NCBI GenBank assembly: GCA_017432825.1 | Contig: JAFRIJ010000002.1 | Span: 34,170 to 98,169 of the forward strand | Length of the DNA: 64,000 nt | Source: Bacilli bacterium | GTDB taxonomy: Bacteria > Bacillota_I > Bacilli_A > RF39 > UBA660 | Direction of reading: 5' to 3' | Shown here: positions 1-64,000 of the stretch, piece after piece | Layout: every line of letters starts with the position of its first letter | Position numbering within the stretch: position 1 is the stretch's first letter | Position numbers and translations under genes: made by a program | The notes under the pieces: generated by a model | Seen by the model: only the letters and a program-made list of their open reading frames with translations | Database searches by the model: none | Told to the model about the DNA's origin: nothing

Positions 1-198
1 AATAACACAAGCTTCTCCTTCAAAACTAATATCTTCTATAATATTATTATTTATCTTAATATACAAATCTATATTATCAATACAAGTATTAATTCTAGTA
101 TTAGTCTTAATATAGTTATTATCATTATCATGTCTTATTCTATTAGATTTATCTTGATAATTATCTAATATTATACTTCTCTTTAAATCTTTATCCAT
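1..198 (-). CDS. sufU: SufU/IscU-type Fe-S scaffold, N-terminal part (gene runs off the left edge)
   Basis: Not in the ORF track. Minus-strand ATG at 196-198 follows an AGGTGA RBS. Translation is MDKDLKRSIILDNYQDKSNRIRHDN...IEDISFEGEACVI, matching the SufU pattern (ILDHY..P.N, FEGEGC). It follows sufS, as in Bacillus sufCDSUB. Confidence 0.7.
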   Translation of the reverse strand, partial: MDKDLKRSIILDNYQDKSNRIRHDNDNNYIKTNTRINTCIDNIDLYIKINNNIIEDISFEGEACVI

Positions 199-206
199 AT
201 CTTCAC

Positions 207-1403
207 CTATAGTATTTCTTTATATATATTATTACTATTTTTAAGTACAGTAATTAATTTATCTATTTCTTCTTTAGTATTATAAAAAGCTAAACTAATT
301 CTACAAGTATTATTAACATTAAATACATTATTTAATATCTTAGCACAATGATTACCTGCTCTTACACATATATTATATTTATCCAAATACATTGCTGTAT
401 CCTGACTAAATACATCTTTAATATTAAATGCAACAGTATTACCAATAGTATCTTTATTATAAATAATAATATTATCTAATTTACTTAACTCACTTACTAA
501 GTATTCTTTTAATTCATGCTCATACTTAATAATATTTTTAAGACCAATTTTATTTATATAATCTATAGCATTACCCATACCAATAATACCTGCAATATTC
601 TGAGTACCAGCTTCAAATCTAACAGGCACCTCTCTTAATTCTATATAACCATCTTCTAAAAACATAGCATTCATACCACCACCATATTCTAGTGGAATCA
701 TATCATTAAGTAAATCATATTTACCATATAAAAAACCAACACCAGTAGGACCATACATTTTATGAGCACTAGCACATAAAAAATCAATATCATCAACCAT
801 CATATCCATCTTTATATGACCAATACTTTGAGCCCCATCTACCAAAACTAAAATATTATTCTTATGAGCATATTCACATATATCCCTAATAGGTCTAATA
901 TCGCCAATAACATTAGTAACATACGCTAAAGAAATAACTTTAGTATTATCATTAACAACCTTAGACAAATTATCAACAGTAACTTCATAATTACTATCTA
1001 AAGGAATATACTTTACCTTTATACCTATACTTTTCTCCAATATAAACCAAGGTAAAATATTACTAGCATGCTCACTTTCTGTAATTAATACTTCATCCCC
1101 AGCTTTTAACTTATATTTAAAATAACCAAATACTACTCTATTAATACCATCAGTACAACCATTAGTAAAAACAATCTCACTAGTTTCCTTAGCATTAATA
1201 AAATTTCTTATTTTTTCTCTAACACCCTCATACATACTATCTACTTTTTGACTAATTTTATAATCTCCTCTATGAGCATTAGCACTATAATTAGAATAAT
1301 AGTCACTAATACTATCTATAACACACTTAGGTTTCAATGTAGTAGCACCATTATCAAAATAAATAATATCTTTATTTAACATAGGAAAATCTTCTCTATT
1401 CAT
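207..1403 (-). CDS. sufS: cysteine desulfurase SufS (class V aminotransferase)
   Basis: 398 aa. PLP-lysine region SAHKMYGPTGVG, active-site loop RAGNHCA, and NYSANAHRG near the N-terminus. Lies in a suf operon context. Confidence 0.95.
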   Translation of the reverse strand: MNREDFPMLNKDIIYFDNGATTLKPKCVIDSISDYYSNYSANAHRGDYKISQKVDSMYEGVREKIRNFINAKETSEIVFTNGCTDGINRVVFGYFKYKLKAGDEVLITESEHASNILPWFILEKSIGIKVKYIPLDSNYEVTVDNLSKVVNDNTKVISLAYVTNVIGDIRPIRDICEYAHKNNILVLVDGAQSIGHIKMDMMVDDIDFLCASAHKMYGPTGVGFLYGKYDLLNDMIPLEYGGGMNAMFLEDGYIELREVPVRFEAGTQNIAGIIGMGNAIDYINKIGLKNIIKYEHELKEYLVSELSKLDNIIIYNKDTIGNTVAFNIKDVFSQDTAMYLDKYNICVRAGNHCAKILNNVFNVNNTCRISLAFYNTKEEIDKLITVLKNSNNIYKEIL

Positions 1404-1413
1404 AATTCACCTC

Positions 1414-2133
1414 CTATTTATAATTATTATTAATAATATCTATTACCTCTTTTTTTCTTTCATCATCCAAATTTAAATTAGATAAAATAAATCCTCTAAT
1501 TAGTAGCATTACAGCATCTTTATAACTAATACCTCTACTCATAATATAAAAAATATCATCATCACTAAATCTACCAATAACAGATCCATGCCTAGCTTCT
1601 ACATCCTCTTCATCAATATACATATTAGGACGTATCTTAGCATTAACATCACCAAAACACATTATCTTTGTATTTTGATCCATTATACAAGAAGTATTAC
1701 CTTGCTCTAATATACTATCTATATCAAATACAACTTCCGCTTTATCATTACCAATACACCTATTAAATATATAACTACAAGTTCCATTATTATTATGTAA
1801 TATTTTCATCTTATAATTATTATTATAACTAGATATAGAAGAAAAATTATATTTAATATATGAATTAATACCATTTAAATAAATATTTTCTATAACATTA
1901 CAACAATCATTAAAAGAAAATTTATTTACATATAACTTACTATTATCATTTAAATAATAATCTATAGTACCATTATAATTACTATTAATACTATGAATAT
2001 ATATATTACCTATAACATTATCTATAACACTAACTTTTAAATTAAAATCACTAACTATCTCAATATCATAATCATCACTATTATCAACAATTATTTCACT
2101 TAACTTATCATTATCTATAATTATCTTATTCAT
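1414..2133 (-). CDS. sufD: Fe-S assembly protein SufD-like (short form, 239 aa)
   Basis: C-terminal SufB/SufD signature EARHGSVIGRFSDDDIFYIMSRGISYKDAVMLLIRGF. Located between sufC and sufS. Confidence 0.8.
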   Translation of the reverse strand: MNKIIIDNDKLSEIIVDNSDDYDIEIVSDFNLKVSVIDNVIGNIYIHSINSNYNGTIDYYLNDNSKLYVNKFSFNDCCNVIENIYLNGINSYIKYNFSSISSYNNNYKMKILHNNNGTCSYIFNRCIGNDKAEVVFDIDSILEQGNTSCIMDQNTKIMCFGDVNAKIRPNMYIDEEDVEARHGSVIGRFSDDDIFYIMSRGISYKDAVMLLIRGFILSNLNLDDERKKEVIDIINNNYK

Positions 2134-2135
2134 AA

Positions 2136-2894
2136 TTACATAACCTTGTCTATACTATTATCCGTATATTTAGAATATCCATTCTTTTCTATATCATCAA
2201 TTATATTAGCATCTGCAGTTTTAACTATTTTCTTATTATTAATAATATGAACATAATTAGGTTTTAAATAATTAAGAATCATAGGATAATGCGTAATAAT
2301 AATTAAAGAAGTTTCTTTATGAGTATTAATATAATCATTAATATTCTTACAAACAATCTTTAAACTATCAACATCAAGACCGCTATCAAGCTCATCTAAT
2401 ATTATAAGTGTTGGTTCTAATAACTTAATTTGTAAAACTTCATTTTTCTTCTTTTCTCCTCCACTAAAACCAACATTTAAACTACGATGTATTAATTCCT
2501 TATTCATAGATAAATCATTAATACCAGATTCACATTTTTTAATAAAATCATATAAACCAATTCTTTTATTATCTTTATTACTAATAGCAGTCCTCAAAAA
2601 ATCTTGATTACTTACACCATCTATTTCTAAAGGATATTGCATTGCAAGAAAAATACCCATTTTACTTCTTTCATTAACAGGTAATTTCAATATACTCTTA
2701 CCATCAAATAAAATATCTCCTCTAATAACTTTATACCTAGAATCCCCCATAATAACTCTAGACAAAGTACTTTTACCAACACCATTAGGTCCCATTATTG
2801 CATGTATTTCAGAATCCCCAATAGAAAGATTAATATTATCAAGTATTATCTTCCCATCTACTTCAACACATAAATTCTTAATTTCTAATTTCAT
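2136..2894 (-). CDS. sufC: Fe-S assembly ATPase SufC
   Basis: Walker A GPNGVGKST, signature FSGGEKKK, Walker B LIILDELDSGLD. Start moved to ATG 2892-2894 (MKLEIKNL) behind a GAGGTGA RBS. The 49 upstream codons of the tracked ORF overlap gap and look non-coding. Confidence 0.93.
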   Translation of the reverse strand: MKLEIKNLCVEVDGKIILDNINLSIGDSEIHAIMGPNGVGKSTLSRVIMGDSRYKVIRGDILFDGKSILKLPVNERSKMGIFLAMQYPLEIDGVSNQDFLRTAISNKDNKRIGLYDFIKKCESGINDLSMNKELIHRSLNVGFSGGEKKKNEVLQIKLLEPTLIILDELDSGLDVDSLKIVCKNINDYINTHKETSLIIITHYPMILNYLKPNYVHIINNKKIVKTADANIIDDIEKNGYSKYTDNSIDKVM

Positions 2895-2985
2895 AATATC
2901 ACCTCTTGGCAATAATATTATAACACTTATAACCAATAAAAGCCAATAAAAAAAGCAACTTAGTGTTAATAAGTTACTTATATAT

Positions 2986-3981
2986 TTATAATTTAGTAGC
3001 CGTCCTAACCATTTGAAAAGAATATCCCATCTCATTATCATACCATGCTACTACCTTAACTAGTTGCTTTCCATCTACTTCTAATACATCAGTTAAAGCC
3101 CCATCTACCATAGCACCACAATTTGAAGATATAATATCAGAAGATACTATTGGATCATCAGTATAATTTAAAGTTTCATTAACATTGGCTTTAAATAAAT
3201 TATTAACCTCTTCTACAGTAACATTCTTATTTAATTCTAACACCAAGTCAACTAAAGAACCATCACTAACAGGAACTCTCATAGCATTACCTTGCATTTT
3301 TCCTTCCAAAGACGGAATAACTTTCCCTATTGCAGAAGCTGCACCAGTAGAAGTAGGAACAATATTTTGAGCACATGCTCTACCTCTTCTAGAAGAAATA
3401 CCCTTTTTATGAGAAACATCTAAAGTAACCTGATCATTAGTATAAGCATGAATAGTAGTCATATATCCCTTAACAATACCATAATTATCGTTAAGTACTT
3501 TTAATACAGGTGCTAAACAATTAGTAGTACAAGATGCAGCACTAATAATTTGTTCACTACCATCTAAAATATTATCATTAACATTATATACAATAGTTTT
3601 TAAATCACCCTTAGCAGGAGCAGAAATAATAACCTTCTTAGCGCCAGCATTAATATGCGCCATAGCTTTATCTTTATCACAAAAAGCACCAGTACATTCA
3701 AAAACTATATCTATATTTAAATCTCCCCATGGAAGCTTAGCAGGATCCATTTCACTATAAACATTAACATGTCTTCCAGATACTACTATACCAGTATCAT
3801 CATAACCAATTTCATTAGTTTTATATACCCTATGATTAGTATCATACTTAAGCAAATAAGCAAGTTGCTCACTATCAGTTAAATCATTTATAGCAACAAC
3901 CTCTAAATCAGGATTATCTTCCATAATTCTAAAAACCAATCTACCAATTCTACCAAACCCATTTATAGCAATTCTTTTCAT
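2986..3981 (-). CDS. gap: glyceraldehyde-3-phosphate dehydrogenase
   Basis: 331 aa. NGFGRIGR NAD-binding motif, active site ASCTTNCLAP, C-terminal WYDNEMGYS. Confidence 0.96.
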   Translation of the reverse strand: MKRIAINGFGRIGRLVFRIMEDNPDLEVVAINDLTDSEQLAYLLKYDTNHRVYKTNEIGYDDTGIVVSGRHVNVYSEMDPAKLPWGDLNIDIVFECTGAFCDKDKAMAHINAGAKKVIISAPAKGDLKTIVYNVNDNILDGSEQIISAASCTTNCLAPVLKVLNDNYGIVKGYMTTIHAYTNDQVTLDVSHKKGISSRRGRACAQNIVPTSTGAASAIGKVIPSLEGKMQGNAMRVPVSDGSLVDLVLELNKNVTVEEVNNLFKANVNETLNYTDDPIVSSDIISSNCGAMVDGALTDVLEVDGKQLVKVVAWYDNEMGYSFQMVRTATKL

Positions 3982-4088
3982 ATTATCACTCTCCTATTAA
4001 TAATTTACCAAAAAATAAAAAAATTATCAATATTTATTTAGAACAATAAATAATAATTAGAATAAAATATTATGATTAAGGAGGTTAT

Positions 4089-4424
4089 ATGAAAAAAAAG
4101 ATAACTATATTTATTATTATATTAATAATATTATTAACTAGCTTTATATTTTATTTTGCTAAAATTAACAAAGAAAAAACTACATTAACCAAAGTTAAAG
4201 TAGCAGAAGTAGCTCACAGCATATTCTATGCACCTCAATACATTGCAGATTCCCTAGGATACTTTAAGGAAGAAGGATTAGATGTAGAAATAACCCTAAC
4301 ACCAGGAGCAGACGCTGTAATGGCATCAGTTCTATCTAATGAAGTAAACATAGGATTTTGTGGTACAGAAGCAACAATATATGTTGCTAATAAAAAAGAA
4401 AAAGAATTATTTCATAAAATATAA
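4089..4424 (+). pseudogene. N-terminal fragment of an NMT1/SsuA-like ABC substrate-binding protein, interrupted by the recombinase element
   Basis: Signal-anchor MKKKITIFIIILIILL, then VAEVAHSIFYAPQYIADSLGYFKEEGLDVEI, typical of NitT/TauT-family binding proteins. Homology stops at ...EATIYVANKKEK (about 4405). The last 6 codons and the stop come from inserted DNA. Confidence 0.8.
4388..4405. repeat. left copy of an 18-bp perfect direct repeat TAATAAAAAAGAAAAAGA (attL side)
   Basis: Identical to 6935-6952. It sits inside a 33-bp imperfect repeat (4373-4405 vs 6920-6952, 29 of 33 identical) that includes a shared ATATGT core. Confidence 0.9.
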
Positions 4425-5711
4425 AATAATTCCTGAACCAACAAGTAAAAATAAAGAAATTATAAATATAATAACAGGTAAACTAATTATACCAGAATCT
4501 TTCTTATCTATACTATTATAATTTAGTTTTCTATTAGGTTTATATACCCTAACTTTACTTTTTCCTTTAACTTTATCCATATCATGAATATCCCCAATTT
4601 GTCCAACAACAGTATTATTATATGTAGAAACAAGATTATTATCTTCATTTATTTGATATCCTCCAACACCATTTCTACCAACAAATTTACCATATTGATT
4701 ATATATTTCATTAGAATCCCCTACATAGTAAACAGGCAAATCATTATCTAAAGAACCTAATTCATTATCATCATCCCAAAAAGAAGAATCAACACCAGTA
4801 GTTACAGTATCAACCTTATATTCATCATTATGAACACTTATATTATTAGAAAAAGTTTGAGGTTTTACAACGTTAATCTTTTCTTCTTTCTTTTCTAAAA
4901 CAGTATACTTATTTTCATTAGTAAGATTATTCTTAATAATACCCAATTCATCATTTACTTTATTATCTTCTTTTCTTGCAATATCATTACTTAATCTTTC
5001 AAATTTATTTTCTTTATTACTAACATTATCTTCCATATGATTAACCTTCAAATTATTAGTAACAGCATCAGTAAGCATCTTATCTAATTCTTCTCTAGAT
5101 ATATTATATATATCTTTAGATTTAATAGGATCCTTTCTCCATTCACTTAATAATATCTTTTTCTTATCAGTAATAGAAAGAGTATCATTATCACTATAAA
5201 TCTTATCTTCATGTATAGTATACTTCTTAATTTCATCATTGTCTTCTTTAACAATCTGATTATCATTACTATTAACTGAAATATTACTTATTGCATCATC
5301 TAAATTTTGTGTAAGCTGATTATATTTTTCACTATGAGTAATTTTTCCATCTAATCTAAATTTACTAATAAATTCATTAGCAATATCTTCCTCATCCTTA
5401 CTATCAACAATAAAATTAAACTTTACCTTAGTAATATCTAAATTTAAACAATCCTTTTTATATACTTCAGTACCAAAAGCAATCATCAACTCATTAAGAT
5501 TTTCTTTATTGGTAACACCATGAAAAGACAAAAGAATTTGCTTATCATTAATATTAACTACATTATCATTATTAAAAATAACAGTAATATCCCCAAATTC
5601 ACTAGCATTCTTATTATTCCAAAACAAACATCTTTTACCATCTTCAAGTTTTATCATAAAAATATTATACTTTTGATTTTCTTGCTTTACTACATTATAT
5701 TTACTACTCAT
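4407..5711 (-). CDS. hypothetical tail-anchored protein (cargo of the recombinase element)
   Basis: 434 aa with no N-terminal signal, Asn/Lys/Asp-rich, and a single C-terminal TM (ISLPVIIFIISLFLLVGSGIILYF). The stop codon lies 1 nt from the left direct repeat. I recognise no family. Confidence 0.6.
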   Translation of the reverse strand: MSSKYNVVKQENQKYNIFMIKLEDGKRCLFWNNKNASEFGDITVIFNNDNVVNINDKQILLSFHGVTNKENLNELMIAFGTEVYKKDCLNLDITKVKFNFIVDSKDEEDIANEFISKFRLDGKITHSEKYNQLTQNLDDAISNISVNSNDNQIVKEDNDEIKKYTIHEDKIYSDNDTLSITDKKKILLSEWRKDPIKSKDIYNISREELDKMLTDAVTNNLKVNHMEDNVSNKENKFERLSNDIARKEDNKVNDELGIIKNNLTNENKYTVLEKKEEKINVVKPQTFSNNISVHNDEYKVDTVTTGVDSSFWDDDNELGSLDNDLPVYYVGDSNEIYNQYGKFVGRNGVGGYQINEDNNLVSTYNNTVVGQIGDIHDMDKVKGKSKVRVYKPNRKLNYNSIDKKDSGIISLPVIIFIISLFLLVGSGIILYFMK

Positions 5712-5788
5712 AATATCACCTACAAATAATTACAATCTATAGTATAACATTTAAAAATAAATATGTAAAACAAATTTTAACAATTATT

Positions 5789-6871
5789 TTAATTATTGAC
5801 ATTAATTATAACTTTAAAAAAACAAGAATAAGAATATATATATATTTCTTCAACATTATACCCATTGCACATAGAATCTAACAAATCCTCTTTTATACTA
5901 TTACACCCATTACAATAATAATAACTATAAATATTATTCTTATATTTTTTTACTTCATATCTATAACTCTTATTATGAATTCCACATATTACATTATATT
6001 TTCTTTTATATCTTTTTTTACTAGAAATAATATTATTAGCCATATCCCATACACCTTCATCTATAATAAAAGGAATGTTTCTATCCTTATATATAATCCA
6101 TTTACTATTATCTAAATTAATTCTCTTTCCACTTTTATAATTAATAACCCTACTCTTTCTACCACAATAATAACCTTTATATTTATAATTAGTAAGAATC
6201 CTTTTAATAGAAGAACTATTAAATCTTTTATCATATTTATTATTAATAATTAAAGATAGCTCTTTATAATTATATTTATTAGTTATAAACAAACTAAATA
6301 TATCTCTAACTATCACTGCTTCATCTAAATCAATAACTAACTTTCCCTTATCTTTTCTATATCCTAAAATATTGTTATTTCCTAAAACAACACCTCTATT
6401 AATAGACTCACTTAAACCAAACTTAACAGATTCACTTAACTTTCTAATCTCATCTTGAGCAATACTTGCCATTAAAGTTAATCTAAATTCACTATCACTA
6501 TTTAAAGTATAAATATTATCATTAATAAAATATACCCCAACTCCCTTACTCTTTAAAATATCAGTATATTTAATACTATCAATAGTATTTCTAGCGAATC
6601 TAGATACACTCTTAGTAAGAATTAAATCAAACTTATTATTAATACCATCATCTATCATTCTAAGAAAATTACTTCTATCTTTTACACTCTTACCACTAAT
6701 ACCCTCATCTATATATCCAGGAAGATATATCCAATTACTTACATTATTAATATAATTAGAGAAAAAATATTTTTGATTAACAATAGAACTATATTGACTA
6801 TCATTATCTGTACTAACTCTCGCATAATATGTAACTCTTAATTTTAAATCAAATATATTTACATTATCCAT
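5789..6871 (-). CDS. serine recombinase (short large-serine-recombinase type, 360 aa)
   Basis: Resolvase catalytic domain YYARVSTDNDSQ...LILTKSVSRFARN, recombinase-domain region (GYRKDKGKLVIDLDEAVIVRDIF) and a Cys-containing zinc-ribbon remnant (CGIH...CNGC). It ends soon after the ribbon with no long coiled-coil. Confidence 0.85.
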   Translation of the reverse strand: MDNVNIFDLKLRVTYYARVSTDNDSQYSSIVNQKYFFSNYINNVSNWIYLPGYIDEGISGKSVKDRSNFLRMIDDGINNKFDLILTKSVSRFARNTIDSIKYTDILKSKGVGVYFINDNIYTLNSDSEFRLTLMASIAQDEIRKLSESVKFGLSESINRGVVLGNNNILGYRKDKGKLVIDLDEAVIVRDIFSLFITNKYNYKELSLIINNKYDKRFNSSSIKRILTNYKYKGYYCGRKSRVINYKSGKRINLDNSKWIIYKDRNIPFIIDEGVWDMANNIISSKKRYKRKYNVICGIHNKSYRYEVKKYKNNIYSYYYCNGCNSIKEDLLDSMCNGYNVEEIYIYSYSCFFKVIINVNN

Positions 6872-6905
6872 ACTACTTATTATGAATAAAAATATTAATT
6901 ATTAC

Positions 6906-6949
6906 TTTTCTTTTTTATTAACAACATATGTATATAATAAAAAAGAAAA
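6906..6949. repeat. att-like site: 15-bp perfect inverted repeat around a 14-bp spacer
   Basis: TTTTCTTTTTTATTA (6906-6920) and its reverse complement TAATAAAAAAGAAAA (6935-6949) flank ACAACATATGTATA, which contains CATATG. The site lies 35 bp upstream of the recombinase start. Confidence 0.7.
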
Positions 6950-7637
6950 AGATTACCCAATAACATTTGCAGGACTAACTAAAAGAGATGGTTCTTTTAT
7001 TGTATCAAGGAAAAAAATAGATAACTTTACATTAAATGACTTAAAAGGAAAATATATAATTGGTGGAAGAATCGGTGGTATGCCAGAAATGACATTAGAA
7101 TGGACGTTAAAAGAAAATAATATAGACCCTAAAAAAGATTTAACTATTGACACCTCAATAGCATTTTCTGCTATGGAAGGATCATTTATAGGAGGAACAG
7201 GAGATTTCGTATCACTATTTGAACCAAATGCAACAGAAGTAGAAAAACAAAACCTAGGCTATGTAGTAGCATACTTAGGAGAATTAGGAGGAGAAGTTCC
7301 ATATACAGCATACAATGCAAGAAAAAGCTATATAAAAAACAATCCAAAAGTAATAGAATCATTCTCTAAAGCAATAAACAAAGCACTAAAATATGTAAAA
7401 GAACATAAAGCTAAAGACATCGCTAATAACATAATAGATTATTTCCCAGATACAAACATAGAAGATTTAACAAAAATAATAGATAGATACAAAAAAGGAG
7501 ATGCCTGGAAAGATAATATAAATATAAATGAAAAAGAATGGATACATATTCAAGAAATAGTGAAAGAAGCTGGAGAACTAGAATCATTTGTTCCTTACAA
7601 AAATCTAATATATACAGATTATTTTACCAATGAATAA
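6927..7637 (+). pseudogene. C-terminal fragment of the interrupted NMT1/SsuA-like ABC substrate-binding protein
   Basis: From YVYNKKEKDYPITFAGLTKRDGSFIV onward it resembles the NitT/TauT binding-protein core. The tracked ATG at 6882 lies in element DNA. It is in phase with the 4089 fragment across the repeat. Confidence 0.8.
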
Positions 7638-8373
7638 CATATTAACTATAAATAACCTATCCAAAAAATATTACACTAAGGAAAAAGAAATATTAGCAAT
7701 TGATAATATTTCTTTAAATATAGAAGAAAATTCTATAACAGCAATAGTAGGTCCTTCTGGATGTGGAAAATCTACATTACTAAATATAATAGGAAAACTA
7801 GATAAGCAAACAAAAGGAACTATAAAATATAATAAAGATAAAATTGGCTATATGTTTCAAACAGATTGTCTATTTCCCTATTTAACAATACTAGATAATT
7901 GTTTAATAGGATTAAAAATACAACATAAACTTACAAAAGAAAACATAGATTACGTAAAAAAATTACTATCCGATTACGGTTTAAAAGATTTTATAAATAG
8001 TTATCCAAAAAACTTATCTGGAGGTATGAAACAAAGAGTTGCTCTAATAAGAACCTTAGCAACAAAACCAGATATATTATTATTAGATGAACCCTTCTCT
8101 GCCCTAGACTATCAAACAAGATTATCTGTATCAGATGATGTATATAAAATAATAAAGAAAGAAAATAAAACTACTATTATTATTACCCATGACATAGCAG
8201 AAGCTATATCTATGGCAGAAAAAGTAATAATATTAACTAAAAGACCATCTAAAATAAAGAAAATATATAAAATAGAATTAACAAACGCTACTAGCCCAAT
8301 AAATAATAGAACATGTAAAGAATTTAACGACTACTATAAAACTATCTGGCAAAGTATTGATCATAATGTCTAA
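7630..8373 (+). CDS. ABC transporter ATP-binding protein (NitT/TauT family)
   Basis: Walker A GPSGCGKST, signature LSGGMKQRV, Walker B ILLLDEPFSALD. Overlaps the binding-protein stop. Confidence 0.92.
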   Translation: MNNILTINNLSKKYYTKEKEILAIDNISLNIEENSITAIVGPSGCGKSTLLNIIGKLDKQTKGTIKYNKDKIGYMFQTDCLFPYLTILDNCLIGLKIQHKLTKENIDYVKKLLSDYGLKDFINSYPKNLSGGMKQRVALIRTLATKPDILLLDEPFSALDYQTRLSVSDDVYKIIKKENKTTIIITHDIAEAISMAEKVIILTKRPSKIKKIYKIELTNATSPINNRTCKEFNDYYKTIWQSIDHNV

Positions 8374-9154
8374 AGAATATATTGATTATTTAAAAAGAGA
8401 AAAAATTAACAAATTATTAGTTCTATTATTTCAAATATTATTAATAACATCATTATTAATAATATGGCAATATCTAGCAGATAAAAAATTAATTAATACC
8501 TTTATAACATCATCACCAAAGAAAGTTATAAATACTATTATAAAATTATATAAAACAAATAATTTATTTAATCACATATGGATTACTACATATGAAACAT
8601 TAATAAGTTTCTCACTAGGAACAATAATAGGATTATTAATTGCTATAATACTTTGGTATAACAAATTCATAGCAAAAGTAATTGATCCATATTTAACAGT
8701 ATTAAACTCATTACCTAAAGTATCCTTAGGACCAATATTAATTATTTGGATAGGCCCCAATATTAAATCAATAATAACTATGTCTATATTAGTATCCGTA
8801 ATAATAACCATTATAAATATTTATAATGGCTTTAATAATACAGATAAAAACAAAATAAACTTACTTAAATCATTTAACGCTACAAAATACCAAATACTAA
8901 CAAACCTAATAATACCATCTAATTATAAAATAATAGTAAATAGTCTAAAAATAAATATAAGTATGTCTTTAATAGGAGTAATAATGGGAGAATTACTAGT
9001 ATCAAAAAAAGGTATAGGTTATTTAATAATGTACGGTTCTCAAGTATTTAACTTAGATTTAGTTATATCTGGAATAATAATACTAATGTTAGTATCTTAT
9101 ATTATGTATATAATAATAAACTATATAGAAAAAATACTAATCAAATCTGATTAG
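8366..9154 (+). CDS. ABC transporter permease (NitT/TauT family)
   Basis: Multi-span hydrophobic protein directly after the ATPase. ATG at 8366 overlaps the ATPase stop by 8 nt. The tracked start at 8357 is TTG. Confidence 0.85.
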   Translation: MSKEYIDYLKREKINKLLVLLFQILLITSLLIIWQYLADKKLINTFITSSPKKVINTIIKLYKTNNLFNHIWITTYETLISFSLGTIIGLLIAIILWYNKFIAKVIDPYLTVLNSLPKVSLGPILIIWIGPNIKSIITMSILVSVIITIINIYNGFNNTDKNKINLLKSFNATKYQILTNLIIPSNYKIIVNSLKINISMSLIGVIMGELLVSKKGIGYLIMYGSQVFNLDLVISGIIILMLVSYIMYIIINYIEKILIKSD

Positions 9155-9160
9155 TATTTT

Positions 9161-9394
9161 TTATACATTTGCTTCTCCGTATCTTTCATAAAACAAAGCC
9201 AAAGCCTTATCATATTCTTTATCATCATCTAAAGAAACAATATACTCTTCATCATCATCAATTATTTCTTTTAATATAATAAAGTTTTTAGGATTTGCTT
9301 CCTCAGCATAATAAACATAATTATTAATTTCACTAACTAGAAAATAATCTTTACCTTCTAATTCAATTACACTTGTCATAATATCTTCTATCAT
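9161..9394 (-). CDS. DUF1292-like small acidic protein
   Basis: 77 aa. The pattern IELEGKDYFLV...FIILKEIIDDDEEYIVSLDDDKEYDKALALF is typical of DUF1292. Confidence 0.6.
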   Translation of the reverse strand: MIEDIMTSVIELEGKDYFLVSEINNYVYYAEEANPKNFIILKEIIDDDEEYIVSLDDDKEYDKALALFYERYGEANV

Positions 9395-9936
9395 TTGTTT
9401 ACTCCTTTACTAAGTTCTTCTGCTTTCATTTCATGATAAGCAGATTCTTTAGTTTTAGAAACATCATCGTCACTAACATCTTTAAAGTAACTATCAAGTG
9501 ATGTTGGAACAACATTATCTAACACAATCTTCATTTCTACATCAGTAATACCAGGATAATATGAACGCAAACCATCTTTTATACTAGCTAGAAAATAATC
9601 TAATGATACTTGCCTTCCATTCATTGTAATAACCAATCCAGAAACAGTACTATCACTAAAACTTACATTAAGATTTGACATGATTTCAGATATAGAATAT
9701 TTATCACAAATATAAGATTCCCCTTGTCCCCTTTGCCAAGATCCTTTAGCAACAACAGATAAGCCAACACCAGCAATTAAAATACTAGTAGCAGCAATTC
9801 TCTTTAGTTTAGTATTTTTCTTAGCAATTCTAATTTTTCTTTCTTTTTCTTTTTTTTCAAATCTAGCTTCTTCTATTTCTCTTGCCTTCCTTATATCAGT
9901 AATACTTAAATCAGGAACATCAATCTCTCTTTCCAT
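9391..9936 (-). CDS. hypothetical membrane-anchored protein
   Basis: Start moved to ATG 9934-9936 (MEREIDV) behind a GGAGG RBS. Has a basic stretch and one TM (AATSILIAGVGLSVVA). I recognise no family. Confidence 0.55.
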   Translation of the reverse strand: MEREIDVPDLSITDIRKAREIEEARFEKKEKERKIRIAKKNTKLKRIAATSILIAGVGLSVVAKGSWQRGQGESYICDKYSISEIMSNLNVSFSDSTVSGLVITMNGRQVSLDYFLASIKDGLRSYYPGITDVEMKIVLDNVVPTSLDSYFKDVSDDDVSKTKESAYHEMKAEELSKGVNK

Positions 9937-10014
9937 ACAAACCTCCACTATCTTATACAAACATTATAACTATTTATATAAAATATTACAAGTATCTTTA
10001 CATAAATTTACATA

Positions 10015-11472
10015 TTATTTTAATTCTTTAGCTACTTCTTTAACTATAGCAACTTCATCAAAAGGAGTAATAACACCTTTTATTTCTTGGTATGCTTCAT
10101 GACCTTTACCTAAAATCATAATAACATCACCTTCTTTAGCATTTAATATACTATATCTTATAGCTTCCTTTCTATTAGGAATAACCTTATAATTATCTCC
10201 TTCAAAAGTACTTAATATATCTTTTATAATATCATTAACATCTTCATATCTAGAATTATCTTCTGTAATAATAGAAAAATCTGCATAACGAGAAGCCACT
10301 CTACCACAATCATATCTTCTCTGTTTACTTCTATTACCACCACATCCAAATACAACAACTATTCTTTTTGGATTACCTTCTCTAATAGTTTTAATAACAT
10401 TCTCCATTGCAATACCTTGATATGCATAATCTATTAAAACATTAAATTTATCACTAACATTAACAGATTCTAATCTACCCTTTACAGAAATATGTAATAA
10501 AGTTCTTTTTAGTGTATCATTATTTACATTAAGTAATTTACATAAAAGAATAACTCCCATCATATTATAAGCATTAAATACACCTGGAATACTAACTTTA
10601 AAGTCATCAGTTAAAACACCTTTAACTTTCATATCTATACCAATAAAACCAGATTCAATTATATTCTTTACACTAACTAATTGTAAATCAGCTTTATCAC
10701 TTTTACCAAAAGTATACTTTTTTAAATTAGTATCCTTAATCATATATTCATATTCTTTATCATCAACATTAAAAATACCAACACGAGCTTGTTTAAACAA
10801 TCTACTCTTACATTCTCTATAATCTTCATAGCTATCATGCTCATCTTTTCCAACATGATCTAAACTTAAATTAGTAAATATTGTATAGTCAAATATAATT
10901 TCATCCCATCTATGTAACTTTAAAGATTGACTAGACACTTCCATTACTAAATATTTTACTCCATCATCAAGCATTTCCCTCATATGTTTATAAACATCAT
11001 ATGATTCGGGACTAGTATTTACAGTATGATAATATTTATCACCAATAAATATACCTAAAGTACCAATACAACCACACTTCTTATTATCATTATTTAATAT
11101 ATTCATAATGCTAATAGCAGTTGTACTCTTTCCCTTAGTACCAGTAATACCAATAGTAGTTAATTCTAAATCAGGACAGTTAAAAAAGTTTCTAGATATT
11201 ATTGCCAAACACCTTCTAGAATCTTTAACCTTTATAACTGTAACATCATTATATTTAGTATCAATATCATGTTCAACCATTAACACTTTAGCTCCATTAT
11301 TAATAGCATCTTCTATATATTTATGACCATCAACCATAAAGCCAGTAAGTGCAACAAACATAAACCCTTCTTTAACATTTTTAGAATTATACGCTATATC
11401 TTTAACATCAACTAAAACATCACCAGATATAACTTCGTAATCAATATTATTTAATATATCTTTTAATTTCAT
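10015..11472 (-). CDS. murE: UDP-N-acetylmuramoyl-L-alanyl-D-glutamate ligase MurE
   Basis: 485 aa. Mur ligase P-loop GITGTKGKST and a C-terminal EDNSRYED motif (DNPR-like). Confidence 0.9.
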   Translation of the reverse strand: MKLKDILNNIDYEVISGDVLVDVKDIAYNSKNVKEGFMFVALTGFMVDGHKYIEDAINNGAKVLMVEHDIDTKYNDVTVIKVKDSRRCLAIISRNFFNCPDLELTTIGITGTKGKSTTAISIMNILNNDNKKCGCIGTLGIFIGDKYYHTVNTSPESYDVYKHMREMLDDGVKYLVMEVSSQSLKLHRWDEIIFDYTIFTNLSLDHVGKDEHDSYEDYRECKSRLFKQARVGIFNVDDKEYEYMIKDTNLKKYTFGKSDKADLQLVSVKNIIESGFIGIDMKVKGVLTDDFKVSIPGVFNAYNMMGVILLCKLLNVNNDTLKRTLLHISVKGRLESVNVSDKFNVLIDYAYQGIAMENVIKTIREGNPKRIVVVFGCGGNRSKQRRYDCGRVASRYADFSIITEDNSRYEDVNDIIKDILSTFEGDNYKVIPNRKEAIRYSILNAKEGDVIMILGKGHEAYQEIKGVITPFDEVAIVKEVAKELK

Positions 11473-11483
11473 AAAAACCTCCC

Positions 11484-12392
11484 CTATGCTAAATAATTAT
11501 TAATATCGACAACCACACCTTCACTAGCTAATTCCTTCTTAAATGTTTCACAAAATACAACTAATTCTTTTTTTATTACATCAGGATAAACAGCTTGTGT
11601 TTTTCTAACAGCATCATATATATTCTTAAAACATACAGTATTTCTATTTTCATATACAGCATTAGAAAAAGCTTGCCTTAAAATAACCAAAGCAATATCA
11701 GGATACCTAGAAGAAACCTCATATACTCTCTTAAATTCACTAGTCATATTAACGATAAACTTCATTATATTTTCTTTTTGAAAATCAGTATACGGTAATT
11801 TAACACCAGTTTGATATTCAATTTTAGGTAAAGTTTTTAACAAAATTTGAACACATTGCTCTTGAGTAGGCTCAGATACATCAACTTTCTCAAATCTTCT
11901 CATAAAAGCCTTATCTCTCATAATAAAGTGTTCATACTCATAAGTAGTAGTAGCTCCAATAATCTTAATAGATCCTCTACTTAATCCCTCTTTAAACATA
12001 TTAGCTAAATCTAATCTACCATCACCAATTAAAGTATGAATCTCATCAATAAATAAAATAACTTTATCAATTTTTTTTAATTCCTCAACTAATAACAAAA
12101 CCCTATTATCACTATTACCATCATTACCAAGTAATGCTGTAGTATTTATTCTAAATATTCTATACCCCTTTAAAGCATTGGGAACCATATTTAATTGTAT
12201 TCTATATGCTAGCCCCTCAACAATAGCAGTTTTACCAATACCAGGCTTTCCAACCAATATAGCACTCTTCTCAGGAGTAAGTAATACTAATACTAATTTT
12301 TTTATTTCACTATCTCTAGCAATTGAAGGATCAGTGATATACTTATTACTAGTCATCTCATCTGCATATTTAGAAAGTACACTCTCATTCAT
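11484..12392 (-). CDS. stand-alone Clp/Hsp100 D1-like AAA+ ATPase (302 aa)
   Basis: Walker A GKPGIGKTAIVEGLAYRI, Walker B ILFIDEIHTL, IGATTTYEY...RRFEKVDV, sensor-2-like RYPDIALVIL. No N-domain, D2 domain or ClpP loop. Confidence 0.75.
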   Translation of the reverse strand: MNESVLSKYADEMTSNKYITDPSIARDSEIKKLVLVLLTPEKSAILVGKPGIGKTAIVEGLAYRIQLNMVPNALKGYRIFRINTTALLGNDGNSDNRVLLLVEELKKIDKVILFIDEIHTLIGDGRLDLANMFKEGLSRGSIKIIGATTTYEYEHFIMRDKAFMRRFEKVDVSEPTQEQCVQILLKTLPKIEYQTGVKLPYTDFQKENIMKFIVNMTSEFKRVYEVSSRYPDIALVILRQAFSNAVYENRNTVCFKNIYDAVRKTQAVYPDVIKKELVVFCETFKKELASEGVVVDINNYLA

Positions 12393-12403
12393 AATAAAAC
12401 CTC

Positions 12404-12604
12404 CTACTTACTAACAAGTAATATAATTACCATACCCCACATTAAACAAGTAATCATAATTGCTCCCAAAAATATAGCATCAGCAAATCCACCACTAGTT
12501 CTAACCTTATAATCATAAAACATCTTATATGATTTATCCTTATCTTCAGGTAAACTATTATTTTTTATCTCTACAGGTAAATTTTCTTTATCCATATATT
12601 TCAT
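12404..12604 (-). CDS. small membrane protein (66 aa)
   Basis: C-terminal TM GFADAIFLGAIMITCLMWGMVIILLV. Tightly packed between ylxM and the AAA+ gene. Confidence 0.45.
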   Translation of the reverse strand: MKYMDKENLPVEIKNNSLPEDKDKSYKMFYDYKVRTSGGFADAIFLGAIMITCLMWGMVIILLVSK

Positions 12605-12607
12605 CTC

Positions 12608-12898
12608 CTATAACAACTCCTCTATCTTCTTTTTTATATCATTGGGTACATCATTAATTATTTCTTTAATCTTAATACTCTTACTATATAATTGTAATTT
12701 ATCCTCATAAAATAATAACTTATCACTAACATTTTTTATTACTTTATGTATAGCATTTCTACTAATACCTATATTATCACCAATCTCACCCAAAGACAAG
12801 TTATTAAAATAATAATCCTCAAAATATTCCCTTTGCTTTATACTAAATAATTCCCCATAATAATCATATAATAAAATAATATAATCTCTATTATCCAT
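12608..12898 (-). CDS. ylxM: YlxM/UPF0122 putative DNA-binding protein
   Basis: 96 aa. Sigma-70 region-4-like HTH LSLGEIGDNIGISRNAIHKVIKNV. Directly downstream of ftsY, as in Bacillus. Confidence 0.8.
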   Translation of the reverse strand: MDNRDYIILLYDYYGELFSIKQREYFEDYYFNNLSLGEIGDNIGISRNAIHKVIKNVSDKLLFYEDKLQLYSKSIKIKEIINDVPNDIKKKIEELL

Positions 12899-12906
12899 AA
12901 TAACAC

Positions 12907-13875
12907 CTATAAATCCTTAAATAACCCATATATATATTTCTCTATATCAAAAGCCTCTAAATCATTAATTCCTTCACCTAAGCCAACATACTTAACAGGA
13001 ATATTTAAATCCTCCTTAATTGCTAAAACAATCCCACCTTTAGCAGTACCATCCAACTTAGTTAAAACAATACCTGTAATATCAGTTATCTCTTTAAAAG
13101 CCTTAGCTTGATTTATACCATTTTGACCAGTAGAAGCATCAATAACAAGTAAAGTTTCATGAGGAGCACTTGGAATAATCTTTTTAATAACTCTATTAAT
13201 TTTTTCCAACTCTCTCATTAAATTATCTTTATTTTGTAATCTACCAGCAGTATCCACCAAAACAACATCATAATTATCCCTATTAGCAATACCTAAAGCA
13301 TCATAAATAACAGAAGAAGGATCACTAGAATTATTACTAACAACATTAGTATTTGTCCTTTCTCCCCACTCCTTTAATTGCTCTACAGCACCCGCTCTAA
13401 AAGTATCTCCAGCTACTAACATAACTTTCTTACCATCATTTTTTAATTTAGTAGCAAGCTTACCTATTGTAGTAGTCTTACCAACACCATTAACACCAAT
13501 AAATAATATAACAGTAGGACCATCTACATTAAAATGAATTTTACTATCTATAACATTATCTGATACATACATAATAAATAATTCATCAATAATAACTTCT
13601 TTTAAATAATTACTATCAATTATTTTTTCTTTCTTTACTCTATCTCTCAATTTATCAACAAATTTCATAACAGTTGATACACCAATATCAGCCATTATTA
13701 AAATATCCTCTAATTCCTCAAAATAATCATCACTAATATTTTTATATTTTTTACTCAAATTAGATAATTGTGTAGTAAACTCTTTTCTAGTTTTCTCTAA
13801 ACCTTCATCATACTTTTTTACTTCCTCACTCTTATCTTTAACAAAAACACTCTTAATTTTATCAAACAAACCCAT
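12907..13875 (-). CDS. ftsY: signal recognition particle receptor FtsY
   Basis: GVNGVGKTTTIGKLA, DTAGR and TKLDGTAKGG motifs. Confidence 0.95.
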   Translation of the reverse strand: MGLFDKIKSVFVKDKSEEVKKYDEGLEKTRKEFTTQLSNLSKKYKNISDDYFEELEDILIMADIGVSTVMKFVDKLRDRVKKEKIIDSNYLKEVIIDELFIMYVSDNVIDSKIHFNVDGPTVILFIGVNGVGKTTTIGKLATKLKNDGKKVMLVAGDTFRAGAVEQLKEWGERTNTNVVSNNSSDPSSVIYDALGIANRDNYDVVLVDTAGRLQNKDNLMRELEKINRVIKKIIPSAPHETLLVIDASTGQNGINQAKAFKEITDITGIVLTKLDGTAKGGIVLAIKEDLNIPVKYVGLGEGINDLEAFDIEKYIYGLFKDL

Positions 13876-13937
13876 AATAAACCTCCATAACTATATACTA
13901 ATTATAACATAAAATATAATAAAAAGAAATCAAGTAA

Positions 13938-14999
13938 TTACTCAACTTCTTTATCATTAACATCATCATTTTTTTTATTCTTTTTAGTCTTAGAATCCTT
14001 CTTTAATGAAATATCATATACTTCTCTAACTTTCTCTTCTATCTCTTCCATCAACGAAGGATTATTTCTTAAATATAGCTTAGTGTTTTCTTTACCTTGA
14101 CCAATTTTATTATCTCCATATGCAAACCAAGCACCACTTTTATTAATAATATCCGATTCAACTGCTAAATCAACAATTTCCCCTTCATGACTAATACCAC
14201 TACCATACATAATATCAACAGAAGCAGTCTTAAATGGAGGTGCTACTTTATTTTTAACGACTTTAATCTTAGTATTATTTCCAACAACATCATTACCCAT
14301 CTTTATTTGTTCACCACGTCTTATATCTAACCTAACAGATGCGTAATACTTTAATGCCTTACCACCAGGAGTTGTCTCAGGATTACCAAACATAACTCCA
14401 ACCTTTTCTCTTAACTGATTTATAAAAATAACTATAGTTTTAGTTTTATTTATAGAACCAGATAATTTTCTTAATGCTTGAGACATAAGTCTAGCTTGCA
14501 AACCAACATGAGTATCACCCATCTCACCATCAATTTCAGCTTGTGGAACCAATGCTGCTACAGAATCAATTACAATAATACTAACAGCTTCACTCTTAAC
14601 TAAAGTATCACATATTTCCAATGCTTGTTCACCAGTATCTGGTTGAGATAACAACAATTCATCTGTATCAACACCTAAAGCTTCAGCATAAACAGGATCT
14701 AACGAATGTTCTGCATCAATAAAAGCAGCTCTTCCACCACTTTTTTGAACTTCAGCTATGGCATGCAAAGCAAACGTAGTCTTACCTGAAGATTCAGGAC
14801 CATATATTTCAATAATTCTTCCTTTAGGATAACCTCCAACCCCTAAAGCTATATCCAAAGATAAAGAACCACTACTAGAAACTTCAACCTTTATTTTTTC
14901 TTGATCACCTAGTTTCATAATAGCACCTTTACCAAATTGTTTTTCAATATCAGCCATTACTTTCTCTAATGCTTTATCTTTCTCTAATGATTTATTCAT
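13938..14999 (-). CDS. recA: recombinase RecA
   Basis: 353 aa. [10 protein letters not shown]-loop, [29 protein letters not shown]. Confidence 0.97.
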
Positions 15000-15030
15000 A
15001 CTTAATCTCCTTTACTCACTGTACAAATCA

Positions 15031-15059
15031 ATTATATTATATGAATAAATCTTTGTCAA
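15031..15059 (-). promoter_or_regulatory. candidate sigma-A promoter of recA
   Basis: On the minus strand, TTGACA (15054-15059), a 17-nt spacer, then TATAAT (15031-15036), about 30 nt upstream of the recA ATG. Confidence 0.5.
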
Positions 15060-15067
15060 TAGTTTTT

Positions 15068-15081
15068 CAAACATTTGTTCG
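15068..15081 (-). promoter_or_regulatory. Cheo-box-like LexA operator upstream of recA
   Basis: The minus strand reads CGAACAAATGTTTG, one mismatch from CGAAC-N4-GTTCG. It lies just upstream of the candidate -35. Confidence 0.55.
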
Positions 15082-15083
15082 TA

Positions 15084-15785
15084 TTATTTTTTAATTCCAC
15101 CAAATCTTCTATCTCTTTTATTATAAATAAATATTGCTTCATCAAAATCTTTAGCCTTAAAATCAGGAAAATAAACATTAGGAAAATAAAATTCCGCATA
15201 ACTATTTTCCCACAACAAAAAATTACTTAACCTAAGTTCTCCACTAGTACGTATCATTAAATCAACATCAGGTAAATCTTGATACATATATTTAGAAAAT
15301 AATTCTTCATCAATATCATCAATAGAAATACCATTACTAATAATTTTTTTAGTAGCATCTACTATTTCAGCTCTTCCACCATAATTTAAACAAATATTAA
15401 CAATACCGCCTGTATTATTTTTAGTTAGTAAGGCTAATTTATCTCTAGCATCTATTACTTTTTTAGGTAAAGGTTCATCTCTACCAGAAAAAACAACTTT
15501 TATATTATTCTTAACAAAGAAATCCTTATCTCTTTTAAACATCAAAACAAACAAATCCATCAAATGATCTACTTCTTTTTTATCTCTTTTAAAATTTTCT
15601 GTAGAAAAAACATAAAGACTTAGAATTTTTACACCTTTAGTAAAAATATATTTACTAATTTCTTTTAAATTTTCAAACCCTGCATCATGTCCCTTTAGTC
15701 TAGATAAACCTCTTTCTTTAGCCCATCTACCATTACCATCTACTATAATAGCAACATGATTTGGTATTTTTAAATTACTATCCAT
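15084..15785 (-). CDS. uppS: undecaprenyl diphosphate synthase
   Basis: HVAIIVDGNGRWA and RTSGELRLSNFLLWE motifs. Confidence 0.95.
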   Translation of the reverse strand: MDSNLKIPNHVAIIVDGNGRWAKERGLSRLKGHDAGFENLKEISKYIFTKGVKILSLYVFSTENFKRDKKEVDHLMDLFVLMFKRDKDFFVKNNIKVVFSGRDEPLPKKVIDARDKLALLTKNNTGGIVNICLNYGGRAEIVDATKKIISNGISIDDIDEELFSKYMYQDLPDVDLMIRTSGELRLSNFLLWENSYAEFYFPNVYFPDFKAKDFDEAIFIYNKRDRRFGGIKK

Positions 15786-15793
15786 AAAACCAC

Positions 15794-16228
15794 CTACTTA
15801 TGATAACTTTCATTATTAATTATTTTAAAGCTTCTATAAATCTGTTCCAATAAAATAATTCTAAACAATTGATGTGGAAAAGTCATTTTAGAAAAAGACA
15901 ATCTATAATTAGAAATATCTTTAATTCTATCATCTAATCCATTAGATCCACCTATAATAAAAGTAATATTAGAATTATTAATTAAACTCTTATCTATAAA
16001 ATTAGCTAGTTCTAAAGAGCTCATCATATTACCTTCAATTTCTAAAGTAATAATATAATCTTTAGAATTAATATGCTTTAAAATTAAATCCCCTTCACTC
16101 TTTATATCACTATCAATAACTTCATCAACAACAACCTTATGATATTTAGACAATCTCTTCATATATTCATTAATAGCGTCTCTAAAAAAATTTTCTTTTA
16201 TTTTACCAACACAAATAATCTTAATCAT
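15794..16228 (-). CDS. rlmH: 23S rRNA (pseudouridine1915-N3)-methyltransferase RlmH
   Basis: 144 aa SPOUT protein with IIGGSNG and MTFPHQLFRIIL. Confidence 0.88.
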   Translation of the reverse strand: MIKIICVGKIKENFFRDAINEYMKRLSKYHKVVVDEVIDSDIKSEGDLILKHINSKDYIITLEIEGNMMSSLELANFIDKSLINNSNITFIIGGSNGLDDRIKDISNYRLSFSKMTFPHQLFRIILLEQIYRSFKIINNESYHK

Positions 16229-16986
16229 ACCTCTAACATCTCCGTTTCAATATCTTGCTTAGCAATAACAATCTTAGAAACTTTTTGTTTATTAGATTCT
16301 AATCTTTCTATTAAAGAATCATATGCCAAATCATAAGTATTATTTTCTTCAGATAAATGTGCTAAAACAATACACTTAGTTTTATTACCTATATAACTAG
16401 ATAAATACCTAGAAGAATCATAATTAGATAAATGCCCTTTATCGCTTAAAATTCTTTGTCTTAACCTAAAAGGATATCTACCATTATTTAACATCTCAAT
16501 ATCATGATTAGATTCCATTACATATAACTCTCTATTAGATAGTATTTCATTATATTTGTTATTAATATAGCCAGTATCAGTAATATAAACAATACTCTTA
16601 CCATCACCACCAATAACATATCCAACACTACCAGGAGCATCATGAGAAGTTTTAATAACATCTATAGATAAATCTCTAAAAGTAAAACTATTATTCTTAA
16701 TAACTTTATAATTAGTAATATAATCTAAATCACCAAGCATCTCTTCAGTTACAAAAATTAAAGGATTAAATTTATTAACAAAAACTTTTAACCCCTTAAT
16801 ATGATCAGAATGTGTATGCGTTATAAATATAGCATCTATTTCATTACCTTTAATCCCCATATTCCTTAACTTATCTACTATATATTTACAACAATTACCA
16901 GCATCAATTAATATTTTAGTATTACCACATTCAATATATGTAGTATTACCTTTACTACCAGAAGATAAAATTTTTATTCTCATCAA
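16225..16986 (-). CDS. MBL-fold metallo-hydrolase (YycJ/WalJ-like)
   Basis: HTHSDH motif and 253 aa. Position near rlmH and dnaB matches Bacillus yycJ synteny. Confidence 0.8.
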   Translation of the reverse strand: MMRIKILSSGSKGNTTYIECGNTKILIDAGNCCKYIVDKLRNMGIKGNEIDAIFITHTHSDHIKGLKVFVNKFNPLIFVTEEMLGDLDYITNYKVIKNNSFTFRDLSIDVIKTSHDAPGSVGYVIGGDGKSIVYITDTGYINNKYNEILSNRELYVMESNHDIEMLNNGRYPFRLRQRILSDKGHLSNYDSSRYLSSYIGNKTKCIVLAHLSEENNTYDLAYDSLIERLESNKQKVSKIVIAKQDIETEMLEV

Positions 16987-18515
16987 TACAACGATAAGGG
17001 ATCAAAAGGACTACCACTCATACCACCACGAGAAGGATCTCCTCTAGTAGTAGCAAAGTGTAAATGAGTGCCACTATAAGGACTATAACTAGATGGAACA
17101 GGATATACCTCTCCAGTATTACCCATTGTACCTATTTTTTGTCCCCTAGCAACTACCTGACCAACTTTAACATAAATACTAGCTAAATGCATATATGTAG
17201 TATAATAACCAATATTATGGTTTATTATTATATAATTACCACGTCTACCATTACAACCCAAATAACCTGCTACACATCCACCAGTAGCTGCAACAACCGT
17301 ACCATTATTTGCAGCATAAACAGCTGAACCATAACCAGGCCCATATATATCAATAGCAGGATGCATAGTTCCCCAACGATAACCATAATAAGTAGTTATA
17401 GTATATGGAGTATCCGTAGGCCAAGCCCAATAACTTAAATCAGCAATATGAGGAACAACTTTATCACCTTTAACAACAACTTGATCAACAGCAGGCTTTA
17501 ATTCAGTAGAATTTAAAGTAATAGTATCAGACAATTGACCATTAATATATAAATATTCACGACTAACTCTATATAATCCCTTTTCTCCAGGAGTTTCCAC
17601 ATATTCAGTTCCTCTTATCATAGATTCGTCATACTTAACAACAACACCATATTTTTTTTCTTCATCTTTAACTGAATTAACTTCAATAGCAATATCCATA
17701 ACAGGATTAATAAGTCCAATATTAACTTCCTGTCCAGCATAAAGCAATGTATTAGCACTATTAAAACTAGAATTAGCTAACAAAAACTCCTGCACATTTA
17801 ACTTATTAGCAAGCGCTACCGACTCAACAGTATCACCATCTTTAACAGTATAACTAGCTTGTTTCTCAGTAGTACCAAATAATAAATACTTAGCAAGCTC
17901 TCCTGAATCACAAAATATTTCATTATCAATAGAAATATATCCCTTCTTATATGTAACATTCTGATTTAAATCAATACTCTTTATAATACTTCCAGTATCA
18001 ACAATTTCTTTTTGTGTACTATTAATATAATCATTATATTCCTTATCAGAAACAAAAGATTTAATTAAAGAAACCAAAGCATCATCAAATATTTCTTTTT
18101 TAGTAGTATATATATTTTTAGTTTCATATTTATCATCATTCTTAGCAGATACAGTTATAATAATACCCTTAATAGTAAATTGCTTTAAATTAACCATTTT
18201 ATTATAAATATAATCATTAGAATCAAGCTTATTACTATACGTAACAACCTTCTTAATAGATACACCATTAGGCATATAAACCTTATCCACCTTATATTTT
18301 TTCATAACAGAAACTTCTTTATCATTTATATATTTTTCAAAAGAATCTTTATCTTTAATAGTACCTATAACCTCACCATCAACATATACATTATATACTT
18401 CATTAGGTACTTTATTATTATAATTAGTAAATCCCAATCCAAATGCTAGTAACCCAACTAGAATTATTATAATATAATAAGAAATTCTAAATTTACTATT
18501 TTCCACTAGTACCAC
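16983..18515 (-). CDS. M23 family peptidase with LysM domain
   Basis: N-terminal TM, LysM (YTVKDGDTVESVALANKLNV) and M23 motifs HPAIDI and GTHLHF. The start is uncertain: GTG at 18515, or GTG at 18506 behind an AAGGTGG RBS. Confidence 0.85.
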   Translation of the reverse strand: MVLVENSKFRISYYIIIILVGLLAFGLGFTNYNNKVPNEVYNVYVDGEVIGTIKDKDSFEKYINDKEVSVMKKYKVDKVYMPNGVSIKKVVTYSNKLDSNDYIYNKMVNLKQFTIKGIIITVSAKNDDKYETKNIYTTKKEIFDDALVSLIKSFVSDKEYNDYINSTQKEIVDTGSIIKSIDLNQNVTYKKGYISIDNEIFCDSGELAKYLLFGTTEKQASYTVKDGDTVESVALANKLNVQEFLLANSSFNSANTLLYAGQEVNIGLINPVMDIAIEVNSVKDEEKKYGVVVKYDESMIRGTEYVETPGEKGLYRVSREYLYINGQLSDTITLNSTELKPAVDQVVVKGDKVVPHIADLSYWAWPTDTPYTITTYYGYRWGTMHPAIDIYGPGYGSAVYAANNGTVVAATGGCVAGYLGCNGRRGNYIIINHNIGYYTTYMHLASIYVKVGQVVARGQKIGTMGNTGEVYPVPSSYSPYSGTHLHFATTRGDPSRGGMSGSPFDPLSLY

Positions 18516-19842
18516 CTTCTCTTTTTATAGATAAAAACGTAGATGTTTTCTTCTTAAACAACATATCAATAGTCGCAATAGGTCCATTACGATGTTTTAA
18601 AATAATAAGTTGAATAGGGCTAGGTATATTATCATCCAATGGGCTTTCAACATCAGGAGCATGCAAAGCAGCTACTATATCAGCATCTTGTTCAATTGAA
18701 CCAGATTCCCTCAAATCACTAAGCACCGGTTTCTTATCTTCTCTCTTTTCAACATTTCTAGATAACTGAGACAAAGCAATAACAGGAACTTCTAACTCCA
18801 AAGCCATAGTTTTTAATCCCCTAGAAATTTCAGACACTTCTTGTTGTCTACTACCAGCATATTTTGAAGAAGAATCAATAAGCTGTAAATAATCAATTAT
18901 TACAAGACCTAACCCTTCCCCCATAGTAGAAAGTCTTCTACATTTAGCTTTAATTTCAGAAGCAGTAATTCCTCCAGCATCATGAAAATAAATATTAGTA
19001 TCAGCAAGCTGACTAATAGCTTCATTAACTCTTCTCCAGTCATCATTTTCTAATTTACCAGTTTGTAACTTTTTATTATCTACCTGTCCCAAAGAACTAA
19101 TCATTCTCATAACTAATTGTTCAGCAGGCATCTCCAAAGAGAAAATAGCAATATTTTTTTTAGTACTTTTAGCAGCAGCGCACGCTATATTCAAAGCAAA
19201 AGCTGTTTTACCAACAGCAGGACGAGCAGCTACTATAACAAGTTGCGTAGGATGAAATCCATTTGTTAAATTATCTAAATCAATCATCCCAGTAGTTAAT
19301 CCCGTAATTTTACCCTTATTTTTAGAAAGAACCTCTAAATCATTCTGCACCTTATCTAAAACATCAGAAACAGATCTAAAAGAACTTGTTCTAGTATTTT
19401 TAGAAACACTAAGTATACTTTTTTCAGCATCATCAACAACATCACTTATTTTTAAAGAAGAATTATTTGCATTACTAATAATATTAGTAGCTACTTCTAT
19501 CATTCTTCTTAAAGTATAATTACCAACAACACTATCTATATAATAAGATATATTTGCTCCTGTAGCAACACTATTAATAACAGAATTTAAATATTCTACT
19601 CCACCAATTTGAACCAAATATCCTTTATCAACAATACGTGCAGTAACAGTTGAAGCATCAACAGGTTCTTTTTCTAAATATAATTCCTGAATTACTTCAA
19701 ATATCTTACTATGACTATCTAAATAAAAAACTTCTTTAGAAACTTCTTCACAAGCCTTTTGTAAAGAATTATATGACCAAAAAACAGAACCAATCAAGGC
19801 CTTCTCAGCCTCAATATTATGTGGTAATCCGTTATTATTCAT
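18496..19842 (-). CDS. dnaB: replicative DNA helicase DnaB
   Basis: N-terminal PHNIEAEKALIGS, Walker A ARPAVGKTAFALN, IIDYLQLI. Downstream of rplI. Confidence 0.96.
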   Translation of the reverse strand: MNNNGLPHNIEAEKALIGSVFWSYNSLQKACEEVSKEVFYLDSHSKIFEVIQELYLEKEPVDASTVTARIVDKGYLVQIGGVEYLNSVINSVATGANISYYIDSVVGNYTLRRMIEVATNIISNANNSSLKISDVVDDAEKSILSVSKNTRTSSFRSVSDVLDKVQNDLEVLSKNKGKITGLTTGMIDLDNLTNGFHPTQLVIVAARPAVGKTAFALNIACAAAKSTKKNIAIFSLEMPAEQLVMRMISSLGQVDNKKLQTGKLENDDWRRVNEAISQLADTNIYFHDAGGITASEIKAKCRRLSTMGEGLGLVIIDYLQLIDSSSKYAGSRQQEVSEISRGLKTMALELEVPVIALSQLSRNVEKREDKKPVLSDLRESGSIEQDADIVAALHAPDVESPLDDNIPSPIQLIILKHRNGPIATIDMLFKKKTSTFLSIKREGGTSGK

Positions 19843-19850
19843 ACCATCAC

Positions 19851-20291
19851 CTACTTCTCAACTAACATAACACTTATATCGCAACTAACACTCTTATGTA
19901 AATTAATACATACATTATGAACCCCCAAAGAATTAAGAGAATTATCTAATTTAATCATCTTCTTATCAATAGAATATCCTATTTTATTTAATTCATCACA
20001 TATTTGCTTACTACTAACAGAACCAAATACTTTACCATTATTAGATTTAACATCAAATTTTAAACTAACATCTTTAAGCTTTTCGGCTAACTTCTTAGCT
20101 TTAGCCAAATCATTATCCTCTTTTATCTTAATATTTTTTAAATCTTTATTCAATATATCAGAACTAGTTTTAGTATATTTAACAGCATATCCATTCTTAA
20201 TTAAATAGTTAGTAGCATATCCATCACTAACTTCTTTAACCTCATTAACACGCCCTTGTTTCTTCAAATCTTTAATAAAAATAACTTTCAT
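19851..20291 (-). CDS. rplI: 50S ribosomal protein L9
   Basis: 146 aa. MKVIFIKDLKKQGRVNEVKEVSDGYATNYLI matches the L9 N-domain. Confidence 0.95.
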   Translation of the reverse strand: MKVIFIKDLKKQGRVNEVKEVSDGYATNYLIKNGYAVKYTKTSSDILNKDLKNIKIKEDNDLAKAKKLAEKLKDVSLKFDVKSNNGKVFGSVSSKQICDELNKIGYSIDKKMIKLDNSLNSLGVHNVCINLHKSVSCDISVMLVEK

Positions 20292-20338
20292 AATACCACC
20301 CTTCTTAAAAATAATTATACTATAAATATTGTAGTTAG

Positions 20339-20369
20339 TAAAGAAAAAGAACTATGTTATCATAGTTCT
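20339..20369 (-). terminator. rho-independent terminator of the adhesin gene
   Basis: Stem AGAACTATG/CATAGTTCT (20348-20356 / 20361-20369) with a 4-nt loop, then a T-rich run on the minus strand. The stem overlaps the TGA stop. Confidence 0.6.
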
Positions 20370-23050
20370 TGATTACTTATTTTATTGTTATTTTTCTTAT
20401 TTTTAAATACATAAACATATGCTAGAGCTCCAAGAGATACAAAAGCAAATATTGAAATAATAATTATTGGTAACATACCAGTTTTCTTATCTTCAAGAGG
20501 TTCATCCTTCATAACAATTTTGTTATTAGCAATACTTTTACCATCTTTATCTGCTAAAGTTCCATCATCTAACATCTTAAATAATATAGCCTCTGATACA
20601 GAATATCCTTTAGGAGCAGTCGTTTCAACTAAATAATAAGTACCAGCTGGTAAACCAGATATTTTTTTAGGCTCATTACCAGAAACCCAAGTAGCATCTT
20701 CTCCATTAGCAAGTTTTACAGGAATGCAATTACCATAAGCATCAAACCTAAGTACTACTTTAGTATCACCTACTTCAACAGTATCTTCAGTTTCTTCATT
20801 AGAATCAGTTTCAGATGAAGTACCCTCGTTGTTGCTATCATCAATATCAGTTCCAGCCTCTGTATTAACTTCTATCTCATTTAAAGTTTTAACAACTTCA
20901 CAAATTGATAATTTAGCACCAGGTAACTCTTTAGTAGTAACAATATCAGTTTTACTAATAGTAACTTCATTTAATTGATTTCTCAAAACAATAGTATTAT
21001 CTTGAGCTACAGCGCCACTTCCTTGCTTAACACTACCATCTACATTTACAATAAACTTAGTAGCAGTAGTAACTTCTTTATATCCACTTGGAGGTAAAGT
21101 TTCAATCAAATAATATGTACCAGCTTTAATTCCATTAAATTCCCTAGGACTAGTACTAGAAGTCCAACTTAAAGTAACTTCTCCCTCATCACCATTACTA
21201 ACCGTTTTAGCAGCAGCACACTTTTCCTTATTTGAATTATAAGCAGCTTCAGTACAAATCTTTAAATTTGCACCAAGAACTTCATCATCTCCAGTAGCAG
21301 CTTTCTTACTAATCTTTAAAACATTTTTATTATTTTGTACTGTAATAGTAACTTTACCATCTTCAAAATCAACTGATTGATAGTTACTCTTTCCTTCACA
21401 TATATCCATATTTTTAGCAGTAAAGCTTTGACCATTTAATTTACCACAAACTTTTTCAGCAACAACTTTTGAAGTATTAACATCATCATTGCCAGTACAT
21501 TCATCATCAATTGTATAACTAGTAGTAGTATGACTTGCATCTGGATCTAATATTCTTGCAGGCTCATTACTTTGAGTAGGTTCAGTAGTGTCATTACTTC
21601 CATTACCTGGATCATCAGTTCCTGAATCATCAGTTCCTGGATCATCAGTTCCTGAATCATCTCCACTACTAGGTGCAACATAATTTGGATTGTCTATATA
21701 TGGTGTAGTAACTTTTTTACATATCTTAACTATATCACTATCACAATAATCATTATTAGCAGCATTGCCATCATTATCAAGACATTGACTGGTTCCTTCT
21801 TGACTTCTATTAACTGTTACACAGTAACGAGTATTTCCAGACACATATCCATCAGGAACAGCAGTTTCTTTAAAACAATACTCTTTTCCATAAAATGCAT
21901 CATCAGCATCAACTACAGGTCCATAAGTAAATTTAAATATTGAACCTTTACTAACAGTTGGTCCATTTAATGATACAGGTGGATTATCAGCAGAAAATTG
22001 AGCTCCGCTTAATGGTTCACCATTTTCATCAACCTTTTGTATTTTAATTGTATGACTTGATTGATCAAGTTTATCAATTTCAAAAGTTAAAGTTTTAGAA
22101 CCTGTAAAAGTAGATTTTTTAGTTTTAGTAATTAATAATGGTTGATACTTATCACTACTACCTTTACAATAAAGCTCTCCAACAGTATAACTAGTAGTAA
22201 CGCTTCCACTTATTTTAAGATTAAAACTATAATCTCCATCTAAAGCACTAACACCAAGTGATTTAACATAAAATGAATAACTCTCACTTCCACTAGGAAT
22301 AGCAAATCCATCTGAAGGAATAATATTACAGCTAGAACTAACTCCACTAGATTTAGAACATATATATACACTTTGTCCAGTAGCAAGCCCAGAAACAGTA
22401 ATTTTATAACTAGGAGTGCCATTTAAATACTGAGTTTTCAATCCACTAATAGTAACCTTTTTAGAAATAAATTGTGAATTATTTTTATTAAGTCTACTCA
22501 TAGTATTAGACGCAATAGTCATACTAAGATCCTTTTTAAAATCTGAGTTACTTTTGCTTTTTATCTCTTTATATCGTGTAGTTGCTTCACTAGAAATAGA
22601 ACTAAGAGTAACACTAGAACCTCCAGAAAAAGTACCACTACCAGATAATTTCAACGCATTATTTAATGCAGCAACTTTATAAGCATACGCCTTATCAGTA
22701 GTTTTTTCACCAGTTTTAGTAGTAACAGCTTCCACTATTTGACCAGCAAGCAAAAGCTTATCATCCATCTCTGCTTGCGTTTTCCACAAATTACAACTTG
22801 TATAAGTACCAGCTTTAAATTCTGCAGAGGATACAACACAATAAGCTAATTGATTAGTAGACTTTACTTTCTTTTTAATTGTAAAGCTACGAGCATTACC
22901 ACTATATTTTATTCCAAAATTAGAAAAATTAATATGTTCAGTCTTTGCTTCTTCAACTGTAATAGAAGCAGCACTAACACCAACAGGAATAATTAATAAT
23001 AGTAATATAAAAACAAGAACTCTTTTTAATAGATTTTTTTCCATTTTCAC
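20360..23050 (-). CDS. large surface adhesin with SpaA/Cna-B-type (prealbumin-fold) domains
   Basis: 896 aa. Signal peptide, then three repeats of the G..F..../ET.AP.GY pattern (GAQFSAD...KETAVPDGYV, IETLPPSGYKEV, VETTAPKGYSVSE). C-terminal TM plus basic tail (KKTGMLPIIIISIFAFVSLGALAYVYVFKNKK), but no canonical LPXTG. Confidence 0.8.
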   Translation of the reverse strand: MKMEKNLLKRVLVFILLLLIIPVGVSAASITVEEAKTEHINFSNFGIKYSGNARSFTIKKKVKSTNQLAYCVVSSAEFKAGTYTSCNLWKTQAEMDDKLLLAGQIVEAVTTKTGEKTTDKAYAYKVAALNNALKLSGSGTFSGGSSVTLSSISSEATTRYKEIKSKSNSDFKKDLSMTIASNTMSRLNKNNSQFISKKVTISGLKTQYLNGTPSYKITVSGLATGQSVYICSKSSGVSSSCNIIPSDGFAIPSGSESYSFYVKSLGVSALDGDYSFNLKISGSVTTSYTVGELYCKGSSDKYQPLLITKTKKSTFTGSKTLTFEIDKLDQSSHTIKIQKVDENGEPLSGAQFSADNPPVSLNGPTVSKGSIFKFTYGPVVDADDAFYGKEYCFKETAVPDGYVSGNTRYCVTVNRSQEGTSQCLDNDGNAANNDYCDSDIVKICKKVTTPYIDNPNYVAPSSGDDSGTDDPGTDDSGTDDPGNGSNDTTEPTQSNEPARILDPDASHTTTSYTIDDECTGNDDVNTSKVVAEKVCGKLNGQSFTAKNMDICEGKSNYQSVDFEDGKVTITVQNNKNVLKISKKAATGDDEVLGANLKICTEAAYNSNKEKCAAAKTVSNGDEGEVTLSWTSSTSPREFNGIKAGTYYLIETLPPSGYKEVTTATKFIVNVDGSVKQGSGAVAQDNTIVLRNQLNEVTISKTDIVTTKELPGAKLSICEVVKTLNEIEVNTEAGTDIDDSNNEGTSSETDSNEETEDTVEVGDTKVVLRFDAYGNCIPVKLANGEDATWVSGNEPKKISGLPAGTYYLVETTAPKGYSVSEAILFKMLDDGTLADKDGKSIANNKIVMKDEPLEDKKTGMLPIIIISIFAFVSLGALAYVYVFKNKKNNNKISNQEL
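21606..21661. repeat. 15-bp in-frame tandem repeat (about 3.7 copies) inside the adhesin gene
   Basis: CCTGGATCATCAGTT and CCTGAATCATCAGTT alternate, encoding DDSGTDDPGTDDSGTDDPG. Confidence 0.9.
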
Positions 23051-23115
23051 ACACCTCTTCTACTATAAAAAAGTATAACATAGTAAAAAAAATATTGCAA
23101 GAAAAAAAGAGATTT

Positions 23116-25218
23116 TTATCTCTTTATTTCAACTATTTCATATGCTTCTATTATATCTTTTTCTTTAATATCGTTATAATTTTCAATAGTAATACCACAT
23201 TCAATACCACTTTTAACTTCTTTAACTTGATCTTTTTCTCTTGCTATAGTATTTATATTACCATCATAAATAACAACACCATCTCTTATAATTCTTGCTT
23301 TAGCATCTCTTTTAATAATACCACTAGTAACCATAGAACCTGCTATTGTACCAACTTTAGAAAATTTAAATAATTTTCTTACCTCTGCTTCTCCTATTAT
23401 TTTTTCCTCGTATTCTGGATCAAGTTTTCCCTTCATAGCTTGTTCCATCTCTTCTACTAGTTTATAAATAATATTATATAATCTAATATCTACTTCTCTT
23501 TCTTTAGCATAATCCATTATCTTATTATCAGGTCTTATATTAAAACCAATAATAATAGCGTCACTTGCTTTTGCCAAAACAATATCAGATTCACTAATTG
23601 CACCAATACTACTCCTAATAATATTAATATGAATACCATCAACATCTAATTTTAATAAAGAATTTCTAACAGCTTCTTCACTACCCTTAACATCAGCTTT
23701 TAATATAACATTTATTTCCTTAGAACCAGCATTAATTCTATCAAATAAATCATCTAAACTAACAGAATGAGTTACTTTATTATTATTTTCTTTATATTTT
23801 AACAATCTATTAGCCGCTATAGCTTTAGCCTTCTTTTCATTATCAAAAACCATAAATTTATCTCCAGCACTAGGGCTTTCAGATAAACCAGTAATACTAA
23901 CAGGAGTACTAGGACCTGCACTAACTAAAGATTCATTTCTATCATTCTTTAAAGTTCTGACTTTACCAGCATAATTACCAACTACAATAGCATCTCCTAA
24001 TCTTAAAGTACCATTTTGAATAAGTAAAGTACAACTAACACCAGATGATTTATCAATCTTAGATTCAATAACAGTACCAGAAGCATATCTATTTGGATTA
24101 GCTTTCAATTCACTAACTTCACTTATTAATAATATTCTTTCTAACAAATCATCTATACCCATACCAGTTTTAGCAGAAATGTTAACAAACATAACATCTC
24201 CGCCCCATTCCTCAGGCATAATTCCAGCTTCAGCCATTTCAGTTAAAACTTTTTCTGGATTTGCTCCAGGTTTATCCATTTTATTAACTGCAACTATAAT
24301 TGGAACACCAGCAGCTTTAGCATGATCTATAGCTTCTTTAGTTTGAGGCATAACACCATCATCAGCAGCTACTATAATAATAACAATATCCGTTATAGAG
24401 GCTCCTCTAGCTCTCATCTCCGTAAATGCAGCATGCCCTGGAGTATCAATAAATGTAATTTTTTTATCATTATATGTAATTTGATAAGCACCTATAGCTT
24501 GTGTAATACCACCAGCTTCACCAGATACAACATTAGTTTTTCTAATAGTATCTAATAAAGTAGTTTTACCATGATCAACATGTCCCATAATAGTAACAAC
24601 AGGAGGTCTTTCTAATAACTCTTCATCATTATCTATTATTTCTAATTCTTCAAAATTAGATTCATCAACAACTTCTTCTCTTTTAATATTCTTATTATAG
24701 TCCATAACAATAATAGAAGCAGTATCAAAATCAATAGCTTGATTTAAATTCATCATCATCCCCATAGTCATAAGTTTCTTTATAACTTCAGATGCTGAAA
24801 CACCTATAGAATTTGCTAAATCGCCAACAGACATACCATCATGATAAATCACATCATTATCATTAATTTCTACAACATTAGATTTAAGCTTATCCTTATG
24901 TTTATACATCTCTTTTCTCTTAGACATAAAATCTTCTTTAGAATTAGAAGAAAATTTATTTGTCTTAGACTTCTTAGTAATATTACTTTTATTTTTTTCT
25001 ACTATAGGAATACTAATTTCCTCTTCAATATCTTCTTCGTCACTATAATCATCACTACTATAATCTCCATTTTGAATTTCATTATCAAGTAATATTATAG
25101 CATCATCATCAAGCATATCTTCTTCATTTTTAACATCAATATTTAACTTATTACACAAACTCAATATAACATCAACACTTAAAGAAACATCTAATGCATA
25201 TTCCATTACACTCATCAT
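23116..25218 (-). CDS. infB: translation initiation factor IF-2
   Basis: GHVDHGKTTLLD, DTPGH and NKMD motifs. Start placed at ATG 25216-25218 (MMSVMEY), 6 nt after a GGAGGTG RBS. Confidence 0.96.
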   Translation of the reverse strand: MMSVMEYALDVSLSVDVILSLCNKLNIDVKNEEDMLDDDAIILLDNEIQNGDYSSDDYSDEEDIEEEISIPIVEKNKSNITKKSKTNKFSSNSKEDFMSKRKEMYKHKDKLKSNVVEINDNDVIYHDGMSVGDLANSIGVSASEVIKKLMTMGMMMNLNQAIDFDTASIIVMDYNKNIKREEVVDESNFEELEIIDNDEELLERPPVVTIMGHVDHGKTTLLDTIRKTNVVSGEAGGITQAIGAYQITYNDKKITFIDTPGHAAFTEMRARGASITDIVIIIVAADDGVMPQTKEAIDHAKAAGVPIIVAVNKMDKPGANPEKVLTEMAEAGIMPEEWGGDVMFVNISAKTGMGIDDLLERILLISEVSELKANPNRYASGTVIESKIDKSSGVSCTLLIQNGTLRLGDAIVVGNYAGKVRTLKNDRNESLVSAGPSTPVSITGLSESPSAGDKFMVFDNEKKAKAIAANRLLKYKENNNKVTHSVSLDDLFDRINAGSKEINVILKADVKGSEEAVRNSLLKLDVDGIHINIIRSSIGAISESDIVLAKASDAIIIGFNIRPDNKIMDYAKEREVDIRLYNIIYKLVEEMEQAMKGKLDPEYEEKIIGEAEVRKLFKFSKVGTIAGSMVTSGIIKRDAKARIIRDGVVIYDGNINTIAREKDQVKEVKSGIECGITIENYNDIKEKDIIEAYEIVEIKR

Positions 25219-25241
25219 GAGTATCACCTCCAAATATTATT

Positions 25242-25496
25242 TTATTTAACCATATTAATAAGCTCCTCATATATTTCATCAGGAATTGTAATTTCTAACT
25301 TCTTATCTAATATTCTATTCTTTTTACACTTTTCTATAACCATAACATCACGTTTTAAATAAGCACCTCTACCATTAGCTTTACCAGTCAAGTCAATAAA
25401 AACTTGATTATCTTTGTTTTTTACTACTCTAATTAAATCTTTTTTTTCTAATTTTTCCATAGTTACAATACAACTACGCAATGGTATCTTCTTCAT
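25242..25496 (-). CDS. ylxR: YlxR/DUF448 RNA-binding protein
   Basis: MKKIPLRSCIV...GRGAYL signature. Lies between nusA and infB. The ATG at 25496 overlaps the nusA 3' end by 23 nt. Confidence 0.85.
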   Translation of the reverse strand: MKKIPLRSCIVTMEKLEKKDLIRVVKNKDNQVFIDLTGKANGRGAYLKRDVMVIEKCKKNRILDKKLEITIPDEIYEELINMVK

Positions 25497-26592
25497 TATT
25501 ATCAATATCCTCTACATTATTAGAAAACTTTTCTCTATACTCATTAATATTTACTTCAGTATCACATTTAACATCAATTTTATACTTAGTAAGTCTAGAA
25601 GCTAATTTAACATTAATACCTTTCTTACCAATTGCTAAAGATAGATTATCTTTATTAACAATTGCTATAGCCTCTTTCTTTTTAGGATTAGTAATAAATA
25701 CTTCTACATCCTTAGCTGGAGAAAGAGCATTTTTAATAAACGTAACAGCATCTTTATTATATTCAACAACATCAATCTTTTCATCAGCAATTTGTCTTAA
25801 AACTCTATTAATTCTACTTCCATTTTGTCCAATAACAGCTCCAACAGCTATAACATTATCGACTTCACTATAAACAGCTATCTTACTTCTAATACCAGCC
25901 TCTCTAGCTATAGAATATAAAACAACTGTTCCATCATTAATTTCTGGTATTTCAGTTTCAAGTAATCTCTTTAAAAAGCCATAATGTGTTCTAGATAACA
26001 AAATAAATACACCCTTATTACCAATCTCTAATTTAGTAACATACGCCTTAATTTGACTTCCCATTTCTAACTTTTCACCAGGAATAACATCTTTCTTAGG
26101 AAGTAATGCAAAAGTTTTACCTAAATCAACATAATAAGTATTAGCATCTTCTCTAGATAAAGTACCAACTACCATCTCATCTTGTTTATCTCCATACATA
26201 TTTGCAATAATCTCTTTTTCAGCTTCCTTAACACGTTGTACAACAACTTGTTTAGCAGTACCTGCTGCTACTCTACCAAAATCAGTCATCTCAACTGGTT
26301 TTTCAATAGTTTCCCCAATTTCAATATCAGGAACTTGTTTTTTAGCCTCTGTTAAAGATATTTGACTCTTCTCATCAACATAATTTTCATCTTCTACAAC
26401 AGTTCTAACTGAAAATAATTTTATTTCTCCAGTACTTGGATTAACTTCACATCTTGCAGCTCCACCTTTTTTCTTATAAGCTGCTGCCATTGCTTGCTCC
26501 ATAGCTTCTATAATAACTTTTTTATCTATTCCTTTTTCAGCTACAATAGCATCTACAGCATTCATAAATTCTTTCATTTGTTTTTTATCCAT
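25474..26592 (-). CDS. nusA: transcription termination/antitermination factor NusA
   Basis: 372 aa. S1 and two KH regions (IGQNGSRI, IGKKGINV). Conserved rimP-nusA-ylxR-infB order. Confidence 0.95.
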   Translation of the reverse strand: MDKKQMKEFMNAVDAIVAEKGIDKKVIIEAMEQAMAAAYKKKGGAARCEVNPSTGEIKLFSVRTVVEDENYVDEKSQISLTEAKKQVPDIEIGETIEKPVEMTDFGRVAAGTAKQVVVQRVKEAEKEIIANMYGDKQDEMVVGTLSREDANTYYVDLGKTFALLPKKDVIPGEKLEMGSQIKAYVTKLEIGNKGVFILLSRTHYGFLKRLLETEIPEINDGTVVLYSIAREAGIRSKIAVYSEVDNVIAVGAVIGQNGSRINRVLRQIADEKIDVVEYNKDAVTFIKNALSPAKDVEVFITNPKKKEAIAIVNKDNLSLAIGKKGINVKLASRLTKYKIDVKCDTEVNINEYREKFSNNVEDIDNNEEDTIA

Positions 26593-26843
26593 TATAATTC
26601 ACCTTTCTCCTTTGAAGATATATCTAATATATAACTATCAGATATAATATCATTCTTATCTAGTATTTTATTTACTACATTAGTAACTTCTACAACGGTA
26701 TCAATATCTATAACCTTATCTCTATCAATAACAATACGTAAAAATTTATTATTACCTTCCTTAACATATTCAATACTATCAATAATTATTCCCATATTAT
26801 TAATAGGTTCCTCAATTAAATCTTTAACCTTGTTTTCTAACAT
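26592..26843 (-). CDS. rimP: ribosome maturation factor RimP, N-terminal-domain-only form (83 aa)
   Basis: Start moved to ATG 26843 (MLENKVKDLIEEPI) behind an AGGAGG RBS. The TAATG overlap with the nusA start is typical. It lacks the usual C-terminal domain. Confidence 0.7.
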   Translation of the reverse strand: MLENKVKDLIEEPINNMGIIIDSIEYVKEGNNKFLRIVIDRDKVIDIDTVVEVTNVVNKILDKNDIISDSYILDISSKEKGEL

Positions 26844-26948
26844 AAATCCTCCTATATTAAAAAGTGGACTTACATAAGGCCACTTTTCTCTCAAGATAGG
26901 CATATTATAACACTATAATAACAAAAAAACAAGACAATTCTTGTTTTT

Positions 26949-27542
26949 TTATTTAGCTTCAATATATTTACTAGCCATTGTATAATACTTAAATCCACTA
27001 ATAAGTGCAAATATAGCAGAAATAATTAATAATACATCACTTACTCTAAATCCCCAAAGCTCAAATGGCAAATTATGGAATAATGCAAAAGTTAAACCTA
27101 CCATCAAAGTAGCAGTCTTACATTTAGCAGTATAAATAGCTGCAACAGCATGACCTTTATTACCTACTATCATCTTCATAGAATCAACTGCAAAATCTCT
27201 AACAATAATTATTACAGCAACAGTAACACTAACCATTCCTTGAGCTGCTAAAATAACAAGTAAAGAATTAGTAAGCATTTTATCACTTATAGCATCAACC
27301 ATTTTTCCAAAATCAGTAACCATATTATATTTTCTAGCAACACGTCCATCAAAGAAATCAGTTAATGATGCTATTATAAATAAAACACCTGCAATTATAT
27401 ACTTAAGATCTACAAGTACCTTACCACCTACAAGAAAACTCGGAAAATTAATATTAACACTTTCAAATGGAAATAATAATAATATCATTATAACTATTGC
27501 CAACACAACTCTAGATAAAGTAATTTTATTTGCTAAGTTCAT
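26949..27542 (-). CDS. pgsA: CDP-diacylglycerol--glycerol-3-phosphate 3-phosphatidyltransferase
   Basis: CDP-alcohol transferase motif DFFDGRVARKYNMVTDFGKMVDAISDK. Start at ATG 27542 (MNLANKITLSR) behind GGAGGTG. Confidence 0.92.
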   Translation of the reverse strand: MNLANKITLSRVVLAIVIMILLLFPFESVNINFPSFLVGGKVLVDLKYIIAGVLFIIASLTDFFDGRVARKYNMVTDFGKMVDAISDKMLTNSLLVILAAQGMVSVTVAVIIIVRDFAVDSMKMIVGNKGHAVAAIYTAKCKTATLMVGLTFALFHNLPFELWGFRVSDVLLIISAIFALISGFKYYTMASKYIEAK

Positions 27543-28023
27543 TGTTTTCACCTCCTATATAACTAATCTTACTATTAGAAAAATCATCATTACTACCTTT
27601 ATTTCTTATAATTAAATAAATACTTACTAACAAAAGAATCAAAATAGTAACAGCAATAAACAATATTTTTCTATTTTTTTTATCCTTTTTAGTAACAGTA
27701 TATGGAGACAAAATCTTCATATCTCTTTCGCTTTCTTCTTTTTTCTTTCTGGCTTCTTCTATTTCTTCTAAAGAAATTTTAGATGTCTCTTCAAATAAAT
27801 ATTCATTAAAACTATCTAATAATTCTTCACCATCAAGTCCCAAATATTTAGCATAATCTCTAATAAAATATTTTAAAGAAAAAACATCCTTAAAGTCATC
27901 TTTTCTTCCTTCTTCAATACTTTCTAACTGACTAACTCGCATTTGAAGATCAGAGGCAGCTTCTTCCAAACTGACACCATTTTCTTCTCTTTTTTCCTTA
28001 AGTAGCAAACCAATTTCTTTCAT
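27526..28023 (-). CDS. RodZ-like XRE-HTH membrane protein
   Basis: N-terminal HTH (LLKEKREENGVSLEEAASDLQMRVSQLESIE) and a single TM (ILFIAVTILILLLVSIYLII). Upstream of pgsA, as ymfM/rodZ is in Bacillus. Confidence 0.7.
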   Translation of the reverse strand: MKEIGLLLKEKREENGVSLEEAASDLQMRVSQLESIEEGRKDDFKDVFSLKYFIRDYAKYLGLDGEELLDSFNEYLFEETSKISLEEIEEARKKKEESERDMKILSPYTVTKKDKKNRKILFIAVTILILLLVSIYLIIRNKGSNDDFSNSKISYIGGENNELSK

Positions 28024-28038
28024 ATAATCTCCTTAAAT

Positions 28039-28396
28039 AATAATCAATCTTATAAGCCACGTTCTGTACCTAAAAGGCGGTAAACATTTATCTATAGTAA
28101 ACTATCCAATCAGAAATTCTAATTCTTTCTTCATGATTCCTCTACCAAAATTTGAGTTTCTTACTTGTGGGGTTTACCTCGTTTCACTATTTATATTTCT
28201 ATAAATATTCGTCACTGTGGCACTTTTATATTAATTAATTCATAGTATAATACCTTAGAATCAATTAAAGCCGTAAGCATAAGCTCCCTTAGGTTATTTT
28301 TTCCCTAAGCACAAACACTACTATCATCACAGATAGTGCAAGCGTGGACTTTCCTCTATATAACAAATTATACAGCGTTTACCCAGATTAATTATT
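28039..28396 (-). ncRNA. rnpB: RNase P RNA, type B
   Basis: The minus strand contains GAGGAAAGTCCACGCTTGCAC (CR-I), AAAGTGCCACAGTGACGAA, GGTAAACCCC, AAACTCAAATTTTGGTAGAGGAA and ACAGAACGTGGCTTA (CR-V). These are co-linear with B. subtilis rnpB as I recall it. P1 pairs AATAATTAATCT with AGATTGATTATT. Confidence 0.92.
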
Positions 28397-28717
28397 TTCT
28401 TTTCCCAAAATTATTTTTTCTAATTGACTTACTCTACGAATTAAATCAACATTAGTAACTTCTTTTTCGGAAGAAAATTTTAAAGTTTCAATTTCATTTT
28501 TTAAATTTCTAATTTCCCCTTTTAATTCTTCATTCTCATTTGACAACTTATTATTCATAGTAGCAATTTCTCTTATAATACTATTATATTGATTATAATC
28601 TTTAATAATAATATCAAGAAACTTATCTACTTCTTGTAAGTTATAACCCCTTGCATCAATCTTAAAATCCTTTTCTAGAATTTCACCGCTAGTCAAAGTA
28701 ATTCTATCATTATACAT
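28388..28717 (-). CDS. gpsB: cell-cycle protein GpsB (DivIVA-domain)
   Basis: LTSGEILEKDFKIDARGYNLQEVDKFLDIIIKDY plus a coiled coil. Start moved to ATG 28717 behind a GAGGTGG RBS. gpsB-rnpB adjacency matches Bacillus. Confidence 0.88.
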   Translation of the reverse strand: MYNDRITLTSGEILEKDFKIDARGYNLQEVDKFLDIIIKDYNQYNSIIREIATMNNKLSNENEELKGEIRNLKNEIETLKFSSEKEVTNVDLIRRVSQLEKIILGKENN

Positions 28718-28827
28718 AAGACCACCTCTATAATAATATTGTAATTTATTTGTCACTATTTGTCAATTAATAATGAACATAAAAAAGGTATCTAAAATAA
28801 TACCACAAAAATACCTTTTAGTCAAAT

Positions 28828-29856
28828 TTATCTCCTTTTACTAGCCTTCTTTTCTTTCTCATATCTTTCAGCAAATAAATCCTCAGCATAGCGGAAATCA
28901 CTTGTTATTTCCTTAGGAATATTATTTTCATCAAATATATAATCACAATCTAAAATAACTATATCTCCCTTTCTTAATATTTCAGTTCCTCTATATTTGT
29001 CAAGGCCTAAAACTTTATCTGAAGGTTTTAAATCAAATCTCCAATCAATAACATTATCCTTAAGTAATCTTCCAACATTTCCCTTATAAATATCAGTCCA
29101 AACTAAACCAATATCTCTCAATTTCTTATATAGCTGATACATTTCTTCATCACTAACATAAGATTTAGTATCAACCTTTTCATTAACTTCAATAACCAAA
29201 GATAACTTATCATTAATAGGAAAAGATTTTCTAAGCAACGTTGAAACCACATAAGGATTATTATTAAATGACTTTACTCCCCTATCTTTACCAATTTTAA
29301 TTATCTTATCACCAAGACCAAAAACAGCAGAATAAGCTCCACCACCAACAATAGAAAAACTACTTAAAGGCACTTTTTCATTCCTTGCAATATCCTCTAT
29401 TATTAAATAAACTACATCTAAAATAGTATTAAATTCATTACTATCCTTAATTCTATTTTTTTCACTATTCGAAAGATAATTAAAATATTTTTCTTTTATT
29501 AAATCAATAATATATTTCCTTGGACTACTTTCAATTTTTTTAGATATCTTATTACACAAATCTTGATTATCCTTACATAAACTCTTTAATTTAAATAACC
29601 TAATATCCTTCAGTTTTAAAATATTATCCACATTATCATAGATTAAATACTTATATTCTGAAGAACAATAATCTATATAATCCAACATACTATTACAAGT
29701 ATTATTACAACAAAGAAGTCTATTATATACATCAACTACATCTATATTATTACATTTAACTAAATATAACAAAGAAGTTATCTCCTTATAACTTACTTCT
29801 TTATCACTATTTAAAACTTTCTCAAACTCATCCATAATTAACTCTCTCTCTGACAT
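28828..29856 (-). CDS. hypothetical protein with protein-kinase-like motifs
   Basis: 342 aa. Gly-rich loop VGGGAYSAVFG followed by IIKIGK, a catalytic-loop-like WTDIYKGNVG and a DFG-like ILDCDYIF. The N-terminal half is Cys-rich and helical. The start may be ATG 29835. Confidence 0.5.
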   Translation of the reverse strand: MSERELIMDEFEKVLNSDKEVSYKEITSLLYLVKCNNIDVVDVYNRLLCCNNTCNSMLDYIDYCSSEYKYLIYDNVDNILKLKDIRLFKLKSLCKDNQDLCNKISKKIESSPRKYIIDLIKEKYFNYLSNSEKNRIKDSNEFNTILDVVYLIIEDIARNEKVPLSSFSIVGGGAYSAVFGLGDKIIKIGKDRGVKSFNNNPYVVSTLLRKSFPINDKLSLVIEVNEKVDTKSYVSDEEMYQLYKKLRDIGLVWTDIYKGNVGRLLKDNVIDWRFDLKPSDKVLGLDKYRGTEILRKGDIVILDCDYIFDENNIPKEITSDFRYAEDLFAERYEKEKKASKRR

Positions 29857-30659
29857 TTATCACAATAATAAGTCCCTCTTCCACCAACCTTAATTTTTTT
29901 AATTATACTACCACATACAGGACATTTATCCTTAGTATGCACATTAAGCTCCTGTTGAAACAAGCCATGAACTCCATCAACACTACTATAACTCCTAATA
30001 GTAGTACCACCCTTTTTTATAGCCATTTCTAGTTCTAATTTAGTATATTTAATAATATTAGATAATTCTATATTATTTAATTCACATGCCTTCTTCAAAG
30101 GATTAATTCTAGATAAAAACAATATCTCATCTGCATATATATTACCAATACCCACAATAATACTTTGATCAAGTAAAACACTCTTAATAGGTAACTTCTT
30201 CTTACTATATTTTTCCTTTAAATAATTAGTCGTCAGATTTTTATCCCATGGCTCTAACCCCATATTAATAAAAGGGCCTATAGAATTAATCTTATCTTTA
30301 TCAATCAAATGCATTTTACCAAATTTTCTAACATCCGTATATCTAAGTTCGCTATCATCATCAAATCTAAATATAACATGCTCATGCTTTAAGACTATAT
30401 CATTTTTATCTTTAATAAAATACTTACCTTCCATCCTTAAATGAGATAATAAATAATAATTATCTAATACAAATATTAACCATTTACCATATCTATCTAT
30501 ATCATTAATTCTTTGCCCTTTTATATTATCACAAAACTCAGTAATACTAGGATATTCAATAATACCATCATAATTAATAATTACATCTCTAATTACTTTA
30601 CCAACAACTTTTAATTTCAAACCTTCTTTAACAGTCTCTACCTCAGGTAATTCAGGCAT
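29838..30659 (-). CDS. mutM: formamidopyrimidine-DNA glycosylase
   Basis: MPELPEVE N-terminus and a C-terminal zinc finger CPVCGSIIKKIKVGGRGTYYCDKCQ. Confidence 0.95.
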   Translation of the reverse strand: MPELPEVETVKEGLKLKVVGKVIRDVIINYDGIIEYPSITEFCDNIKGQRINDIDRYGKWLIFVLDNYYLLSHLRMEGKYFIKDKNDIVLKHEHVIFRFDDDSELRYTDVRKFGKMHLIDKDKINSIGPFINMGLEPWDKNLTTNYLKEKYSKKKLPIKSVLLDQSIIVGIGNIYADEILFLSRINPLKKACELNNIELSNIIKYTKLELEMAIKKGGTTIRSYSSVDGVHGLFQQELNVHTKDKCPVCGSIIKKIKVGGRGTYYCDKCQRES

Positions 30660-30670
30660 AATATCACCAC

Positions 30671-33226
30671 CTACTTAGCTTCATATAAATCTTTTCCTAT
30701 AGATATTTCAACTTCTAACGGAACACTTAACTTATATATATTTTCCATTATATCTTTAACTAAACTCTTAATTGTATCCAATTCATCATTATATACATTA
30801 AATACAAGTTCATCATGTATTTGAAGTAACATTTTACTCTTTAAATTTCTATTTAATAATTCTTTATCAATTTTTATCATTGCCATCTTCAATATATCAG
30901 CACTACTACCTTGTATAGGAGTATTCAAAGCCATTCTTTCACCCATACTCCTAATATTATAATTAGTATTCTTAAGTTCATTAATAATTCTTTTTCTCCC
31001 CATAATAGTCTTAACATACCCAAGCTCATATGCATTTTTAATCTCTTCATCCATATAATTCTTAATACCCGGATAAGTCTTAAAATAATTATCAATAAAT
31101 TCCTTTGCTTCCTTAGGACTAATACCTAAATCTTGAGATAATCCATAACTAGATATTCCATATATAATACCAAAATTAACAGCCTTAGCTCCCCTTCTCA
31201 TATCCTTAGTAACCTTATCCATTGGAACATGATATATCAAAGAAGCAGTATGAGTATGAATATCAAAATTATTTAAAAAAGCTTCTTTCATACTATCAAT
31301 ATTAGCTAAATGAGAAAACATTCTAAGTTCTATTTGCGAATAATCACTACTCAATAATACACTATCATTATCACTAACAAAACTTTTTCTAATTAACTTA
31401 CCATATTCATTTCTAATAGGAATATTTTGTAAATTAGGCTCAATAGATGATAATCTACCAGTTCTAGTTAATGTCTGTGTATAAATAGTATGAATTTTAC
31501 CATCTTCCATAATACTTGATTTTAATCCTTCAATATATGTACTATATAACTTAGTAAGCATCCTATATTCAAGAATTAACCCAATAATAGGATAACTACT
31601 TAACTTAGATAAAGTAGCCTCATCAGTAGCATAATTACCACTTTTACCCTTTTTACCATGCGGCATTTCTAATTTATTAAACAATATATCTCCTAATTGT
31701 TTAGGGCTCCCAATATTAAATTCACATCCAGCTAAATCATATATACTCTTACTTACATCATTAATCCTAGAAGTAATATCCTTACCCATATCATCCAATA
31801 TATTACTATCACATCTAATACCAGTATATTCCATTCTACCAAGAACAAAAGATAAAGGCATTTCTATATCATTATATATATCAAGCACTCCTTCATGCTT
31901 CATATCATTAATAAGTTTATCTCTAACATCATATATAAACTTAGCTTTCATTACACATCTCTTAGCTCTCATCTCTAATGATAATTCTTCTTTTTTATCA
32001 TAAAAAGGAATATCAACCCCCATATCATGTGCAACATATGCTATATCATCATTAACATTATAATTAAGTAAATAACAAGAAATCATTACATCATCACTAA
32101 TATTAGTTAATTCTATATTATTATATTTAAAACTAACATACATTTTTTTAGCATCATAAGTATATATATTTCCATTTATACAAGATATATCATCAAATCC
32201 ATCAATATAAATACTATTATTTTTATTATATATACCAATTCCTATAATAGTACCCTTATGATAATTAGTATTATCCATATCCACATATACACCAACATCA
32301 TCATTAATCACTATATTCTTAATACTATTAACTATATTTATATTTAAATTATTAGAATTATCTACAACATCAACTTTCTTAATAAATGAATAAAATTCTA
32401 ATTCATTAAATAATTTAACCAATTCATTACTAAAATTATTACTATATTTAATATCATCAATAGTAATATCAACTGGAACCTCTTTATATATAGTAGCAAT
32501 CTCTTTACTCATAAAAGCACTTTCTAAACCATCTCTTAACTTATTACCAGTAGCTCCCTTAATTTCATCTATATGCTTATATAAATTTTCTACACTATCA
32601 TATTCTTGCAATAACTTCAAAGCTGTTTTCTCACCAATCCCCTTAACACCAGGAATATTATCAGAAGGATCTCCCATTAAACCCTTTAAATCAATCATCC
32701 TAATAGGTTCTATACCATAAGTATTAACAAAAGTGTCATGATCCATCATAATATAATCCTTACTCTTTAATAGTTTAACAGAAACATTATCACTTATTAA
32801 TTGCAATAAATCTTTATCACTACTAACAATTAATCCATTATATTTATCATCATTATCAATCATATTAGCAAATGTCCCTATAATATCATCAGCCTCATAA
32901 CCAGGTGTTTCTAAATATTTAATACCCATTGCATTAAGTATTTCTTTAGCAACAGGAAACTGCATCTTTAATTCATCTGGAGTTTCTATTCTACCACCCT
33001 TATAAGAATCATACTTCTCATGTCTAAACGTTTTACCAATATCAAATGCAACTAACATATACTTAGGATTTTCTTCATTAATTATCTTGTTAATCATATT
33101 AACAAAACCATATAATCCATTAGTAGGAAAACCTTTACTATTTCTCATAATATTACCCGTATATGCAGTAGCATAATAACTCCTAAACAATAAATTATTA
33201 CCATCTACTAATATAACTTTATCCAT
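30671..33226 (-). CDS. polA: DNA polymerase I
   Basis: 851 aa. 5'-nuclease N-domain and polymerase motifs DYSQIELR, RRGAKAVNFGIIYG and QIHDELVF. Confidence 0.96.
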   Translation of the reverse strand: MDKVILVDGNNLLFRSYYATAYTGNIMRNSKGFPTNGLYGFVNMINKIINEENPKYMLVAFDIGKTFRHEKYDSYKGGRIETPDELKMQFPVAKEILNAMGIKYLETPGYEADDIIGTFANMIDNDDKYNGLIVSSDKDLLQLISDNVSVKLLKSKDYIMMDHDTFVNTYGIEPIRMIDLKGLMGDPSDNIPGVKGIGEKTALKLLQEYDSVENLYKHIDEIKGATGNKLRDGLESAFMSKEIATIYKEVPVDITIDDIKYSNNFSNELVKLFNELEFYSFIKKVDVVDNSNNLNINIVNSIKNIVINDDVGVYVDMDNTNYHKGTIIGIGIYNKNNSIYIDGFDDISCINGNIYTYDAKKMYVSFKYNNIELTNISDDVMISCYLLNYNVNDDIAYVAHDMGVDIPFYDKKEELSLEMRAKRCVMKAKFIYDVRDKLINDMKHEGVLDIYNDIEMPLSFVLGRMEYTGIRCDSNILDDMGKDITSRINDVSKSIYDLAGCEFNIGSPKQLGDILFNKLEMPHGKKGKSGNYATDEATLSKLSSYPIIGLILEYRMLTKLYSTYIEGLKSSIMEDGKIHTIYTQTLTRTGRLSSIEPNLQNIPIRNEYGKLIRKSFVSDNDSVLLSSDYSQIELRMFSHLANIDSMKEAFLNNFDIHTHTASLIYHVPMDKVTKDMRRGAKAVNFGIIYGISSYGLSQDLGISPKEAKEFIDNYFKTYPGIKNYMDEEIKNAYELGYVKTIMGRKRIINELKNTNYNIRSMGERMALNTPIQGSSADILKMAMIKIDKELLNRNLKSKMLLQIHDELVFNVYNDELDTIKSLVKDIMENIYKLSVPLEVEISIGKDLYEAK

Positions 33227-33293
33227 ATAATATCACCTAAAACAATTATAACATAATTAATTAAACAATAATAACAATAAATAATAAGGTAAC

Positions 33294-33317
33294 AAAAAAA
33301 GAACATATAAAATGTTC
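33294..33317 (-). terminator. rho-independent terminator after the 105-aa membrane protein gene
   Basis: Stem GAACAT/ATGTTC (33301-33306 / 33312-33317) followed on the minus strand by seven T. Confidence 0.6.
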
Positions 33318-33325
33318 TTCAATAA

Positions 33326-33643
33326 TTACTTGTATATAACATTTGTATCAGTCCAACAACTAATTGCAGTATCATCACCATTAGCATTTTTAGAAACAAT
33401 ACCCATTACAAAACTAACTAAAGTTACAACTAAAAATACTGCTATTGCATAAATAAGTCTCTTAATAAAAGTATTTTGAGCTTTTTTCATTTCATCTTCT
33501 TTACCTGCTACAACAGCCTTTGCTAAATCAATAGTACCAAATACTATTAGTAAAATAGGAATACCCCATCTAATAATATTAATAATAGCTTTAATTATAC
33601 GAATTGCAGGTGCTAAAGTATCACAATAATCTAAAAAAAACAT
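33326..33643 (-). CDS. small two-TM membrane protein (VirB2/TrbC-like topology, family uncertain)
   Basis: 105 aa. Two hydrophobic spans (WGIPILLIVFGTIDLAKAVV and LIYAIAVFLVVTLVSFVMGIV) separated by a charged loop (GKEDEMKKAQNTFIKR). Confidence 0.5.
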   Translation of the reverse strand: MFFLDYCDTLAPAIRIIKAIINIIRWGIPILLIVFGTIDLAKAVVAGKEDEMKKAQNTFIKRLIYAIAVFLVVTLVSFVMGIVSKNANGDDTAISCWTDTNVIYK

Positions 33644-33756
33644 AATCTTTCCTCCTCACATCTATACATAAATAATACACTATATTTAACATAAAGTCAA
33701 TATTTTAACAAGAATAAATATTTAAGCCATATGTATTAAATTATATTCACTATAAA

Positions 33757-35214
33757 CTATTTATATTTAAAAAGAACAAAATTTTTATCTCTATATATAT
33801 CATTTCCAACATCTCTAATTAATAATTCATAAAAAATACTATCTTTATTAATTAAAATATATTCTACTTCATATTTATCAAAAACCTTTAAATAGCTAAC
33901 AGCTTTAATATCAAGAATATCATCAAATAGTGTTACACCCTTATTAAATTCATTTAAATATAAATCACATCTACTATCAATAATAACAGGTATATCATTT
34001 AACATTAAATAACTACCATAATTATATGCATTAAACAGTTTAATATTTTTATAATCAAGATTTTCTTTAATATATTTAACCGCATCCACAGGAAATTCCT
34101 TTTTATTAACATAAGAAGCATTATTATTAGAATGAATAATCATCACAGCAATAATTATAACAATAAAACCAACATACCATTTTTGAGCAACTTTATTAAG
34201 TAAAATTTCAAACTTAGAACTCTTTTTACTATTTAAATATCTAGAAATAATAATTAGAATAAACATAACTCCAATTGAATAGAAAAAAGATAGATGTCTC
34301 ATTGAAATTAAACTCATTATCATTACACCCAAAATCATAAATAACTCAGATAATTTTATCTTAGCTTTAGTAAAAATCATAAAAATTAATAATATTAAAA
34401 CAAATATCAAAAACATAGGATATTTAATTACAATTAAAGGAAAGTGTTCTGTAATAAATTTTTGACTATCACCCATCATTATTCTAAAAACATAAGAATA
34501 ACATATCCTACTTGGAGATAACAATCCCATACCAAATGATAATATAAAAGAAATAATTAAATACTTAAAATTATCATTTTTACTAATAATAAGCTTATCA
34601 CTTATCTTAAACTTAAATTTCTTACTAAAAAAATAAAAAATTTCTTCCCCAATAAAAGGTAAAAATAACACAAAATAAAATAACCATACAGTACCATGAA
34701 TATTTGCCAAAAGCAAAGATAAAAAACATAAAATAATAATATATCTTTTTTTACCACCATCAATTAATTTAAAAATATAATATATCTCTAAAATAAATAT
34801 AATAAGCGAAAACAACTGTGCTCTTGCAGTAGCAGCTCCCAACAAGCAAAAACTAACAATCAATGTAAAAAGAATTGATAAAAACTCATTCTTATTTATC
34901 TTCATATTAACATAATAAAAAGTAATTATTAATAATATATAACTAAAAACAGTACTTACATAAATACCATTAAATCCTAAAGAATTATATACATAGTAAA
35001 TAAAAACATCATATAACCAATGTGGATAAGTATATATTAAATTAGCAACCCAACACCAATGATCTTTTAAATCAATACCATGATGAACAATATAATCACC
35101 TAATTTAATCATATAAAAAGTATCATTTTGCATTTCTTTAGTAATACAACAAAAAGAAATAAAAATAACTAATATAAAAAAACATAATCTAATAATATTT
35201 CTATTATTATCCAT
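33757..35214 (-). CDS. polytopic membrane protein, GT-C-like architecture (about 10 or more TM plus a C-terminal soluble domain)
   Basis: Start at ATG 35214 behind AGGTG. Many TM spans are followed by an extracytoplasmic domain of about 120 aa. The resemblance to ArnT/PMT-type glycosyltransferases is in layout only. Confidence 0.45.
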   Translation of the reverse strand: MDNNRNIIRLCFFILVIFISFCCITKEMQNDTFYMIKLGDYIVHHGIDLKDHWCWVANLIYTYPHWLYDVFIYYVYNSLGFNGIYVSTVFSYILLIITFYYVNMKINKNEFLSILFTLIVSFCLLGAATARAQLFSLIIFILEIYYIFKLIDGGKKRYIIILCFLSLLLANIHGTVWLFYFVLFLPFIGEEIFYFFSKKFKFKISDKLIISKNDNFKYLIISFILSFGMGLLSPSRICYSYVFRIMMGDSQKFITEHFPLIVIKYPMFLIFVLILLIFMIFTKAKIKLSELFMILGVMIMSLISMRHLSFFYSIGVMFILIIISRYLNSKKSSKFEILLNKVAQKWYVGFIVIIIAVMIIHSNNNASYVNKKEFPVDAVKYIKENLDYKNIKLFNAYNYGSYLMLNDIPVIIDSRCDLYLNEFNKGVTLFDDILDIKAVSYLKVFDKYEVEYILINKDSIFYELLIRDVGNDIYRDKNFVLFKYK

Positions 35215-35292
35215 ACATATCACCTAAAAACAATATAACATATATATTTTAACCAAACAATAAAGTTAACAAAAAAAATAACTACATAGTAG

Positions 35293-36333
35293 TTAAAATT
35301 TTAAAAATTTATTATTAGATGTATCATTACCTTCATTAGATATCCTTCTATATAAACCTAGCTTACCTAAGAAAGGAAGTAATATTCTAGAATTATCTTC
35401 TCTATCATTCATTGGAGGTAAAGCATAGAAAATCTTTGTATTAGCCTCTCTACCAAATAATGATATATCTTTTTCGTTAAGTAAACAATCATTAAGTACA
35501 ACCTTATAATCTCTTAATTTAATAAAAGAATTAGGTTCTAATCTAGCAATCTTATTTATAGACAAAGTAGAAGGCTCTATTAAATATATAATATCATCAC
35601 ATAAACTCTTAGCATCTTCTTCAGGAAAATCATTTAAATCAACTAAAATAATATTAACATCCCTATACTTATCTATACTATTTCTTAATTCACTAGCAGT
35701 AACAGAAATCATACTCTTATCATTAAAGAATAAAAAATCAGACTTATTTACCTCTAAAGAAATAACAGAATAATTCTTCTCTAATTGACGTTTAATCATA
35801 TATATCAAACTAGTAGCCCCAGCATGATTAGTAAAATTCTTAAACCCAATTACATTAACCTTACTAGAAGACACATTACCTTGCATAACTTGATTACTAT
35901 TATTAACATTCATAGAGTTAACATTAGCATTAGTATTTACATTATTACTAACATTATCCATATTCTGATATCTAACTACATCCCTATACTGATTAGGATT
36001 ATTATATAAATATATTAGTTCATTCTCATTACGAGCAAAATTATATATACCCATACTAATCAATTTAGAAATATAAGCATTATTAATAACAGGATCATCA
36101 TTTAATAATAATATAATTTTACTAACATCAAGTCCAATAGAAAGTTTTTGAATATTATTTATATCTCTGTAATTTTGTATAGAAGTAATATCCAAAAACA
36201 TTCTATTGAAAAAGAAATTAGAAAATGTTTGTACTAATTCATCAGCAGAAAATTCACCACTAATAGACTTAATAATATCAACATTCAAATTAGTAAACTT
36301 ATCCCTATTTAAATTAGATACTATAACATTCAT
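35293..36333 (-). CDS. TadZ/CpaE-like protein (receiver-like N-domain plus degenerate ParA/MinD ATPase)
   Basis: 346 aa. The N-terminal region has a response-regulator-like pattern ending in ISMGIYNFA. The C-terminal half is ParA-like with a degenerate P-loop (FTNHAGATSL). It lies in the Tad gene neighbourhood. Confidence 0.55.
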   Translation of the reverse strand: MNVIVSNLNRDKFTNLNVDIIKSISGEFSADELVQTFSNFFFNRMFLDITSIQNYRDINNIQKLSIGLDVSKIILLLNDDPVINNAYISKLISMGIYNFARNENELIYLYNNPNQYRDVVRYQNMDNVSNNVNTNANVNSMNVNNSNQVMQGNVSSSKVNVIGFKNFTNHAGATSLIYMIKRQLEKNYSVISLEVNKSDFLFFNDKSMISVTASELRNSIDKYRDVNIILVDLNDFPEEDAKSLCDDIIYLIEPSTLSINKIARLEPNSFIKLRDYKVVLNDCLLNEKDISLFGREANTKIFYALPPMNDREDNSRILLPFLGKLGLYRRISNEGNDTSNNKFLKF

Positions 36334-36345
36334 ACAAACACCTCC

Positions 36346-36777
36346 TTAATTTGTTTTAATTACAACTGTCTCTCCACTGGCAGTGATAGGCAAGTCCAAG
36401 ACACTTAATATAGGAAAATTAATTACATGGTATACCTTTACTAAATAATAAGGTTCATCTGAACTAGGATTCTCATTAATAATACATATTCCTAAATCAG
36501 AAAAATTAGTATCTCCTCCAGGACAAGCAGATTGAAAAGTTAAATTTCCTTCAAATCTTGTAGTATAAGGAACAGAATGCAAATAATCCTCCAACTTTTG
36601 ATGAACAATAATACCATTATCTCCATCATATTGATATTGCTCCAATATATTTATAACGTTATTCTTTACTCTATATATCTTAGCAAAATTTAAAGCTACT
36701 CCAATAAATGCAACATATATTATAAAAAATACCATAAATAATTTTAACAAAAAACTACCGCCAAACGCCTCTTGCAT
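36346..36777 (-). CDS. TadE-like pseudopilin
   Basis: Start at ATG 36777 (MQEAFGGSFLLKLFMVFFIIYVAFIGVAL), 8 nt after AGGTGG. Has an N-terminal hydrophobic helix. Directly downstream of the pilin ORF. Confidence 0.55.
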   Translation of the reverse strand: MQEAFGGSFLLKLFMVFFIIYVAFIGVALNFAKIYRVKNNVINILEQYQYDGDNGIIVHQKLEDYLHSVPYTTRFEGNLTFQSACPGGDTNFSDLGICIINENPSSDEPYYLVKVYHVINFPILSVLDLPITASGETVVIKTN

Positions 36778-36818
36778 AATCATCACCACCTAATTCTAAC
36801 TATTCTATAATAAATAAA

Positions 36819-36998
36819 CTAAGGAGTAGGATTAATGTTATCGATACCTTGATTTGTTTTTTGTGTCATTCCATCCCAAGTACCATTAATATACTCTTTC
36901 ATTTTTGGAAAAAGGAAAACAGTCAAAATACCTAATATTGCAATAACTGCAATAATAACTACAACAGTCATGCTTAATTCACCTGTAGCTTCTTTCAT
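36819..36998 (-). CDS. Flp-type pilin candidate (59 aa, absent from the ORF track)
   Basis: ATG 36996-36998 follows an AAGGAGGTG RBS. Translation is MKEATGELSMTVVVIIAVIAILGILTVFLFPKMKEYINGTWDGMTQKTNQGIDNINPTP, a short polar leader ending in Gly followed by a hydrophobic helix of about 22 aa. It sits between the TadC-like and TadE-like genes. Confidence 0.6.
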   Translation of the reverse strand: MKEATGELSMTVVVIIAVIAILGILTVFLFPKMKEYINGTWDGMTQKTNQGIDNINPTP

Positions 36999-37041
36999 TC
37001 AAAACTCACCTCCTTAATATCAAAATATATTTTTTATCAAA

Positions 37042-37833
37042 TTACATAGCAGCAGCAAGCATCATAAACATTGATACTAATAGTAACAACATTCCCCCGC
37101 CACCTGTACAAACTAGCATTATCATAGTCATGCTTTCCATTCTATGAAGTCTATTTTTATACTTTTGTTCTCTTGCTTTTTCTTGTAAACTAGATACACT
37201 TTTAGAGAAAGATAATAGCTGTTGATGTTTTCTTTCTTGTTCTCCAAGACCTAATCTATATAATAATCTCATCATTCTCATAGAATCCCTAACAGGATAT
37301 CTATTAGCAAAATCAGTATAAGGTTGAATACTAGAGTCACCAGCTTCAATCTTAGCAACTAATTCTTTAAGTCCAGGTTTAAATACTGCAGGAGCATCAT
37401 CTATACTTCTAGCAAGAGCTACTGGAACTGTATAATGTTGAATTAATACTTCTAAACCTTTTAAGTAATAAGGAAGTAAAGAATCAACCTCTAATAAATG
37501 CTTTTTATAATAACTTCTTAAACTTATATAATCATATTTAAATACTACAAACGCAGCAATTAAAGATATAACTACATTTAAAAAGTTTAAATTAGTAATA
37601 AACACAAATAACATAAGAGCTAAAATAAGAAAAGCATTTCTAAACCTAGTCATATATATCTTTTGAGGATCAACTACTCTGTCACCATATTTTGCATACA
37701 ATAAAAACTCATAATCACTTTCTTTTAAAGAATTAAATAAATCTTTATTGTCTTCTACAAATCTACCAGTATTAAATCTACCAGTATATATAAACATAAA
37801 AATAACTATAACACCAACTATAAATATTTCCAT
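37042..37833 (-). CDS. TadC-like type II secretion system F-family membrane protein
   Basis: Start moved to ATG 37833 (MEIFIVGVIVIF), parallel to the TadB-like N-terminus MLEIFIICV. It has an N-terminal TM, a central pair of hydrophobic spans and a C-terminal TM. Adjacent to the TadB/TadA-like genes. Confidence 0.7.
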   Translation of the reverse strand: MEIFIVGVIVIFMFIYTGRFNTGRFVEDNKDLFNSLKESDYEFLLYAKYGDRVVDPQKIYMTRFRNAFLILALMLFVFITNLNFLNVVISLIAAFVVFKYDYISLRSYYKKHLLEVDSLLPYYLKGLEVLIQHYTVPVALARSIDDAPAVFKPGLKELVAKIEAGDSSIQPYTDFANRYPVRDSMRMMRLLYRLGLGEQERKHQQLLSFSKSVSSLQEKAREQKYKNRLHRMESMTMIMLVCTGGGGMLLLLVSMFMMLAAAM

Positions 37834-37834
37834 A

Positions 37835-38731
37835 CTATTCAGCCCCCACATTCTCATTATAGAATCTTTCACCTTTTACTAAGAAAAAAGTATTTATAAA
37901 AACTAATCCATGCAAGGCAATTACAATAAATATATTATCTAGCATTGAAATATAAGTATCTATTTGAACAAGAAATTGAAGTAATATTACTATTCCATAC
38001 AAAGCAAATCCAAACAATAAAAACTGTCTATGGAAATTAGCTCTATCCATTCTATCTCTATATACACCTTCAACTAATATATCTATATCTGATAACATAT
38101 TTTCAAAAGTCTCAGCAGTATCTTTAGCACCTTCTTTAGTTACTTGTAAAAATAATTGATGCATATTCTTTACCATAAAGAAAGGATATTTAGCGTTCAT
38201 ATATTCAATAGATGCATATACATCTCCTTTTTCATAAGATAAAGCTATCATTGTTTTTACATCAGATAATACCGGATCTTCTAATATACCAGACTCAACT
38301 ACACCTTCTAATGATTTAACAAAAGCTTGAGTAGTAGCAAATTCCATAATAGTATTTGTAACATATACTTGAATTTGTTCAAATATAAACTCACTATATT
38401 GTCTTTTAGACCTTAAATATGTTAAATAAGGAATAAAAGCAATAGCAATAATACCATATACTATAGCCCAAATTAAACTATAAAAGTATAAATAACCTAC
38501 TCCAGCAGCAAAACCACCAATTAGTACAATCTGAGTAACATATTGCTTAGTAGTATAATCTATTCCCAAAGATTTAATCTTTGATCTCATTTCTTTATAA
38601 GAATAAGGTGCATATTTATCATATAATTCAGTTGCTTTAGCAGATACGAATTTATATACACCATCACCCGTACTTGCTCTATAAGTAACTATAAAGATAA
38701 TTATCACACATATTATAAAAATCTCTAGCAC
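37835..38731 (-). CDS. TadB-like type II secretion system F-family membrane protein
   Basis: 298 aa with the same topology as its neighbour. Directly downstream of the secretion ATPase. Confidence 0.7.
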   Translation of the reverse strand: MLEIFIICVIIIFIVTYRASTGDGVYKFVSAKATELYDKYAPYSYKEMRSKIKSLGIDYTTKQYVTQIVLIGGFAAGVGYLYFYSLIWAIVYGIIAIAFIPYLTYLRSKRQYSEFIFEQIQVYVTNTIMEFATTQAFVKSLEGVVESGILEDPVLSDVKTMIALSYEKGDVYASIEYMNAKYPFFMVKNMHQLFLQVTKEGAKDTAETFENMLSDIDILVEGVYRDRMDRANFHRQFLLFGFALYGIVILLQFLVQIDTYISMLDNIFIVIALHGLVFINTFFLVKGERFYNENVGAE

Positions 38732-38752
38732 ATAACCACCTCTATTCTTTTA

Positions 38753-40222
38753 CTAAACATTACTACCATTAACATTAGTATATAATATATTACTATTTTT
38801 TTCAACAGAATTCTGCAACTTACTATATTGATTATTATTAACATTATAACTAGAATTTACATTACTAGTAACAGTAGAATTATTAATCTTACCAATGTTA
38901 TCACCAACATTATTAATATTTAAATTACTAATATTGCTATTATTAACACCTCTAGATTCATTAATAATTTCATAATTAAGCATAGGATTAATACTACTAT
39001 TTATAGAATTATTTTGTAAAACAGTTGTATTAGCTACATTATTACTTAATACTTGATTATTATTTTGAACAATATTTTCATTATTATTTTGAGCAATATT
39101 AGATTGCTTATCCAAAATATTTACTTTTTCATTATTATAATTTAAAGAATTATCATTTGCCTCATGAAAACTCTCTTTAACAAGTATATCAGGTTGCATT
39201 ATAACACCCTGACTTTCTAAATATCCCAATAAATATTTAGAAGGATTTTGTAAAGTAAATTTACCATCAGGAGTTCTTTTATATAAAATTTTATATTTAG
39301 GATTATTATCTTCATCTACATAAAATTCTACTACCTCTGCTACTTCTCTTTTAAATCTTTGTAATTCTTTACTATAATAGCCCCTAATATGTACACCAAG
39401 TTGTACATATCTATGTATACTTCTTAAAAACTGATCCATATCTATACTAGACTCTAATAAACTATATAGACGACTTGGTATAGATTCAGCCTTTTCAGCA
39501 TGTATTGTTGATAAAATATTATGACCAGAAGAAATAGAATCACGAACAGCCATAACTGCCTCAGCACTTCTAACTTCAGATAACAATATCCATCTAGGAT
39601 TTTGTCTCATACAAGTAACAAGTACATCAGCATAACTAGCTATATTATTAGTTTTCATTGCAACTATATCTCTTTGAGGAAATATCTTATCTAAGTGTAA
39701 TTCCAAAGTATCTTCAATTGTAATTATTTTTTCATCAGGCTTAGTATGAGCAGCTAAGTATTTAATAAACTCAGTTTTACCACTACCGGTTTCACCACTT
39801 ACCAAAATATTACAATGTCCTTCAACACACTTTAGTAAAAAATCATGAATATCTAATCTAATATAATCTTCTTTTAATATTTTGTCTTTTTCAAGTCTTA
39901 TCTTAGCAGGAGTCTTACGAATAAGAACAGCTATACCATTTCTTGCAATAGAATCATGAACAAAGTTCATACGAAGTTCATCTGATTCAGCATCCAAGAA
40001 AGGATTAGCCATATTAAATGATTTACCCATAGTATTAGCACACTGAAAAGCCATTTTTTCCATAAAAGCATTATTTACAGCAGGATTTTCTACTCTAAAT
40101 ACACCTTTAGATAAAGTCTTTAACCAAACTTGACCACCATTACTATAAGATATATCTGTAACATCATCATTATCCAAATAAACTTGAATTGGCCCAAAAT
40201 CAACTTGAGAAAATTCATTCAT
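38753..40222 (-). CDS. TadA/CpaF-type secretion ATPase with an Asn-rich C-terminal extension
   Basis: Walker A SGETGSGKTE, Walker B-like RWILLSEVR (Asp box IITIEDTLEL upstream) and His-box region SGHNILSTIHA. Start at ATG 40222 behind GGAGG. The last roughly 135 aa are low-complexity N/S/V. Confidence 0.85.
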   Translation of the reverse strand: MNEFSQVDFGPIQVYLDNDDVTDISYSNGGQVWLKTLSKGVFRVENPAVNNAFMEKMAFQCANTMGKSFNMANPFLDAESDELRMNFVHDSIARNGIAVLIRKTPAKIRLEKDKILKEDYIRLDIHDFLLKCVEGHCNILVSGETGSGKTEFIKYLAAHTKPDEKIITIEDTLELHLDKIFPQRDIVAMKTNNIASYADVLVTCMRQNPRWILLSEVRSAEAVMAVRDSISSGHNILSTIHAEKAESIPSRLYSLLESSIDMDQFLRSIHRYVQLGVHIRGYYSKELQRFKREVAEVVEFYVDEDNNPKYKILYKRTPDGKFTLQNPSKYLLGYLESQGVIMQPDILVKESFHEANDNSLNYNNEKVNILDKQSNIAQNNNENIVQNNNQVLSNNVANTTVLQNNSINSSINPMLNYEIINESRGVNNSNISNLNINNVGDNIGKINNSTVTSNVNSSYNVNNNQYSKLQNSVEKNSNILYTNVNGSNV

Positions 40223-40241
40223 GAATTTCACCTCCTATTGA

Positions 40242-41090
40242 TTAATTATTCTTTTTTGTATCTTCATTTTTCTTATTTTCTTCAACTACTTCTTTAGTAG
40301 AAGATAAAATTTCATCAACAGAAACCATCTTAGTCTTATCATTAATAAATTTTTGAATATCTTCACTACTTACCATAACAGAATCTTTATCAGTAAGTTC
40401 TTGAGTATTAGGAACTAATATAAGTTCAACACTATATTGACTAGCTAAATAAATTGCTTTTCTAAATAATAAATGCATATCTTCAGGTAAAGCAAATAAC
40501 ATATAAGCAGGAGTTCTAGCTTCATCAGTATTATCAAATACATGTTGTCCAGAACTATCTTTAACATCTAATATTTCAACATTACTAATAAATTTACCAA
40601 ACATAATAGTACCATCATCATTAGTACCCTTAAAATAGATATTAATATAATCCTTAGGCATCATACTATTAGCATAAGTAGTATCCATATTAACCTTATA
40701 ATTAATAACTGTATATCCATCTTTAACATTAACAAATGATGAATTAGGTAAATTCTTTTCATCTATAACTAAATCAGTATAGAACAAACTACCTTGAGCA
40801 ATCATAGTATTATAATTAGAATACTTTCCAGCAATATCATTACCATTTCTATAGTAACTACCAACTAAGAAAGATGCAGGAACATTCATATAACTAATCA
40901 TATCAACAGTAATCTTCGTTCTAGGTTGAATAGTTTGATTAGCATATGGTACTCTAGTTAAAGCAACCTTTTGATTAATCCTAAAATTATAACCCAACCA
41001 CAAAACCACCACACACAAAACAACCCCTAAAATAGTAACTGTGTTCTTATTTCCTAAGAACTTCTTCAACGAACTAGATAAATTATTCAT
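40242..41090 (-). CDS. CpaB/RcpC-like Flp pilus assembly protein (SAF domain)
   Basis: 282 aa. N-terminal TM (TILGVVLCVVVLWLGY), then VALTRVPYANQTIQPRTKITVDMI, typical of the CpaB SAF domain. Confidence 0.65.
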   Translation of the reverse strand: MNNLSSSLKKFLGNKNTVTILGVVLCVVVLWLGYNFRINQKVALTRVPYANQTIQPRTKITVDMISYMNVPASFLVGSYYRNGNDIAGKYSNYNTMIAQGSLFYTDLVIDEKNLPNSSFVNVKDGYTVINYKVNMDTTYANSMMPKDYINIYFKGTNDDGTIMFGKFISNVEILDVKDSSGQHVFDNTDEARTPAYMLFALPEDMHLLFRKAIYLASQYSVELILVPNTQELTDKDSVMVSSEDIQKFINDKTKMVSVDEILSSTKEVVEENKKNEDTKKNN

Positions 41091-41115
41091 TTTTTCACCC
41101 TTTCTTACTTTTTAT

Positions 41116-41796
41116 CTATCTACAATCATCACCATTACATTCTTCATCATCAGAATCATACTCATCATCTTCTTCTTCAACTATTTTTTGAACATCAGTT
41201 GAAATATTATTAAATTCAAGTATTTCTTCTGAAGAAGCAGAACTGCCTTCAGAAGAATTATCTAAAATCAAATCATCTTCAGCAACAACATCTTTAGAAT
41301 CTTCAACTACTTCAAAACTATTACTCCTTAATTTTAATATTTTATTTTGTTCTAAAATACCAGTCAAAGAATTAGTAATTTTTAATGATTGATAATCAGA
41401 AACAACGCCATAATCATCAGTTATTCCTTCAATTACAACTGATGCTTTGGGAGGAGATTCAATAATATCATAAAATTTTATCGTATAATTCTTAGCATCG
41501 CCACCAACAGTAGCAACAAACCTTCTAGTAAAATTTTCAACAAATTTAGTTTCAGACATTTTTAGTTTTCCAGAACCACACATATCATTTAAACCATTTT
41601 GACTTGTCCTTCTTACTCTTTGGTCTATTCTATAACATGTCATATCAACAGATTCAATCATAGCAGCTTTCATAGCTTCTTTTAAATTATAATATTCAGA
41701 ATCATTATTAATAGTAATAGATTGAAGCATTACAATTAATACTAATCCTATACTACCAAAAAGCAACATTCCAAAACCATAATAAGCATATTTCAA
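41116..41796 (-). CDS. hypothetical membrane-anchored protein with an acidic C-terminal tail (possible minor pilin)
   Basis: 226 aa. N-terminal MKYAYYGFGMLLFGSIGLVLIVML. The C-terminal 70 aa are very rich in D/E/S and end in DDEECNGDDCR. Confidence 0.45.
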   Translation of the reverse strand: MKYAYYGFGMLLFGSIGLVLIVMLQSITINNDSEYYNLKEAMKAAMIESVDMTCYRIDQRVRRTSQNGLNDMCGSGKLKMSETKFVENFTRRFVATVGGDAKNYTIKFYDIIESPPKASVVIEGITDDYGVVSDYQSLKITNSLTGILEQNKILKLRSNSFEVVEDSKDVVAEDDLILDNSSEGSSASSEEILEFNNISTDVQKIVEEEDDEYDSDDEECNGDDCR

Positions 41797-41808
41797 TTAC
41801 CACACCTC

Positions 41809-44187
41809 CTATTTATCGCACGATTCATTAAATTCACCAATGTTACAATAACTATTTTGATTATTTATAGTCTTAAATCCATTACCACTATTTATAAAAT
41901 TATTTGAACCATTGTCATTAATACCTGTCCAACTTGTATACACTTTATCATTAGAACTTATTTTCAAAATATCACTATCGGATAATTCAGCTTTATACAC
42001 TATTTTCCCATTAGGATATAAAGCAAAAGTATTATTCATTCTACTTTTATTATTAGAATTATCCCACCATGTCACCCAATTAGTAGGAATTTTCTTAGGA
42101 AAGGGATCAGAAACATCAATTGTCCTATAAGAAACATCGTATTTAAATTCATTGACATCAATTCCACACTCCGCTTTATAATAAAATTTAAACCATCCAG
42201 TCATACTTAAATTAGATGTAGCTATATTATATGGAAAAGATTTATTAATATCATAATTCAACGGCGTATAATATTTATTTCCACCAGAGACAGAATAACC
42301 TTTTTTCCCCTTTTCATAAGAAACTTCACCATTGCTATTAAAGAAAGCTTCTTTCATCTCCACGTTTGTATCATTGGCAATAAAAACGCCAACTTTTTTA
42401 CCTTTATTATCGCTTGAAGTATATTTATGGTACTCTATATCAGAATCAGGAATAATATTTAATTCGGTTTTATAATCATTTTTAGAGTAATTATTTGAAT
42501 CCTTAGTAACAACATTAAGAGCAAGTAAAGATTCTTTATCTTTCATCTTATCCAACAATTCATTTTTTAATTTATCCCTTACTACATTTTCAATACTTAC
42601 CTTCTCACTTGATGAACTAGCAATCTTACCACTACCAGACTGATAATAATATGGATTATCTAAAGAATCGTGATCTGCAAAATACCATTCTAAATTAGAA
42701 ATATAATTTGTAGCATCATTACCAGAATTAACTAAACCAAAGCCACCACCTGAATAAGTATTTTTTAAATCGAAAGCTCCAAATTTAAATTTAACATTTT
42801 CTATCAATATAACACTTACATAAATAGTATTTTGTCCACTACCAATTTGCAAAGGATGACAACTACATCCATTAAAATTAACTACATAATTCTTATCATC
42901 AGTTGCCTGATCATCAGTTAAACTAGATTTACAAGTTTTGGTAACTGGATCCGATTCATTATGCTCGCCATAAACATTTTTTAGAACAGAATCAGAAACA
43001 ATCGGACACACTTCATGTTGAATTACTCTTTGAGTAACATTTATTTTTCTTGTTTCTTTGTGATTTATAGTAATCTTATTATTTGCATTTTTTTCTTCAG
43101 CTACTAACATATTCTGTGCAATTTCTCCATCTACCTTACATTCAACTTCATCTTTAGCAGAATTATAACAAATTGGCTTATACATTTTAGTATTGTAATA
43201 ATCAACACTAGAATTTTTTATTTCTTTAAAATCAGCAGTTATACTTAAAGTAATTTTATTAATATTATTTCTCTTAGTATATAAATATAATTTTAAATTA
43301 TCTCCTGAGTTCAATGAAATATTCATATCTTCTTCAGTACAATCTTGAGTAGATCCAGAAGTATAACGACAAATTTGAACTCCCTTCCAGTTATTTGCAA
43401 TCGAAATATTAATAGCTTTACTTTCGTTGTTCTTAATTATAATATCATTTGTTTTATAATACCCCGATGTATTACACGTTGTATCATTGGATCCGGATGC
43501 AATAAAATCAAATACAGCATTTAAAGTATTTAACTCAAAATTTATTTTACTACTTTTTGTACTGCTTACATTACCATTAGCGTTTTTAAAATCAGTATAT
43601 GCTTTCCACGCATCTTCTAATATTTTTTTTGTACGTGCATAATCACTTAGATTGTACAATTCATTATTTGCATCTTTACTATTATTAACATAATATGGAT
43701 AAGGAGCATAATTTCTTAAATAAACCCACAATGAAGTTTGAGCATTAAACCATGATTGTTTTTTTCCACCTTTAGAAGTGTTAGTATCAGCTAATCCTCT
43801 ATTTATAACAAATCCCGCAATTATACTGCAATCACCATCACTTTTTAGTTCTCCAGTTCCACCAACTTTATACTTACAGTTACTATTACTACGCCACTCA
43901 GAATCTTCTTGATATTTTTTACTTTCTTTATCAAACTTATTACGACGAGTTGCACAGTATGCAAGAGTATCTTTTTTACCATTATTTACCCATTTACGAT
44001 GGTCATGAGAAGAATTACAATTAGTATAACTATTTGATAAATATGTGAACTTATCCCTATTGTAACAAATTTCATCACTACTACCATAATGAGTAAAAGA
44101 TATAGCGTTAACATTAAAACAAAAAGAGAAAAATAAAATATAAAATATAAATAATAAACTAATTATTCTGTTTTTCACAATATTCAC
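41809..44187 (-). CDS. large secreted Cys-rich protein of unknown function
   Basis: 792 aa. Sec signal (FSFCFNVNA/ISF) and about 20 or more Cys. Translationally coupled to the upstream 218-aa gene (1-nt gap). Confidence 0.6.
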   Translation of the reverse strand: MNIVKNRIISLLFIFYILFFSFCFNVNAISFTHYGSSDEICYNRDKFTYLSNSYTNCNSSHDHRKWVNNGKKDTLAYCATRRNKFDKESKKYQEDSEWRSNSNCKYKVGGTGELKSDGDCSIIAGFVINRGLADTNTSKGGKKQSWFNAQTSLWVYLRNYAPYPYYVNNSKDANNELYNLSDYARTKKILEDAWKAYTDFKNANGNVSSTKSSKINFELNTLNAVFDFIASGSNDTTCNTSGYYKTNDIIIKNNESKAINISIANNWKGVQICRYTSGSTQDCTEEDMNISLNSGDNLKLYLYTKRNNINKITLSITADFKEIKNSSVDYYNTKMYKPICYNSAKDEVECKVDGEIAQNMLVAEEKNANNKITINHKETRKINVTQRVIQHEVCPIVSDSVLKNVYGEHNESDPVTKTCKSSLTDDQATDDKNYVVNFNGCSCHPLQIGSGQNTIYVSVILIENVKFKFGAFDLKNTYSGGGFGLVNSGNDATNYISNLEWYFADHDSLDNPYYYQSGSGKIASSSSEKVSIENVVRDKLKNELLDKMKDKESLLALNVVTKDSNNYSKNDYKTELNIIPDSDIEYHKYTSSDNKGKKVGVFIANDTNVEMKEAFFNSNGEVSYEKGKKGYSVSGGNKYYTPLNYDINKSFPYNIATSNLSMTGWFKFYYKAECGIDVNEFKYDVSYRTIDVSDPFPKKIPTNWVTWWDNSNNKSRMNNTFALYPNGKIVYKAELSDSDILKISSNDKVYTSWTGINDNGSNNFINSGNGFKTINNQNSYCNIGEFNESCDK

Positions 44188-44188
44188 C

Positions 44189-44845
44189 TCAATCTAATCT
44201 GTTCTTCTTCACATTATGTATAACTAAATAAATGCATCCTATAAAAACTATAAAAGCGCCAATAGAAATAATAAGTATATTATTCATAATAAATGATATC
44301 AAATCATTTTTTTTAGTTTTTTTATTAATAGTTTTTTCTTTATATTCGTTTACCTCTTTTAAAAAACTATTATAGGATAATTTATCACTATTATAAAATC
44401 TACTGCACACATCTATTTCATCCTGTATATCACTACATTCACTACTATCATAATATAAATTTAACTTTTTTAAGTCTAAATCTATTGACTTTAACACTTG
44501 ATTAGGGCAAGAATTTGAAAAAATATTTAATTTACCAAAATCAGAACTCACAGTTTCAGAAACGCTACCATCTATAGAATCAGAATAATTAAATATTACA
44601 GTTTGTTCTCTATTTGTAGCATAAAAGCCATCTATTAAACCATATATAGTAATTATATTATATCCATAATTACCAACCTTAGCATTTTCTTCATCATATT
44701 GACTTACAGCAGTTATATTATCTGCAATTTTTTTTAAATCATTTATTTTTTCAGCACTACATTCAGCTTTAACCTTATATGGAAGTATTAAAAAAGTAAT
44801 AATTAATACCAATATTATTCTTCTTCTCACATATACCCTCTCCAC
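44189..44845 (-). CDS. hypothetical exported protein with a C-terminal TM anchor
   Basis: 218 aa. Signal peptide (LILPYKVKA/E), several Cys, and a C-terminal TM (ILIISIGAFIVFIGCIYLVI). First gene of the minus-strand cluster. Confidence 0.5.
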   Translation of the reverse strand: MERVYVRRRIILVLIITFLILPYKVKAECSAEKINDLKKIADNITAVSQYDEENAKVGNYGYNIITIYGLIDGFYATNREQTVIFNYSDSIDGSVSETVSSDFGKLNIFSNSCPNQVLKSIDLDLKKLNLYYDSSECSDIQDEIDVCSRFYNSDKLSYNSFLKEVNEYKEKTINKKTKKNDLISFIMNNILIISIGAFIVFIGCIYLVIHNVKKNRLD

Positions 44846-44956
44846 ATACTATCCTATTTAAAATAATAATACCATTTTTTTTAACAAAAATAAAGAATAT
44901 TTTGTATTTTTTTAAAAAAAGTGGTATTATATTACTACATATCCAAGGAGGAATAT

Positions 44957-45403
44957 ATGAAAAAAAGAAACAATAATTTATTTGTAGGATTAATAATACT
45001 ATTAATTATTATAGTAGCATCGCTATTAATAATAAAAATACTTAATCCAAATAAAGGAGAATTAATTGCAATAAACTACAAAGAATATCAAAATAAAATT
45101 AAAAACAAAGATTCTTTTATCTTAATAGTAAGTCAAAGTACATGTTCACATTGTGCTGAATATAAACCAAAATTAATAAAAATAGCTAAGAAAAATAAAA
45201 TAGATATTTATTACATTGATTATGATTTAGAAACAAGTACAGATCAAAAAGAATTTCTAGATAACAATAATTTAACAGGTTCTACTCCAATTACATTATT
45301 TATTAAACATGGAAAGCAAACAAGCCTATTTGATAGAATTGAAGGAGACGTATCTATAGAAAAAGTTACAGATAAATTTAAAAAATTAGGGTTTATTAAA
45401 TAA
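44957..45403 (+). CDS. membrane-anchored thioredoxin-like protein (CxxC)
   Basis: Start at ATG 44957 behind an AAGGAGG RBS. N-terminal TM and active-site-like SQSTCSHCAEYKP. Divergent from the Cys-rich protein cluster. Confidence 0.7.
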   Translation: MKKRNNNLFVGLIILLIIIVASLLIIKILNPNKGELIAINYKEYQNKIKNKDSFILIVSQSTCSHCAEYKPKLIKIAKKNKIDIYYIDYDLETSTDQKEFLDNNNLTGSTPITLFIKHGKQTSLFDRIEGDVSIEKVTDKFKKLGFIK

Positions 45404-45419
45404 TAAATCCTAATTTTTA

Positions 45420-45448
45420 TTGATTTTTCTATACTTTTATTATATAAT
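45420..45448 (+). promoter_or_regulatory. candidate sigma-A promoter of tRNA-Arg
   Basis: TTGATT (45420-45425), a 17-nt spacer, then TATAAT (45443-45448), 20 nt upstream of the tRNA 5' end. Confidence 0.45.
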
Positions 45449-45467
45449 TATATGCGTATTCAAAAAA

Positions 45468-45544
45468 GCGCCCATAGCTCAACTGGATAGAGCGTTTGGC
45501 TACGGACCAAAAGGTTTGGGGTTCGAATCCCTATGGGCGCACCA
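45468..45544 (+). tRNA. tRNA-Arg (anticodon ACG), CCA encoded
   Basis: Cloverleaf folded by hand: acceptor GCGCCCA/TGGGCGC, D-arm GCTC..GAGC, anticodon stem TTTGG/CCAAA with loop CTACGGA, T-arm TGGGG-TTCGAAT-CCCTA. Close to B. subtilis tRNA-Arg(ACG) as I recall it. Confidence 0.93.
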
Positions 45545-45555
45545 TTATAGAGTTT

Positions 45556-45596
45556 AAAAGAAAGTCTTATAATTAAAGACTTTCTTTTATTTTTTT
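45556..45596 (+). terminator. rho-independent terminator after tRNA-Arg
   Basis: 13-bp stem AAAAGAAAGTCTT/AAGACTTTCTTTT (45556-45568 / 45576-45588), a 7-nt loop, then a T-run. Confidence 0.7.
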
Positions 45597-45665
45597 CATT
45601 TAAAAGTTACAAGCAAAAAATCGCTACCTAAAATTTTTAGTAGGTTTTTTATTAAAAATACTTTT

Positions 45666-46814
45666 TTAATTAACTCTTTTTTGCAACAATATAAATATTC
45701 CTACTATACTTAATCCCAACAAAGATACATAAATAATTACATTATCAGAAGTAGGTGGATTTATACTTGAACCATCCATAACTGTCATACTACCATCAAC
45801 AGAACCATCACTATACACAAATGTAATAGTATAATCTCCAGCACTTAAATTATTTAAAAATGTATGCTTTAACGTAAGAATTGTGCTTCCACTCTCAATA
45901 ACATAATTATCCCTATCAACTAATGAATTATTTAATTTTATTCCAACTAATTTATCTAATGATCCACTAGCCTTTATAACAATATCTGTTGTATCACCTA
46001 ACTTAAATATTTGTTTATTGCCATCTTCTATCGTATATACATATTTCCATTTTGCATATATAGTTATATTCTTCTCTATAACTGTATTAAAATTATATTC
46101 TACAGTAAGTTCTTTATCCTCATACCAACCATCAAATACATACCCATCTTTTGTAGGATTAGTAGTAGGATTGATAGCTTTATCTCCATAATAAACTGTT
46201 TGATTACCAACAGCAGTACCACCATTAGTATCAAATTTTACAGTATTATAAATCATTCCACTTTCTCCACTAGAATCAAGTATATCATAATCACCATCAT
46301 CATTTATAACAATTTTACCTAAATACGCATCCGGATAAACTACAAAATCATCATCCGTCCATAAATAAAGATAATATTCATAATTCTCATTAAGAGGTAA
46401 ATTAACTTGTAATGATTGCTCAATATAACGATTATCTTCTCCAAATGAAGCAAAACCTTCATCGCTATCAGGAGCTATTTCCTTAATTCCATACAAATTT
46501 AAAAAAGAACTATTATTCTTTACATCAGATAAACTTCTAAATCCATATGTTTCACTAACTGCACCAAAATCAGTTAAATCACCTTCTTGAAACTTCTCTG
46601 TTTGAACAAAAACCCAACTATGTGCCTCTCCATAATAACGTGGCAAATTAAACGAAATATCAAAAGACACAACATTATTATTATTAACCTCTACATTAGA
46701 TAAAACTATATCTGTAGCTTCCCATGCCTTAACACTAGGTATGAACATAACAACAGCCATTATAACTACTAAAAAACTTTTAAAAAAATTATTTTTCAAT
46801 ACAATCACACCCAA
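45666..46814 (-). CDS. surface protein with a Listeria-Bacteroides (InlB B-repeat/Flg_new-type) repeat
   Basis: 382 aa. Signal peptide, then VKFDTNGGTAVGNQTVYYGDKAINPTTNPTKDGYVFDGWYEDKELTVEYNFNTVIEKNITIYAKW, the classic repeat. C-terminal TM and basic tail. Confidence 0.8.
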   Translation of the reverse strand: MGVIVLKNNFFKSFLVVIMAVVMFIPSVKAWEATDIVLSNVEVNNNNVVSFDISFNLPRYYGEAHSWVFVQTEKFQEGDLTDFGAVSETYGFRSLSDVKNNSSFLNLYGIKEIAPDSDEGFASFGEDNRYIEQSLQVNLPLNENYEYYLYLWTDDDFVVYPDAYLGKIVINDDGDYDILDSSGESGMIYNTVKFDTNGGTAVGNQTVYYGDKAINPTTNPTKDGYVFDGWYEDKELTVEYNFNTVIEKNITIYAKWKYVYTIEDGNKQIFKLGDTTDIVIKASGSLDKLVGIKLNNSLVDRDNYVIESGSTILTLKHTFLNNLSAGDYTITFVYSDGSVDGSMTVMDGSSINPPTSDNVIIYVSLLGLSIVGIFILLQKRVN

Positions 46815-47105
46815 TTATTATATCTATTTTAATAAAAGTATTCTATCATATTTTTTAAAACTTAACAATAATTTTTTTAAAATTTACTTTACTTTCAATT
46901 AAAACGTACTTTAAAATAATATCATAGAATTTACCTAAAATTTTTTAGTGAATTTTTAGTGGATTTTTTATTTTTTTAGGTAAATCTATTTATATTTATT
47001 TAACTCTATTTAGTCTTTATAAATCAAAAAGATAAACTCGATATATCAATAAATATAGGGGATTATAAACAAAATAATAAAAAATTAAGTTGAGACACTT
47101 TTTAC

Positions 47106-47150
47106 CTACGGACCAAAAGGTTTGGGGTTCGAATCCCTATGGGTGCGCCA
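47106..47150 (+). repeat. duplicated 3' half of tRNA-Arg (att-like remnant)
   Basis: 47106-47143 is identical to 45500-45537 (38 nt, anticodon loop to acceptor). The tail is GGGTGCGCCA against GGGCGCACCA in the intact gene. There is no 5' half. Confidence 0.9.
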
Positions 47151-47161
47151 TAATAATAAAT

Positions 47162-47190
47162 AAAAACTCTTGAATAATTCAAGAGTTTTT
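47162..47190. terminator. bidirectional hairpin terminator
   Basis: 13-bp stem AAAAACTCTTGAA/TTCAAGAGTTTTT with a 3-nt loop. It lies after the tRNA fragment (+) and after the stop of the 478-aa transporter gene (-). Confidence 0.7.
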
Positions 47191-47196
47191 TATTTA

Positions 47197-48633
47197 CTAT
47201 ATTAAAGTTGTTATTATAAGAACAACAAAAATTAATATAAACATATAAAGAATAAATCTCCAAATATATTTTAACCATTTTGAATAAGGAACTTCCAAAT
47301 AAGACAACGTTACAATTAGTAAAATACTAGTTGGTCCGCAAATTTGAAGAAGTCCATAAAAACTTTGAAATAAAACTGCATAAACATTTAAATTAGCATT
47401 ATCAGTTAAACTTGTAACAATTGGAGATACAACACCTGCTACAATATAGAATAAATCAACATTAATTATTGTACCAAAAATTGTAAGAAGTGAAGCCATA
47501 ATTACATTATCTCCAAAACTATCAGCAGACTTAGTAATTAAAGTTTCAATAAATCCATTATTATATGCTGCAACCAAAATAGAATAAGCAAGAATTAAAA
47601 CCATAATAGCAGGAACCATTTTCTTTACACCATAAATAAATCCTTTACTAAATTCACTAAATTTAACATGATAAAAACATTTTACTAATAATAGGAATAA
47701 AGTGATACATATGATAGCCATCATATAACTACCAATATCTCCCCATCTACCTAAAGCAGTAATATTTCTAGAAATTAAACTTGTATATACAACATAATTT
47801 CCAATTTTCAAACCAGTAAGCCAAGTATGGAATTTATCAAAGCAATCAAATCCAAACAAACTATTCCATGGCATAAATCCTAAAATTAATACCACTAATA
47901 GTAAACTACCTAAAACAACAATAGGCCATGACTTAACTTTTTCTTCTTTCTTACTACTATCTTTCTCTTCAACATAGAAGACATCTTTATTACTTACTTC
48001 CCCACTATTTCTAGTATTCTTAATACGCTTAACAATAAAGAATACCAATAAACCAGTACCCAAAACAAGTAATACTAATTTAGGAATAATATTATCCCAA
48101 AGTCCATTAAGACCTGCTACTTTATCAAAAGTAGTAAATGAAGATGCATATTGATTAGTTCCATCTCTAAATGATAAGAAAATACCACCAATAACACCAA
48201 CACAAGTAGCAACTACAGTAGAACTTAATGCAACAAACTTATCATATCCAAGTAGTAATATAATAGATATTACAAACGGAATAAATAAGAATGCTAATAA
48301 ATTAAATCCACCAACAGCAGTAAGCAACACAAATATAATTGTAGTAATTATAACAAATAAATCTTTTTTACCTTCTACCTTAGAAGCAATTTTATTTAAT
48401 AATTTTTTATATCCAGAAACTTTATTTAGTGCACCATATAATCCACCTACAGCAAAAATAAATAAAATTGTATCAAAGAAATAATAAAAAGATTGTACAT
48501 AGTTAATTACTAAATCTCCTAAAGCTACATAACTAATGCCACTTCTTCCTTCAACAAAATAGCTTAAAATTACAACCAACAATAATACAATTAAAAGTGG
48601 TGTAACAAAACCAAATTTCTTATTTTTCTTCAT
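47197..48633 (-). CDS. polytopic membrane transporter, YfcC/DcuC-like (family call tentative)
   Basis: 478 aa with about 11-12 TM spans and a central charged loop (KKEEKVKS). The layout resembles YfcC-family carriers. Confidence 0.5.
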   Translation of the reverse strand: MKKNKKFGFVTPLLIVLLLVVILSYFVEGRSGISYVALGDLVINYVQSFYYFFDTILFIFAVGGLYGALNKVSGYKKLLNKIASKVEGKKDLFVIITTIIFVLLTAVGGFNLLAFLFIPFVISIILLLGYDKFVALSSTVVATCVGVIGGIFLSFRDGTNQYASSFTTFDKVAGLNGLWDNIIPKLVLLVLGTGLLVFFIVKRIKNTRNSGEVSNKDVFYVEEKDSSKKEEKVKSWPIVVLGSLLLVVLILGFMPWNSLFGFDCFDKFHTWLTGLKIGNYVVYTSLISRNITALGRWGDIGSYMMAIICITLFLLLVKCFYHVKFSEFSKGFIYGVKKMVPAIMVLILAYSILVAAYNNGFIETLITKSADSFGDNVIMASLLTIFGTIINVDLFYIVAGVVSPIVTSLTDNANLNVYAVLFQSFYGLLQICGPTSILLIVTLSYLEVPYSKWLKYIWRFILYMFILIFVVLIITTLI

Positions 48634-48738
48634 AACTTACCTCCAAATTCATTATAGCACACTAAATATTAATTACTATATTTTTACCTATTTGTTTACT
48701 AAAAACACTAAAAAAGTACCAAATAATTAACTTTAAGT

Positions 48739-48764
48739 AAAAAAAAAGATAATTTTTATTATCT
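48739..48764 (-). terminator. rho-independent terminator of lysS
   Basis: Stem AGATAAT/ATTATCT (48747-48753 / 48758-48764) followed on the minus strand by a T-run of 8 or more. Confidence 0.55.
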
Positions 48765-48768
48765 TTTT

Positions 48769-50682
48769 TTAATATAACTTAGCACCTGCTGGAATACTAT
48801 CATCTAACATTAATAAATGTAAAGATTCCTCACCATCTTCATTATGAATAGCACTAAGTAACATACCTTCTGAATCAATTCCCATCATATTTCTAGGAGG
48901 CAAATTACAAATAGCAACACAAGTCTTACCAATTAATTCTTCTGGTTCATAATAAGCATGAATACCACTTAATATTATACGCTTATTAGAAGTTCCATCA
49001 TTTAAAACAAATTTTAATAACTTCTTAGATTTAGGAACTGCTTCACATTCTAACACCTTAACTACTCTAAAATCAGATTTAGAAAAAGTATCAAAATCTA
49101 CCATATCTTTAAATAATGGCTCTATAACAACATTAGAAAAATCTATTTTTTTAGTTTCTTCTTTTCTTAATACACTATGACTCTTATCTGTTGGTTTCAT
49201 TGTAGGAAATAATATAACATCTTGAATAGATTCTTGTTCCGTAAGTAACATAACAAATCTATCAATACCATACCCTATTCCACCAGCTGGAGGCATACCA
49301 TATTCAAGTGCTTCAATAAAATCCATATCTATATCATTAGCTTCTTCATTACCTAATTCTCTTTCTTTAAGCTGTTCTCTAAATCTATCTAATTGATCAA
49401 TAGGATCATTTAATTCCGTATATGCATTAGCAAATTCTTTACCACCAATAAATAATTCAAATCTATCCACAAATCTAGGATCATCAGGATTTTTCTTAGT
49501 AAGAGGACTTATCTCAATAGGATGTCCATATAAAAATGTAGGTTGAATTAAACTATCCTCAACATATTTTTCAAAAAACTTATTAATAATATGTCCATAA
49601 GATTTTTCATGTTCTTCTAAAACAATATCATGATCACTTGCTAATTTTAAACATTCATCCAAACTATCAATAGCCTTAAAATCTATACCAGTCTTCTCCC
49701 TAATAGACTCAGTCATACTAATCTTATTAAAAGGCTTAGATAAATCAATCTCATTACCATACCAATTAAATACACTTTTACCCATAGCTTTATTTGCTAC
49801 AAACTTAAACATTCTCTCAGTTTGATCCATCATACCTTCTAAATTAGAATATGCCTTATAAGCTTCCATTAAAGTAAATTCTGGATTATGTTTAGGATCC
49901 ATACCCTCATTTCTAAAAGTTCTACCTATCTCATAAACAGATTCCATTCCACCAACTAAAAGTCTCTTTAATGGAAGTTCTAGCGCAATTCTCAAATACA
50001 TATCAATATCTAATGTATTATGATGAGTAATAAAAGGTCTAGCACTAGCTCCCGTAAGTAAATTAGTTAAAATAGGAGTCTCTACTTCAACATAGCCTTC
50101 ATTATCCATAAATTCTTGAATAGCCCTAATAATTTTAGGTCTAACAAAAGCAATTTTTTTTGCTTCTTCATTACATATTAAATCAAGATATCTCTTTCTT
50201 AACCTATCTTCTATATTAGTAAGTCCATGAAATTTTTCTGGTAAAACTCTTAAAGATTTAACTAAATGAGTATATTCTAAACATTTAACAGTCATTTCTC
50301 CAGTCTTAGTTTTCATAACCTTACCAGTTACACCAACTATATCTCCAATATCAGCACTCTTAAATAAATTATAAATATCTTCTCCTACATCATTAATAGA
50401 TATATAAACTTGCATTTTTCCCATCTTATCTTGAATACTAAAGAAAGATGCCTTACCCATTTTTCTAATAAACATAATCCTACCAGCAATAGTAACCATA
50501 ATATCTTTCTCTTCTAATTCATCATGAGAAATATCACCATATAATTCTCTAATTTCAGAAGATAAATGAGTTCTATTAAAAACATGGCCAAAAGGATCTA
50601 TTCCCATTTCTTTAATCTTATTAGCTTTATCTCTTCTTACTAATTCTTGATCAGTTCTTACAACATCATCCATATCTTTCAC
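48769..50682 (-). CDS. lysS: lysine--tRNA ligase (class II) fused to a C-terminal Trbp111/EMAPII-like tRNA-binding domain
   Basis: 637 aa. OB anticodon domain and class II motifs (RTFRNEGMD, GGIGYGIDRFVMLL). An extra roughly 140 aa carries FRVVKVLECEAVPKSKKLLKFVLNDG...GKTCVAICNLPPRNMMGIDSEGMLLSA. Confidence 0.9.
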   Translation of the reverse strand: MKDMDDVVRTDQELVRRDKANKIKEMGIDPFGHVFNRTHLSSEIRELYGDISHDELEEKDIMVTIAGRIMFIRKMGKASFFSIQDKMGKMQVYISINDVGEDIYNLFKSADIGDIVGVTGKVMKTKTGEMTVKCLEYTHLVKSLRVLPEKFHGLTNIEDRLRKRYLDLICNEEAKKIAFVRPKIIRAIQEFMDNEGYVEVETPILTNLLTGASARPFITHHNTLDIDMYLRIALELPLKRLLVGGMESVYEIGRTFRNEGMDPKHNPEFTLMEAYKAYSNLEGMMDQTERMFKFVANKAMGKSVFNWYGNEIDLSKPFNKISMTESIREKTGIDFKAIDSLDECLKLASDHDIVLEEHEKSYGHIINKFFEKYVEDSLIQPTFLYGHPIEISPLTKKNPDDPRFVDRFELFIGGKEFANAYTELNDPIDQLDRFREQLKERELGNEEANDIDMDFIEALEYGMPPAGGIGYGIDRFVMLLTEQESIQDVILFPTMKPTDKSHSVLRKEETKKIDFSNVVIEPLFKDMVDFDTFSKSDFRVVKVLECEAVPKSKKLLKFVLNDGTSNKRIILSGIHAYYEPEELIGKTCVAICNLPPRNMMGIDSEGMLLSAIHNEDGEESLHLLMLDDSIPAGAKLY

Positions 50683-50686
50683 CTTC

Positions 50687-51277
50687 CTATTTACTCTCTA
50701 TAACAATACATCCACTCATTATATCATTTAGAGCTAATTTATCTTTTCTATTTTTTATCATAAATAAAGATATAATCATAAATAAAAAACAACTAAAATT
50801 AATTAATCCACTTAATATTAAATAATTAAATCCCTTAGTTATATATAACAATATTAAACAAAACACTATAGGTATTATCTCATAAATAACACCTGAATGA
50901 ATAAATAATTTAAATATATTAGCACTACTATTATCTTTAGAAACAATTCTAATACCCATAATCTTCTTACCAATAGATGCTCCATTATTTAAATATTGAA
51001 ACAAAACAAAATATCCAACACAAATAACAACATATAAAGTATTACTAACCATATTAGCTTTACTCATATCATATCCTATAGAAGAAACCCTATCAACATA
51101 TTCTGAATTACTTATTTCTTCATTTATATAACTAGACATAACATCATTTAATTCCTTATTCAAGTTATCTATCTTAGAAGAATTATATCCAGAAGATATA
51201 ATTGATACAAATAAACTAACAATTAGAATATCTATAGCAAACGCTATAAATCTCTTTCTTAATCCAGCATGTTTCAT
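50687..51277 (-). CDS. RDD-family membrane protein
   Basis: 196 aa. N-terminal AGLRKRFIAFAIDILIV and a later GASIGKKIMGIRIV fit the RDD domain. Confidence 0.7.
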   Translation of the reverse strand: MKHAGLRKRFIAFAIDILIVSLFVSIISSGYNSSKIDNLNKELNDVMSSYINEEISNSEYVDRVSSIGYDMSKANMVSNTLYVVICVGYFVLFQYLNNGASIGKKIMGIRIVSKDNSSANIFKLFIHSGVIYEIIPIVFCLILLYITKGFNYLILSGLINFSCFLFMIISLFMIKNRKDKLALNDIMSGCIVIESK

Positions 51278-51305
51278 AAAATCACATCCACAAAAATATT
51301 ATACA

Positions 51306-52280
51306 CTAACTAGTTAATTTATTCAAATAATTTTTTAATATATTCCTTACCTCTAAAGCAGTAGTAGCTTTAAATATTTCATTCTTAACTATAATACAAT
51401 TAGGTAGCCCCTTAATATACCAAGCAATATGACTTCTCATTTCTAAAACAGCCACTTTCTCTGGTTTAATCTTTAATAAATAATCTAAATGATGAAAACA
51501 CATATTAATTCTATCTTCATAACTTACTTCTTCGTCTATAACACCATTTTCAAAATAATTAACTAACTTATGAATAAGCCAAGGATTTCCTAAACAACCT
51601 CTACCTATCATAATAGCATCTACACCAGTATCAAACATCTTCTTAGCACTATCTATATCTACAATATCACCATTACCTATAACAGGAATACTAACACTTT
51701 CTTTTACTTTCTTAATAATATCATAATTAACCTTACCACTATATCCCTGACTTCTAGTTCTTCCATGAATTACTATAGCACTAGCACCAGCTTTTTCACA
51801 TATCTTAGCAACTTCTACTGCGTTAATATTCTTATCATCCCACCCACTTCTCATCTTAACAGTAACAGGAATAGGAACTGTATCTACTACCGCCTTAACA
51901 ATATCAAATATTTTTGAAGGATTCTTTAAAAGAGCAGAACCTGCTTGTGATTTTATAGCAACCTTAGGAACAGGACACCCCATATTAATATCAATAATAT
52001 CAGGTTTCATAGTTTCATACACATACTTACTAGCTTCAACAAAAGTATCTTTATCACTACCAAATATCTGCTGAGCAATAGGTCTCTCAACACTTTCCAT
52101 ATATAACATATCTTTAGTTTTTTTACTATTATAGACTAAAGCCTTATCACTAACCATTTCTGAATATATAAGTCCTACTCCCATCTCTTTAATAATTTTT
52201 CTAAATGCACTATTACATATTCCAGCCATAGGAGCTAAAACAATATTATTCTTAATTTCTACATTCCCTATTTTAAACAT
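51306..52280 (-). CDS. dus: tRNA-dihydrouridine synthase
   Basis: LAPMAGICNSAFR, DINMGCP and VIHGRTRSQ motifs. Upstream of lysS, as in Bacillus. Confidence 0.93.
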   Translation of the reverse strand: MFKIGNVEIKNNIVLAPMAGICNSAFRKIIKEMGVGLIYSEMVSDKALVYNSKKTKDMLYMESVERPIAQQIFGSDKDTFVEASKYVYETMKPDIIDINMGCPVPKVAIKSQAGSALLKNPSKIFDIVKAVVDTVPIPVTVKMRSGWDDKNINAVEVAKICEKAGASAIVIHGRTRSQGYSGKVNYDIIKKVKESVSIPVIGNGDIVDIDSAKKMFDTGVDAIMIGRGCLGNPWLIHKLVNYFENGVIDEEVSYEDRINMCFHHLDYLLKIKPEKVAVLEMRSHIAWYIKGLPNCIIVKNEIFKATTALEVRNILKNYLNKLTS

Positions 52281-52342
52281 AATACCACCAACAAAAGTAT
52301 TTTATCATATATTTAGCAAAATAAAAAGCACGTAATAACGTA

Positions 52343-52855
52343 CTATAATTTCTTTATACTATCATCAATCCTACGAACTCTTTGATAACTATTATTATTA
52401 ACTATTCCCCAACTATCAACATTATCATTATTTCGATCAAAAAACATAGGATATCCACCCATTAAATACCATTCATCTAAATTTTTAATACTATCATCAA
52501 TCAATATATCATTAAAATTAGGCCTAACTACTTGTGTCTTATTAGCAGGATAAGGAACTAGAATAACATTTTGTTTAACACTATTATTTCTTAAATAAAA
52601 CACTTTTTCATACCCCTCTTCTAAAGAATGAATCTTAGTTAATATAGCAGATTTATTAACATCCATATTTTTTAATTTATAAATAGAATCATTAATAACA
52701 GGAGAATTATTAATTATCTCTCTCCAATCACTATTCTTAATATATATAACTTTATCTTCATCAGGTAAAAAATGATGGTTAGGATTCTTCCTCCATTCAT
52801 GAAAAAGCAATTCTTCAGTATCTAATATAACTCCATCAAAATCAATATACCTCAT
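52343..52855 (-). CDS. HAD-superfamily hydrolase (NT5C/5'(3')-deoxyribonucleotidase-like)
   Basis: 170 aa. Motif I IDFDGVILDT and a late ILIDDS motif. Confidence 0.5.
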   Translation of the reverse strand: MRYIDFDGVILDTEELLFHEWRKNPNHHFLPDEDKVIYIKNSDWREIINNSPVINDSIYKLKNMDVNKSAILTKIHSLEEGYEKVFYLRNNSVKQNVILVPYPANKTQVVRPNFNDILIDDSIKNLDEWYLMGGYPMFFDRNNDNVDSWGIVNNNSYQRVRRIDDSIKKL

Positions 52856-52922
52856 ACAAAACCTCCAAAATAATATAGTATATTATATCATACTATACAA
52901 AAAAAGAAAGAAAAAATTCTTT

Positions 52923-53252
52923 CTATTTAAAACAACAACAAGATCCACATTGAACATTTGTACAAGTATTCTCTTCGCAACAAGTATATCTAGGTTGATA
53001 AGTATGTTTATAAACATGATTATTTATTATTCTAGTATTAATAGGACATATATGTGGAACTTCATGAACAAAAGTTCTATTAACTACTCTTTCTCTACCA
53101 GGCTCTACTACAGGACTCATAACATCTCCCATAGACATACTTCCCATTTGATAATTATAATTCATGTTTTCATTCATATTAGTATTAACATTTTGATTAG
53201 TATTAGTAATATTAATATCTACATCCTCTTGTCTAAAACCATTATTAAACAT
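52923..53252 (-). CDS. CotD-like small Cys-rich protein
   Basis: 109 aa. VHEVPHICPINTRIINNHVYKHTYQP resembles the spore-coat CotD repeat. The C-terminus is CCEENTCTNVQCGSCCCFK. Confidence 0.5.
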   Translation of the reverse strand: MFNNGFRQEDVDINITNTNQNVNTNMNENMNYNYQMGSMSMGDVMSPVVEPGRERVVNRTFVHEVPHICPINTRIINNHVYKHTYQPRYTCCEENTCTNVQCGSCCCFK

Positions 53253-53328
53253 TTATAATACCTCCTATCTATCTTATAATATGAGATTATAGAAGATATA
53301 CCCATTATAAATATCATAGATAATATAA

Positions 53329-54279
53329 TTAAATTACAAAAACCAATAAATAATAAACAGCAAAAACCAAAAGCATTAAAGCTCCCTCTAATCTAGTAAT
53401 AGTTCTCCTAGATTCAGAAAAAATAAATAATAAGAAAGCAGAACCAATTAACATTATCAAATCAACATAATTAAAACTAGATGGAGTAATAGTACCATAT
53501 AACGCTACTGGAATACCTAAAACTACACAAGCATTAAAAATATTACTACCAATTATATTACCAAGAAGTAAATCCTGTTCTCCTTTTCTAGAAGAAACAA
53601 TAGTAGTAACTAACTCAGGTAAAGACGTACCAAATGCTATAATAGTAAGTGCTATAACTCTTTCACTTAATCCCAATGCTTTAGCAATAGAAGAAGCATT
53701 ATTTACAACTAAATTACTACCTAATATTATTCCACCTAAACCAATTAATACAAACAATAAAGATTTTTCTAATTTAAATTTAGGTTCCTCGTCATCTTCT
53801 TTTTTCTTTTGTCTAGCTAAACTAATTAAATAATATAAGAATATTGTAAAAAACAATATAATAACTATAGCATCAGATCTAGTAATCTGATTAACAAGAC
53901 CATTAGCTAACCTAATATCCAAAAACAATACTACTAATAAAGTAGAAATTAACAAACATAAAGGTAATTCTTTCTTAACAGTATTATCCTTTATCTTAAT
54001 AGGATGAATTATAGCAGCAACGCCCAATATTAATAATATATTTAAAATATTACTACCAATAACATTACCAAGAAGCATATCAGTACTTCCTTTAGCTAAA
54101 GATTGCATAGATACAGCAAATTCAGGAGCACTTGTACCAAATGCAATAATAGTTAATCCAATAAGCATCTTAGAAACCTTAAAATTCTGAGCTGTAGAAC
54201 TAGCCCCATCAACAAAAAAATCAGCACCCTTAATTAACAACACAAAACCAACAACTAACAATAAAATATTAATAAACAT
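53329..54279 (-). CDS. CaCA-family cation/Ca2+ exchanger (YrbG-like)
   Basis: 316 aa with two alpha-repeats, GTSAPEFAVS...GNVIGSNILN and GTSLPELVTT...GNIIGSNIFN. Confidence 0.88.
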   Translation of the reverse strand: MFINILLLVVGFVLLIKGADFFVDGASSTAQNFKVSKMLIGLTIIAFGTSAPEFAVSMQSLAKGSTDMLLGNVIGSNILNILLILGVAAIIHPIKIKDNTVKKELPLCLLISTLLVVLFLDIRLANGLVNQITRSDAIVIILFFTIFLYYLISLARQKKKEDDEEPKFKLEKSLLFVLIGLGGIILGSNLVVNNASSIAKALGLSERVIALTIIAFGTSLPELVTTIVSSRKGEQDLLLGNIIGSNIFNACVVLGIPVALYGTITPSSFNYVDLIMLIGSAFLLFIFSESRRTITRLEGALMLLVFAVYYLLVFVI

Positions 54280-54281
54280 AA

Positions 54282-55559
54282 TTAATCTCCTTTAGAAGTA
54301 GCTCTTCTACTACTATTATAAATATTTTTACTTATAACACTACTATTCTTTCTGTTTATTTCTCTATCAAAATAACTATAATAAGTACCAGGAGTAACAA
54401 TTCCATTTAAAGATAAAATATCCATACCACTTTTACCCAATATATCATCAACTAAATAACAACAATTACTTCCAAGAACAAAATAGGTTTTATACTTACC
54501 ACCCTTAAACTTATAAAATTTAGCTTTAGTCTTTTTATACAACTTAGAAGCATAACTTTCACCATTATTATATAATTTATCATCTTTATAGTTCCAACTA
54601 TAAACGTTACCCATTAGTTCTTTAATTCTACTATTAACCTTATCCTTCTGTTCCTCCGTTAACTTAATACCAAATACAAACATAGTCTTTTTACTATTAT
54701 CTATACAAAAATTAATATACTTATTTATATCATTACATAAAAATAACACTCCATCTCCTAAAGCCTTTTTCAATATTCTAGAACCTTCATCGTAATTTCC
54801 ATAAGAATAAACAATCCCCTCATAACAAATATCTAAATGCCCCATCTTATTAACACCATTATTAGAAGTATGTATTATTACTTCAATATCAGGATTATCT
54901 TCATTACCAATAAAATAATTATATTCTTGCTTTACTTCTAACACCTTATTAATATCTTTCATAACAGAATAAGGAATAAAAGATTCTAATAATTTAGGTA
55001 AAGTAATTCTAATCCTTCTTTTTAATTTATTCTTAGTTTTAATAGGAATAATATTAATAATAAAATCAATAATACCATTAAAACCTAATAATATTAAATA
55101 AATAGATAAACATATAATAAATGTCCTACTATTATATATAGGTCTTATCATAATAGGTATTGCTATAACTAAATATATAATAAAATTAAATAAAAATCCA
55201 AACTTATGATTACTCTTATTAATTAAAAATAAAATATACATAATTAAATTAGAAATACTAATGAGAATTAAATACAAAGAAAACATAAAAGGAATAATTC
55301 CCAAAGGAATATTAGGTATTATTACAAACACCAAAGATACACCCAAATTAAATAAACAACTAACTAAAGATCTATTATCATCTTTCTTAGTTATAAATCT
55401 TAAAAGATTAAATAACGATATAATTAAAAATACATATACCAACAATTTAACAATATCATTATATAACCTATCCATTCCCATTAAGATAATAATTCCTAAT
55501 ATAATAAAAATACATCCCATCAATAATGATGAATAATAACTATATTTCTTATTACTCAT
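54282..55559 (-). CDS. membrane protein with a C-terminal LRAT/permuted-NlpC-P60-like domain
   Basis: The N-terminal half has about 6 TM spans. The C-terminal domain has His before Cys (MGHLDICYEGIVYSYG ... GSNCCYLVDDIL), as in the LRAT NCEHF motif. The start is uncertain: ATG 55559 or TTG 55583. Confidence 0.5.
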   Translation of the reverse strand: MSNKKYSYYSSLLMGCIFIILGIIILMGMDRLYNDIVKLLVYVFLIISLFNLLRFITKKDDNRSLVSCLFNLGVSLVFVIIPNIPLGIIPFMFSLYLILISISNLIMYILFLINKSNHKFGFLFNFIIYLVIAIPIMIRPIYNSRTFIICLSIYLILLGFNGIIDFIINIIPIKTKNKLKRRIRITLPKLLESFIPYSVMKDINKVLEVKQEYNYFIGNEDNPDIEVIIHTSNNGVNKMGHLDICYEGIVYSYGNYDEGSRILKKALGDGVLFLCNDINKYINFCIDNSKKTMFVFGIKLTEEQKDKVNSRIKELMGNVYSWNYKDDKLYNNGESYASKLYKKTKAKFYKFKGGKYKTYFVLGSNCCYLVDDILGKSGMDILSLNGIVTPGTYYSYFDREINRKNSSVISKNIYNSSRRATSKGD

Positions 55560-55566
55560 AAACACC

Positions 55567-57279
55567 TCAATCAATAATACCAATATTTTTCATCAAATAT
55601 TTAGCATTAGTACTAACACATTTACCTTCTCTAATTTTATAATCAAAATTTATACTATTTCCTTCATAATATTCCCTAAAATAATAATTATTTATATTTT
55701 TAACATCACACAATTCAAAATCATGAGTAGTAACAAATACAATAGTCTTATTATCATTAAGTTTATTAATAACACTCTTAGCTCCATATATTCTATCATT
55801 ATAATTAGTTCCCTTAAATATCTCATCTATTAATACTAATCTATTACCACTATTATATTTAATAGCTTCTTTAATCCTTAATAGCTCACCATAAAAAGTT
55901 GAAATACCTCTACTAATATCATCATTAACGATAATAGAACTAAATATATTAAAATAACTACTATTAAATTCAGACGCGCAAACAAAAGTACCAGCATTCA
56001 TTAAAACAATATTAATTCCTACAGACCTAATAAAAGTAGTTTTACCTCCCATATTAGATCCAGTAATAATATTTACACCAGCTTTACAATTAAAATCATT
56101 ACCAATACAATTACTAATAAGAGGATGTTTCATATCCTTAAAACTAATACTAACATTATCATTTATATTAGGTATACACACATCATCATTAACTATACCA
56201 ACACTAGCCAAACTAATAAACATTTCCAAATCTTCAATACTATTTATACCACTCTTTAATTTATCTACCTCATTAATTTGATAGTTAGAATATAGATACA
56301 TAGTAATAATATTAACACTAAATAAACCATTAAAAATAAAACTAGATAAAATATTATTCTTTAAATTATTTAAATTATCTATAAACTCTATTTTCTTAAT
56401 AACATCATAACTATTACTAATATTATTAAATATCTTAATCATATTACTAGATTTAAAACTATTACTAAGAATAGAATTATATACATCTTTTAATCCTCCA
56501 TATAAAGAACTAACATTAGTAATATTATTAAATTCGTTTATGTATATATAAGAATACATATAATTAATTAAAAAATTAAATATAAACATTCCATAAAAAT
56601 AATTAATACTAATTATCTTAAAATATCCTAATACCAACAATAATAAACATATAAAAGAAAATAACATCCCAATTACCAAATCAATATTTCTATTACTTTC
56701 TTTATTATCAAAACATTTAAATCCATCTGATAAATTAATATTCTTACCCCTAAAATCATATATTTTTACTTGAAAATCTATATCAAAAATTATATTATCT
56801 CTTAACTCTTTAACAGTATTATAACTATCTTCTAACATTTTTCTATTATACTTATTGTTAGACAACCTCTTTATAAGCTTTTTCCTAGCACCTATCGTTT
56901 TACATATAGATATATATTGAAACAAACTATTATCACCAACAATATTTAAATCATTAAATAAATCAGTATTAAATTCTTTCCCATTATCAATAAAATTCTT
57001 CCAAGAACCATCAATTCTATCTTTATATTCATCAAGAATACTAAGATATTTCTTATAATAATCTAACTTTTTATACAAACTATCATGAATAAATATAAGT
57101 ATAATAAAAACAATAAATAAAAAAATACCGCTATAAAAAAAAGTTTTATAACTACTACTTATAAAAAAAGAAAATACCATCAGCATAAAGACAATTAATC
57201 TAATTATAGATACAATATTAACTTTTTTACTATATATATTATATAATTTTAAATATTTATCATAATTAAATTTATTCAT
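55567..57279 (-). CDS. membrane-associated MutS-family (domain V ATPase) protein
   Basis: 570 aa with several N-terminal and central TM spans. Walker A GSNMGGKTTFIRSVG, Walker B LVLIDEIFKGTN and TTHD. No mismatch-binding domain. Confidence 0.75.
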   Translation of the reverse strand: MNKFNYDKYLKLYNIYSKKVNIVSIIRLIVFMLMVFSFFISSSYKTFFYSGIFLFIVFIILIFIHDSLYKKLDYYKKYLSILDEYKDRIDGSWKNFIDNGKEFNTDLFNDLNIVGDNSLFQYISICKTIGARKKLIKRLSNNKYNRKMLEDSYNTVKELRDNIIFDIDFQVKIYDFRGKNINLSDGFKCFDNKESNRNIDLVIGMLFSFICLLLLVLGYFKIISINYFYGMFIFNFLINYMYSYIYINEFNNITNVSSLYGGLKDVYNSILSNSFKSSNMIKIFNNISNSYDVIKKIEFIDNLNNLKNNILSSFIFNGLFSVNIITMYLYSNYQINEVDKLKSGINSIEDLEMFISLASVGIVNDDVCIPNINDNVSISFKDMKHPLISNCIGNDFNCKAGVNIITGSNMGGKTTFIRSVGINIVLMNAGTFVCASEFNSSYFNIFSSIIVNDDISRGISTFYGELLRIKEAIKYNSGNRLVLIDEIFKGTNYNDRIYGAKSVINKLNDNKTIVFVTTHDFELCDVKNINNYYFREYYEGNSINFDYKIREGKCVSTNAKYLMKNIGIID

Positions 57280-57337
57280 AACAATCCTCCTTATAAAATT
57301 ATATCATAAATAAAAAAAATAACAAAGCATAGTATTC

Positions 57338-57628
57338 CTACTTCCTTATTATTTTTTTATATTCCAAATATCCCCCATCAACACTAATTATATTATATCC
57401 TAATTTATTAAGTCTTTTTGCTAGTTCACTACTCTTTTCACCAAAATCACAATAAAAATAATATTTATTATTCTTATCTAAATAATGACTATAATTATTT
57501 AACAAATTATAATAAGGAATATTTATAGCACCAGCAATATGATCAATATTATAATAATAAATATTTCTAATATCTACAATAATAGGATTCTCTAAATAAA
57601 GTAAATCATCCACACTTATAGTATACAT
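57338..57628 (-). CDS. rhodanese-domain protein
   Basis: 96 aa. DIRNIYYYNIDHIAGAINIP and active-site loop FYCDFGEKSS. Confidence 0.75.
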   Translation of the reverse strand: MYTISVDDLLYLENPIIVDIRNIYYYNIDHIAGAINIPYYNLLNNYSHYLDKNNKYYFYCDFGEKSSELAKRLNKLGYNIISVDGGYLEYKKIIRK

Positions 57629-57684
57629 AGAACCACCCCTACTTTAATATATTAACTATATAAAATAAGGAATGTATAATAAAC

Positions 57685-57708
57685 TAAAAAAAGCCAATTT
57701 ACATTGGC
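57685..57708 (-). terminator. rho-independent terminator of the coupling-protein gene
   Basis: Stem GCCAAT/ATTGGC (57693-57698 / 57703-57708) with a 4-nt loop, followed on the minus strand by eight T. Confidence 0.6.
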
Positions 57709-57713
57709 ATTTT

Positions 57714-59789
57714 TTATTCATCGTCACTGAAAAAATCATCAAAGAAATTTTCGCTACTAGTTCCATCCTCATACATAGAACTATCTTCTTTAGTAACTTC
57801 ATTAGAAGAAACATCAATAACATCTTTACTTTCTTGGGCCTCTTTTTCTCTTCTCTCTTCTTCTTCTAATTCAGCTATCTTAGCATCTATCTTTTTAACA
57901 AGATCATCTACATTAAACGATTCATTATCAACACTAGATGAAGGACTATTACCAAGTAAAGAATTCAATCCTCCATTAGTAGGAATACCTCCGAAAGGAT
58001 TTCCGCCAAAAGGATTAGCAAAAGGATTATCCATTCCCATAGATGGATCTATATCAGAAGAACTCATCATTTCTTCCATCTTTTGTTTTTTTCTTTCCTT
58101 TACAAATTCTCTTATATCAAATAATTGTACTTCCTTCTTTTCACGTTCAGGAAATACACCCTTACCATAAGATTCTCCCCACATACCTTCAATATTCATT
58201 TTCCAGTTAGGTATTAATTTAGTTTTATATGGCATCATTCTAAGACGCAAAGATATAGCTTCATTCTGAACCATTCTTTGTAAATCACTAACTGTAACCA
58301 AAGGAGTTGAAGAAGTTTTTTCCTTTTCCTTAGATTTAACTTCACCACACAACTTAGATAATTCTTCAAGTGCTTGTAATTCAGCACTTATCAAATATAA
58401 AATATTACAGTTACCTTTAATAGTTTCTGCATTTTCTTTACCATAAACTTGTGTTAACTGTGCAAAGTTTTGAATAATAAATGTAAACCTAATATGTCTA
58501 CTACGTGCAGCCGTAACCATTGTTGTAACGTCCTTTAAAGGAGGCATATTAGCAAACTCATCAAGAATAAAATTAGTTCTATATGGTAAATGACCACCAG
58601 ATTCTTGAGCAACATCAATTAAAGTTTCGTAACATTGTTTAATAAATATAGTAGCAAGAGGATGTAAAGTCTTTTTTTCATCTTGAACAACCATAAATAC
58701 AGCTGTCTTCTTTCTACCAATCTCTTTCATATCAAAATCACTATATGATAACATTTCAGATAAATTATCACGCGAAGAAAATAATTTTACCTTTTGTTTA
58801 AAAGTTGATAATACACCACCCTTAGTCTCTTCAGGGGCAAACACAGTACCAGAAGCATTAATATAAGCAGGCCTAGAAGGATCTTTATCTTTAAAGTATT
58901 CCTTAATATAATTATTATTAGGACCTCCATATCTTTCTTCACCTAAATTAGACATAAGATTCATACTATTTAAATTAACTTGTTCTTCAGAAGCATCTTC
59001 AAATAATCCCAAAGCCAATCCTGTAAAATAATCAGCTGCTGTTTTTTCCCAGAAAGGATCCCCAGTATTCTTTTCATCATATAAAATATTTAAAGCCAAA
59101 TCATCTAATAATTCAACAGATTTATCCGTATTACCTTCTTGATATAATTTATAAGGAAGTCCCATAGGATTCCAAGCATTCCCCTTTTGTGGATCACGAA
59201 AATTAAGAACAATAACATTATAACCATATGCTCTTAACATCTCACTAGTTTCTTCATATAATTCTCCCTTTGGATCAGTAAGAATCATTGATTCTCCAGC
59301 TTTTGCTAAAACCTTTATCATAGGAAAAACAACAATCTGTGTTTTACCACTACCAGTAGCACCCATAACCAAATTATGCGCTTCTCCATCATCAACCCAT
59401 ATCTTTTTACCATTATTAATAACAACAATTCCACCATGCTCGAATTTCTTTTCTCTAGGATTAACAACTGATAATGTTTTTTTCATTTCCTTATCTGTAC
59501 ACCATCTAGAATATCCCTTATCTTTCTTTTTATCTATACCGAATCCTTTATCTCTATCAAAGAAATAAGATTTAACAGAAACAAAAGCCGTAACCAATAC
59601 AGCAAAAAATAAAAATAAAGTATATAGTATATTTCCTGGTAAAAATCCCTTAAATGGAAGAATACCAGCAAATACGCCTTCAGTAGCTAAAGATCTAACA
59701 TTAGCAACTGCAACAGCACATAAATATAATAAAAATATACAAAAACCAATAAAAATTTTAATATCTTTTTCATCAGCTCTAAATTTCAT
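57714..59789 (-). CDS. VirD4/TraG-type type IV secretion coupling protein (T4CP)
   Basis: Start at ATG 59789 (MKFRADEKD) behind GGAGGA. Two N-terminal TM spans, Walker A VMGATGSGKTQ, Walker B NFILDEFANMPPL and ARSRHIRFTFIIQNFAQL. C-terminal disordered tail. Confidence 0.85.
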   Translation of the reverse strand: MKFRADEKDIKIFIGFCIFLLYLCAVAVANVRSLATEGVFAGILPFKGFLPGNILYTLFLFFAVLVTAFVSVKSYFFDRDKGFGIDKKKDKGYSRWCTDKEMKKTLSVVNPREKKFEHGGIVVINNGKKIWVDDGEAHNLVMGATGSGKTQIVVFPMIKVLAKAGESMILTDPKGELYEETSEMLRAYGYNVIVLNFRDPQKGNAWNPMGLPYKLYQEGNTDKSVELLDDLALNILYDEKNTGDPFWEKTAADYFTGLALGLFEDASEEQVNLNSMNLMSNLGEERYGGPNNNYIKEYFKDKDPSRPAYINASGTVFAPEETKGGVLSTFKQKVKLFSSRDNLSEMLSYSDFDMKEIGRKKTAVFMVVQDEKKTLHPLATIFIKQCYETLIDVAQESGGHLPYRTNFILDEFANMPPLKDVTTMVTAARSRHIRFTFIIQNFAQLTQVYGKENAETIKGNCNILYLISAELQALEELSKLCGEVKSKEKEKTSSTPLVTVSDLQRMVQNEAISLRLRMMPYKTKLIPNWKMNIEGMWGESYGKGVFPEREKKEVQLFDIREFVKERKKQKMEEMMSSSDIDPSMGMDNPFANPFGGNPFGGIPTNGGLNSLLGNSPSSSVDNESFNVDDLVKKIDAKIAELEEEERREKEAQESKDVIDVSSNEVTKEDSSMYEDGTSSENFFDDFFSDDE

Positions 59790-59987
59790 GCTTATTCCTC
59801 CTAAAAAACATAATAATCTCAAGAAAAATTATATCACATTACATGAAAACTATCAATTAATTTTTATATAATTTGTTAATTATAAGTTATAAAAAGCTTA
59901 TTTTTTTCCCTTATTTATAAATAAATGTTGTTTTTTATTAATAATTTTGCTATTATATGTATGTGCTTTAGAAGGGAGAGGATACTA

Positions 59988-61421
59988 ATGAGTAAAGAAA
60001 CTAATACAAAGAAAACTTCAACTAAAAAAAATGAAAAAGAAGTAAAAAATAAAAATACTAAATCTAAAGACACAAAAAAAGATACAAAAAAGAAAGAAGT
60101 AAAAAAAGAAGAAAAAGTAGTAACAGAAAAAAAGGTTGAAATCGTAGATGAATACGATGAAGACTTAGATGATTACTTTGCAAAAGACGAAGAAATAGTA
60201 GTAGAAGTTAAAAACAAAAAAGAAGATAATAAAAACAAGGAAGACAGCAAAAAGATAAAAGAAGAAGCAAAAAAAATAAAAAAAGAAGCTAAAGCTAAAA
60301 AGAAAGAAGAAAAAGAATTAAAAAAACAAGCAAAATTAGCTAAAAAAGAAGAAAAATTAAAATTAAAAGAAAACGTACAAAAAAAATCTAAAGTAAAAAA
60401 TAAGAAAAACAGCAAATTAATAAAATATGGTGAATTTTTAGAAAAGAACAGATTTATTATAGCAAGCTTCATCATAGGAGTAATAGTAACTGCTTTAATA
60501 GCAATGCTACTATGGCCAGAAAGAATTGCAACTTTAAAAAATGGTGAAGAACCAATAGTTAAAGTAGGAAAAAATACTTATACTGCTGACTCCTTATACA
60601 CAAGAATGAAAAATCATTACAACGTATCTCAATTATTAGATCAAATAGATAGCGATTTATTAACAAAATTATATCCAGAAGATAAAGAAATGACTGATGA
60701 AGTAAAACAAAATGCAGAATACTATATTAATATGTATAAACAGTATTATAACTATACAGAAGAACAATTCCTATCATCTAATGGTTTTGCAAGTTATAAC
60801 GATTTCTTAGAATATTTAAAATTAGAAAATCGTCGCAAAAAATATTTAGATAAATATGTTAAAGATAATTTAACAGATAAAGAAATTGAAAATTATTATA
60901 ATAAAAATGTATATGGTGATATCAACTGCCAACATATTTTAGTAGAAACAACTTCTGATACATCTTCTGATTCATCAAACAAGAAATTAAGTGATGAAGA
61001 AGGAAAAAAATTAGCAGAAGAAATAATAACAAAAATTAATGATGGAACTTCATGGGATGACATCAAAAAAGAATATAAAGACAAAACAACATTTGAAGAT
61101 TTAGGATATCAATCATGGGATTCAGATTTAGAAACACCATTTAAAACAGCATTAAAAGAAATGGATGATAAAAGTTTTTCTAAAGAACCAGTTAAAACTT
61201 CTTATGGTTATCATGTAATATATCGTATAGACCAAAAGAAAGTTGAATCATTAAAGAAAACAAAAGATAAAATCGTAACAAAATTAGTTGAAGAAAAGAA
61301 AGCAGCTGATTCAAATTTACAACAAAAAGCTTTAATTAGTTTAAGACAAGAAAAAGACATTAAATTCTATGATACAGATATGGGAACTAAATACGAAGCA
61401 TTTAAAAAACAATATAAATAA
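59988..61421 (+). CDS. PrsA/PpiD-like parvulin peptidyl-prolyl isomerase with a Lys/Glu-rich N-terminal extension
   Basis: Start at ATG 59988 behind GGGAGAGG. A K/E-rich region of about 150 aa, a TM (FIIASFIIGVIVTALIAMLLW) and a parvulin core (INCQHILV ... SYGYHVIYRI). Confidence 0.8.
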   Translation: MSKETNTKKTSTKKNEKEVKNKNTKSKDTKKDTKKKEVKKEEKVVTEKKVEIVDEYDEDLDDYFAKDEEIVVEVKNKKEDNKNKEDSKKIKEEAKKIKKEAKAKKKEEKELKKQAKLAKKEEKLKLKENVQKKSKVKNKKNSKLIKYGEFLEKNRFIIASFIIGVIVTALIAMLLWPERIATLKNGEEPIVKVGKNTYTADSLYTRMKNHYNVSQLLDQIDSDLLTKLYPEDKEMTDEVKQNAEYYINMYKQYYNYTEEQFLSSNGFASYNDFLEYLKLENRRKKYLDKYVKDNLTDKEIENYYNKNVYGDINCQHILVETTSDTSSDSSNKKLSDEEGKKLAEEIITKINDGTSWDDIKKEYKDKTTFEDLGYQSWDSDLETPFKTALKEMDDKSFSKEPVKTSYGYHVIYRIDQKKVESLKKTKDKIVTKLVEEKKAADSNLQQKALISLRQEKDIKFYDTDMGTKYEAFKKQYK

Positions 61422-61449
61422 AAAAGAACTTCATAATTGAAGTTCTTTT
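61421..61449. terminator. bidirectional hairpin between convergent genes
   Basis: 11-bp stem AAAGAACTTCA/TGAAGTTCTTT (61423-61433 / 61438-61448) with loop TAAT. It overlaps the stop of the 175-aa minus-strand gene. Confidence 0.65.
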
Positions 61450-61975
61450 ATTTTAAATTAATAATTAATATTATTGATAAAACAATAACTATAATACCGA
61501 CTATAATCAAATATATAGAAGGTCTATTATTTTTACTAAAGTAACTAACACTCTTTTCCTTTACAACAACAGTACTCTTACTAGTATTAACTTTAAAATT
61601 ATAAAAATTAATACACTCTTCTATCAAATCTTTATTAAAAGTAGTTACATAACAATTAGTTACACTAAATCTATTAATATCGTCAAATACTATATCATCA
61701 CTAAAGCTAACTCCACTTTCTTTTAATTTATCTAAAGAATCTTTATTTAATATAGAATTAACTACATCATCCATAGCTTCCTTCTCTCCAGGAGAAAAAT
61801 TATTATCCATAACATAACCATAACTATTTTTAACTATTTTAGATATAAATAAATTATCAGTATCATTATCTCTTTTTATTGAATATAAAACATATAAGTT
61901 ATTTCCATAATTAATACCAGTAATTATAGTAGCCATAAACTTAATATTTCCATCAATATCTATTAATTCAATCAT
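61448..61975 (-). CDS. DUF1292-like N-domain protein with a C-terminal TM anchor
   Basis: 175 aa. IELIDIDGNIKFMATIITGINYGNNLYVLYSI resembles DUF1292. C-terminal TM IYLIIVGIIVIVLSIILII. Confidence 0.45.
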   Translation of the reverse strand: MIELIDIDGNIKFMATIITGINYGNNLYVLYSIKRDNDTDNLFISKIVKNSYGYVMDNNFSPGEKEAMDDVVNSILNKDSLDKLKESGVSFSDDIVFDDINRFSVTNCYVTTFNKDLIEECINFYNFKVNTSKSTVVVKEKSVSYFSKNNRPSIYLIIVGIIVIVLSIILIINLK

Positions 61976-61983
61976 ATATCCTC

Positions 61984-62925
61984 CTATTTTACTGCTATAA
62001 CATAAGGACTATCATAAGAACCATCCCCACTAACAACATATACACTATCTTTAAGTCTTATAACAACTCTTAATCCATAATCCTTAACATAAGTATCTGA
62101 TTTTATTACTCTTCCAACTGGATCCCACGAAAAAATCTTATTACCAGCACTATCATAATTAGAAGAAAACCAATAATATCCACCATTATCAATTAAATCA
62201 TTATTATATCCACAAAACTTATTAGAACTATTATTTAAACAATCATAAATATTCATATCTAAATATTTATCATAATCAAAATCACTAATAGACCTAACAC
62301 TATTATTATTACATTCTCCATTATAAGCAAACTCTTTATTGCAATAATTTAATGCCCTAGCATTAAGTTCATTTAAATAAAGCAAAGAATTAGTAGAACT
62401 ATCACTTCTTTTAACACATTCCAATGCCCCAGCACTTACTAAATAAACCGAATCATTATCAACATAAAATATTCTATAACCATTAGTTATATATTTATTA
62501 TCAGCACTAAAACAATATCCCATATCATCATCATTCTTATAATTAGCATTATAACCATAACAAGAATTACCCATACATCCATTATTTCCAATATATTTAA
62601 CATAACTGCCACTACTCATTAATGACAACCTAGGCTTAGATTCAAAAGTTAAATTACAAGCAATACCACCAACACTACTACCATTAGTAATATTAAGTTC
62701 ATAACTAGAATTATCCCACTCAATTTTAGTACCACTATTACCACATTTATATCTAGTTAAATAATAAGTACCTTCACTAGGTAATTTATTACTACTTACA
62801 CCATCAATACTTACCATCAAATTAGTACCATTATAATTAATAACTTTATCAGAATAATTATTATCTCTATAGAATAAAGAAAATAATAAAACAAAAAGAA
62901 TTAAACTACTAATCCAATATTTCAT
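61984..62925 (-). CDS. secreted Cys-rich protein, paralog A (C-terminal YYW...GLR.VIRL module)
   Basis: 313 aa. Signal anchor and conserved blocks YVKY.GNNGC.G.SC, NKYITNGYR, VYLVSAG.LECV, CGYNNDLIDNGGYYW, GLRVVIRL and YDSPYVI, shared with the next gene. Confidence 0.6.
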   Translation of the reverse strand: MKYWISSLILFVLLFSLFYRDNNYSDKVINYNGTNLMVSIDGVSSNKLPSEGTYYLTRYKCGNSGTKIEWDNSSYELNITNGSSVGGIACNLTFESKPRLSLMSSGSYVKYIGNNGCMGNSCYGYNANYKNDDDMGYCFSADNKYITNGYRIFYVDNDSVYLVSAGALECVKRSDSSTNSLLYLNELNARALNYCNKEFAYNGECNNNSVRSISDFDYDKYLDMNIYDCLNNSSNKFCGYNNDLIDNGGYYWFSSNYDSAGNKIFSWDPVGRVIKSDTYVKDYGLRVVIRLKDSVYVVSGDGSYDSPYVIAVK

Positions 62926-62943
62926 GAAAGTACCTCCTATTCT

Positions 62944-64000
62944 CTATTTAACATCTATAACATAAGGATCATTATAAGTACCATTACCACTAACTGCCAT
63001 AACATTACTACTAAGTCTAATAACAGGTCTTAATCCTTTGTATCCATTATTATCACTATCAATAGTTCTATTAACAGGATTCCATCCAAATAAAGAGCCA
63101 TTAGACATATACCAATAATACCCACCATTATCAATTAAATCATTATTATATCCACAATACCTATTACTCTTAATACCATTACAATAACTTAAATCATTTT
63201 TAACTATTTTATTAAAATCATACTCATTAATAGACCTAACACTATTAACATCACAAGTATTATTATATACATAATCACTATTACAATATTTTAAAGCCAA
63301 ATTATTCAAATTATTTCCATCAACACATTCTAAACTACCTGCACTAACTAAATAAACACTACCATCTTCTACATACATAACCCTATAACCATTAGTTATA
63401 TATTTATTATTAAAATTAGCACAATATCCCATATTAGTATTGTCTACATAATTTATATTATTTCCCTCACAAGAAGATCCAACACATCCATTATTACCAG
63501 TATATTTTACATAATCACCAGTTTTAACAACACTATAAAGTCTATCATATAAATCACTGGTTTTAAATACTAAACTACACCTATCATTAATAAAACTACC
63601 ACCAGACATCTTTATAGTTTTAGTTAAAGAATCCCATCTAACAATACTACCATTATCACAAGTAGCTTCCATATTATACCTACCAGTATTAGGTATTTGA
63701 TTACTCTCTTTACCATCTACAATAATTTCTTTAACCAAAAAATCAATATCTTGATTATCCAAAGTAACATTAACCCTAGAAACAACATTAACATTAATAA
63801 TAGCCTTAAAAGTCTTATTCATCAAATTATTTTGATTACTACCATCATCTAATAAATATAACCTTAATTCAAAATTATTAACTCCCAAATTATTTAAAAT
63901 AACACCATCTACTAAAGTTAACCTATTAGAAGAAAAATTATTAAAATCTCCCTCTCCTACTATATTTCCATTATATAATAATTGATACTTAAAATTACCA
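62944..64000 (-). CDS. secreted Cys-rich protein, paralog B (5' end beyond the right edge)
   Basis: It has the same blocks as paralog A. The tracked start at 63888 is a TTG. The frame stays open to position 64000, so the gene probably starts outside the window. Confidence 0.6.
   Translation of the reverse strand, partial: GNFKYQLLYNGNIVGEGDFNNFSSNRLTLVDGVILNNLGVNNFELRLYLLDDGSNQNNLMNKTFKAIINVNVVSRVNVTLDNQDIDFLVKEIIVDGKESNQIPNTGRYNMEATCDNGSIVRWDSLTKTIKMSGGSFINDRCSLVFKTSDLYDRLYSVVKTGDYVKYTGNNGCVGSSCEGNNINYVDNTNMGYCANFNNKYITNGYRVMYVEDGSVYLVSAGSLECVDGNNLNNLALKYCNSDYVYNNTCDVNSVRSINEYDFNKIVKNDLSYCNGIKSNRYCGYNNDLIDNGGYYWYMSNGSLFGWNPVNRTIDSDNNGYKGLRPVIRLSSNVMAVSGNGTYNDPYVIDVK

Follow-up and report, generated by a model that had tools for sequence, protein, structure and literature searches.

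In the 64,000-nt stretch of DNA analysed here (the window), the gene for an ABC substrate-binding protein (SBP) lies in two collinear pieces with a 2.5-kb insert between them. Does this insert mark a lost gene, or an element that can still leave precisely and give the gene back? The sequence-only reading had described a split gene, repeats at both junctions and an insert carrying a recombinase gene and one further ORF, and all of these features were found where it had placed them. The parts of the locus are as follows.

4089..4379, plus strand: 5' fragment of an NMT1/THI5-type (NitT/TauT family) ABC substrate-binding protein gene, codons 1-97
4382..4424, plus strand: element-encoded tail closing the truncated 5' ORF (..Y-VANKKEKELFHKI-stop)
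4382..6928, no strand assigned: whole intervening element, 2,547 bp, TA to TA
4407..5711, minus strand: ORF2, 434 aa, putatively membrane-anchored (ORF call)
5789..6871, minus strand: serine recombinase, 360 aa (Pfam Resolvase and Recombinase)
6927..7637, plus strand: 3' fragment of the binding-protein gene, codons 98-333 and stop (Pfam NMT1, gap-free alignment)
7630-8373, plus strand: ABC ATPase, intact (Pfam ABC_tran, 7.6e-33)
8357-9154, plus strand: permease, intact (Pfam BPD_transp_1, 5.2e-22)

The split importer gene and its insert

The interrupted gene heads an NMT1-type ABC importer operon that adjoins GAPDH and suf genes. The 5' fragment, which includes an N-terminal hydrophobic signal/anchor segment, covers positions 5-55 of the Pfam NMT1 profile and aligns with intact homologs without gaps as far as ..GTEATI. 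The 3' fragment covers profile positions 51-212 and has, within 6927..7637, neither a start codon nor an export signal of its own; an ATG at 6882, inside the element, lengthens its ORF to 251 aa, and this form constitutes a cluster of 10 sequences (P0007). In the element-encoded tail of the 5' fragment the invariant Y100 is changed to A. The tail resembles the native YVYNKKEKD because the P' and B' half-sites described below are similar. Since insertion separates a head of 97 codons from a body of 236 codons that lacks a start and an export signal, the importer would have no binding protein in the integrated state.

It had been proposed that precise excision would rebuild the full gene, and alignment bears this out. 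The join yields a 333-aa protein that aligns gap-free with 13 homologs (best identity 75-76%), of which 12 are intact and 330-335 aa long. Missing or extra residues at the join would have counted against the proposal; none was found, and the residues Y98-V99-Y100 that span it are invariant. Intact versions of the gene are present in many related species.

An ORF and Pfam scan of the insert, whose GC content is 22.3% (26.2% for the window), found only two ORFs, the recombinase and ORF2, and the identical element occupies the identical site in four further metagenome contigs. ORF2 has no Pfam or PHROG match, a predicted C-terminal transmembrane helix and only 40 homologs, none of them named. Its AF2 model (mean pLDDT 72.5) has no PDB match below E=1e-3. 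In related elements its homologs lie downstream of the recombinase, and ORF2 belongs to a fast-evolving, element-specific family. A prophage or phage regulatory switch was considered and rejected, the insert consisting of two ORFs and no phage genes. Moreover, the short recombinase family is absent from 2.9 million viral contigs, in which the best match is 49% identical and the matches are long large serine recombinases (LSRs).

The description of a tiny two-gene element applies to the window's lineage and one other, but not to the relatives at large, which measure 2.5-8 kb and usually carry more genes. Most of these also hold an M23 peptidase and variable cargo, including an ADP-ribosyltransferase exoenzyme domain, an M3 peptidase and an acyltransferase; the window's element is the minimal form, having lost the M23 gene and a small ORF that most relatives possess. 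The M23 peptidase of the relatives resembles phage peptidase/endolysin-type families in PHROG, at the domain level only. A histidine-kinase-like ORF was also noted by eye among the cargo.

Attachment sites and a shortened recombinase

The earlier proposal of a site-specific serine-recombinase element holds, and the two junctions can be read as attL and attR:

4350..4411, no strand assigned: attL, with the B arm to 4379, TA at 4380-4381 and an element-derived P' arm at 4382-4411 containing TAATAAAAAAGAAAA
6897..6958, no strand assigned: attR, with an element-derived P arm at 6897-6926 containing TTTTCTTTTTTATTA, TA at 6927-6928 and the B' arm at 6929-6958

A 33-nt direct repeat (4373-4405 / 6920-6952; 29/33 identical, spacing 2547) contains the perfect 18-mer TAATAAAAAAGAAAAAGA at 4388-4405 / 6935-6952. 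With up to two mismatches allowed, this 18-mer occurs five times in the window against 0.20 expected, and three of these occurrences, a direct pair and one inverted copy, lie at the two junctions. At the right junction a perfect 15-nt inverted repeat (6906-6920 / 6935-6949), which pairs the P arm with the B' arm, flanks a 14-nt spacer centred on CATATG. The two termini of the element themselves form an inverted repeat (4379-4411 vs 6897-6929, 33 nt, 88%), so that the excised circle would hold a 62-bp near-palindromic attP. The reconstructed attP, with 26 of 30 complementary positions per arm, is the most symmetric of all the elements compared.

Exchange takes place outside the 18-bp repeat: a comparison of 16 related elements confined the crossover to the 2-bp TA at 4380-4381 / 6927-6928, the centre of the reconstructed attP. 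In loci L008, L009 and L100, attL reads ..ACAAT(A/C)-TA-GGTTGTTG.. and attR reads ..CAACAACC-TA-TGT.., and TA is the only sequence that the two sites share; L010 is consistent with a TA crossover, though its arms have diverged. The inner arms covary (ACA-TA-TGT vs ACC-TA-GGT), and P and P' arms match best within their own element rather than with the arms of other elements (permutation p=0.0003). The 18-bp identity at the junctions arises because the P' half-site of the element resembles the B' half-site of the gene, a form of half-site mimicry. As read from the sequence, short att sites and a 2-bp crossover centred in a dyad-symmetric attP appear to be those of an LSR. The central dinucleotide of LSR sites is expected to be non-palindromic and to set polarity, but here it is 5'-TA-3' in 16/16 non-redundant elements, and since TA is self-complementary, polarity could not be set by it alone.

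The recombinase matches Pfam Resolvase (1.6e-25, residues 15-161) and Recombinase (PF07508; 9e-11, residues 183-284), as well as the PHROG integrase family (2.3e-71). Its catalytic serine is S20 in YARVSTD, a motif invariant in the 26 aligned family members. The best PDB sequence match is the LSR-type catalytic domain 3g13, and the best structural matches of the AF2 model (Foldseek) are the serine integrases of SPbeta, phiC31, Bxb1 and LI, with E values from 2e-16 to 2e-7. The N-terminal serine catalytic domain and the PF07508 domain following a long E-helix are both those of an LSR. An IS607-family serine transposon, in which a MerR-like DNA-binding domain precedes a C-terminal catalytic domain and tnpB usually accompanies the recombinase, was rejected on the N-terminal position of the catalytic domain, the absence of tnpB and the single fixed target in place of many insertion sites.

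The C-terminal part is reduced. In the family alignment C296, H299 and C320 are invariant and C323 nearly so, in a region modelled as beta-strands, giving a putative minimal zinc ribbon (CxxH...CxxC) within a shortened domain whose last part is absent. The zinc-ribbon profile PF13408 was not detected in the window's recombinase and appears in 1 of 120 relatives among the matches listed. The protein stops about 40 residues past the second Cys pair. Compared with sister LSRs of 550-565 aa, it lacks about 190 C-terminal residues, including the helical coiled-coil that LSRs carry inserted in the zinc domain for attP/attB selectivity and RDF control. Accordingly, DSSP of the AF2 model shows just one 8-residue helix past residue 290 and no long helix in the last 70 residues. 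The enzyme is an LSR truncated ahead of the coiled-coil.

We propose that this recombinase would bind attL and attR, cleave both at the central TA and exchange strands, releasing two products: the intact 333-codon gene with an attB of ..GCAACAATA-TA-TGTATATAAT.., and a 2,547-bp circle with the palindromic attP. No directionality factor (RDF) was identified for the element, and the reaction would be expected to proceed without one because the coiled-coil is missing. A Listeria innocua integrase with an engineered coiled-coil deletion (Int deltaCC) recombined PxB and LxR sites alike; it worked intramolecularly but poorly intermolecularly, and was inefficient (PMC5499577). By analogy, the window's enzyme may be independent of a directionality factor, and intramolecular attL x attR excision would be favoured over intermolecular re-integration.

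Site fidelity, selection and rival explanations

Short-recombinase loci from three collections (L001-L011, L085-L094, L096-L104) all flank the split gene, without exception at one codon and with one orientation, as do three longer relatives, L013, L105 and L106 (50-54% identity). Across about 25 loci the orientation relative to the gene is uniform, and the family is present as one copy per locus and was found in no other gene. A test set beforehand was a related uninterrupted gene matching the predicted join, and this was found for a sister element: locus L095 is empty, L100 and L101 of the same species are occupied, the flanks are 95.2% and 97.8% identical in nucleotides, and the attB of L095 equals the predicted join over 82 nt with one SNP. 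In the window's own species all contigs are occupied; neither an attB or attP excision junction nor an intact allele with more than 76% identity was found. A collection of 15 billion proteins contains none of the exact joined proteins predicted for nine occupied loci. Overall, we consider it probable that a gene-intervening element, not of phage type, has integrated here, and that it is the minimal form of a family residing at the Tyr98 codon of this gene in many uncultured low-GC gut Bacilli.

To follow selection, dN/dS was calculated between the window and L096, its closest relative, which has the same two-gene element. Values were 0.10 and 0.12 for the 5' and 3' halves of the SBP gene, 0.11 for GAPDH, 0.05 for the ATPase, 0.23 for the recombinase and 0.31 for ORF2. 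Both gene halves and the recombinase are under purifying selection, the halves at about the level of GAPDH, and neither stops nor frameshifts occur in the halves in about 20 occupied loci. For the same pair, dS is 0.50-0.60 in the element and 0.40-0.69 in host genes, and other locus pairs behave alike in selection and divergence. The synonymous divergences of the SBP gene and the recombinase track each other (Mantel test on pS, r=0.67, p=1e-4), and the nearest neighbours of element and host agree (L001-L096, L008-L100, L013-L105). Element and host co-diverge. It should be noted that L096 itself has a recombinase frameshifted in the zinc-ribbon region and a degenerate P arm, which indicates that copies can decay, and that in the L085 lineage the binding-protein gene is further disrupted by a second LSR element, so that some hosts at least can do without this gene.

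These data bear on what the element is for. It could be purely selfish, repeatedly excising and re-invading a conserved attB in each species with gene inactivation as collateral damage, the halves appearing selected only as insertions are young and intact alleles circulate. This is possible, if doubtful: the weapon-like or accessory cargo of relatives varies as is typical of mobile elements, occupied and empty alleles stand side by side in one species, intact genes persist in many others, and further LSR elements target the same gene at other codons. Yet the equal synonymous divergence of element and host and their agreeing neighbours fit long residence better than frequent transfer; the element has no transfer genes, is found as one copy per locus in this gene alone, and its coiled-coil-less LSR should, by analogy with Int deltaCC, integrate poorly between molecules. 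The selection on the gene halves (no stops or frameshifts), an intact window recombinase ORF with its own constraint and the most symmetric attP arms in the family likewise make it improbable that the element is an immobile remnant in a permanent pseudogene, even though every contig of the window's species is occupied, the L096 copy has decayed and the M23 gene and small ORF have gone. Far less probable still is a switch that flips the 2.5-kb segment instead of deleting it. The terminal inverted repeat and the self-complementary TA would permit inversion, but it would not rebuild the gene, since the left junction would read ..ATIYVVNKKEK-stop in translation; moreover, orientation is uniform and an empty site exists in the same species as L100 and L101.

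Vertical co-divergence with purifying selection on the split gene is also the pattern expected if, as for skin/sigK, SPbeta/spsM and gin/gerE, the recombinase acted only in a terminally differentiated cell, for instance the mother cell in sporulation, which would rebuild the gene, and the germ line kept the element. At eight related loci, corresponding to seven distinct elements as L100 and L101 are near-identical, the recombinase start is preceded, at a distance of 7-25 nt, by the conserved motif CATATT-N12-14-CATAWT. This motif is promoter-like and resembles what we take to be the consensus of mother-cell sigma-E/K-type promoters. For promoters of this type, '-35 ATA, shared -10' has been described (PMC3789822), and the related novel orders of Bacilli include both sporulating and non-sporulating species (PMC10868615). 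We nevertheless regard this explanation as unlikely. The target is not known to be linked to sporulation, the window ORFs examined include no sporulation gene, and the motif can also be read as sigma-A-like TTAGCA-17-CATAAT. The motif also occurs nowhere in the window (0.66 expected), the window's copy lacking it because the spacer between the M23 and recombinase genes was deleted.

Together these observations suggest that the element is still able to excise and rebuild the gene, and we infer that the window's copy is active at present. Excision might plausibly serve to switch uptake ON instead of being only the way out for a selfish element. We tentatively put forward, as one possibility, a host-retained switch independent of a directionality factor, kept over many speciations, that excises in some cells or in some state and turns uptake on. 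The 'missing' binding protein of this importer in these MAGs is probably not a real loss.

Comparison with known systems

As in the gene-intervening class, the element interrupts a coding sequence whose full length is restored by a precise join; its target is an importer binding-protein gene and not one of terminal differentiation (sporulation or heterocyst). The resemblance to skin/sigK that had been suggested is partial, since the target is no known sporulation gene. A close likeness is to gin in Bacillus cereus gerE (GirC + GirX), also a non-phage intervening element with a serine recombinase beside one junction, an inverted-repeat att site, a short common core and, as predicted for the present element, precise excision that restores the ORF (PMC5595907). 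Unlike the present element, of 2 genes, 2.5 kb and one truncated recombinase in a transporter gene, gin has 31 genes, three recombinases and an obligatory directionality factor; its target is a regulator of sporulation, and it leaves the gene in the course of that process (PMC5595907). With skin/SpoIVCA in sigK and SPbeta/SprA in spsM of Bacillus subtilis, and with skinCd of Clostridioides difficile, the element shares an LSR-type enzyme, vertical inheritance and a split host gene functional over evolutionary time. Those elements are prophages or prophage-like, tens of kb long and with full-length LSRs, whereas the element here has neither phage genes nor a coiled-coil; their RDFs are of the Skr type or SprB, and their excision is restricted to the mother cell.

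Two further systems share single traits with this locus. In phage regulatory switches or active lysogeny (e.g., the Listeria comK prophage), a gene unrelated to sporulation is switched on when the mobile element within it leaves; those elements are entire prophages, which are maintained as episomes and integrate again, but the 2.5-kb circle expected here has neither phage genes nor genes for replication. For the small serine resolvases (Tn3 / gamma-delta res site I), the crossover likewise falls at a self-complementary central dinucleotide in a dyad-symmetric site; these enzymes are about 185 aa long with a C-terminal helix-turn-helix and need accessory sites to impose deletion, whereas the window's protein has an LSR recombinase domain and a putative zinc ribbon, and accessory sites are not evident.

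If active, the element would widen the range of intervening elements, so far one of sporulation and heterocyst genes, to include a transporter gene of uncultured gut bacteria with reduced genomes. One element family has kept to a single codon in many species. If the switch reading is true, a metabolic gene would be subject to programmed rearrangement in a context other than sporulation or heterocyst differentiation, with a compact recombinase acting on defined sites of about 60 bp with a symmetric TA crossover. Genome engineering could make use of the 360-aa enzyme, whose att sites can be read, and of 16 natural att/enzyme variants.

The behaviour predicted for a coiled-coil-less enzyme is drawn from one engineered, inefficient integrase. 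That integrase, Int deltaCC, has the same domain content as the window's protein (catalytic domain, recombinase domain and a zinc ribbon, putative in the latter, with no coiled-coil) and is the sole experimental guide to such enzymes (PMC5499577). It is a laboratory internal deletion, whereas the truncation of the window's protein is natural and C-terminal and also takes away the final part of the zinc domain; unlike Int deltaCC, this protein is of a type kept under purifying selection in many species. The family provides a natural test of the coiled-coil model for serine-integrase directionality, in which the motif is gone and the enzyme is still under selection.

The insert and the gene that it divides

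The sequence-only reading had described a direct repeat, an inverted repeat and an insert of two ORFs, and all of these were found again at the same coordinates. Flanking the insert are the two pieces, head and body, of a gene for an ABC binding protein of the NMT1/THI5 type (SBP); intact ATPase and permease genes lie downstream of it. Two minus-strand ORFs, and no others, are present between the repeats.

Features of the insert in the window
4373-4405 and 6920-6952: direct repeat of 33 nt, 29/33 identical, with a perfect 18-mer inside
6906-6920 and 6935-6949: perfect inverted repeat of 15 nt, flanking CATATG
4407-5711, minus strand: ORF2, 434 aa, no family match, C-terminal transmembrane helix
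5789-6871, minus strand: recombinase, 360 aa, Pfam Resolvase and Recombinase domains

Counted with up to two mismatches, the 18-mer has five copies in the window, where 0.2 would be expected, and three of the five are at the junctions. Moreover, the element ends are inverted repeats of one another (4379-4411 versus 6897-6929, 88%), a feature absent from the sequence-only reading, so that an excised circle would carry a 62-bp near-palindrome as its attP site, with 26/30 complementary positions per predicted arm. The predicted attB of the window is GGTACAGAAGCAACAATATATGTATATAATAAAAAAGAAAAAGATTACCC and the predicted attP is TTTTCTTTTTTATTAACAACATATGTTGCTAATAAAAAAGAAAAAGAATT.

Joining the two gene pieces at the dyad centre yields a 333-aa protein with thousands of homologs, of which the best full-length ones are 330-335 aa long and 75-76% identical. 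Missing or extra residues at the join had been named as a check; alignment with intact homologs revealed no gap, and Y98-V99-Y100 is invariant. The left repeat copy encodes Y-V-A, in which the Ala is element-derived, and the right copy encodes T-T-Y instead of the native T-I-Y, the second Thr being element-derived; taken from the window alone, these residues narrow the exchange to ATATGT (4379-4384). In the species to which the window belongs, the homolog search returned occupied contigs only, and intact alleles more than 76% identical to the join were not found. The exact joined proteins predicted for nine occupied loci were all absent from a collection of 15 billion proteins, and the predicted attP junction was not found in viral contigs.

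ORF2 has no Pfam or PHROG match and only 40 homologs, all unnamed, and a PDB fold search with its AlphaFold2 model gave no significant match. Scanning the window for sigma-70 promoters returned 44 promoter-like sites against 50 expected, and a terminator scan returned none, as expected at its GC content of 26%. An Rfam scan of the 64 kb detected no riboswitch before the transporter operon, which might have hinted at the substrate; its only matches were the following.

Rfam matches in the window
28048-28390, minus strand: RNase P RNA class B, 276.7 bits
45468-45541, plus strand: single tRNA

Together with the GC content of 26%, RNase P class B places the host among the low-GC Bacillota. Pyrimidine precursors of thiamine are among the candidate ligands of NMT1/THI5-type proteins. 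Elsewhere in the window, a TraG/VirD4-type coupling protein of type IV secretion (57714-59822, minus strand; PF02534, 2.6e-56), near the window end, could belong to a conjugative element. Around a T2SSE-family secretion ATPase (38753-40231), a series of ORFs for membrane and secreted proteins (35293-44845, minus strand) resembles a Tad/Com-type pilus or secretion cluster; several large ORFs in it lack a Pfam match.

A short-recombinase family and its crossover site

Related loci (L numbers) were drawn from species-representative genomes, ENA/Logan assemblies and a metagenome collection, and recombinase ORFs and N-terminal SBP fragments were detected with regular expressions in loosened form. 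Relatives of the window recombinase are very numerous; the best 120 measure 292-389 aa (nearly all 344-389) and are 56-80% identical, and many come from 'Bacilli bacterium' MAGs. Every fetched short-recombinase locus (L001-L011, L085-L094, L096-L104) splits the same SBP gene at the same codon, as do three longer large serine recombinases (LSRs) of 50-54% identity (L013, L105, L106), and at all these loci the recombinase is antisense to the SBP gene with its 5' end beside the SBP 3' fragment. Long LSRs of 44-57% identity, whether in phage contigs or at further loci of these genomes, occupy other addresses. Among 2.9 million viral contigs no member of the short family was found, the best match being 49% identical.

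The same SBP gene is also broken at other codons by unrelated or distant LSR elements, and seems to attract LSR insertions repeatedly.

SBP breaks at other codons
L042: near aa 201, other LSR element
L085-L089: near aa 205, adjoining an LSR of 568 aa that is accompanied by sortase, RhuM and HD genes
L011: near aa 147, adjoining a 520-aa LSR

Family members measure 2.5-8 kb, most exceeding the window copy. In the core of the larger elements, the recombinase is accompanied by an M23 peptidase and by one or two proteins of the ORF2 family; L098, the window and its sister L096 have a stripped two-gene form. A variable cargo lies upstream of the M23 gene and includes an ADP-ribosyltransferase exoenzyme domain, an M3 oligopeptidase, an acyltransferase, a DUF3592 protein and, as a weak match below threshold, a nucleoside 2-deoxyribosyltransferase-like protein. 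By eye only, we also noted a histidine-kinase/receiver hybrid-like ORF and a secreted protein of 1,075 aa that contains lectin-like repeat units and an HExxH motif. The host's own LysM-G5-M23 peptidase (window 16983-18515, minus strand) is distinct from the small M23 peptidases of related elements.

Cargo ORFs in related elements
L006: 740-3967
L007: 104-1954 and 2579-3583
L008: 128-1885 and 2527-3597
L009: 310-1095

Eight related loci (L005, L006, L008, L009, L010, L097, L100, L101) have a conserved motif, (G/A)CATATT-N12-14 (T-rich)-CATA(A/T)T, in the spacer that separates the M23 stop codon from the recombinase gene, 7-25 nt upstream of the recombinase start. It is rare otherwise (0 in the window versus 0.66 expected), the window copy lacking it because the M23-recombinase spacer is deleted. 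The motif could be a promoter, and its possible likeness to mother-cell sigma-factor promoters (PMC3789822) is a lead. A Pfam scan of ten unassigned proteins of the 64-kb window detected no sporulation protein; in the related novel orders of Bacilli, some species sporulate and others do not (PMC10868615). The recombinase of the minimal elements (window, L096, L098) starts just 56 bp from the crossover (window 6872-6926), with CATAAT 7 nt upstream of its ATG and no Shine-Dalgarno sequence, and its mRNA may be leaderless. Circularisation would change the upstream promoter region, because the ORF2 3' end would then lie across attP.

Conserved across the recombinase family are the catalytic YARVSTD, the recombinase domain and the SRFARN region, together with four zinc ligands, of which C323 is nearly invariant and C296, H299 and C320 are fully so. 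The best structure matches of the AlphaFold2 model (mean pLDDT 78.6) were the SPbeta, phiC31, Bxb1 and Listeria integrases. After residue 290, the model contains only beta-strands and one 8-residue helix. Compared with sister LSRs of 550-565 aa, the short proteins end ~40 residues past the second Cys pair and, by alignment, are without ~190 residues, coiled-coil included. The catalytic domain, recombinase domain and att site of an LSR are all present; the coiled-coil and a non-palindromic core are absent. A Listeria innocua integrase deleted for its coiled-coil was described as 'promiscuous', with similar attP x attB and attL x attR activity, and works intramolecularly but poorly intermolecularly (PMC5499577). 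By analogy, we infer that excision by the window enzyme would need no directionality factor and that its re-integration would be poor; this combination would suit an element passed on vertically at one site.

We aligned attL and attR of 16 non-redundant elements, and the layout was identical throughout. In L008, L009 and L100, attL reads ACAAT(A/C)-TA-GGTTGTTG and attR reads CAACAACC-TA-TGT (the arms of L010 have diverged); the two have TA alone in common and are mismatched on either side. As judged from this alignment, this is the pattern left by serine recombinases, which cut with a 2-bp stagger. In the window, the crossover TA (4380-4381 and 6927-6928) forms bases 1-2 of the Tyr98 codon. 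The 18-bp repeat of the sequence-only reading is present but is therefore not the crossover region, only TA being common to L008-type attL and attR; read at sequence level, it reflects the likeness of the element P' half-site to the gene B' half-site. The bases flanking TA covary (ACA-TA-TGT in some elements, ACC-TA-GGT in others), indicating that the palindrome is kept, and arm pairs from the same element match better than arms across elements (permutation p=0.0003). The gene-side site is overall non-palindromic (about 9/30). Because TA is self-complementary, orientation cannot be set by the overlap at the crossover; despite this, a single orientation was observed at all loci, and a deletion product exists.

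An uninterrupted related gene, which had been proposed as a check, was found for a sister element only (L100/L101, recombinase 58% identical to that of the window): the intact SBP gene of L095 equals the join predicted from the L100 attL and attR over 82 nt, with one SNP. Its flanks are 95.2% (642 bp) and 97.8% (2,206 bp) identical to the occupied L100/L101, indicating the same species.

Co-divergence, selection and decay

L096 is the closest relative, with the synteny and two-gene element of the window, and the two were compared by Nei-Gojobori estimates.

Divergence between the window and L096
SBP 5' half: dN/dS 0.10, dS 0.68
SBP 3' half: dN/dS 0.12, dS 0.66
GAPDH: dN/dS 0.11, dS 0.48
ATPase: dN/dS 0.05, dS 0.69
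Recombinase: dN/dS 0.23, dS 0.60
ORF2: dN/dS 0.31, dS 0.50

The dS of the element genes (0.50-0.60) falls inside the host-gene range (0.40-0.69), and other locus pairs showed a similar pattern of selection and divergence. Across 16 loci, synonymous differences in SBP and recombinase were correlated (Mantel r=0.67, p=1e-4; the L085 values are unreliable because the gene is truncated there and further LSRs are present), and the closest pairs were reciprocal nearest neighbours in both data sets. Both SBP halves are open in occupied loci, wherever recovered. The simplest reading of these comparisons is that the element has long travelled with its hosts and that selection on the interrupted SBP gene has persisted. 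Retained selection would imply either that the gene is rebuilt often enough to matter or that intact alleles circulate within each species, and in both cases that recombination at the att sites is active or recently active.

Decay was also observed. The L096 recombinase is frameshifted within the zinc ribbon (L096:1425-2600), the called product being 305 aa with the rest in another frame, and its P arm has drifted, with loss of the TTTTCTTTTTT motif; these changes are either real decay or a homopolymer assembly error. In the L085 lineage, another LSR element also interrupts the SBP gene.

Readings of the element and its nearest relatives

An IS607-like transposon was ruled out by the domain order, which is wrong for that class, and a prophage remnant by the absence of phage genes from the window; nor does the element belong among prophage switches. 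An inversion switch was rejected because the orientation is constant and inversion would leave the ORF unrestored. Assembly of the SBP from two separate polypeptides was likewise rejected, the 3' fragment being without an export signal. As a structural interpretation, a site-specific element is strongly supported, and a putative role as an uptake switch is plausible.

In the literature searched, we found no paper describing this short-recombinase family, which is of interest for serine-recombinase mechanism and for understanding gut Bacilli that are uncultured. By mode of action, the nearest described class is that of gene-intervening elements (skin, SPbeta), above all the non-phage gin of B. 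cereus (PMC5595907). Unlike these, the window element has a truncated recombinase, a palindromic crossover and no identified directionality factor, and it differs from them in size and in target gene.

Follow-up and report, generated by a model that had tools for sequence, protein, structure and literature searches.

A conserved 59-residue pilin-like protein with its own N-terminal signature in a divergent Tad-like operon of gut Bacilli

Organisation of the operon

The window, as we call the whole 64-kb stretch of DNA that was analysed, carries on its minus strand an operon that is syntenic in 80 loci of low-GC gut Bacilli MAGs. Its genes and features, in order of coordinate, are as follows.

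35293..36333, minus: 346-aa cytoplasmic protein, 3′ of the TadE-like gene; found in 69 of 80 loci, with invariant residues; no Pfam, NCBIfam or PDB match
36346..36777, minus: TadE-like putative pseudopilin gene, 143 aa (MQEAFGG...), with the start taken from homologues; 297 clusters, no Pfam match
36760..36777, minus: TadE-like codons 1–6 (M-Q-E-A-F-G)
36819..36998, minus: predicted pilin gene, 59 aa, ATG start; MKEATG-E leading into a ~24-residue hydrophobic helix and a variable tail
36981..36998, minus: pilin codons 1–6 (M-K-E-A-T-G), the N-terminal signature or putative leader
37007..37015, minus: pilin ribosome-binding site AAGGAGGTG, 8 nt 5′ of the pilin ATG
37042..37872, minus: TadC-like platform protein; probable true start ATG 37833 (MEIFIVG); no Pfam or PDB sequence match
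37835..38731, minus: TadB-like platform protein, labelled from position and membrane topology; 80 of 80 loci; no Pfam or PDB sequence match
38753..40231, minus: T2SSE-family ATPase of CpaF/TadA type with an Asn-rich C-terminal tail; Pfam T2SSE, 3e-26
40242..41090, minus: CpaB/RcpC-like protein; a single membrane helix at the N-terminus; NCBIfam CpaB matched weakly (E 0.041); 79 of 80 loci
41116..41796, minus: DUF5411 protein with an N-terminal membrane helix; Pfam DUF5411, 5.7e-33; 71 of 80 loci
41809..44845, minus: two upstream operon genes, for a 218-aa membrane-anchored protein and a 792-aa Cys-rich secreted protein; 58 and 50 of 80 loci, respectively, at low identity

Components from the CpaB-like to the TadE-like gene were detected in 71–80 of the 80 loci, and across the syntenic loci they follow the order CpaB-like, ATPase, TadB-like, TadC-like, pilin, TadE-like, as listed for 15 of them. 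The loci of pilin P0113 that were compared, L093–L095, carry the window's operon; the 1.38 Mb contig of P0113 lies outside this set.

The best PDB match of the ATPase is CpaF (2e-19), ahead of archaeal GspE (6e-17), FlaI (1e-15) and VirB11 (6e-15), as for the TadA/CpaF-clade ATPases of Tad systems, and it scores below every cut-off of the NCBIfam equivalog models. At the position of the CpaB/RcpC-like gene, the protein of a distant locus (L090) matches PF16976 RcpC. The DUF5411 family, whose members start M-[KR]-[YW]-[SAG]-[FY], is possibly a further pseudopilin, and the large Cys-rich protein varies among loci from about 540 to 1,165 aa.

The earlier note had called two of the proteins TadC-like and TadE-like. 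Gene order and predicted folds suggest these labels, which family models do not support: T2SSF, TadE and Flp are unmatched in Pfam and NCBIfam, and searches of both with the pilin, TadE-like, TadB-like, TadC-like and 346-aa proteins returned nothing meaningful. The AF2 model of the TadC-like protein (pLDDT 91.7) has as its best Foldseek match the cytoplasmic domain I of OutF/GspF (probability 0.96, TM-score 0.66 on the target, E 0.74). Many of its 517 relatives are the C-terminal half of proteins of ~500 aa, and one distant fused relative gives a weak T2SSF match (E 0.08). By tblastn, a fused TadBC relative had no match among PLSDB plasmids. When the TadB-like and TadC-like families were compared by hhalign, only the first membrane helix aligned, at 38% probability, so paralogy of the two is not shown. 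Profiles of the TadC-like, TadB-like and 346-aa families matched no PDB sequence, even at E 10. The 346-aa protein contains a deviant P-loop-like stretch, GFKN.T.HAGAT, and its position would possibly make it TadZ-like.

For the TadE-like protein, the automatic ORF list places the start at GTG 36789 (MVMIMQEAFGG). Homologues begin at the position of ATG 36777, which is most likely the start, in keeping with the MQEAFGG terminus given in the earlier note. Its AF2 model (pLDDT 82.7) has a pilin-like shape, with one helix spanning residues 3–47 and a small three-stranded sheet; against the PDB, Foldseek found nothing below E 0.2, with chance-level matches to levivirus coat proteins. PF07811 was outside the 25 families most matched by 65 TadE-like members (E ≤ 1) and absent from the matches of the window protein, and PF13400 weakly matched three of the 65 (best E 0.24).

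A small conserved gene between the TadC-like and TadE-like genes

The pilin gene occupies a gap of about 250 bp in the ORF list, and this gap, as the earlier note had described it, extends from the end of the TadC-like gene at 37042 to the next ORF start at 36789 or 36777. Translation of the small ORF at 36819–36998 from its ATG likewise reproduced the 59-residue protein reported there. A ribosome-binding site does precede the ATG, but at a spacing of 8 nt and not the 9 nt previously given. A GGAGGTG-type site lies 5–8 nt 5′ of the pilin start in all 25 related loci compared. Among the related loci compared, codons 4, 5, 6 and 11 change synonymously under constant amino acids, which points to selection on the pilin at the protein level. 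A single-sequence search recovered 99 clusters of homologues and a profile search 2,322 (clusters at 90% identity), all of them about 40–105 aa long; the family has a median length of 63 aa (range 39–104). None of the homologues listed bears a Pfam domain or is named by its source as anything more specific than 'hypothetical' or 'uncharacterized membrane protein'. Contigs from ruminant-gut metatranscriptomes span the pilin and TadE-like genes, although these are fragmentary, are contigs and not reads, and could reflect DNA carry-over. The earlier note had let its case turn on conservation of the ORF and its leader in the syntenic loci of relatives, where both are kept (65 of 74 pilins with the motif described below). 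Because of the conserved ribosome-binding site, the thousands of homologues and the synonymous variation, we reject the reading of this ORF as spurious. It is a genuine and widely conserved gene with pilin-like anatomy, at the position that flp occupies in Tad loci.

A signature shared by two adjacent families

In all 188 database sequences, the pilin starts M-[KR]-[ED]-A-[TS]-G-E-L-[SN]-[ML]-T; a hydrophobic helix comes next, and the tail behind it is hypervariable. Retention of the consensus residue across these sequences averages 0.95 over residues 1–7, 0.53 over the helix and 0.19 over the tail, and the tail has at least two cysteines in 91 of the 188. TadE-like proteins start M-[RK]-[DE]-[AS]-x-G, with the common N-terminus M-R-D-A-F-G-G-x-F-M-I. 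A leader of the form M-x-E-A-x-G, which the earlier note saw in the window's pilin and its TadE-like neighbour, is thus common to both families across relatives. Six-frame translation of the 64-kb window yields two occurrences of M-x-[ED]-A-x-G, both at these gene starts; first-order Markov shuffles give 0.085 such motifs per window, and none of 200 shuffled windows has the motif with a hydrophobic helix behind it. Without pre-selection on the motif, M-x-[EDQ]-[AGS]-x-G opens 65 of 74 pilins and 63 of 71 TadE-like homologues at syntenic loci. With the exception of one divergent sequence, the remaining pilins keep the glycine and alter one other position; near-variant starts include MKETSGEF and MKAATGEL for pilins and MKAVSEST and MKESLSVT for TadE-like proteins. 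By hhalign, the first 26 residues of the two families aligned, at a low probability of 9%.

Lysine or arginine at position 2 and glycine at position 6 are found in all 66 locus pilins collected by the motif and in all 188 database pilins. Directly after Gly6 comes Glu7 (66/66), within the sequence E-[LV]-[SN]-M-T-V, where +5 is threonine in 59 of 66 and +6 valine in 58 of 66. The earlier note was therefore right that the G/XXXXEY motif and its EY pair are absent. Hydrophobic stretches cover residues 10–31 of the pilin and 8–30 of the TadE-like protein.

Assignment of the pilin

We sought the relatives of the protein by family model and by profile. Alignment to the Flp/Fap and DUF4244 models, proposed in the earlier note, placed neither among the 25 families most matched by 76 pilin members (E ≤ 1); Flp_Fap and DUF4244 were also absent from the Pfam matches of the window pilin itself, and NCBIfam gave no match. 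Flp1_like matched two of the 76, the better E-value being 0.14. The Pfam family matched by most members was archaeal Pilin_N (7 of 76, best E 0.0086), and the best matches of the pilin profile in the PDB, though weak, were type IV pilins (geopilin, 0.026; fimbrial protein, 0.044). In its small size (59 aa), hydrophobic helix and freedom from any large globular domain the protein is like Flp/Fap. With G/XXXXEY absent and the Flp, DUF4244 and TadE models unmatched, however, it is, as judged from sequence, outside the Flp/Fap family (PF04964).

The same profile–PDB alignments put Thr11 on Thr2 of FTLIE pilins, and could be taken to mean that cleavage falls between Ser9 and Met10, in a type IVa register with M10, G23 and P31 at F1, G14 and P22. 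Further along, LP-x-M-[RK]-[NE]-Y-I resembles the type IVa IPQYQNYI. Yet the E-values are weak (0.026 and above) and derive mostly from hydrophobic helix, position 9 is serine or asparagine where glycine would be expected, the resulting +5 is not glutamate, and the TadE-like proteins do not have that register. We regard a site at Ser9/Met10 as highly improbable.

An operon conserved in 80 loci with a CpaF-like ATPase, platform-like proteins, a CpaB/RcpC-like protein and a DUF5411 protein leads us to read the ORF as encoding the major pilin. That the product is a pilin we consider very probable. It could instead form the core of a short pseudopilus or membrane-bound piston that secretes the upstream Cys-rich protein or moves DNA between cells. 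Distant TadC-like relatives do occur within clusters of VirB4-like (AAA_10), TrwB-like, M23 peptidase and ArdC-like genes, and a large, variable secreted protein is encoded upstream of the operon's core (detected in 50 of 80 loci, as listed above). In addition, the window and 37 of the 80 loci have, closely following the conserved genes of the operon, a gene for a small two-helix protein that matches T4SS_pilin (PF18895, E 0.009) over the full profile length, but this match is weak and under the Pfam cut-off. Moreover, the genes flanking the operon in the window and in close relatives are housekeeping and not transfer genes, and the hypervariable, Cys-bearing pilin tails look like those of surface-exposed fibre subunits under diversifying pressure. 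On balance a pseudopilus seems improbable, and we retain the assignment as a pilin.

Leader processing and the prepilin peptidase

The earlier note found that MKEATG looks like a class III signal peptide, and suggested either a divergent processing site and enzyme or unprocessed pilins; we treat it as a putative leader that may be cleaved. Of the class III features, a short polar leader with a basic residue and glycine at −1 is present, as is an adjoining hydrophobic stretch; glutamate at +5 is absent (threonine in the pilin, isoleucine in the TadE-like protein). Glutamate at +5 is typical of bacterial pilins. It is not universal, as Sulfolobus and Haloferax pilins do without it (PMC3875500). 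In Methanococcus maripaludis, pilins have class III signal peptides of 5–13 residues that end in glycine and precede a conserved polar +1 glutamine, and short leaders with a polar +1 are precedented both there and in Gram-positive Flp pilins (PMC3875500). Because of these precedents the candidate cleavage site is less aberrant than the earlier note implied, and a six-residue leader appears plausible. An ordinary Sec signal peptide was considered and set aside by inspection, as the hydrophobic stretch of ~24 residues is too long and no Ala-x-Ala-type site is seen.

Several features sit awkwardly with cleavage. The putative leader, of fixed length, belongs to the most conserved part of the pilin (residues 1–7), which is unusual for a discarded peptide, and its net charge is about neutral and not positive. 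Serine or glutamate replaces Gly6 in some TadE-like paralogues. In two probable major pilins of distant relatives, proline directly follows the glycine, an awkward residue for a cleavage site.

A scan of the 64-kb window for the GxGD-K motif gave no peptidase candidate, and Peptidase_A24 (Pfam) matched none of the window ORFs with at least three predicted membrane helices, two short ones of 130 and 100 aa being left out. Nor was an A24 prepilin peptidase found in the 80 syntenic loci, examined with ~8 kb of flanking sequence on either side wherever the contig was long enough, or in 15 further related loci. The prepilin peptidase that the earlier note reported missing is hence absent from the window and from about 95 related loci, and may be encoded elsewhere in the genome.

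These results bear on the possibility that the pilins are leaderless, with MKEATGE staying in the mature subunit, its invariant acids replacing the Glu5 of Flp, and no prepilin peptidase being needed. In favour of this, Imam et al. 2011 already listed Gram-positive tad-like loci with no recognisable prepilin (PMC3244431). The loci without an A24 gene include relatives within conjugative-element clusters, which are often self-contained, and the conservation and fixed length of the N-terminus, like the proline after glycine, fit a segment that is retained. To our knowledge, however, every characterised type IV filament system has a prepilin peptidase among its core parts, and the gene for this enzyme may be unlinked, as is tadV in Bifidobacterium breve.

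Distant relatives speak to the same question. Exactly nine residues precede the helix in 19 of about 24 distant pilin- or pseudopilin-like proteins, in the form M-[KR]-x-Φ-Φ-x-[EQ]-[YF]-G, from organisms of 23–49% GC; starts such as MKEILQEYG, MRTIIEEYG and MKEVLKEFG resemble mature Flp, xxxIEYG, with two extra residues in front. Searched against Pfam, the small pilin-like proteins of the distant relatives gave neither Flp nor TadE and a single DUF4244 match (E 0.11). The TadE-like proteins also have an aromatic residue before the glycine, F5-G6-G7 in the window paralleling F8-G9-G10 in a distant relative. From sequence, the nine-residue [YF]-G start has two readings: either the leader is longer in these proteins, or the pilin is leaderless and carries the Flp E-Y-G motif. 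Aligned on the glycine, however, the window pilin reads E-A-T-G, with neither an acid nor tyrosine directly before it, and in many relatives the residue before the tyrosine is glutamine, isoleucine or valine, not glutamate. As distant relatives do start M-K-x-Φ-Φ-x-E-Y-G, we treat leaderless pilins as a serious if rather unlikely alternative. We are more doubtful that this clade and the wider Firmicute Tad-like set with such starts would together build filaments from unprocessed pilins with no peptidase; if they did, they would be the first lineage of type IV filaments to manage without a component regarded as universal. Some Firmicute Tad-like systems with M-K-x-Φ-Φ-x-E-Y-G starts are embedded in Gram-positive conjugative elements.

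Discussion

Our preferred reading is that a divergent Tad-like (type IVc-like) machine uses the 59-residue protein, cleaved after Gly6, as its major pilin; for the chain as a whole, we judge the case for and against to be evenly balanced. Several of its steps are inferred: how the subunits lie in the membrane, that they are cut and where, which peptidase acts and where its gene lies, that a fibre forms, and what it does. The pilin and the TadE-like pseudopilin would enter the membrane with M-[KR]-[ED]-[AS]-x-G in the cytoplasm and the helix of ~24 residues spanning the bilayer. One common factor, most likely a prepilin peptidase of A24 type whose gene is unlinked to the operon, could read the shared N-terminal signature and cut after Gly6, leaving Glu1 on the pilin and Gly1 or Ser1 on pseudopilins. 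The CpaF-like ATPase and the two platform proteins would then pull the subunits out of the membrane and assemble them into a thin fibre, with the conserved helices as its core and the hypervariable, often disulphide-bonded tails at its surface. Such a fibre would probably serve in adhesion. Counting against this chain, no component of the operon matches the Flp, DUF4244, TadE or T2SSF models.

In the literature we found neither this pilin family nor any pilus of RF39-type Bacilli described. A very large unannotated family (>2,300 clusters at 90% identity) gains a name and a testable role. Most of this pilus machine, its major subunit included, is overlooked by gene callers and family models. 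The hosts are abundant uncultured gut Bacilli with small genomes, for which a surface fibre likely matters in attachment to the host, food particles or partner cells. Kim et al. 2024 link the related cluster of another uncultured gut clade, TANB77, to immune stimulation (PMC11680825), and surface pilins of such bacteria may therefore matter to the host. With its invariant MKEATGE and no linked peptidase, the system also allows the universality of prepilin processing among type IV filaments to be tested cleanly.

Among known systems, the locus resembles that of Flp/Fap pilins of Tad (type IVc) pili (PF04964; Aggregatibacter Flp1, Caulobacter PilA) in placing a prepilin of ~60 aa between two platform genes and TadE-like genes, in an operon with a CpaF-like ATPase and a CpaB/RcpC-like protein. 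The pilin has the same short polar N-terminus running to a glycine and a hydrophobic helix of ~22 residues. Unlike Flp/Fap, it has glutamate at +1, threonine at +5 and a six-residue leader, and its locus has no tadV. The operon in the window also has no secretin, as expected for a single-membrane envelope.

A close counterpart in setting is the Tad-like cluster of TANB77, also from uncultured low-GC gut Firmicutes (Kim et al. 2024, PMC11680825). As described in the main text of that paper, CpaB-like, TadZ-like, TadA/CpaF-like and TadB/C-like genes are followed by pilin-like genes that models do not recognise, and the halves of protein 931 resemble TadB and TadC, a layout similar to that of the ~500-aa proteins whose C-terminal halves are homologues of the TadC-like protein in the window. 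The same text places that cluster in Clostridia with a fused platform protein, whereas TadB and TadC are separate in the window; its pilin-like proteins measure 143–236 aa, with no ~60-aa pilin mentioned there to set beside the 59-aa major pilin, and the word 'prepilin' does not occur in it, peptidase processing seemingly not being discussed (PMC11680825).

The pilin also recalls the Epd pilins of Methanococcus maripaludis and their peptidase EppA (PMC3875500), with leaders of 5–13 aa ending in glycine, a polar +1, no Flp motif and a similarly small size (54–63 aa, against 59 aa). The likeness to archaea extends to the ATPase, whose matches to archaeal GspE/FlaI are almost as good as that to CpaF, and to Pilin_N as the commonest weak Pfam match. 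Epd pilins differ in having glutamine at +1 and glutamate at +5, where the window pilin has glutamate at +1 and no glutamate at +5, and the window pilin is encoded in a bacterial operon with CpaB-like and DUF5411 genes. Lastly, the locus is like the 'no Flp' groups of Imam et al. 2011 (PMC3244431), Firmicute tad-like operons that are distant from canonical tad and have no canonical prepilin signal. Those loci were reported with tadV (PMC3244431); unlike them, the locus in the window has no linked tadV and has a conserved candidate pilin with a signature of its own.

A conserved, probable pilin gene

The 59-residue reading frame at 36819–36998 on the minus strand, translated as MKEATGELSMTVVVIIAVIAILGILTVFLFPKMKEYINGTWDGMTQKTNQGIDNINPTP, has AAGGAGGTG 8 nt 5′ of its ATG and lies in a tightly packed string of minus-strand genes running from 44845 to about 33326, in a window of about 26% G+C. 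The earlier note had proposed it as a pilin gene, and homologue clusters, a conserved start and synonymous codon variation bear out that it is a genuine gene. With the single pilin sequence as query we found 99 protein clusters of 39–75 residues; a profile search gave 2,322, with no Pfam domain in the 120 of these that were listed. In syntenic loci of relatives, where the note had named loss of the ORF or its leader as evidence to the contrary, both are conserved: these loci retain the ATG together with a GGAGGTG site, and codons 4, 5, 6 and 11 vary synonymously with their residues constant. Contigs of three ruminant-gut metatranscriptomes, some near-identical to the window, cover the pilin and TadE-like genes, lending modest support to their transcription.

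The adjacent TadE-like gene starts at GTG 36789 in the ORF list, while its homologues start where the window has an ATG at 36777, giving MQEAFGGSFLLKLFMVFF... In the six-frame translation of the window, M-x-[ED]-A-x-G occurs only at the starts of these two genes; the expectation from shuffles is 0.085 per window, and 0 of 200 shuffles contained the motif followed by a helix. The putative leader common to the two proteins extends to their families, with M-x-[EDQ]-[AGS]-x-G fitting 65 of 74 pilin and 63 of 71 TadE-like homologues, taken by BLAST only, and the remainder being near variants. The pilins begin M-K-E-[AS]-[TS]-G-E and the TadE-like proteins M-[RK]-[DE]-[AS]-[FVIY]-G-[GS]. Glu7 is present in all 66 pilins collected from loci by motif; Gly6 was built into that search pattern and is independently kept in 188 of 188 database pilins. 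The DUF5411 proteins, members of a Pfam family without assigned function and probably pseudopilins of these systems, are alike in outline over the first five positions, M-[KR]-[YW]-[SAG]-[FY], without Gly6.

All 188 pilin sequences read start M-[KR]-[ED]-A-[TS]-G-E-L-[SN]-[ML]-T, in 165 cases as MKEATGEL[SN]MT. The consensus residue is retained at a frequency of 0.95 over residues 1–7, 0.53 in the helix and 0.19 in the tail, and about half of the tails hold at least two cysteines. Family-wide the tails appear hypervariable, a pattern suggestive of antigenic variation or of selection for diversity. In some relatives the pilin gene is present as a tandem pair (loci L069, L075 and L076, about 10880–11440), whose products have a common MKEATGE start and unrelated Cys-rich tails of 81–92 aa.

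The canonical Flp motif is absent, as the note had stated: relative to Gly6, position +5 lacks Glu and position +6 lacks Tyr. The suggested alignment to family models brought up neither Flp_Fap nor DUF4244 among the 25 families matched by most of the 76 pilin members (E ≤ 1) or among the matches of the window pilin; Flp1_like matched two members, at E 0.14 or worse, and archaeal Pilin_N, the commonest Pfam match, seven. The best PDB matches of the pilin profile were type IV pilins, weakly (E 0.026–2). The protein would work like a Tad/Flp pilin. Because both the defining motif and a model match were sought and neither was found, we conclude that it is not a member of Flp/Fap.

Operon context and component identities

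With the ATPase as query, species-representative genomes yielded 551 confirmed relatives, from which 80 loci were kept. Nearly all come from MAGs whose titles name uncultured Bacilli, Firmicutes or 'Tenericutes'; Clostridium sp. CAG:302 and CAG:914 are also represented, and we take the sources to resemble RF39/RFN20-type gut Bacilli. The conserved order is a 218-aa anchor protein, a large secreted protein, DUF5411, CpaB-like, ATPase, TadB-like and TadC-like, followed by pilins and TadE-like proteins (one or two of each), the 346-aa protein and, in many loci, a small two-helix protein.

Pfam matches are confined to the ATPase (T2SSE) and DUF5411. The nearest PDB match of the ATPase is CpaF (2e-19), followed by archaeal GspE, FlaI and VirB11, and it falls below every NCBIfam cut-off. 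The CpaB-like label is based on a CpaB match in the window (E 0.041) and a PF16976 RcpC match to the same-position protein of a distant relative. Sequence searches of Pfam and PDB gave no match for the TadC-like protein; its AF2 model (pLDDT 91.7) best matches the OutF/GspF cytoplasmic domain (probability 0.96, TM 0.66 on target, E 0.74). The TadE-like protein, with 297 clusters and no Pfam match, is modelled as a 45-residue N-terminal helix and a small sheet, a pilin-like shape with no structural neighbour in the PDB. TadB-like and TadZ-like (the 346-aa protein) are putative labels, among those set by position alone. From these Pfam, NCBIfam, PDB and structural results, the system is Tad-like by architecture and ATPase, and most of its parts are beyond current family models.

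Several details accompany this layout. The C-terminal third of the ATPase (38753–39200, minus strand) bears an Asn/Ser/Gln-rich tail of about 130 residues, and alignments of most relatives to this ATPase stop somewhere in residues 350–420; the 346-aa protein is likewise interrupted by an Asn-rich insert. The TadC-like gene is listed from GTG 37872, and its homologues begin at the position of ATG 37833 (MEIFIVG), directly after the TadB-like stop codon; the listed start is probably wrong, and the later one removes an apparent 38-nt overlap. DUF5411 (41116–41796, minus strand), always upstream of the CpaB-like gene, begins M-K-[YW]-[SA]-[FY] and continues into a helix; in a distant relative (locus L090, 2695–3105) the start is MLGVIKVYG.

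Three flanking genes recur beside the operon:

33326–33643, minus strand: two-helix membrane protein of 105 aa bearing the conserved motif G-x-I-D-L-G-K-A-V-I-A-S-K-E-D-E
33757–35223, minus strand: 488-aa protein that spans the membrane about 10 times and matches no Pfam family, between the 346-aa and two-helix genes
44921–45403, plus strand: membrane-anchored thioredoxin-like protein, divergent from the operon and conserved in the same place in 34 of 80 loci

The 105-aa protein matches PF18895 T4SS_pilin over the full profile length, weakly and below the cut-off (E 0.009), and an NCBIfam pilin-like conjugal transfer protein at E 0.62; a VirB2-like protein would be an odd companion for a Tad-like operon. 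In the window its gene is the second one downstream of that for the 346-aa protein, with the 488-aa gene between, and in 37 of 80 loci it directly follows the operon, at times in two or three copies. The 488-aa protein, with homologues in 14 loci and other large polytopic proteins at its place in some others, may be a glycosyltransferase-like modifier. Since cysteines abound in the upstream protein of 792 aa and in roughly half of the pilin tails, the thioredoxin-like protein may be a dedicated disulphide-forming partner.

Distant relatives and the nature of the putative leader

Among 50%-identity representatives, 517 are related to the TadC-like protein. Many of them are about 500 aa long and align by their C-terminal half, suggesting fused TadB-TadC proteins. 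Among loci fetched for ten relatives, L082 has neither ATPase nor pilin-like genes, and L083 and L089 hold little or nothing besides the TadC-like gene. Where small genes lie beside the ATPase or platform genes, nearly all of them (19 of about 24) encode a fixed nine-residue start, closed by an aromatic residue and Gly and continuing into a helix, for example MKEILQEYG-GFVL, MQEILKEYG-PAII, MKEVLKEFG-GTII (154 aa), MRTIIEEYG-MFMI, MRKFFEQYG-DVIL and MAEFIKEWG-PAII. The closest outgroup start is MKDYTG-ELVL. Two loci, L092 (8300–21467) and L086 (600–6800), combine a fused TadB-TadC with small MxxFFEQYG-type pilins and have VirB4-like AAA_10, TrwB-like, M23 peptidase, ParA and ArdC-like neighbours. 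These modules look like parts of putative Gram-positive conjugative elements; if so, a type IV secretion gene cluster would here contain a Tad-like pilus module.

The prepilin peptidase that the earlier note called missing is better described as not linked, because the search covered the window, the 80 loci and 15 further ones. The GxGD-K motif is absent from all frames of the window and, one obvious false positive aside, from the ORFs of the 80 loci. Of the window ORFs with at least three predicted membrane helices, all but two short ones (130 and 100 aa) were scanned and none matches Peptidase_A24, and PF01478 is absent from the precomputed Pfam lists of 15 further loci.

Peptidase genes are likewise lacking in the modules within conjugative-element clusters, which would suit leaderless pilins that need no peptidase, with E-Y-G being the Flp E5-Y6-G7 motif preceded by just two extra residues. 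The fixed length, extreme conservation and roughly neutral charge of the N-terminal segment agree with this, as do Pro directly following the Gly in two probable major pilins and Gly6 replaced by Ser or Glu in some paralogues; on balance we consider it rather unlikely. We give about an even chance to cleavage, with the conserved Gly as −1 of a class III site and a leader of six residues in the window and nine in distant relatives, aligned on the Gly because F5-G6-G7 of the window TadE-like protein parallels F8-G9-G10 of a distant relative. An invariant Gly ahead of a helix of about 22 residues is a hallmark of prepilins, and a peptidase gene can be unlinked, as in Bifidobacterium breve. After cleavage the invariant N-terminal Glu might, speculatively, cyclise to pyroglutamate, by analogy with archaeal +1 Gln. 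Leaders of 5–13 residues, a conserved polar +1 and pilins without a +5 Glu all have precedents (PMC3875500).

Comparison with published systems

Our literature search turned up no publication on pili in this clade, and in the consulted text of PMC3244431 and PMC11680825 neither such a pilin nor its N-terminal signature is mentioned. The nearest descriptions are those by Imam et al. 2011 (PMC3244431) of the 'no Flp' group of Gram-positive tad-like loci and by Kim et al. (PMC11680825) of the TANB77 pilus cluster, the latter with the same fused TadB-TadC layout as the relatives of about 500 aa.
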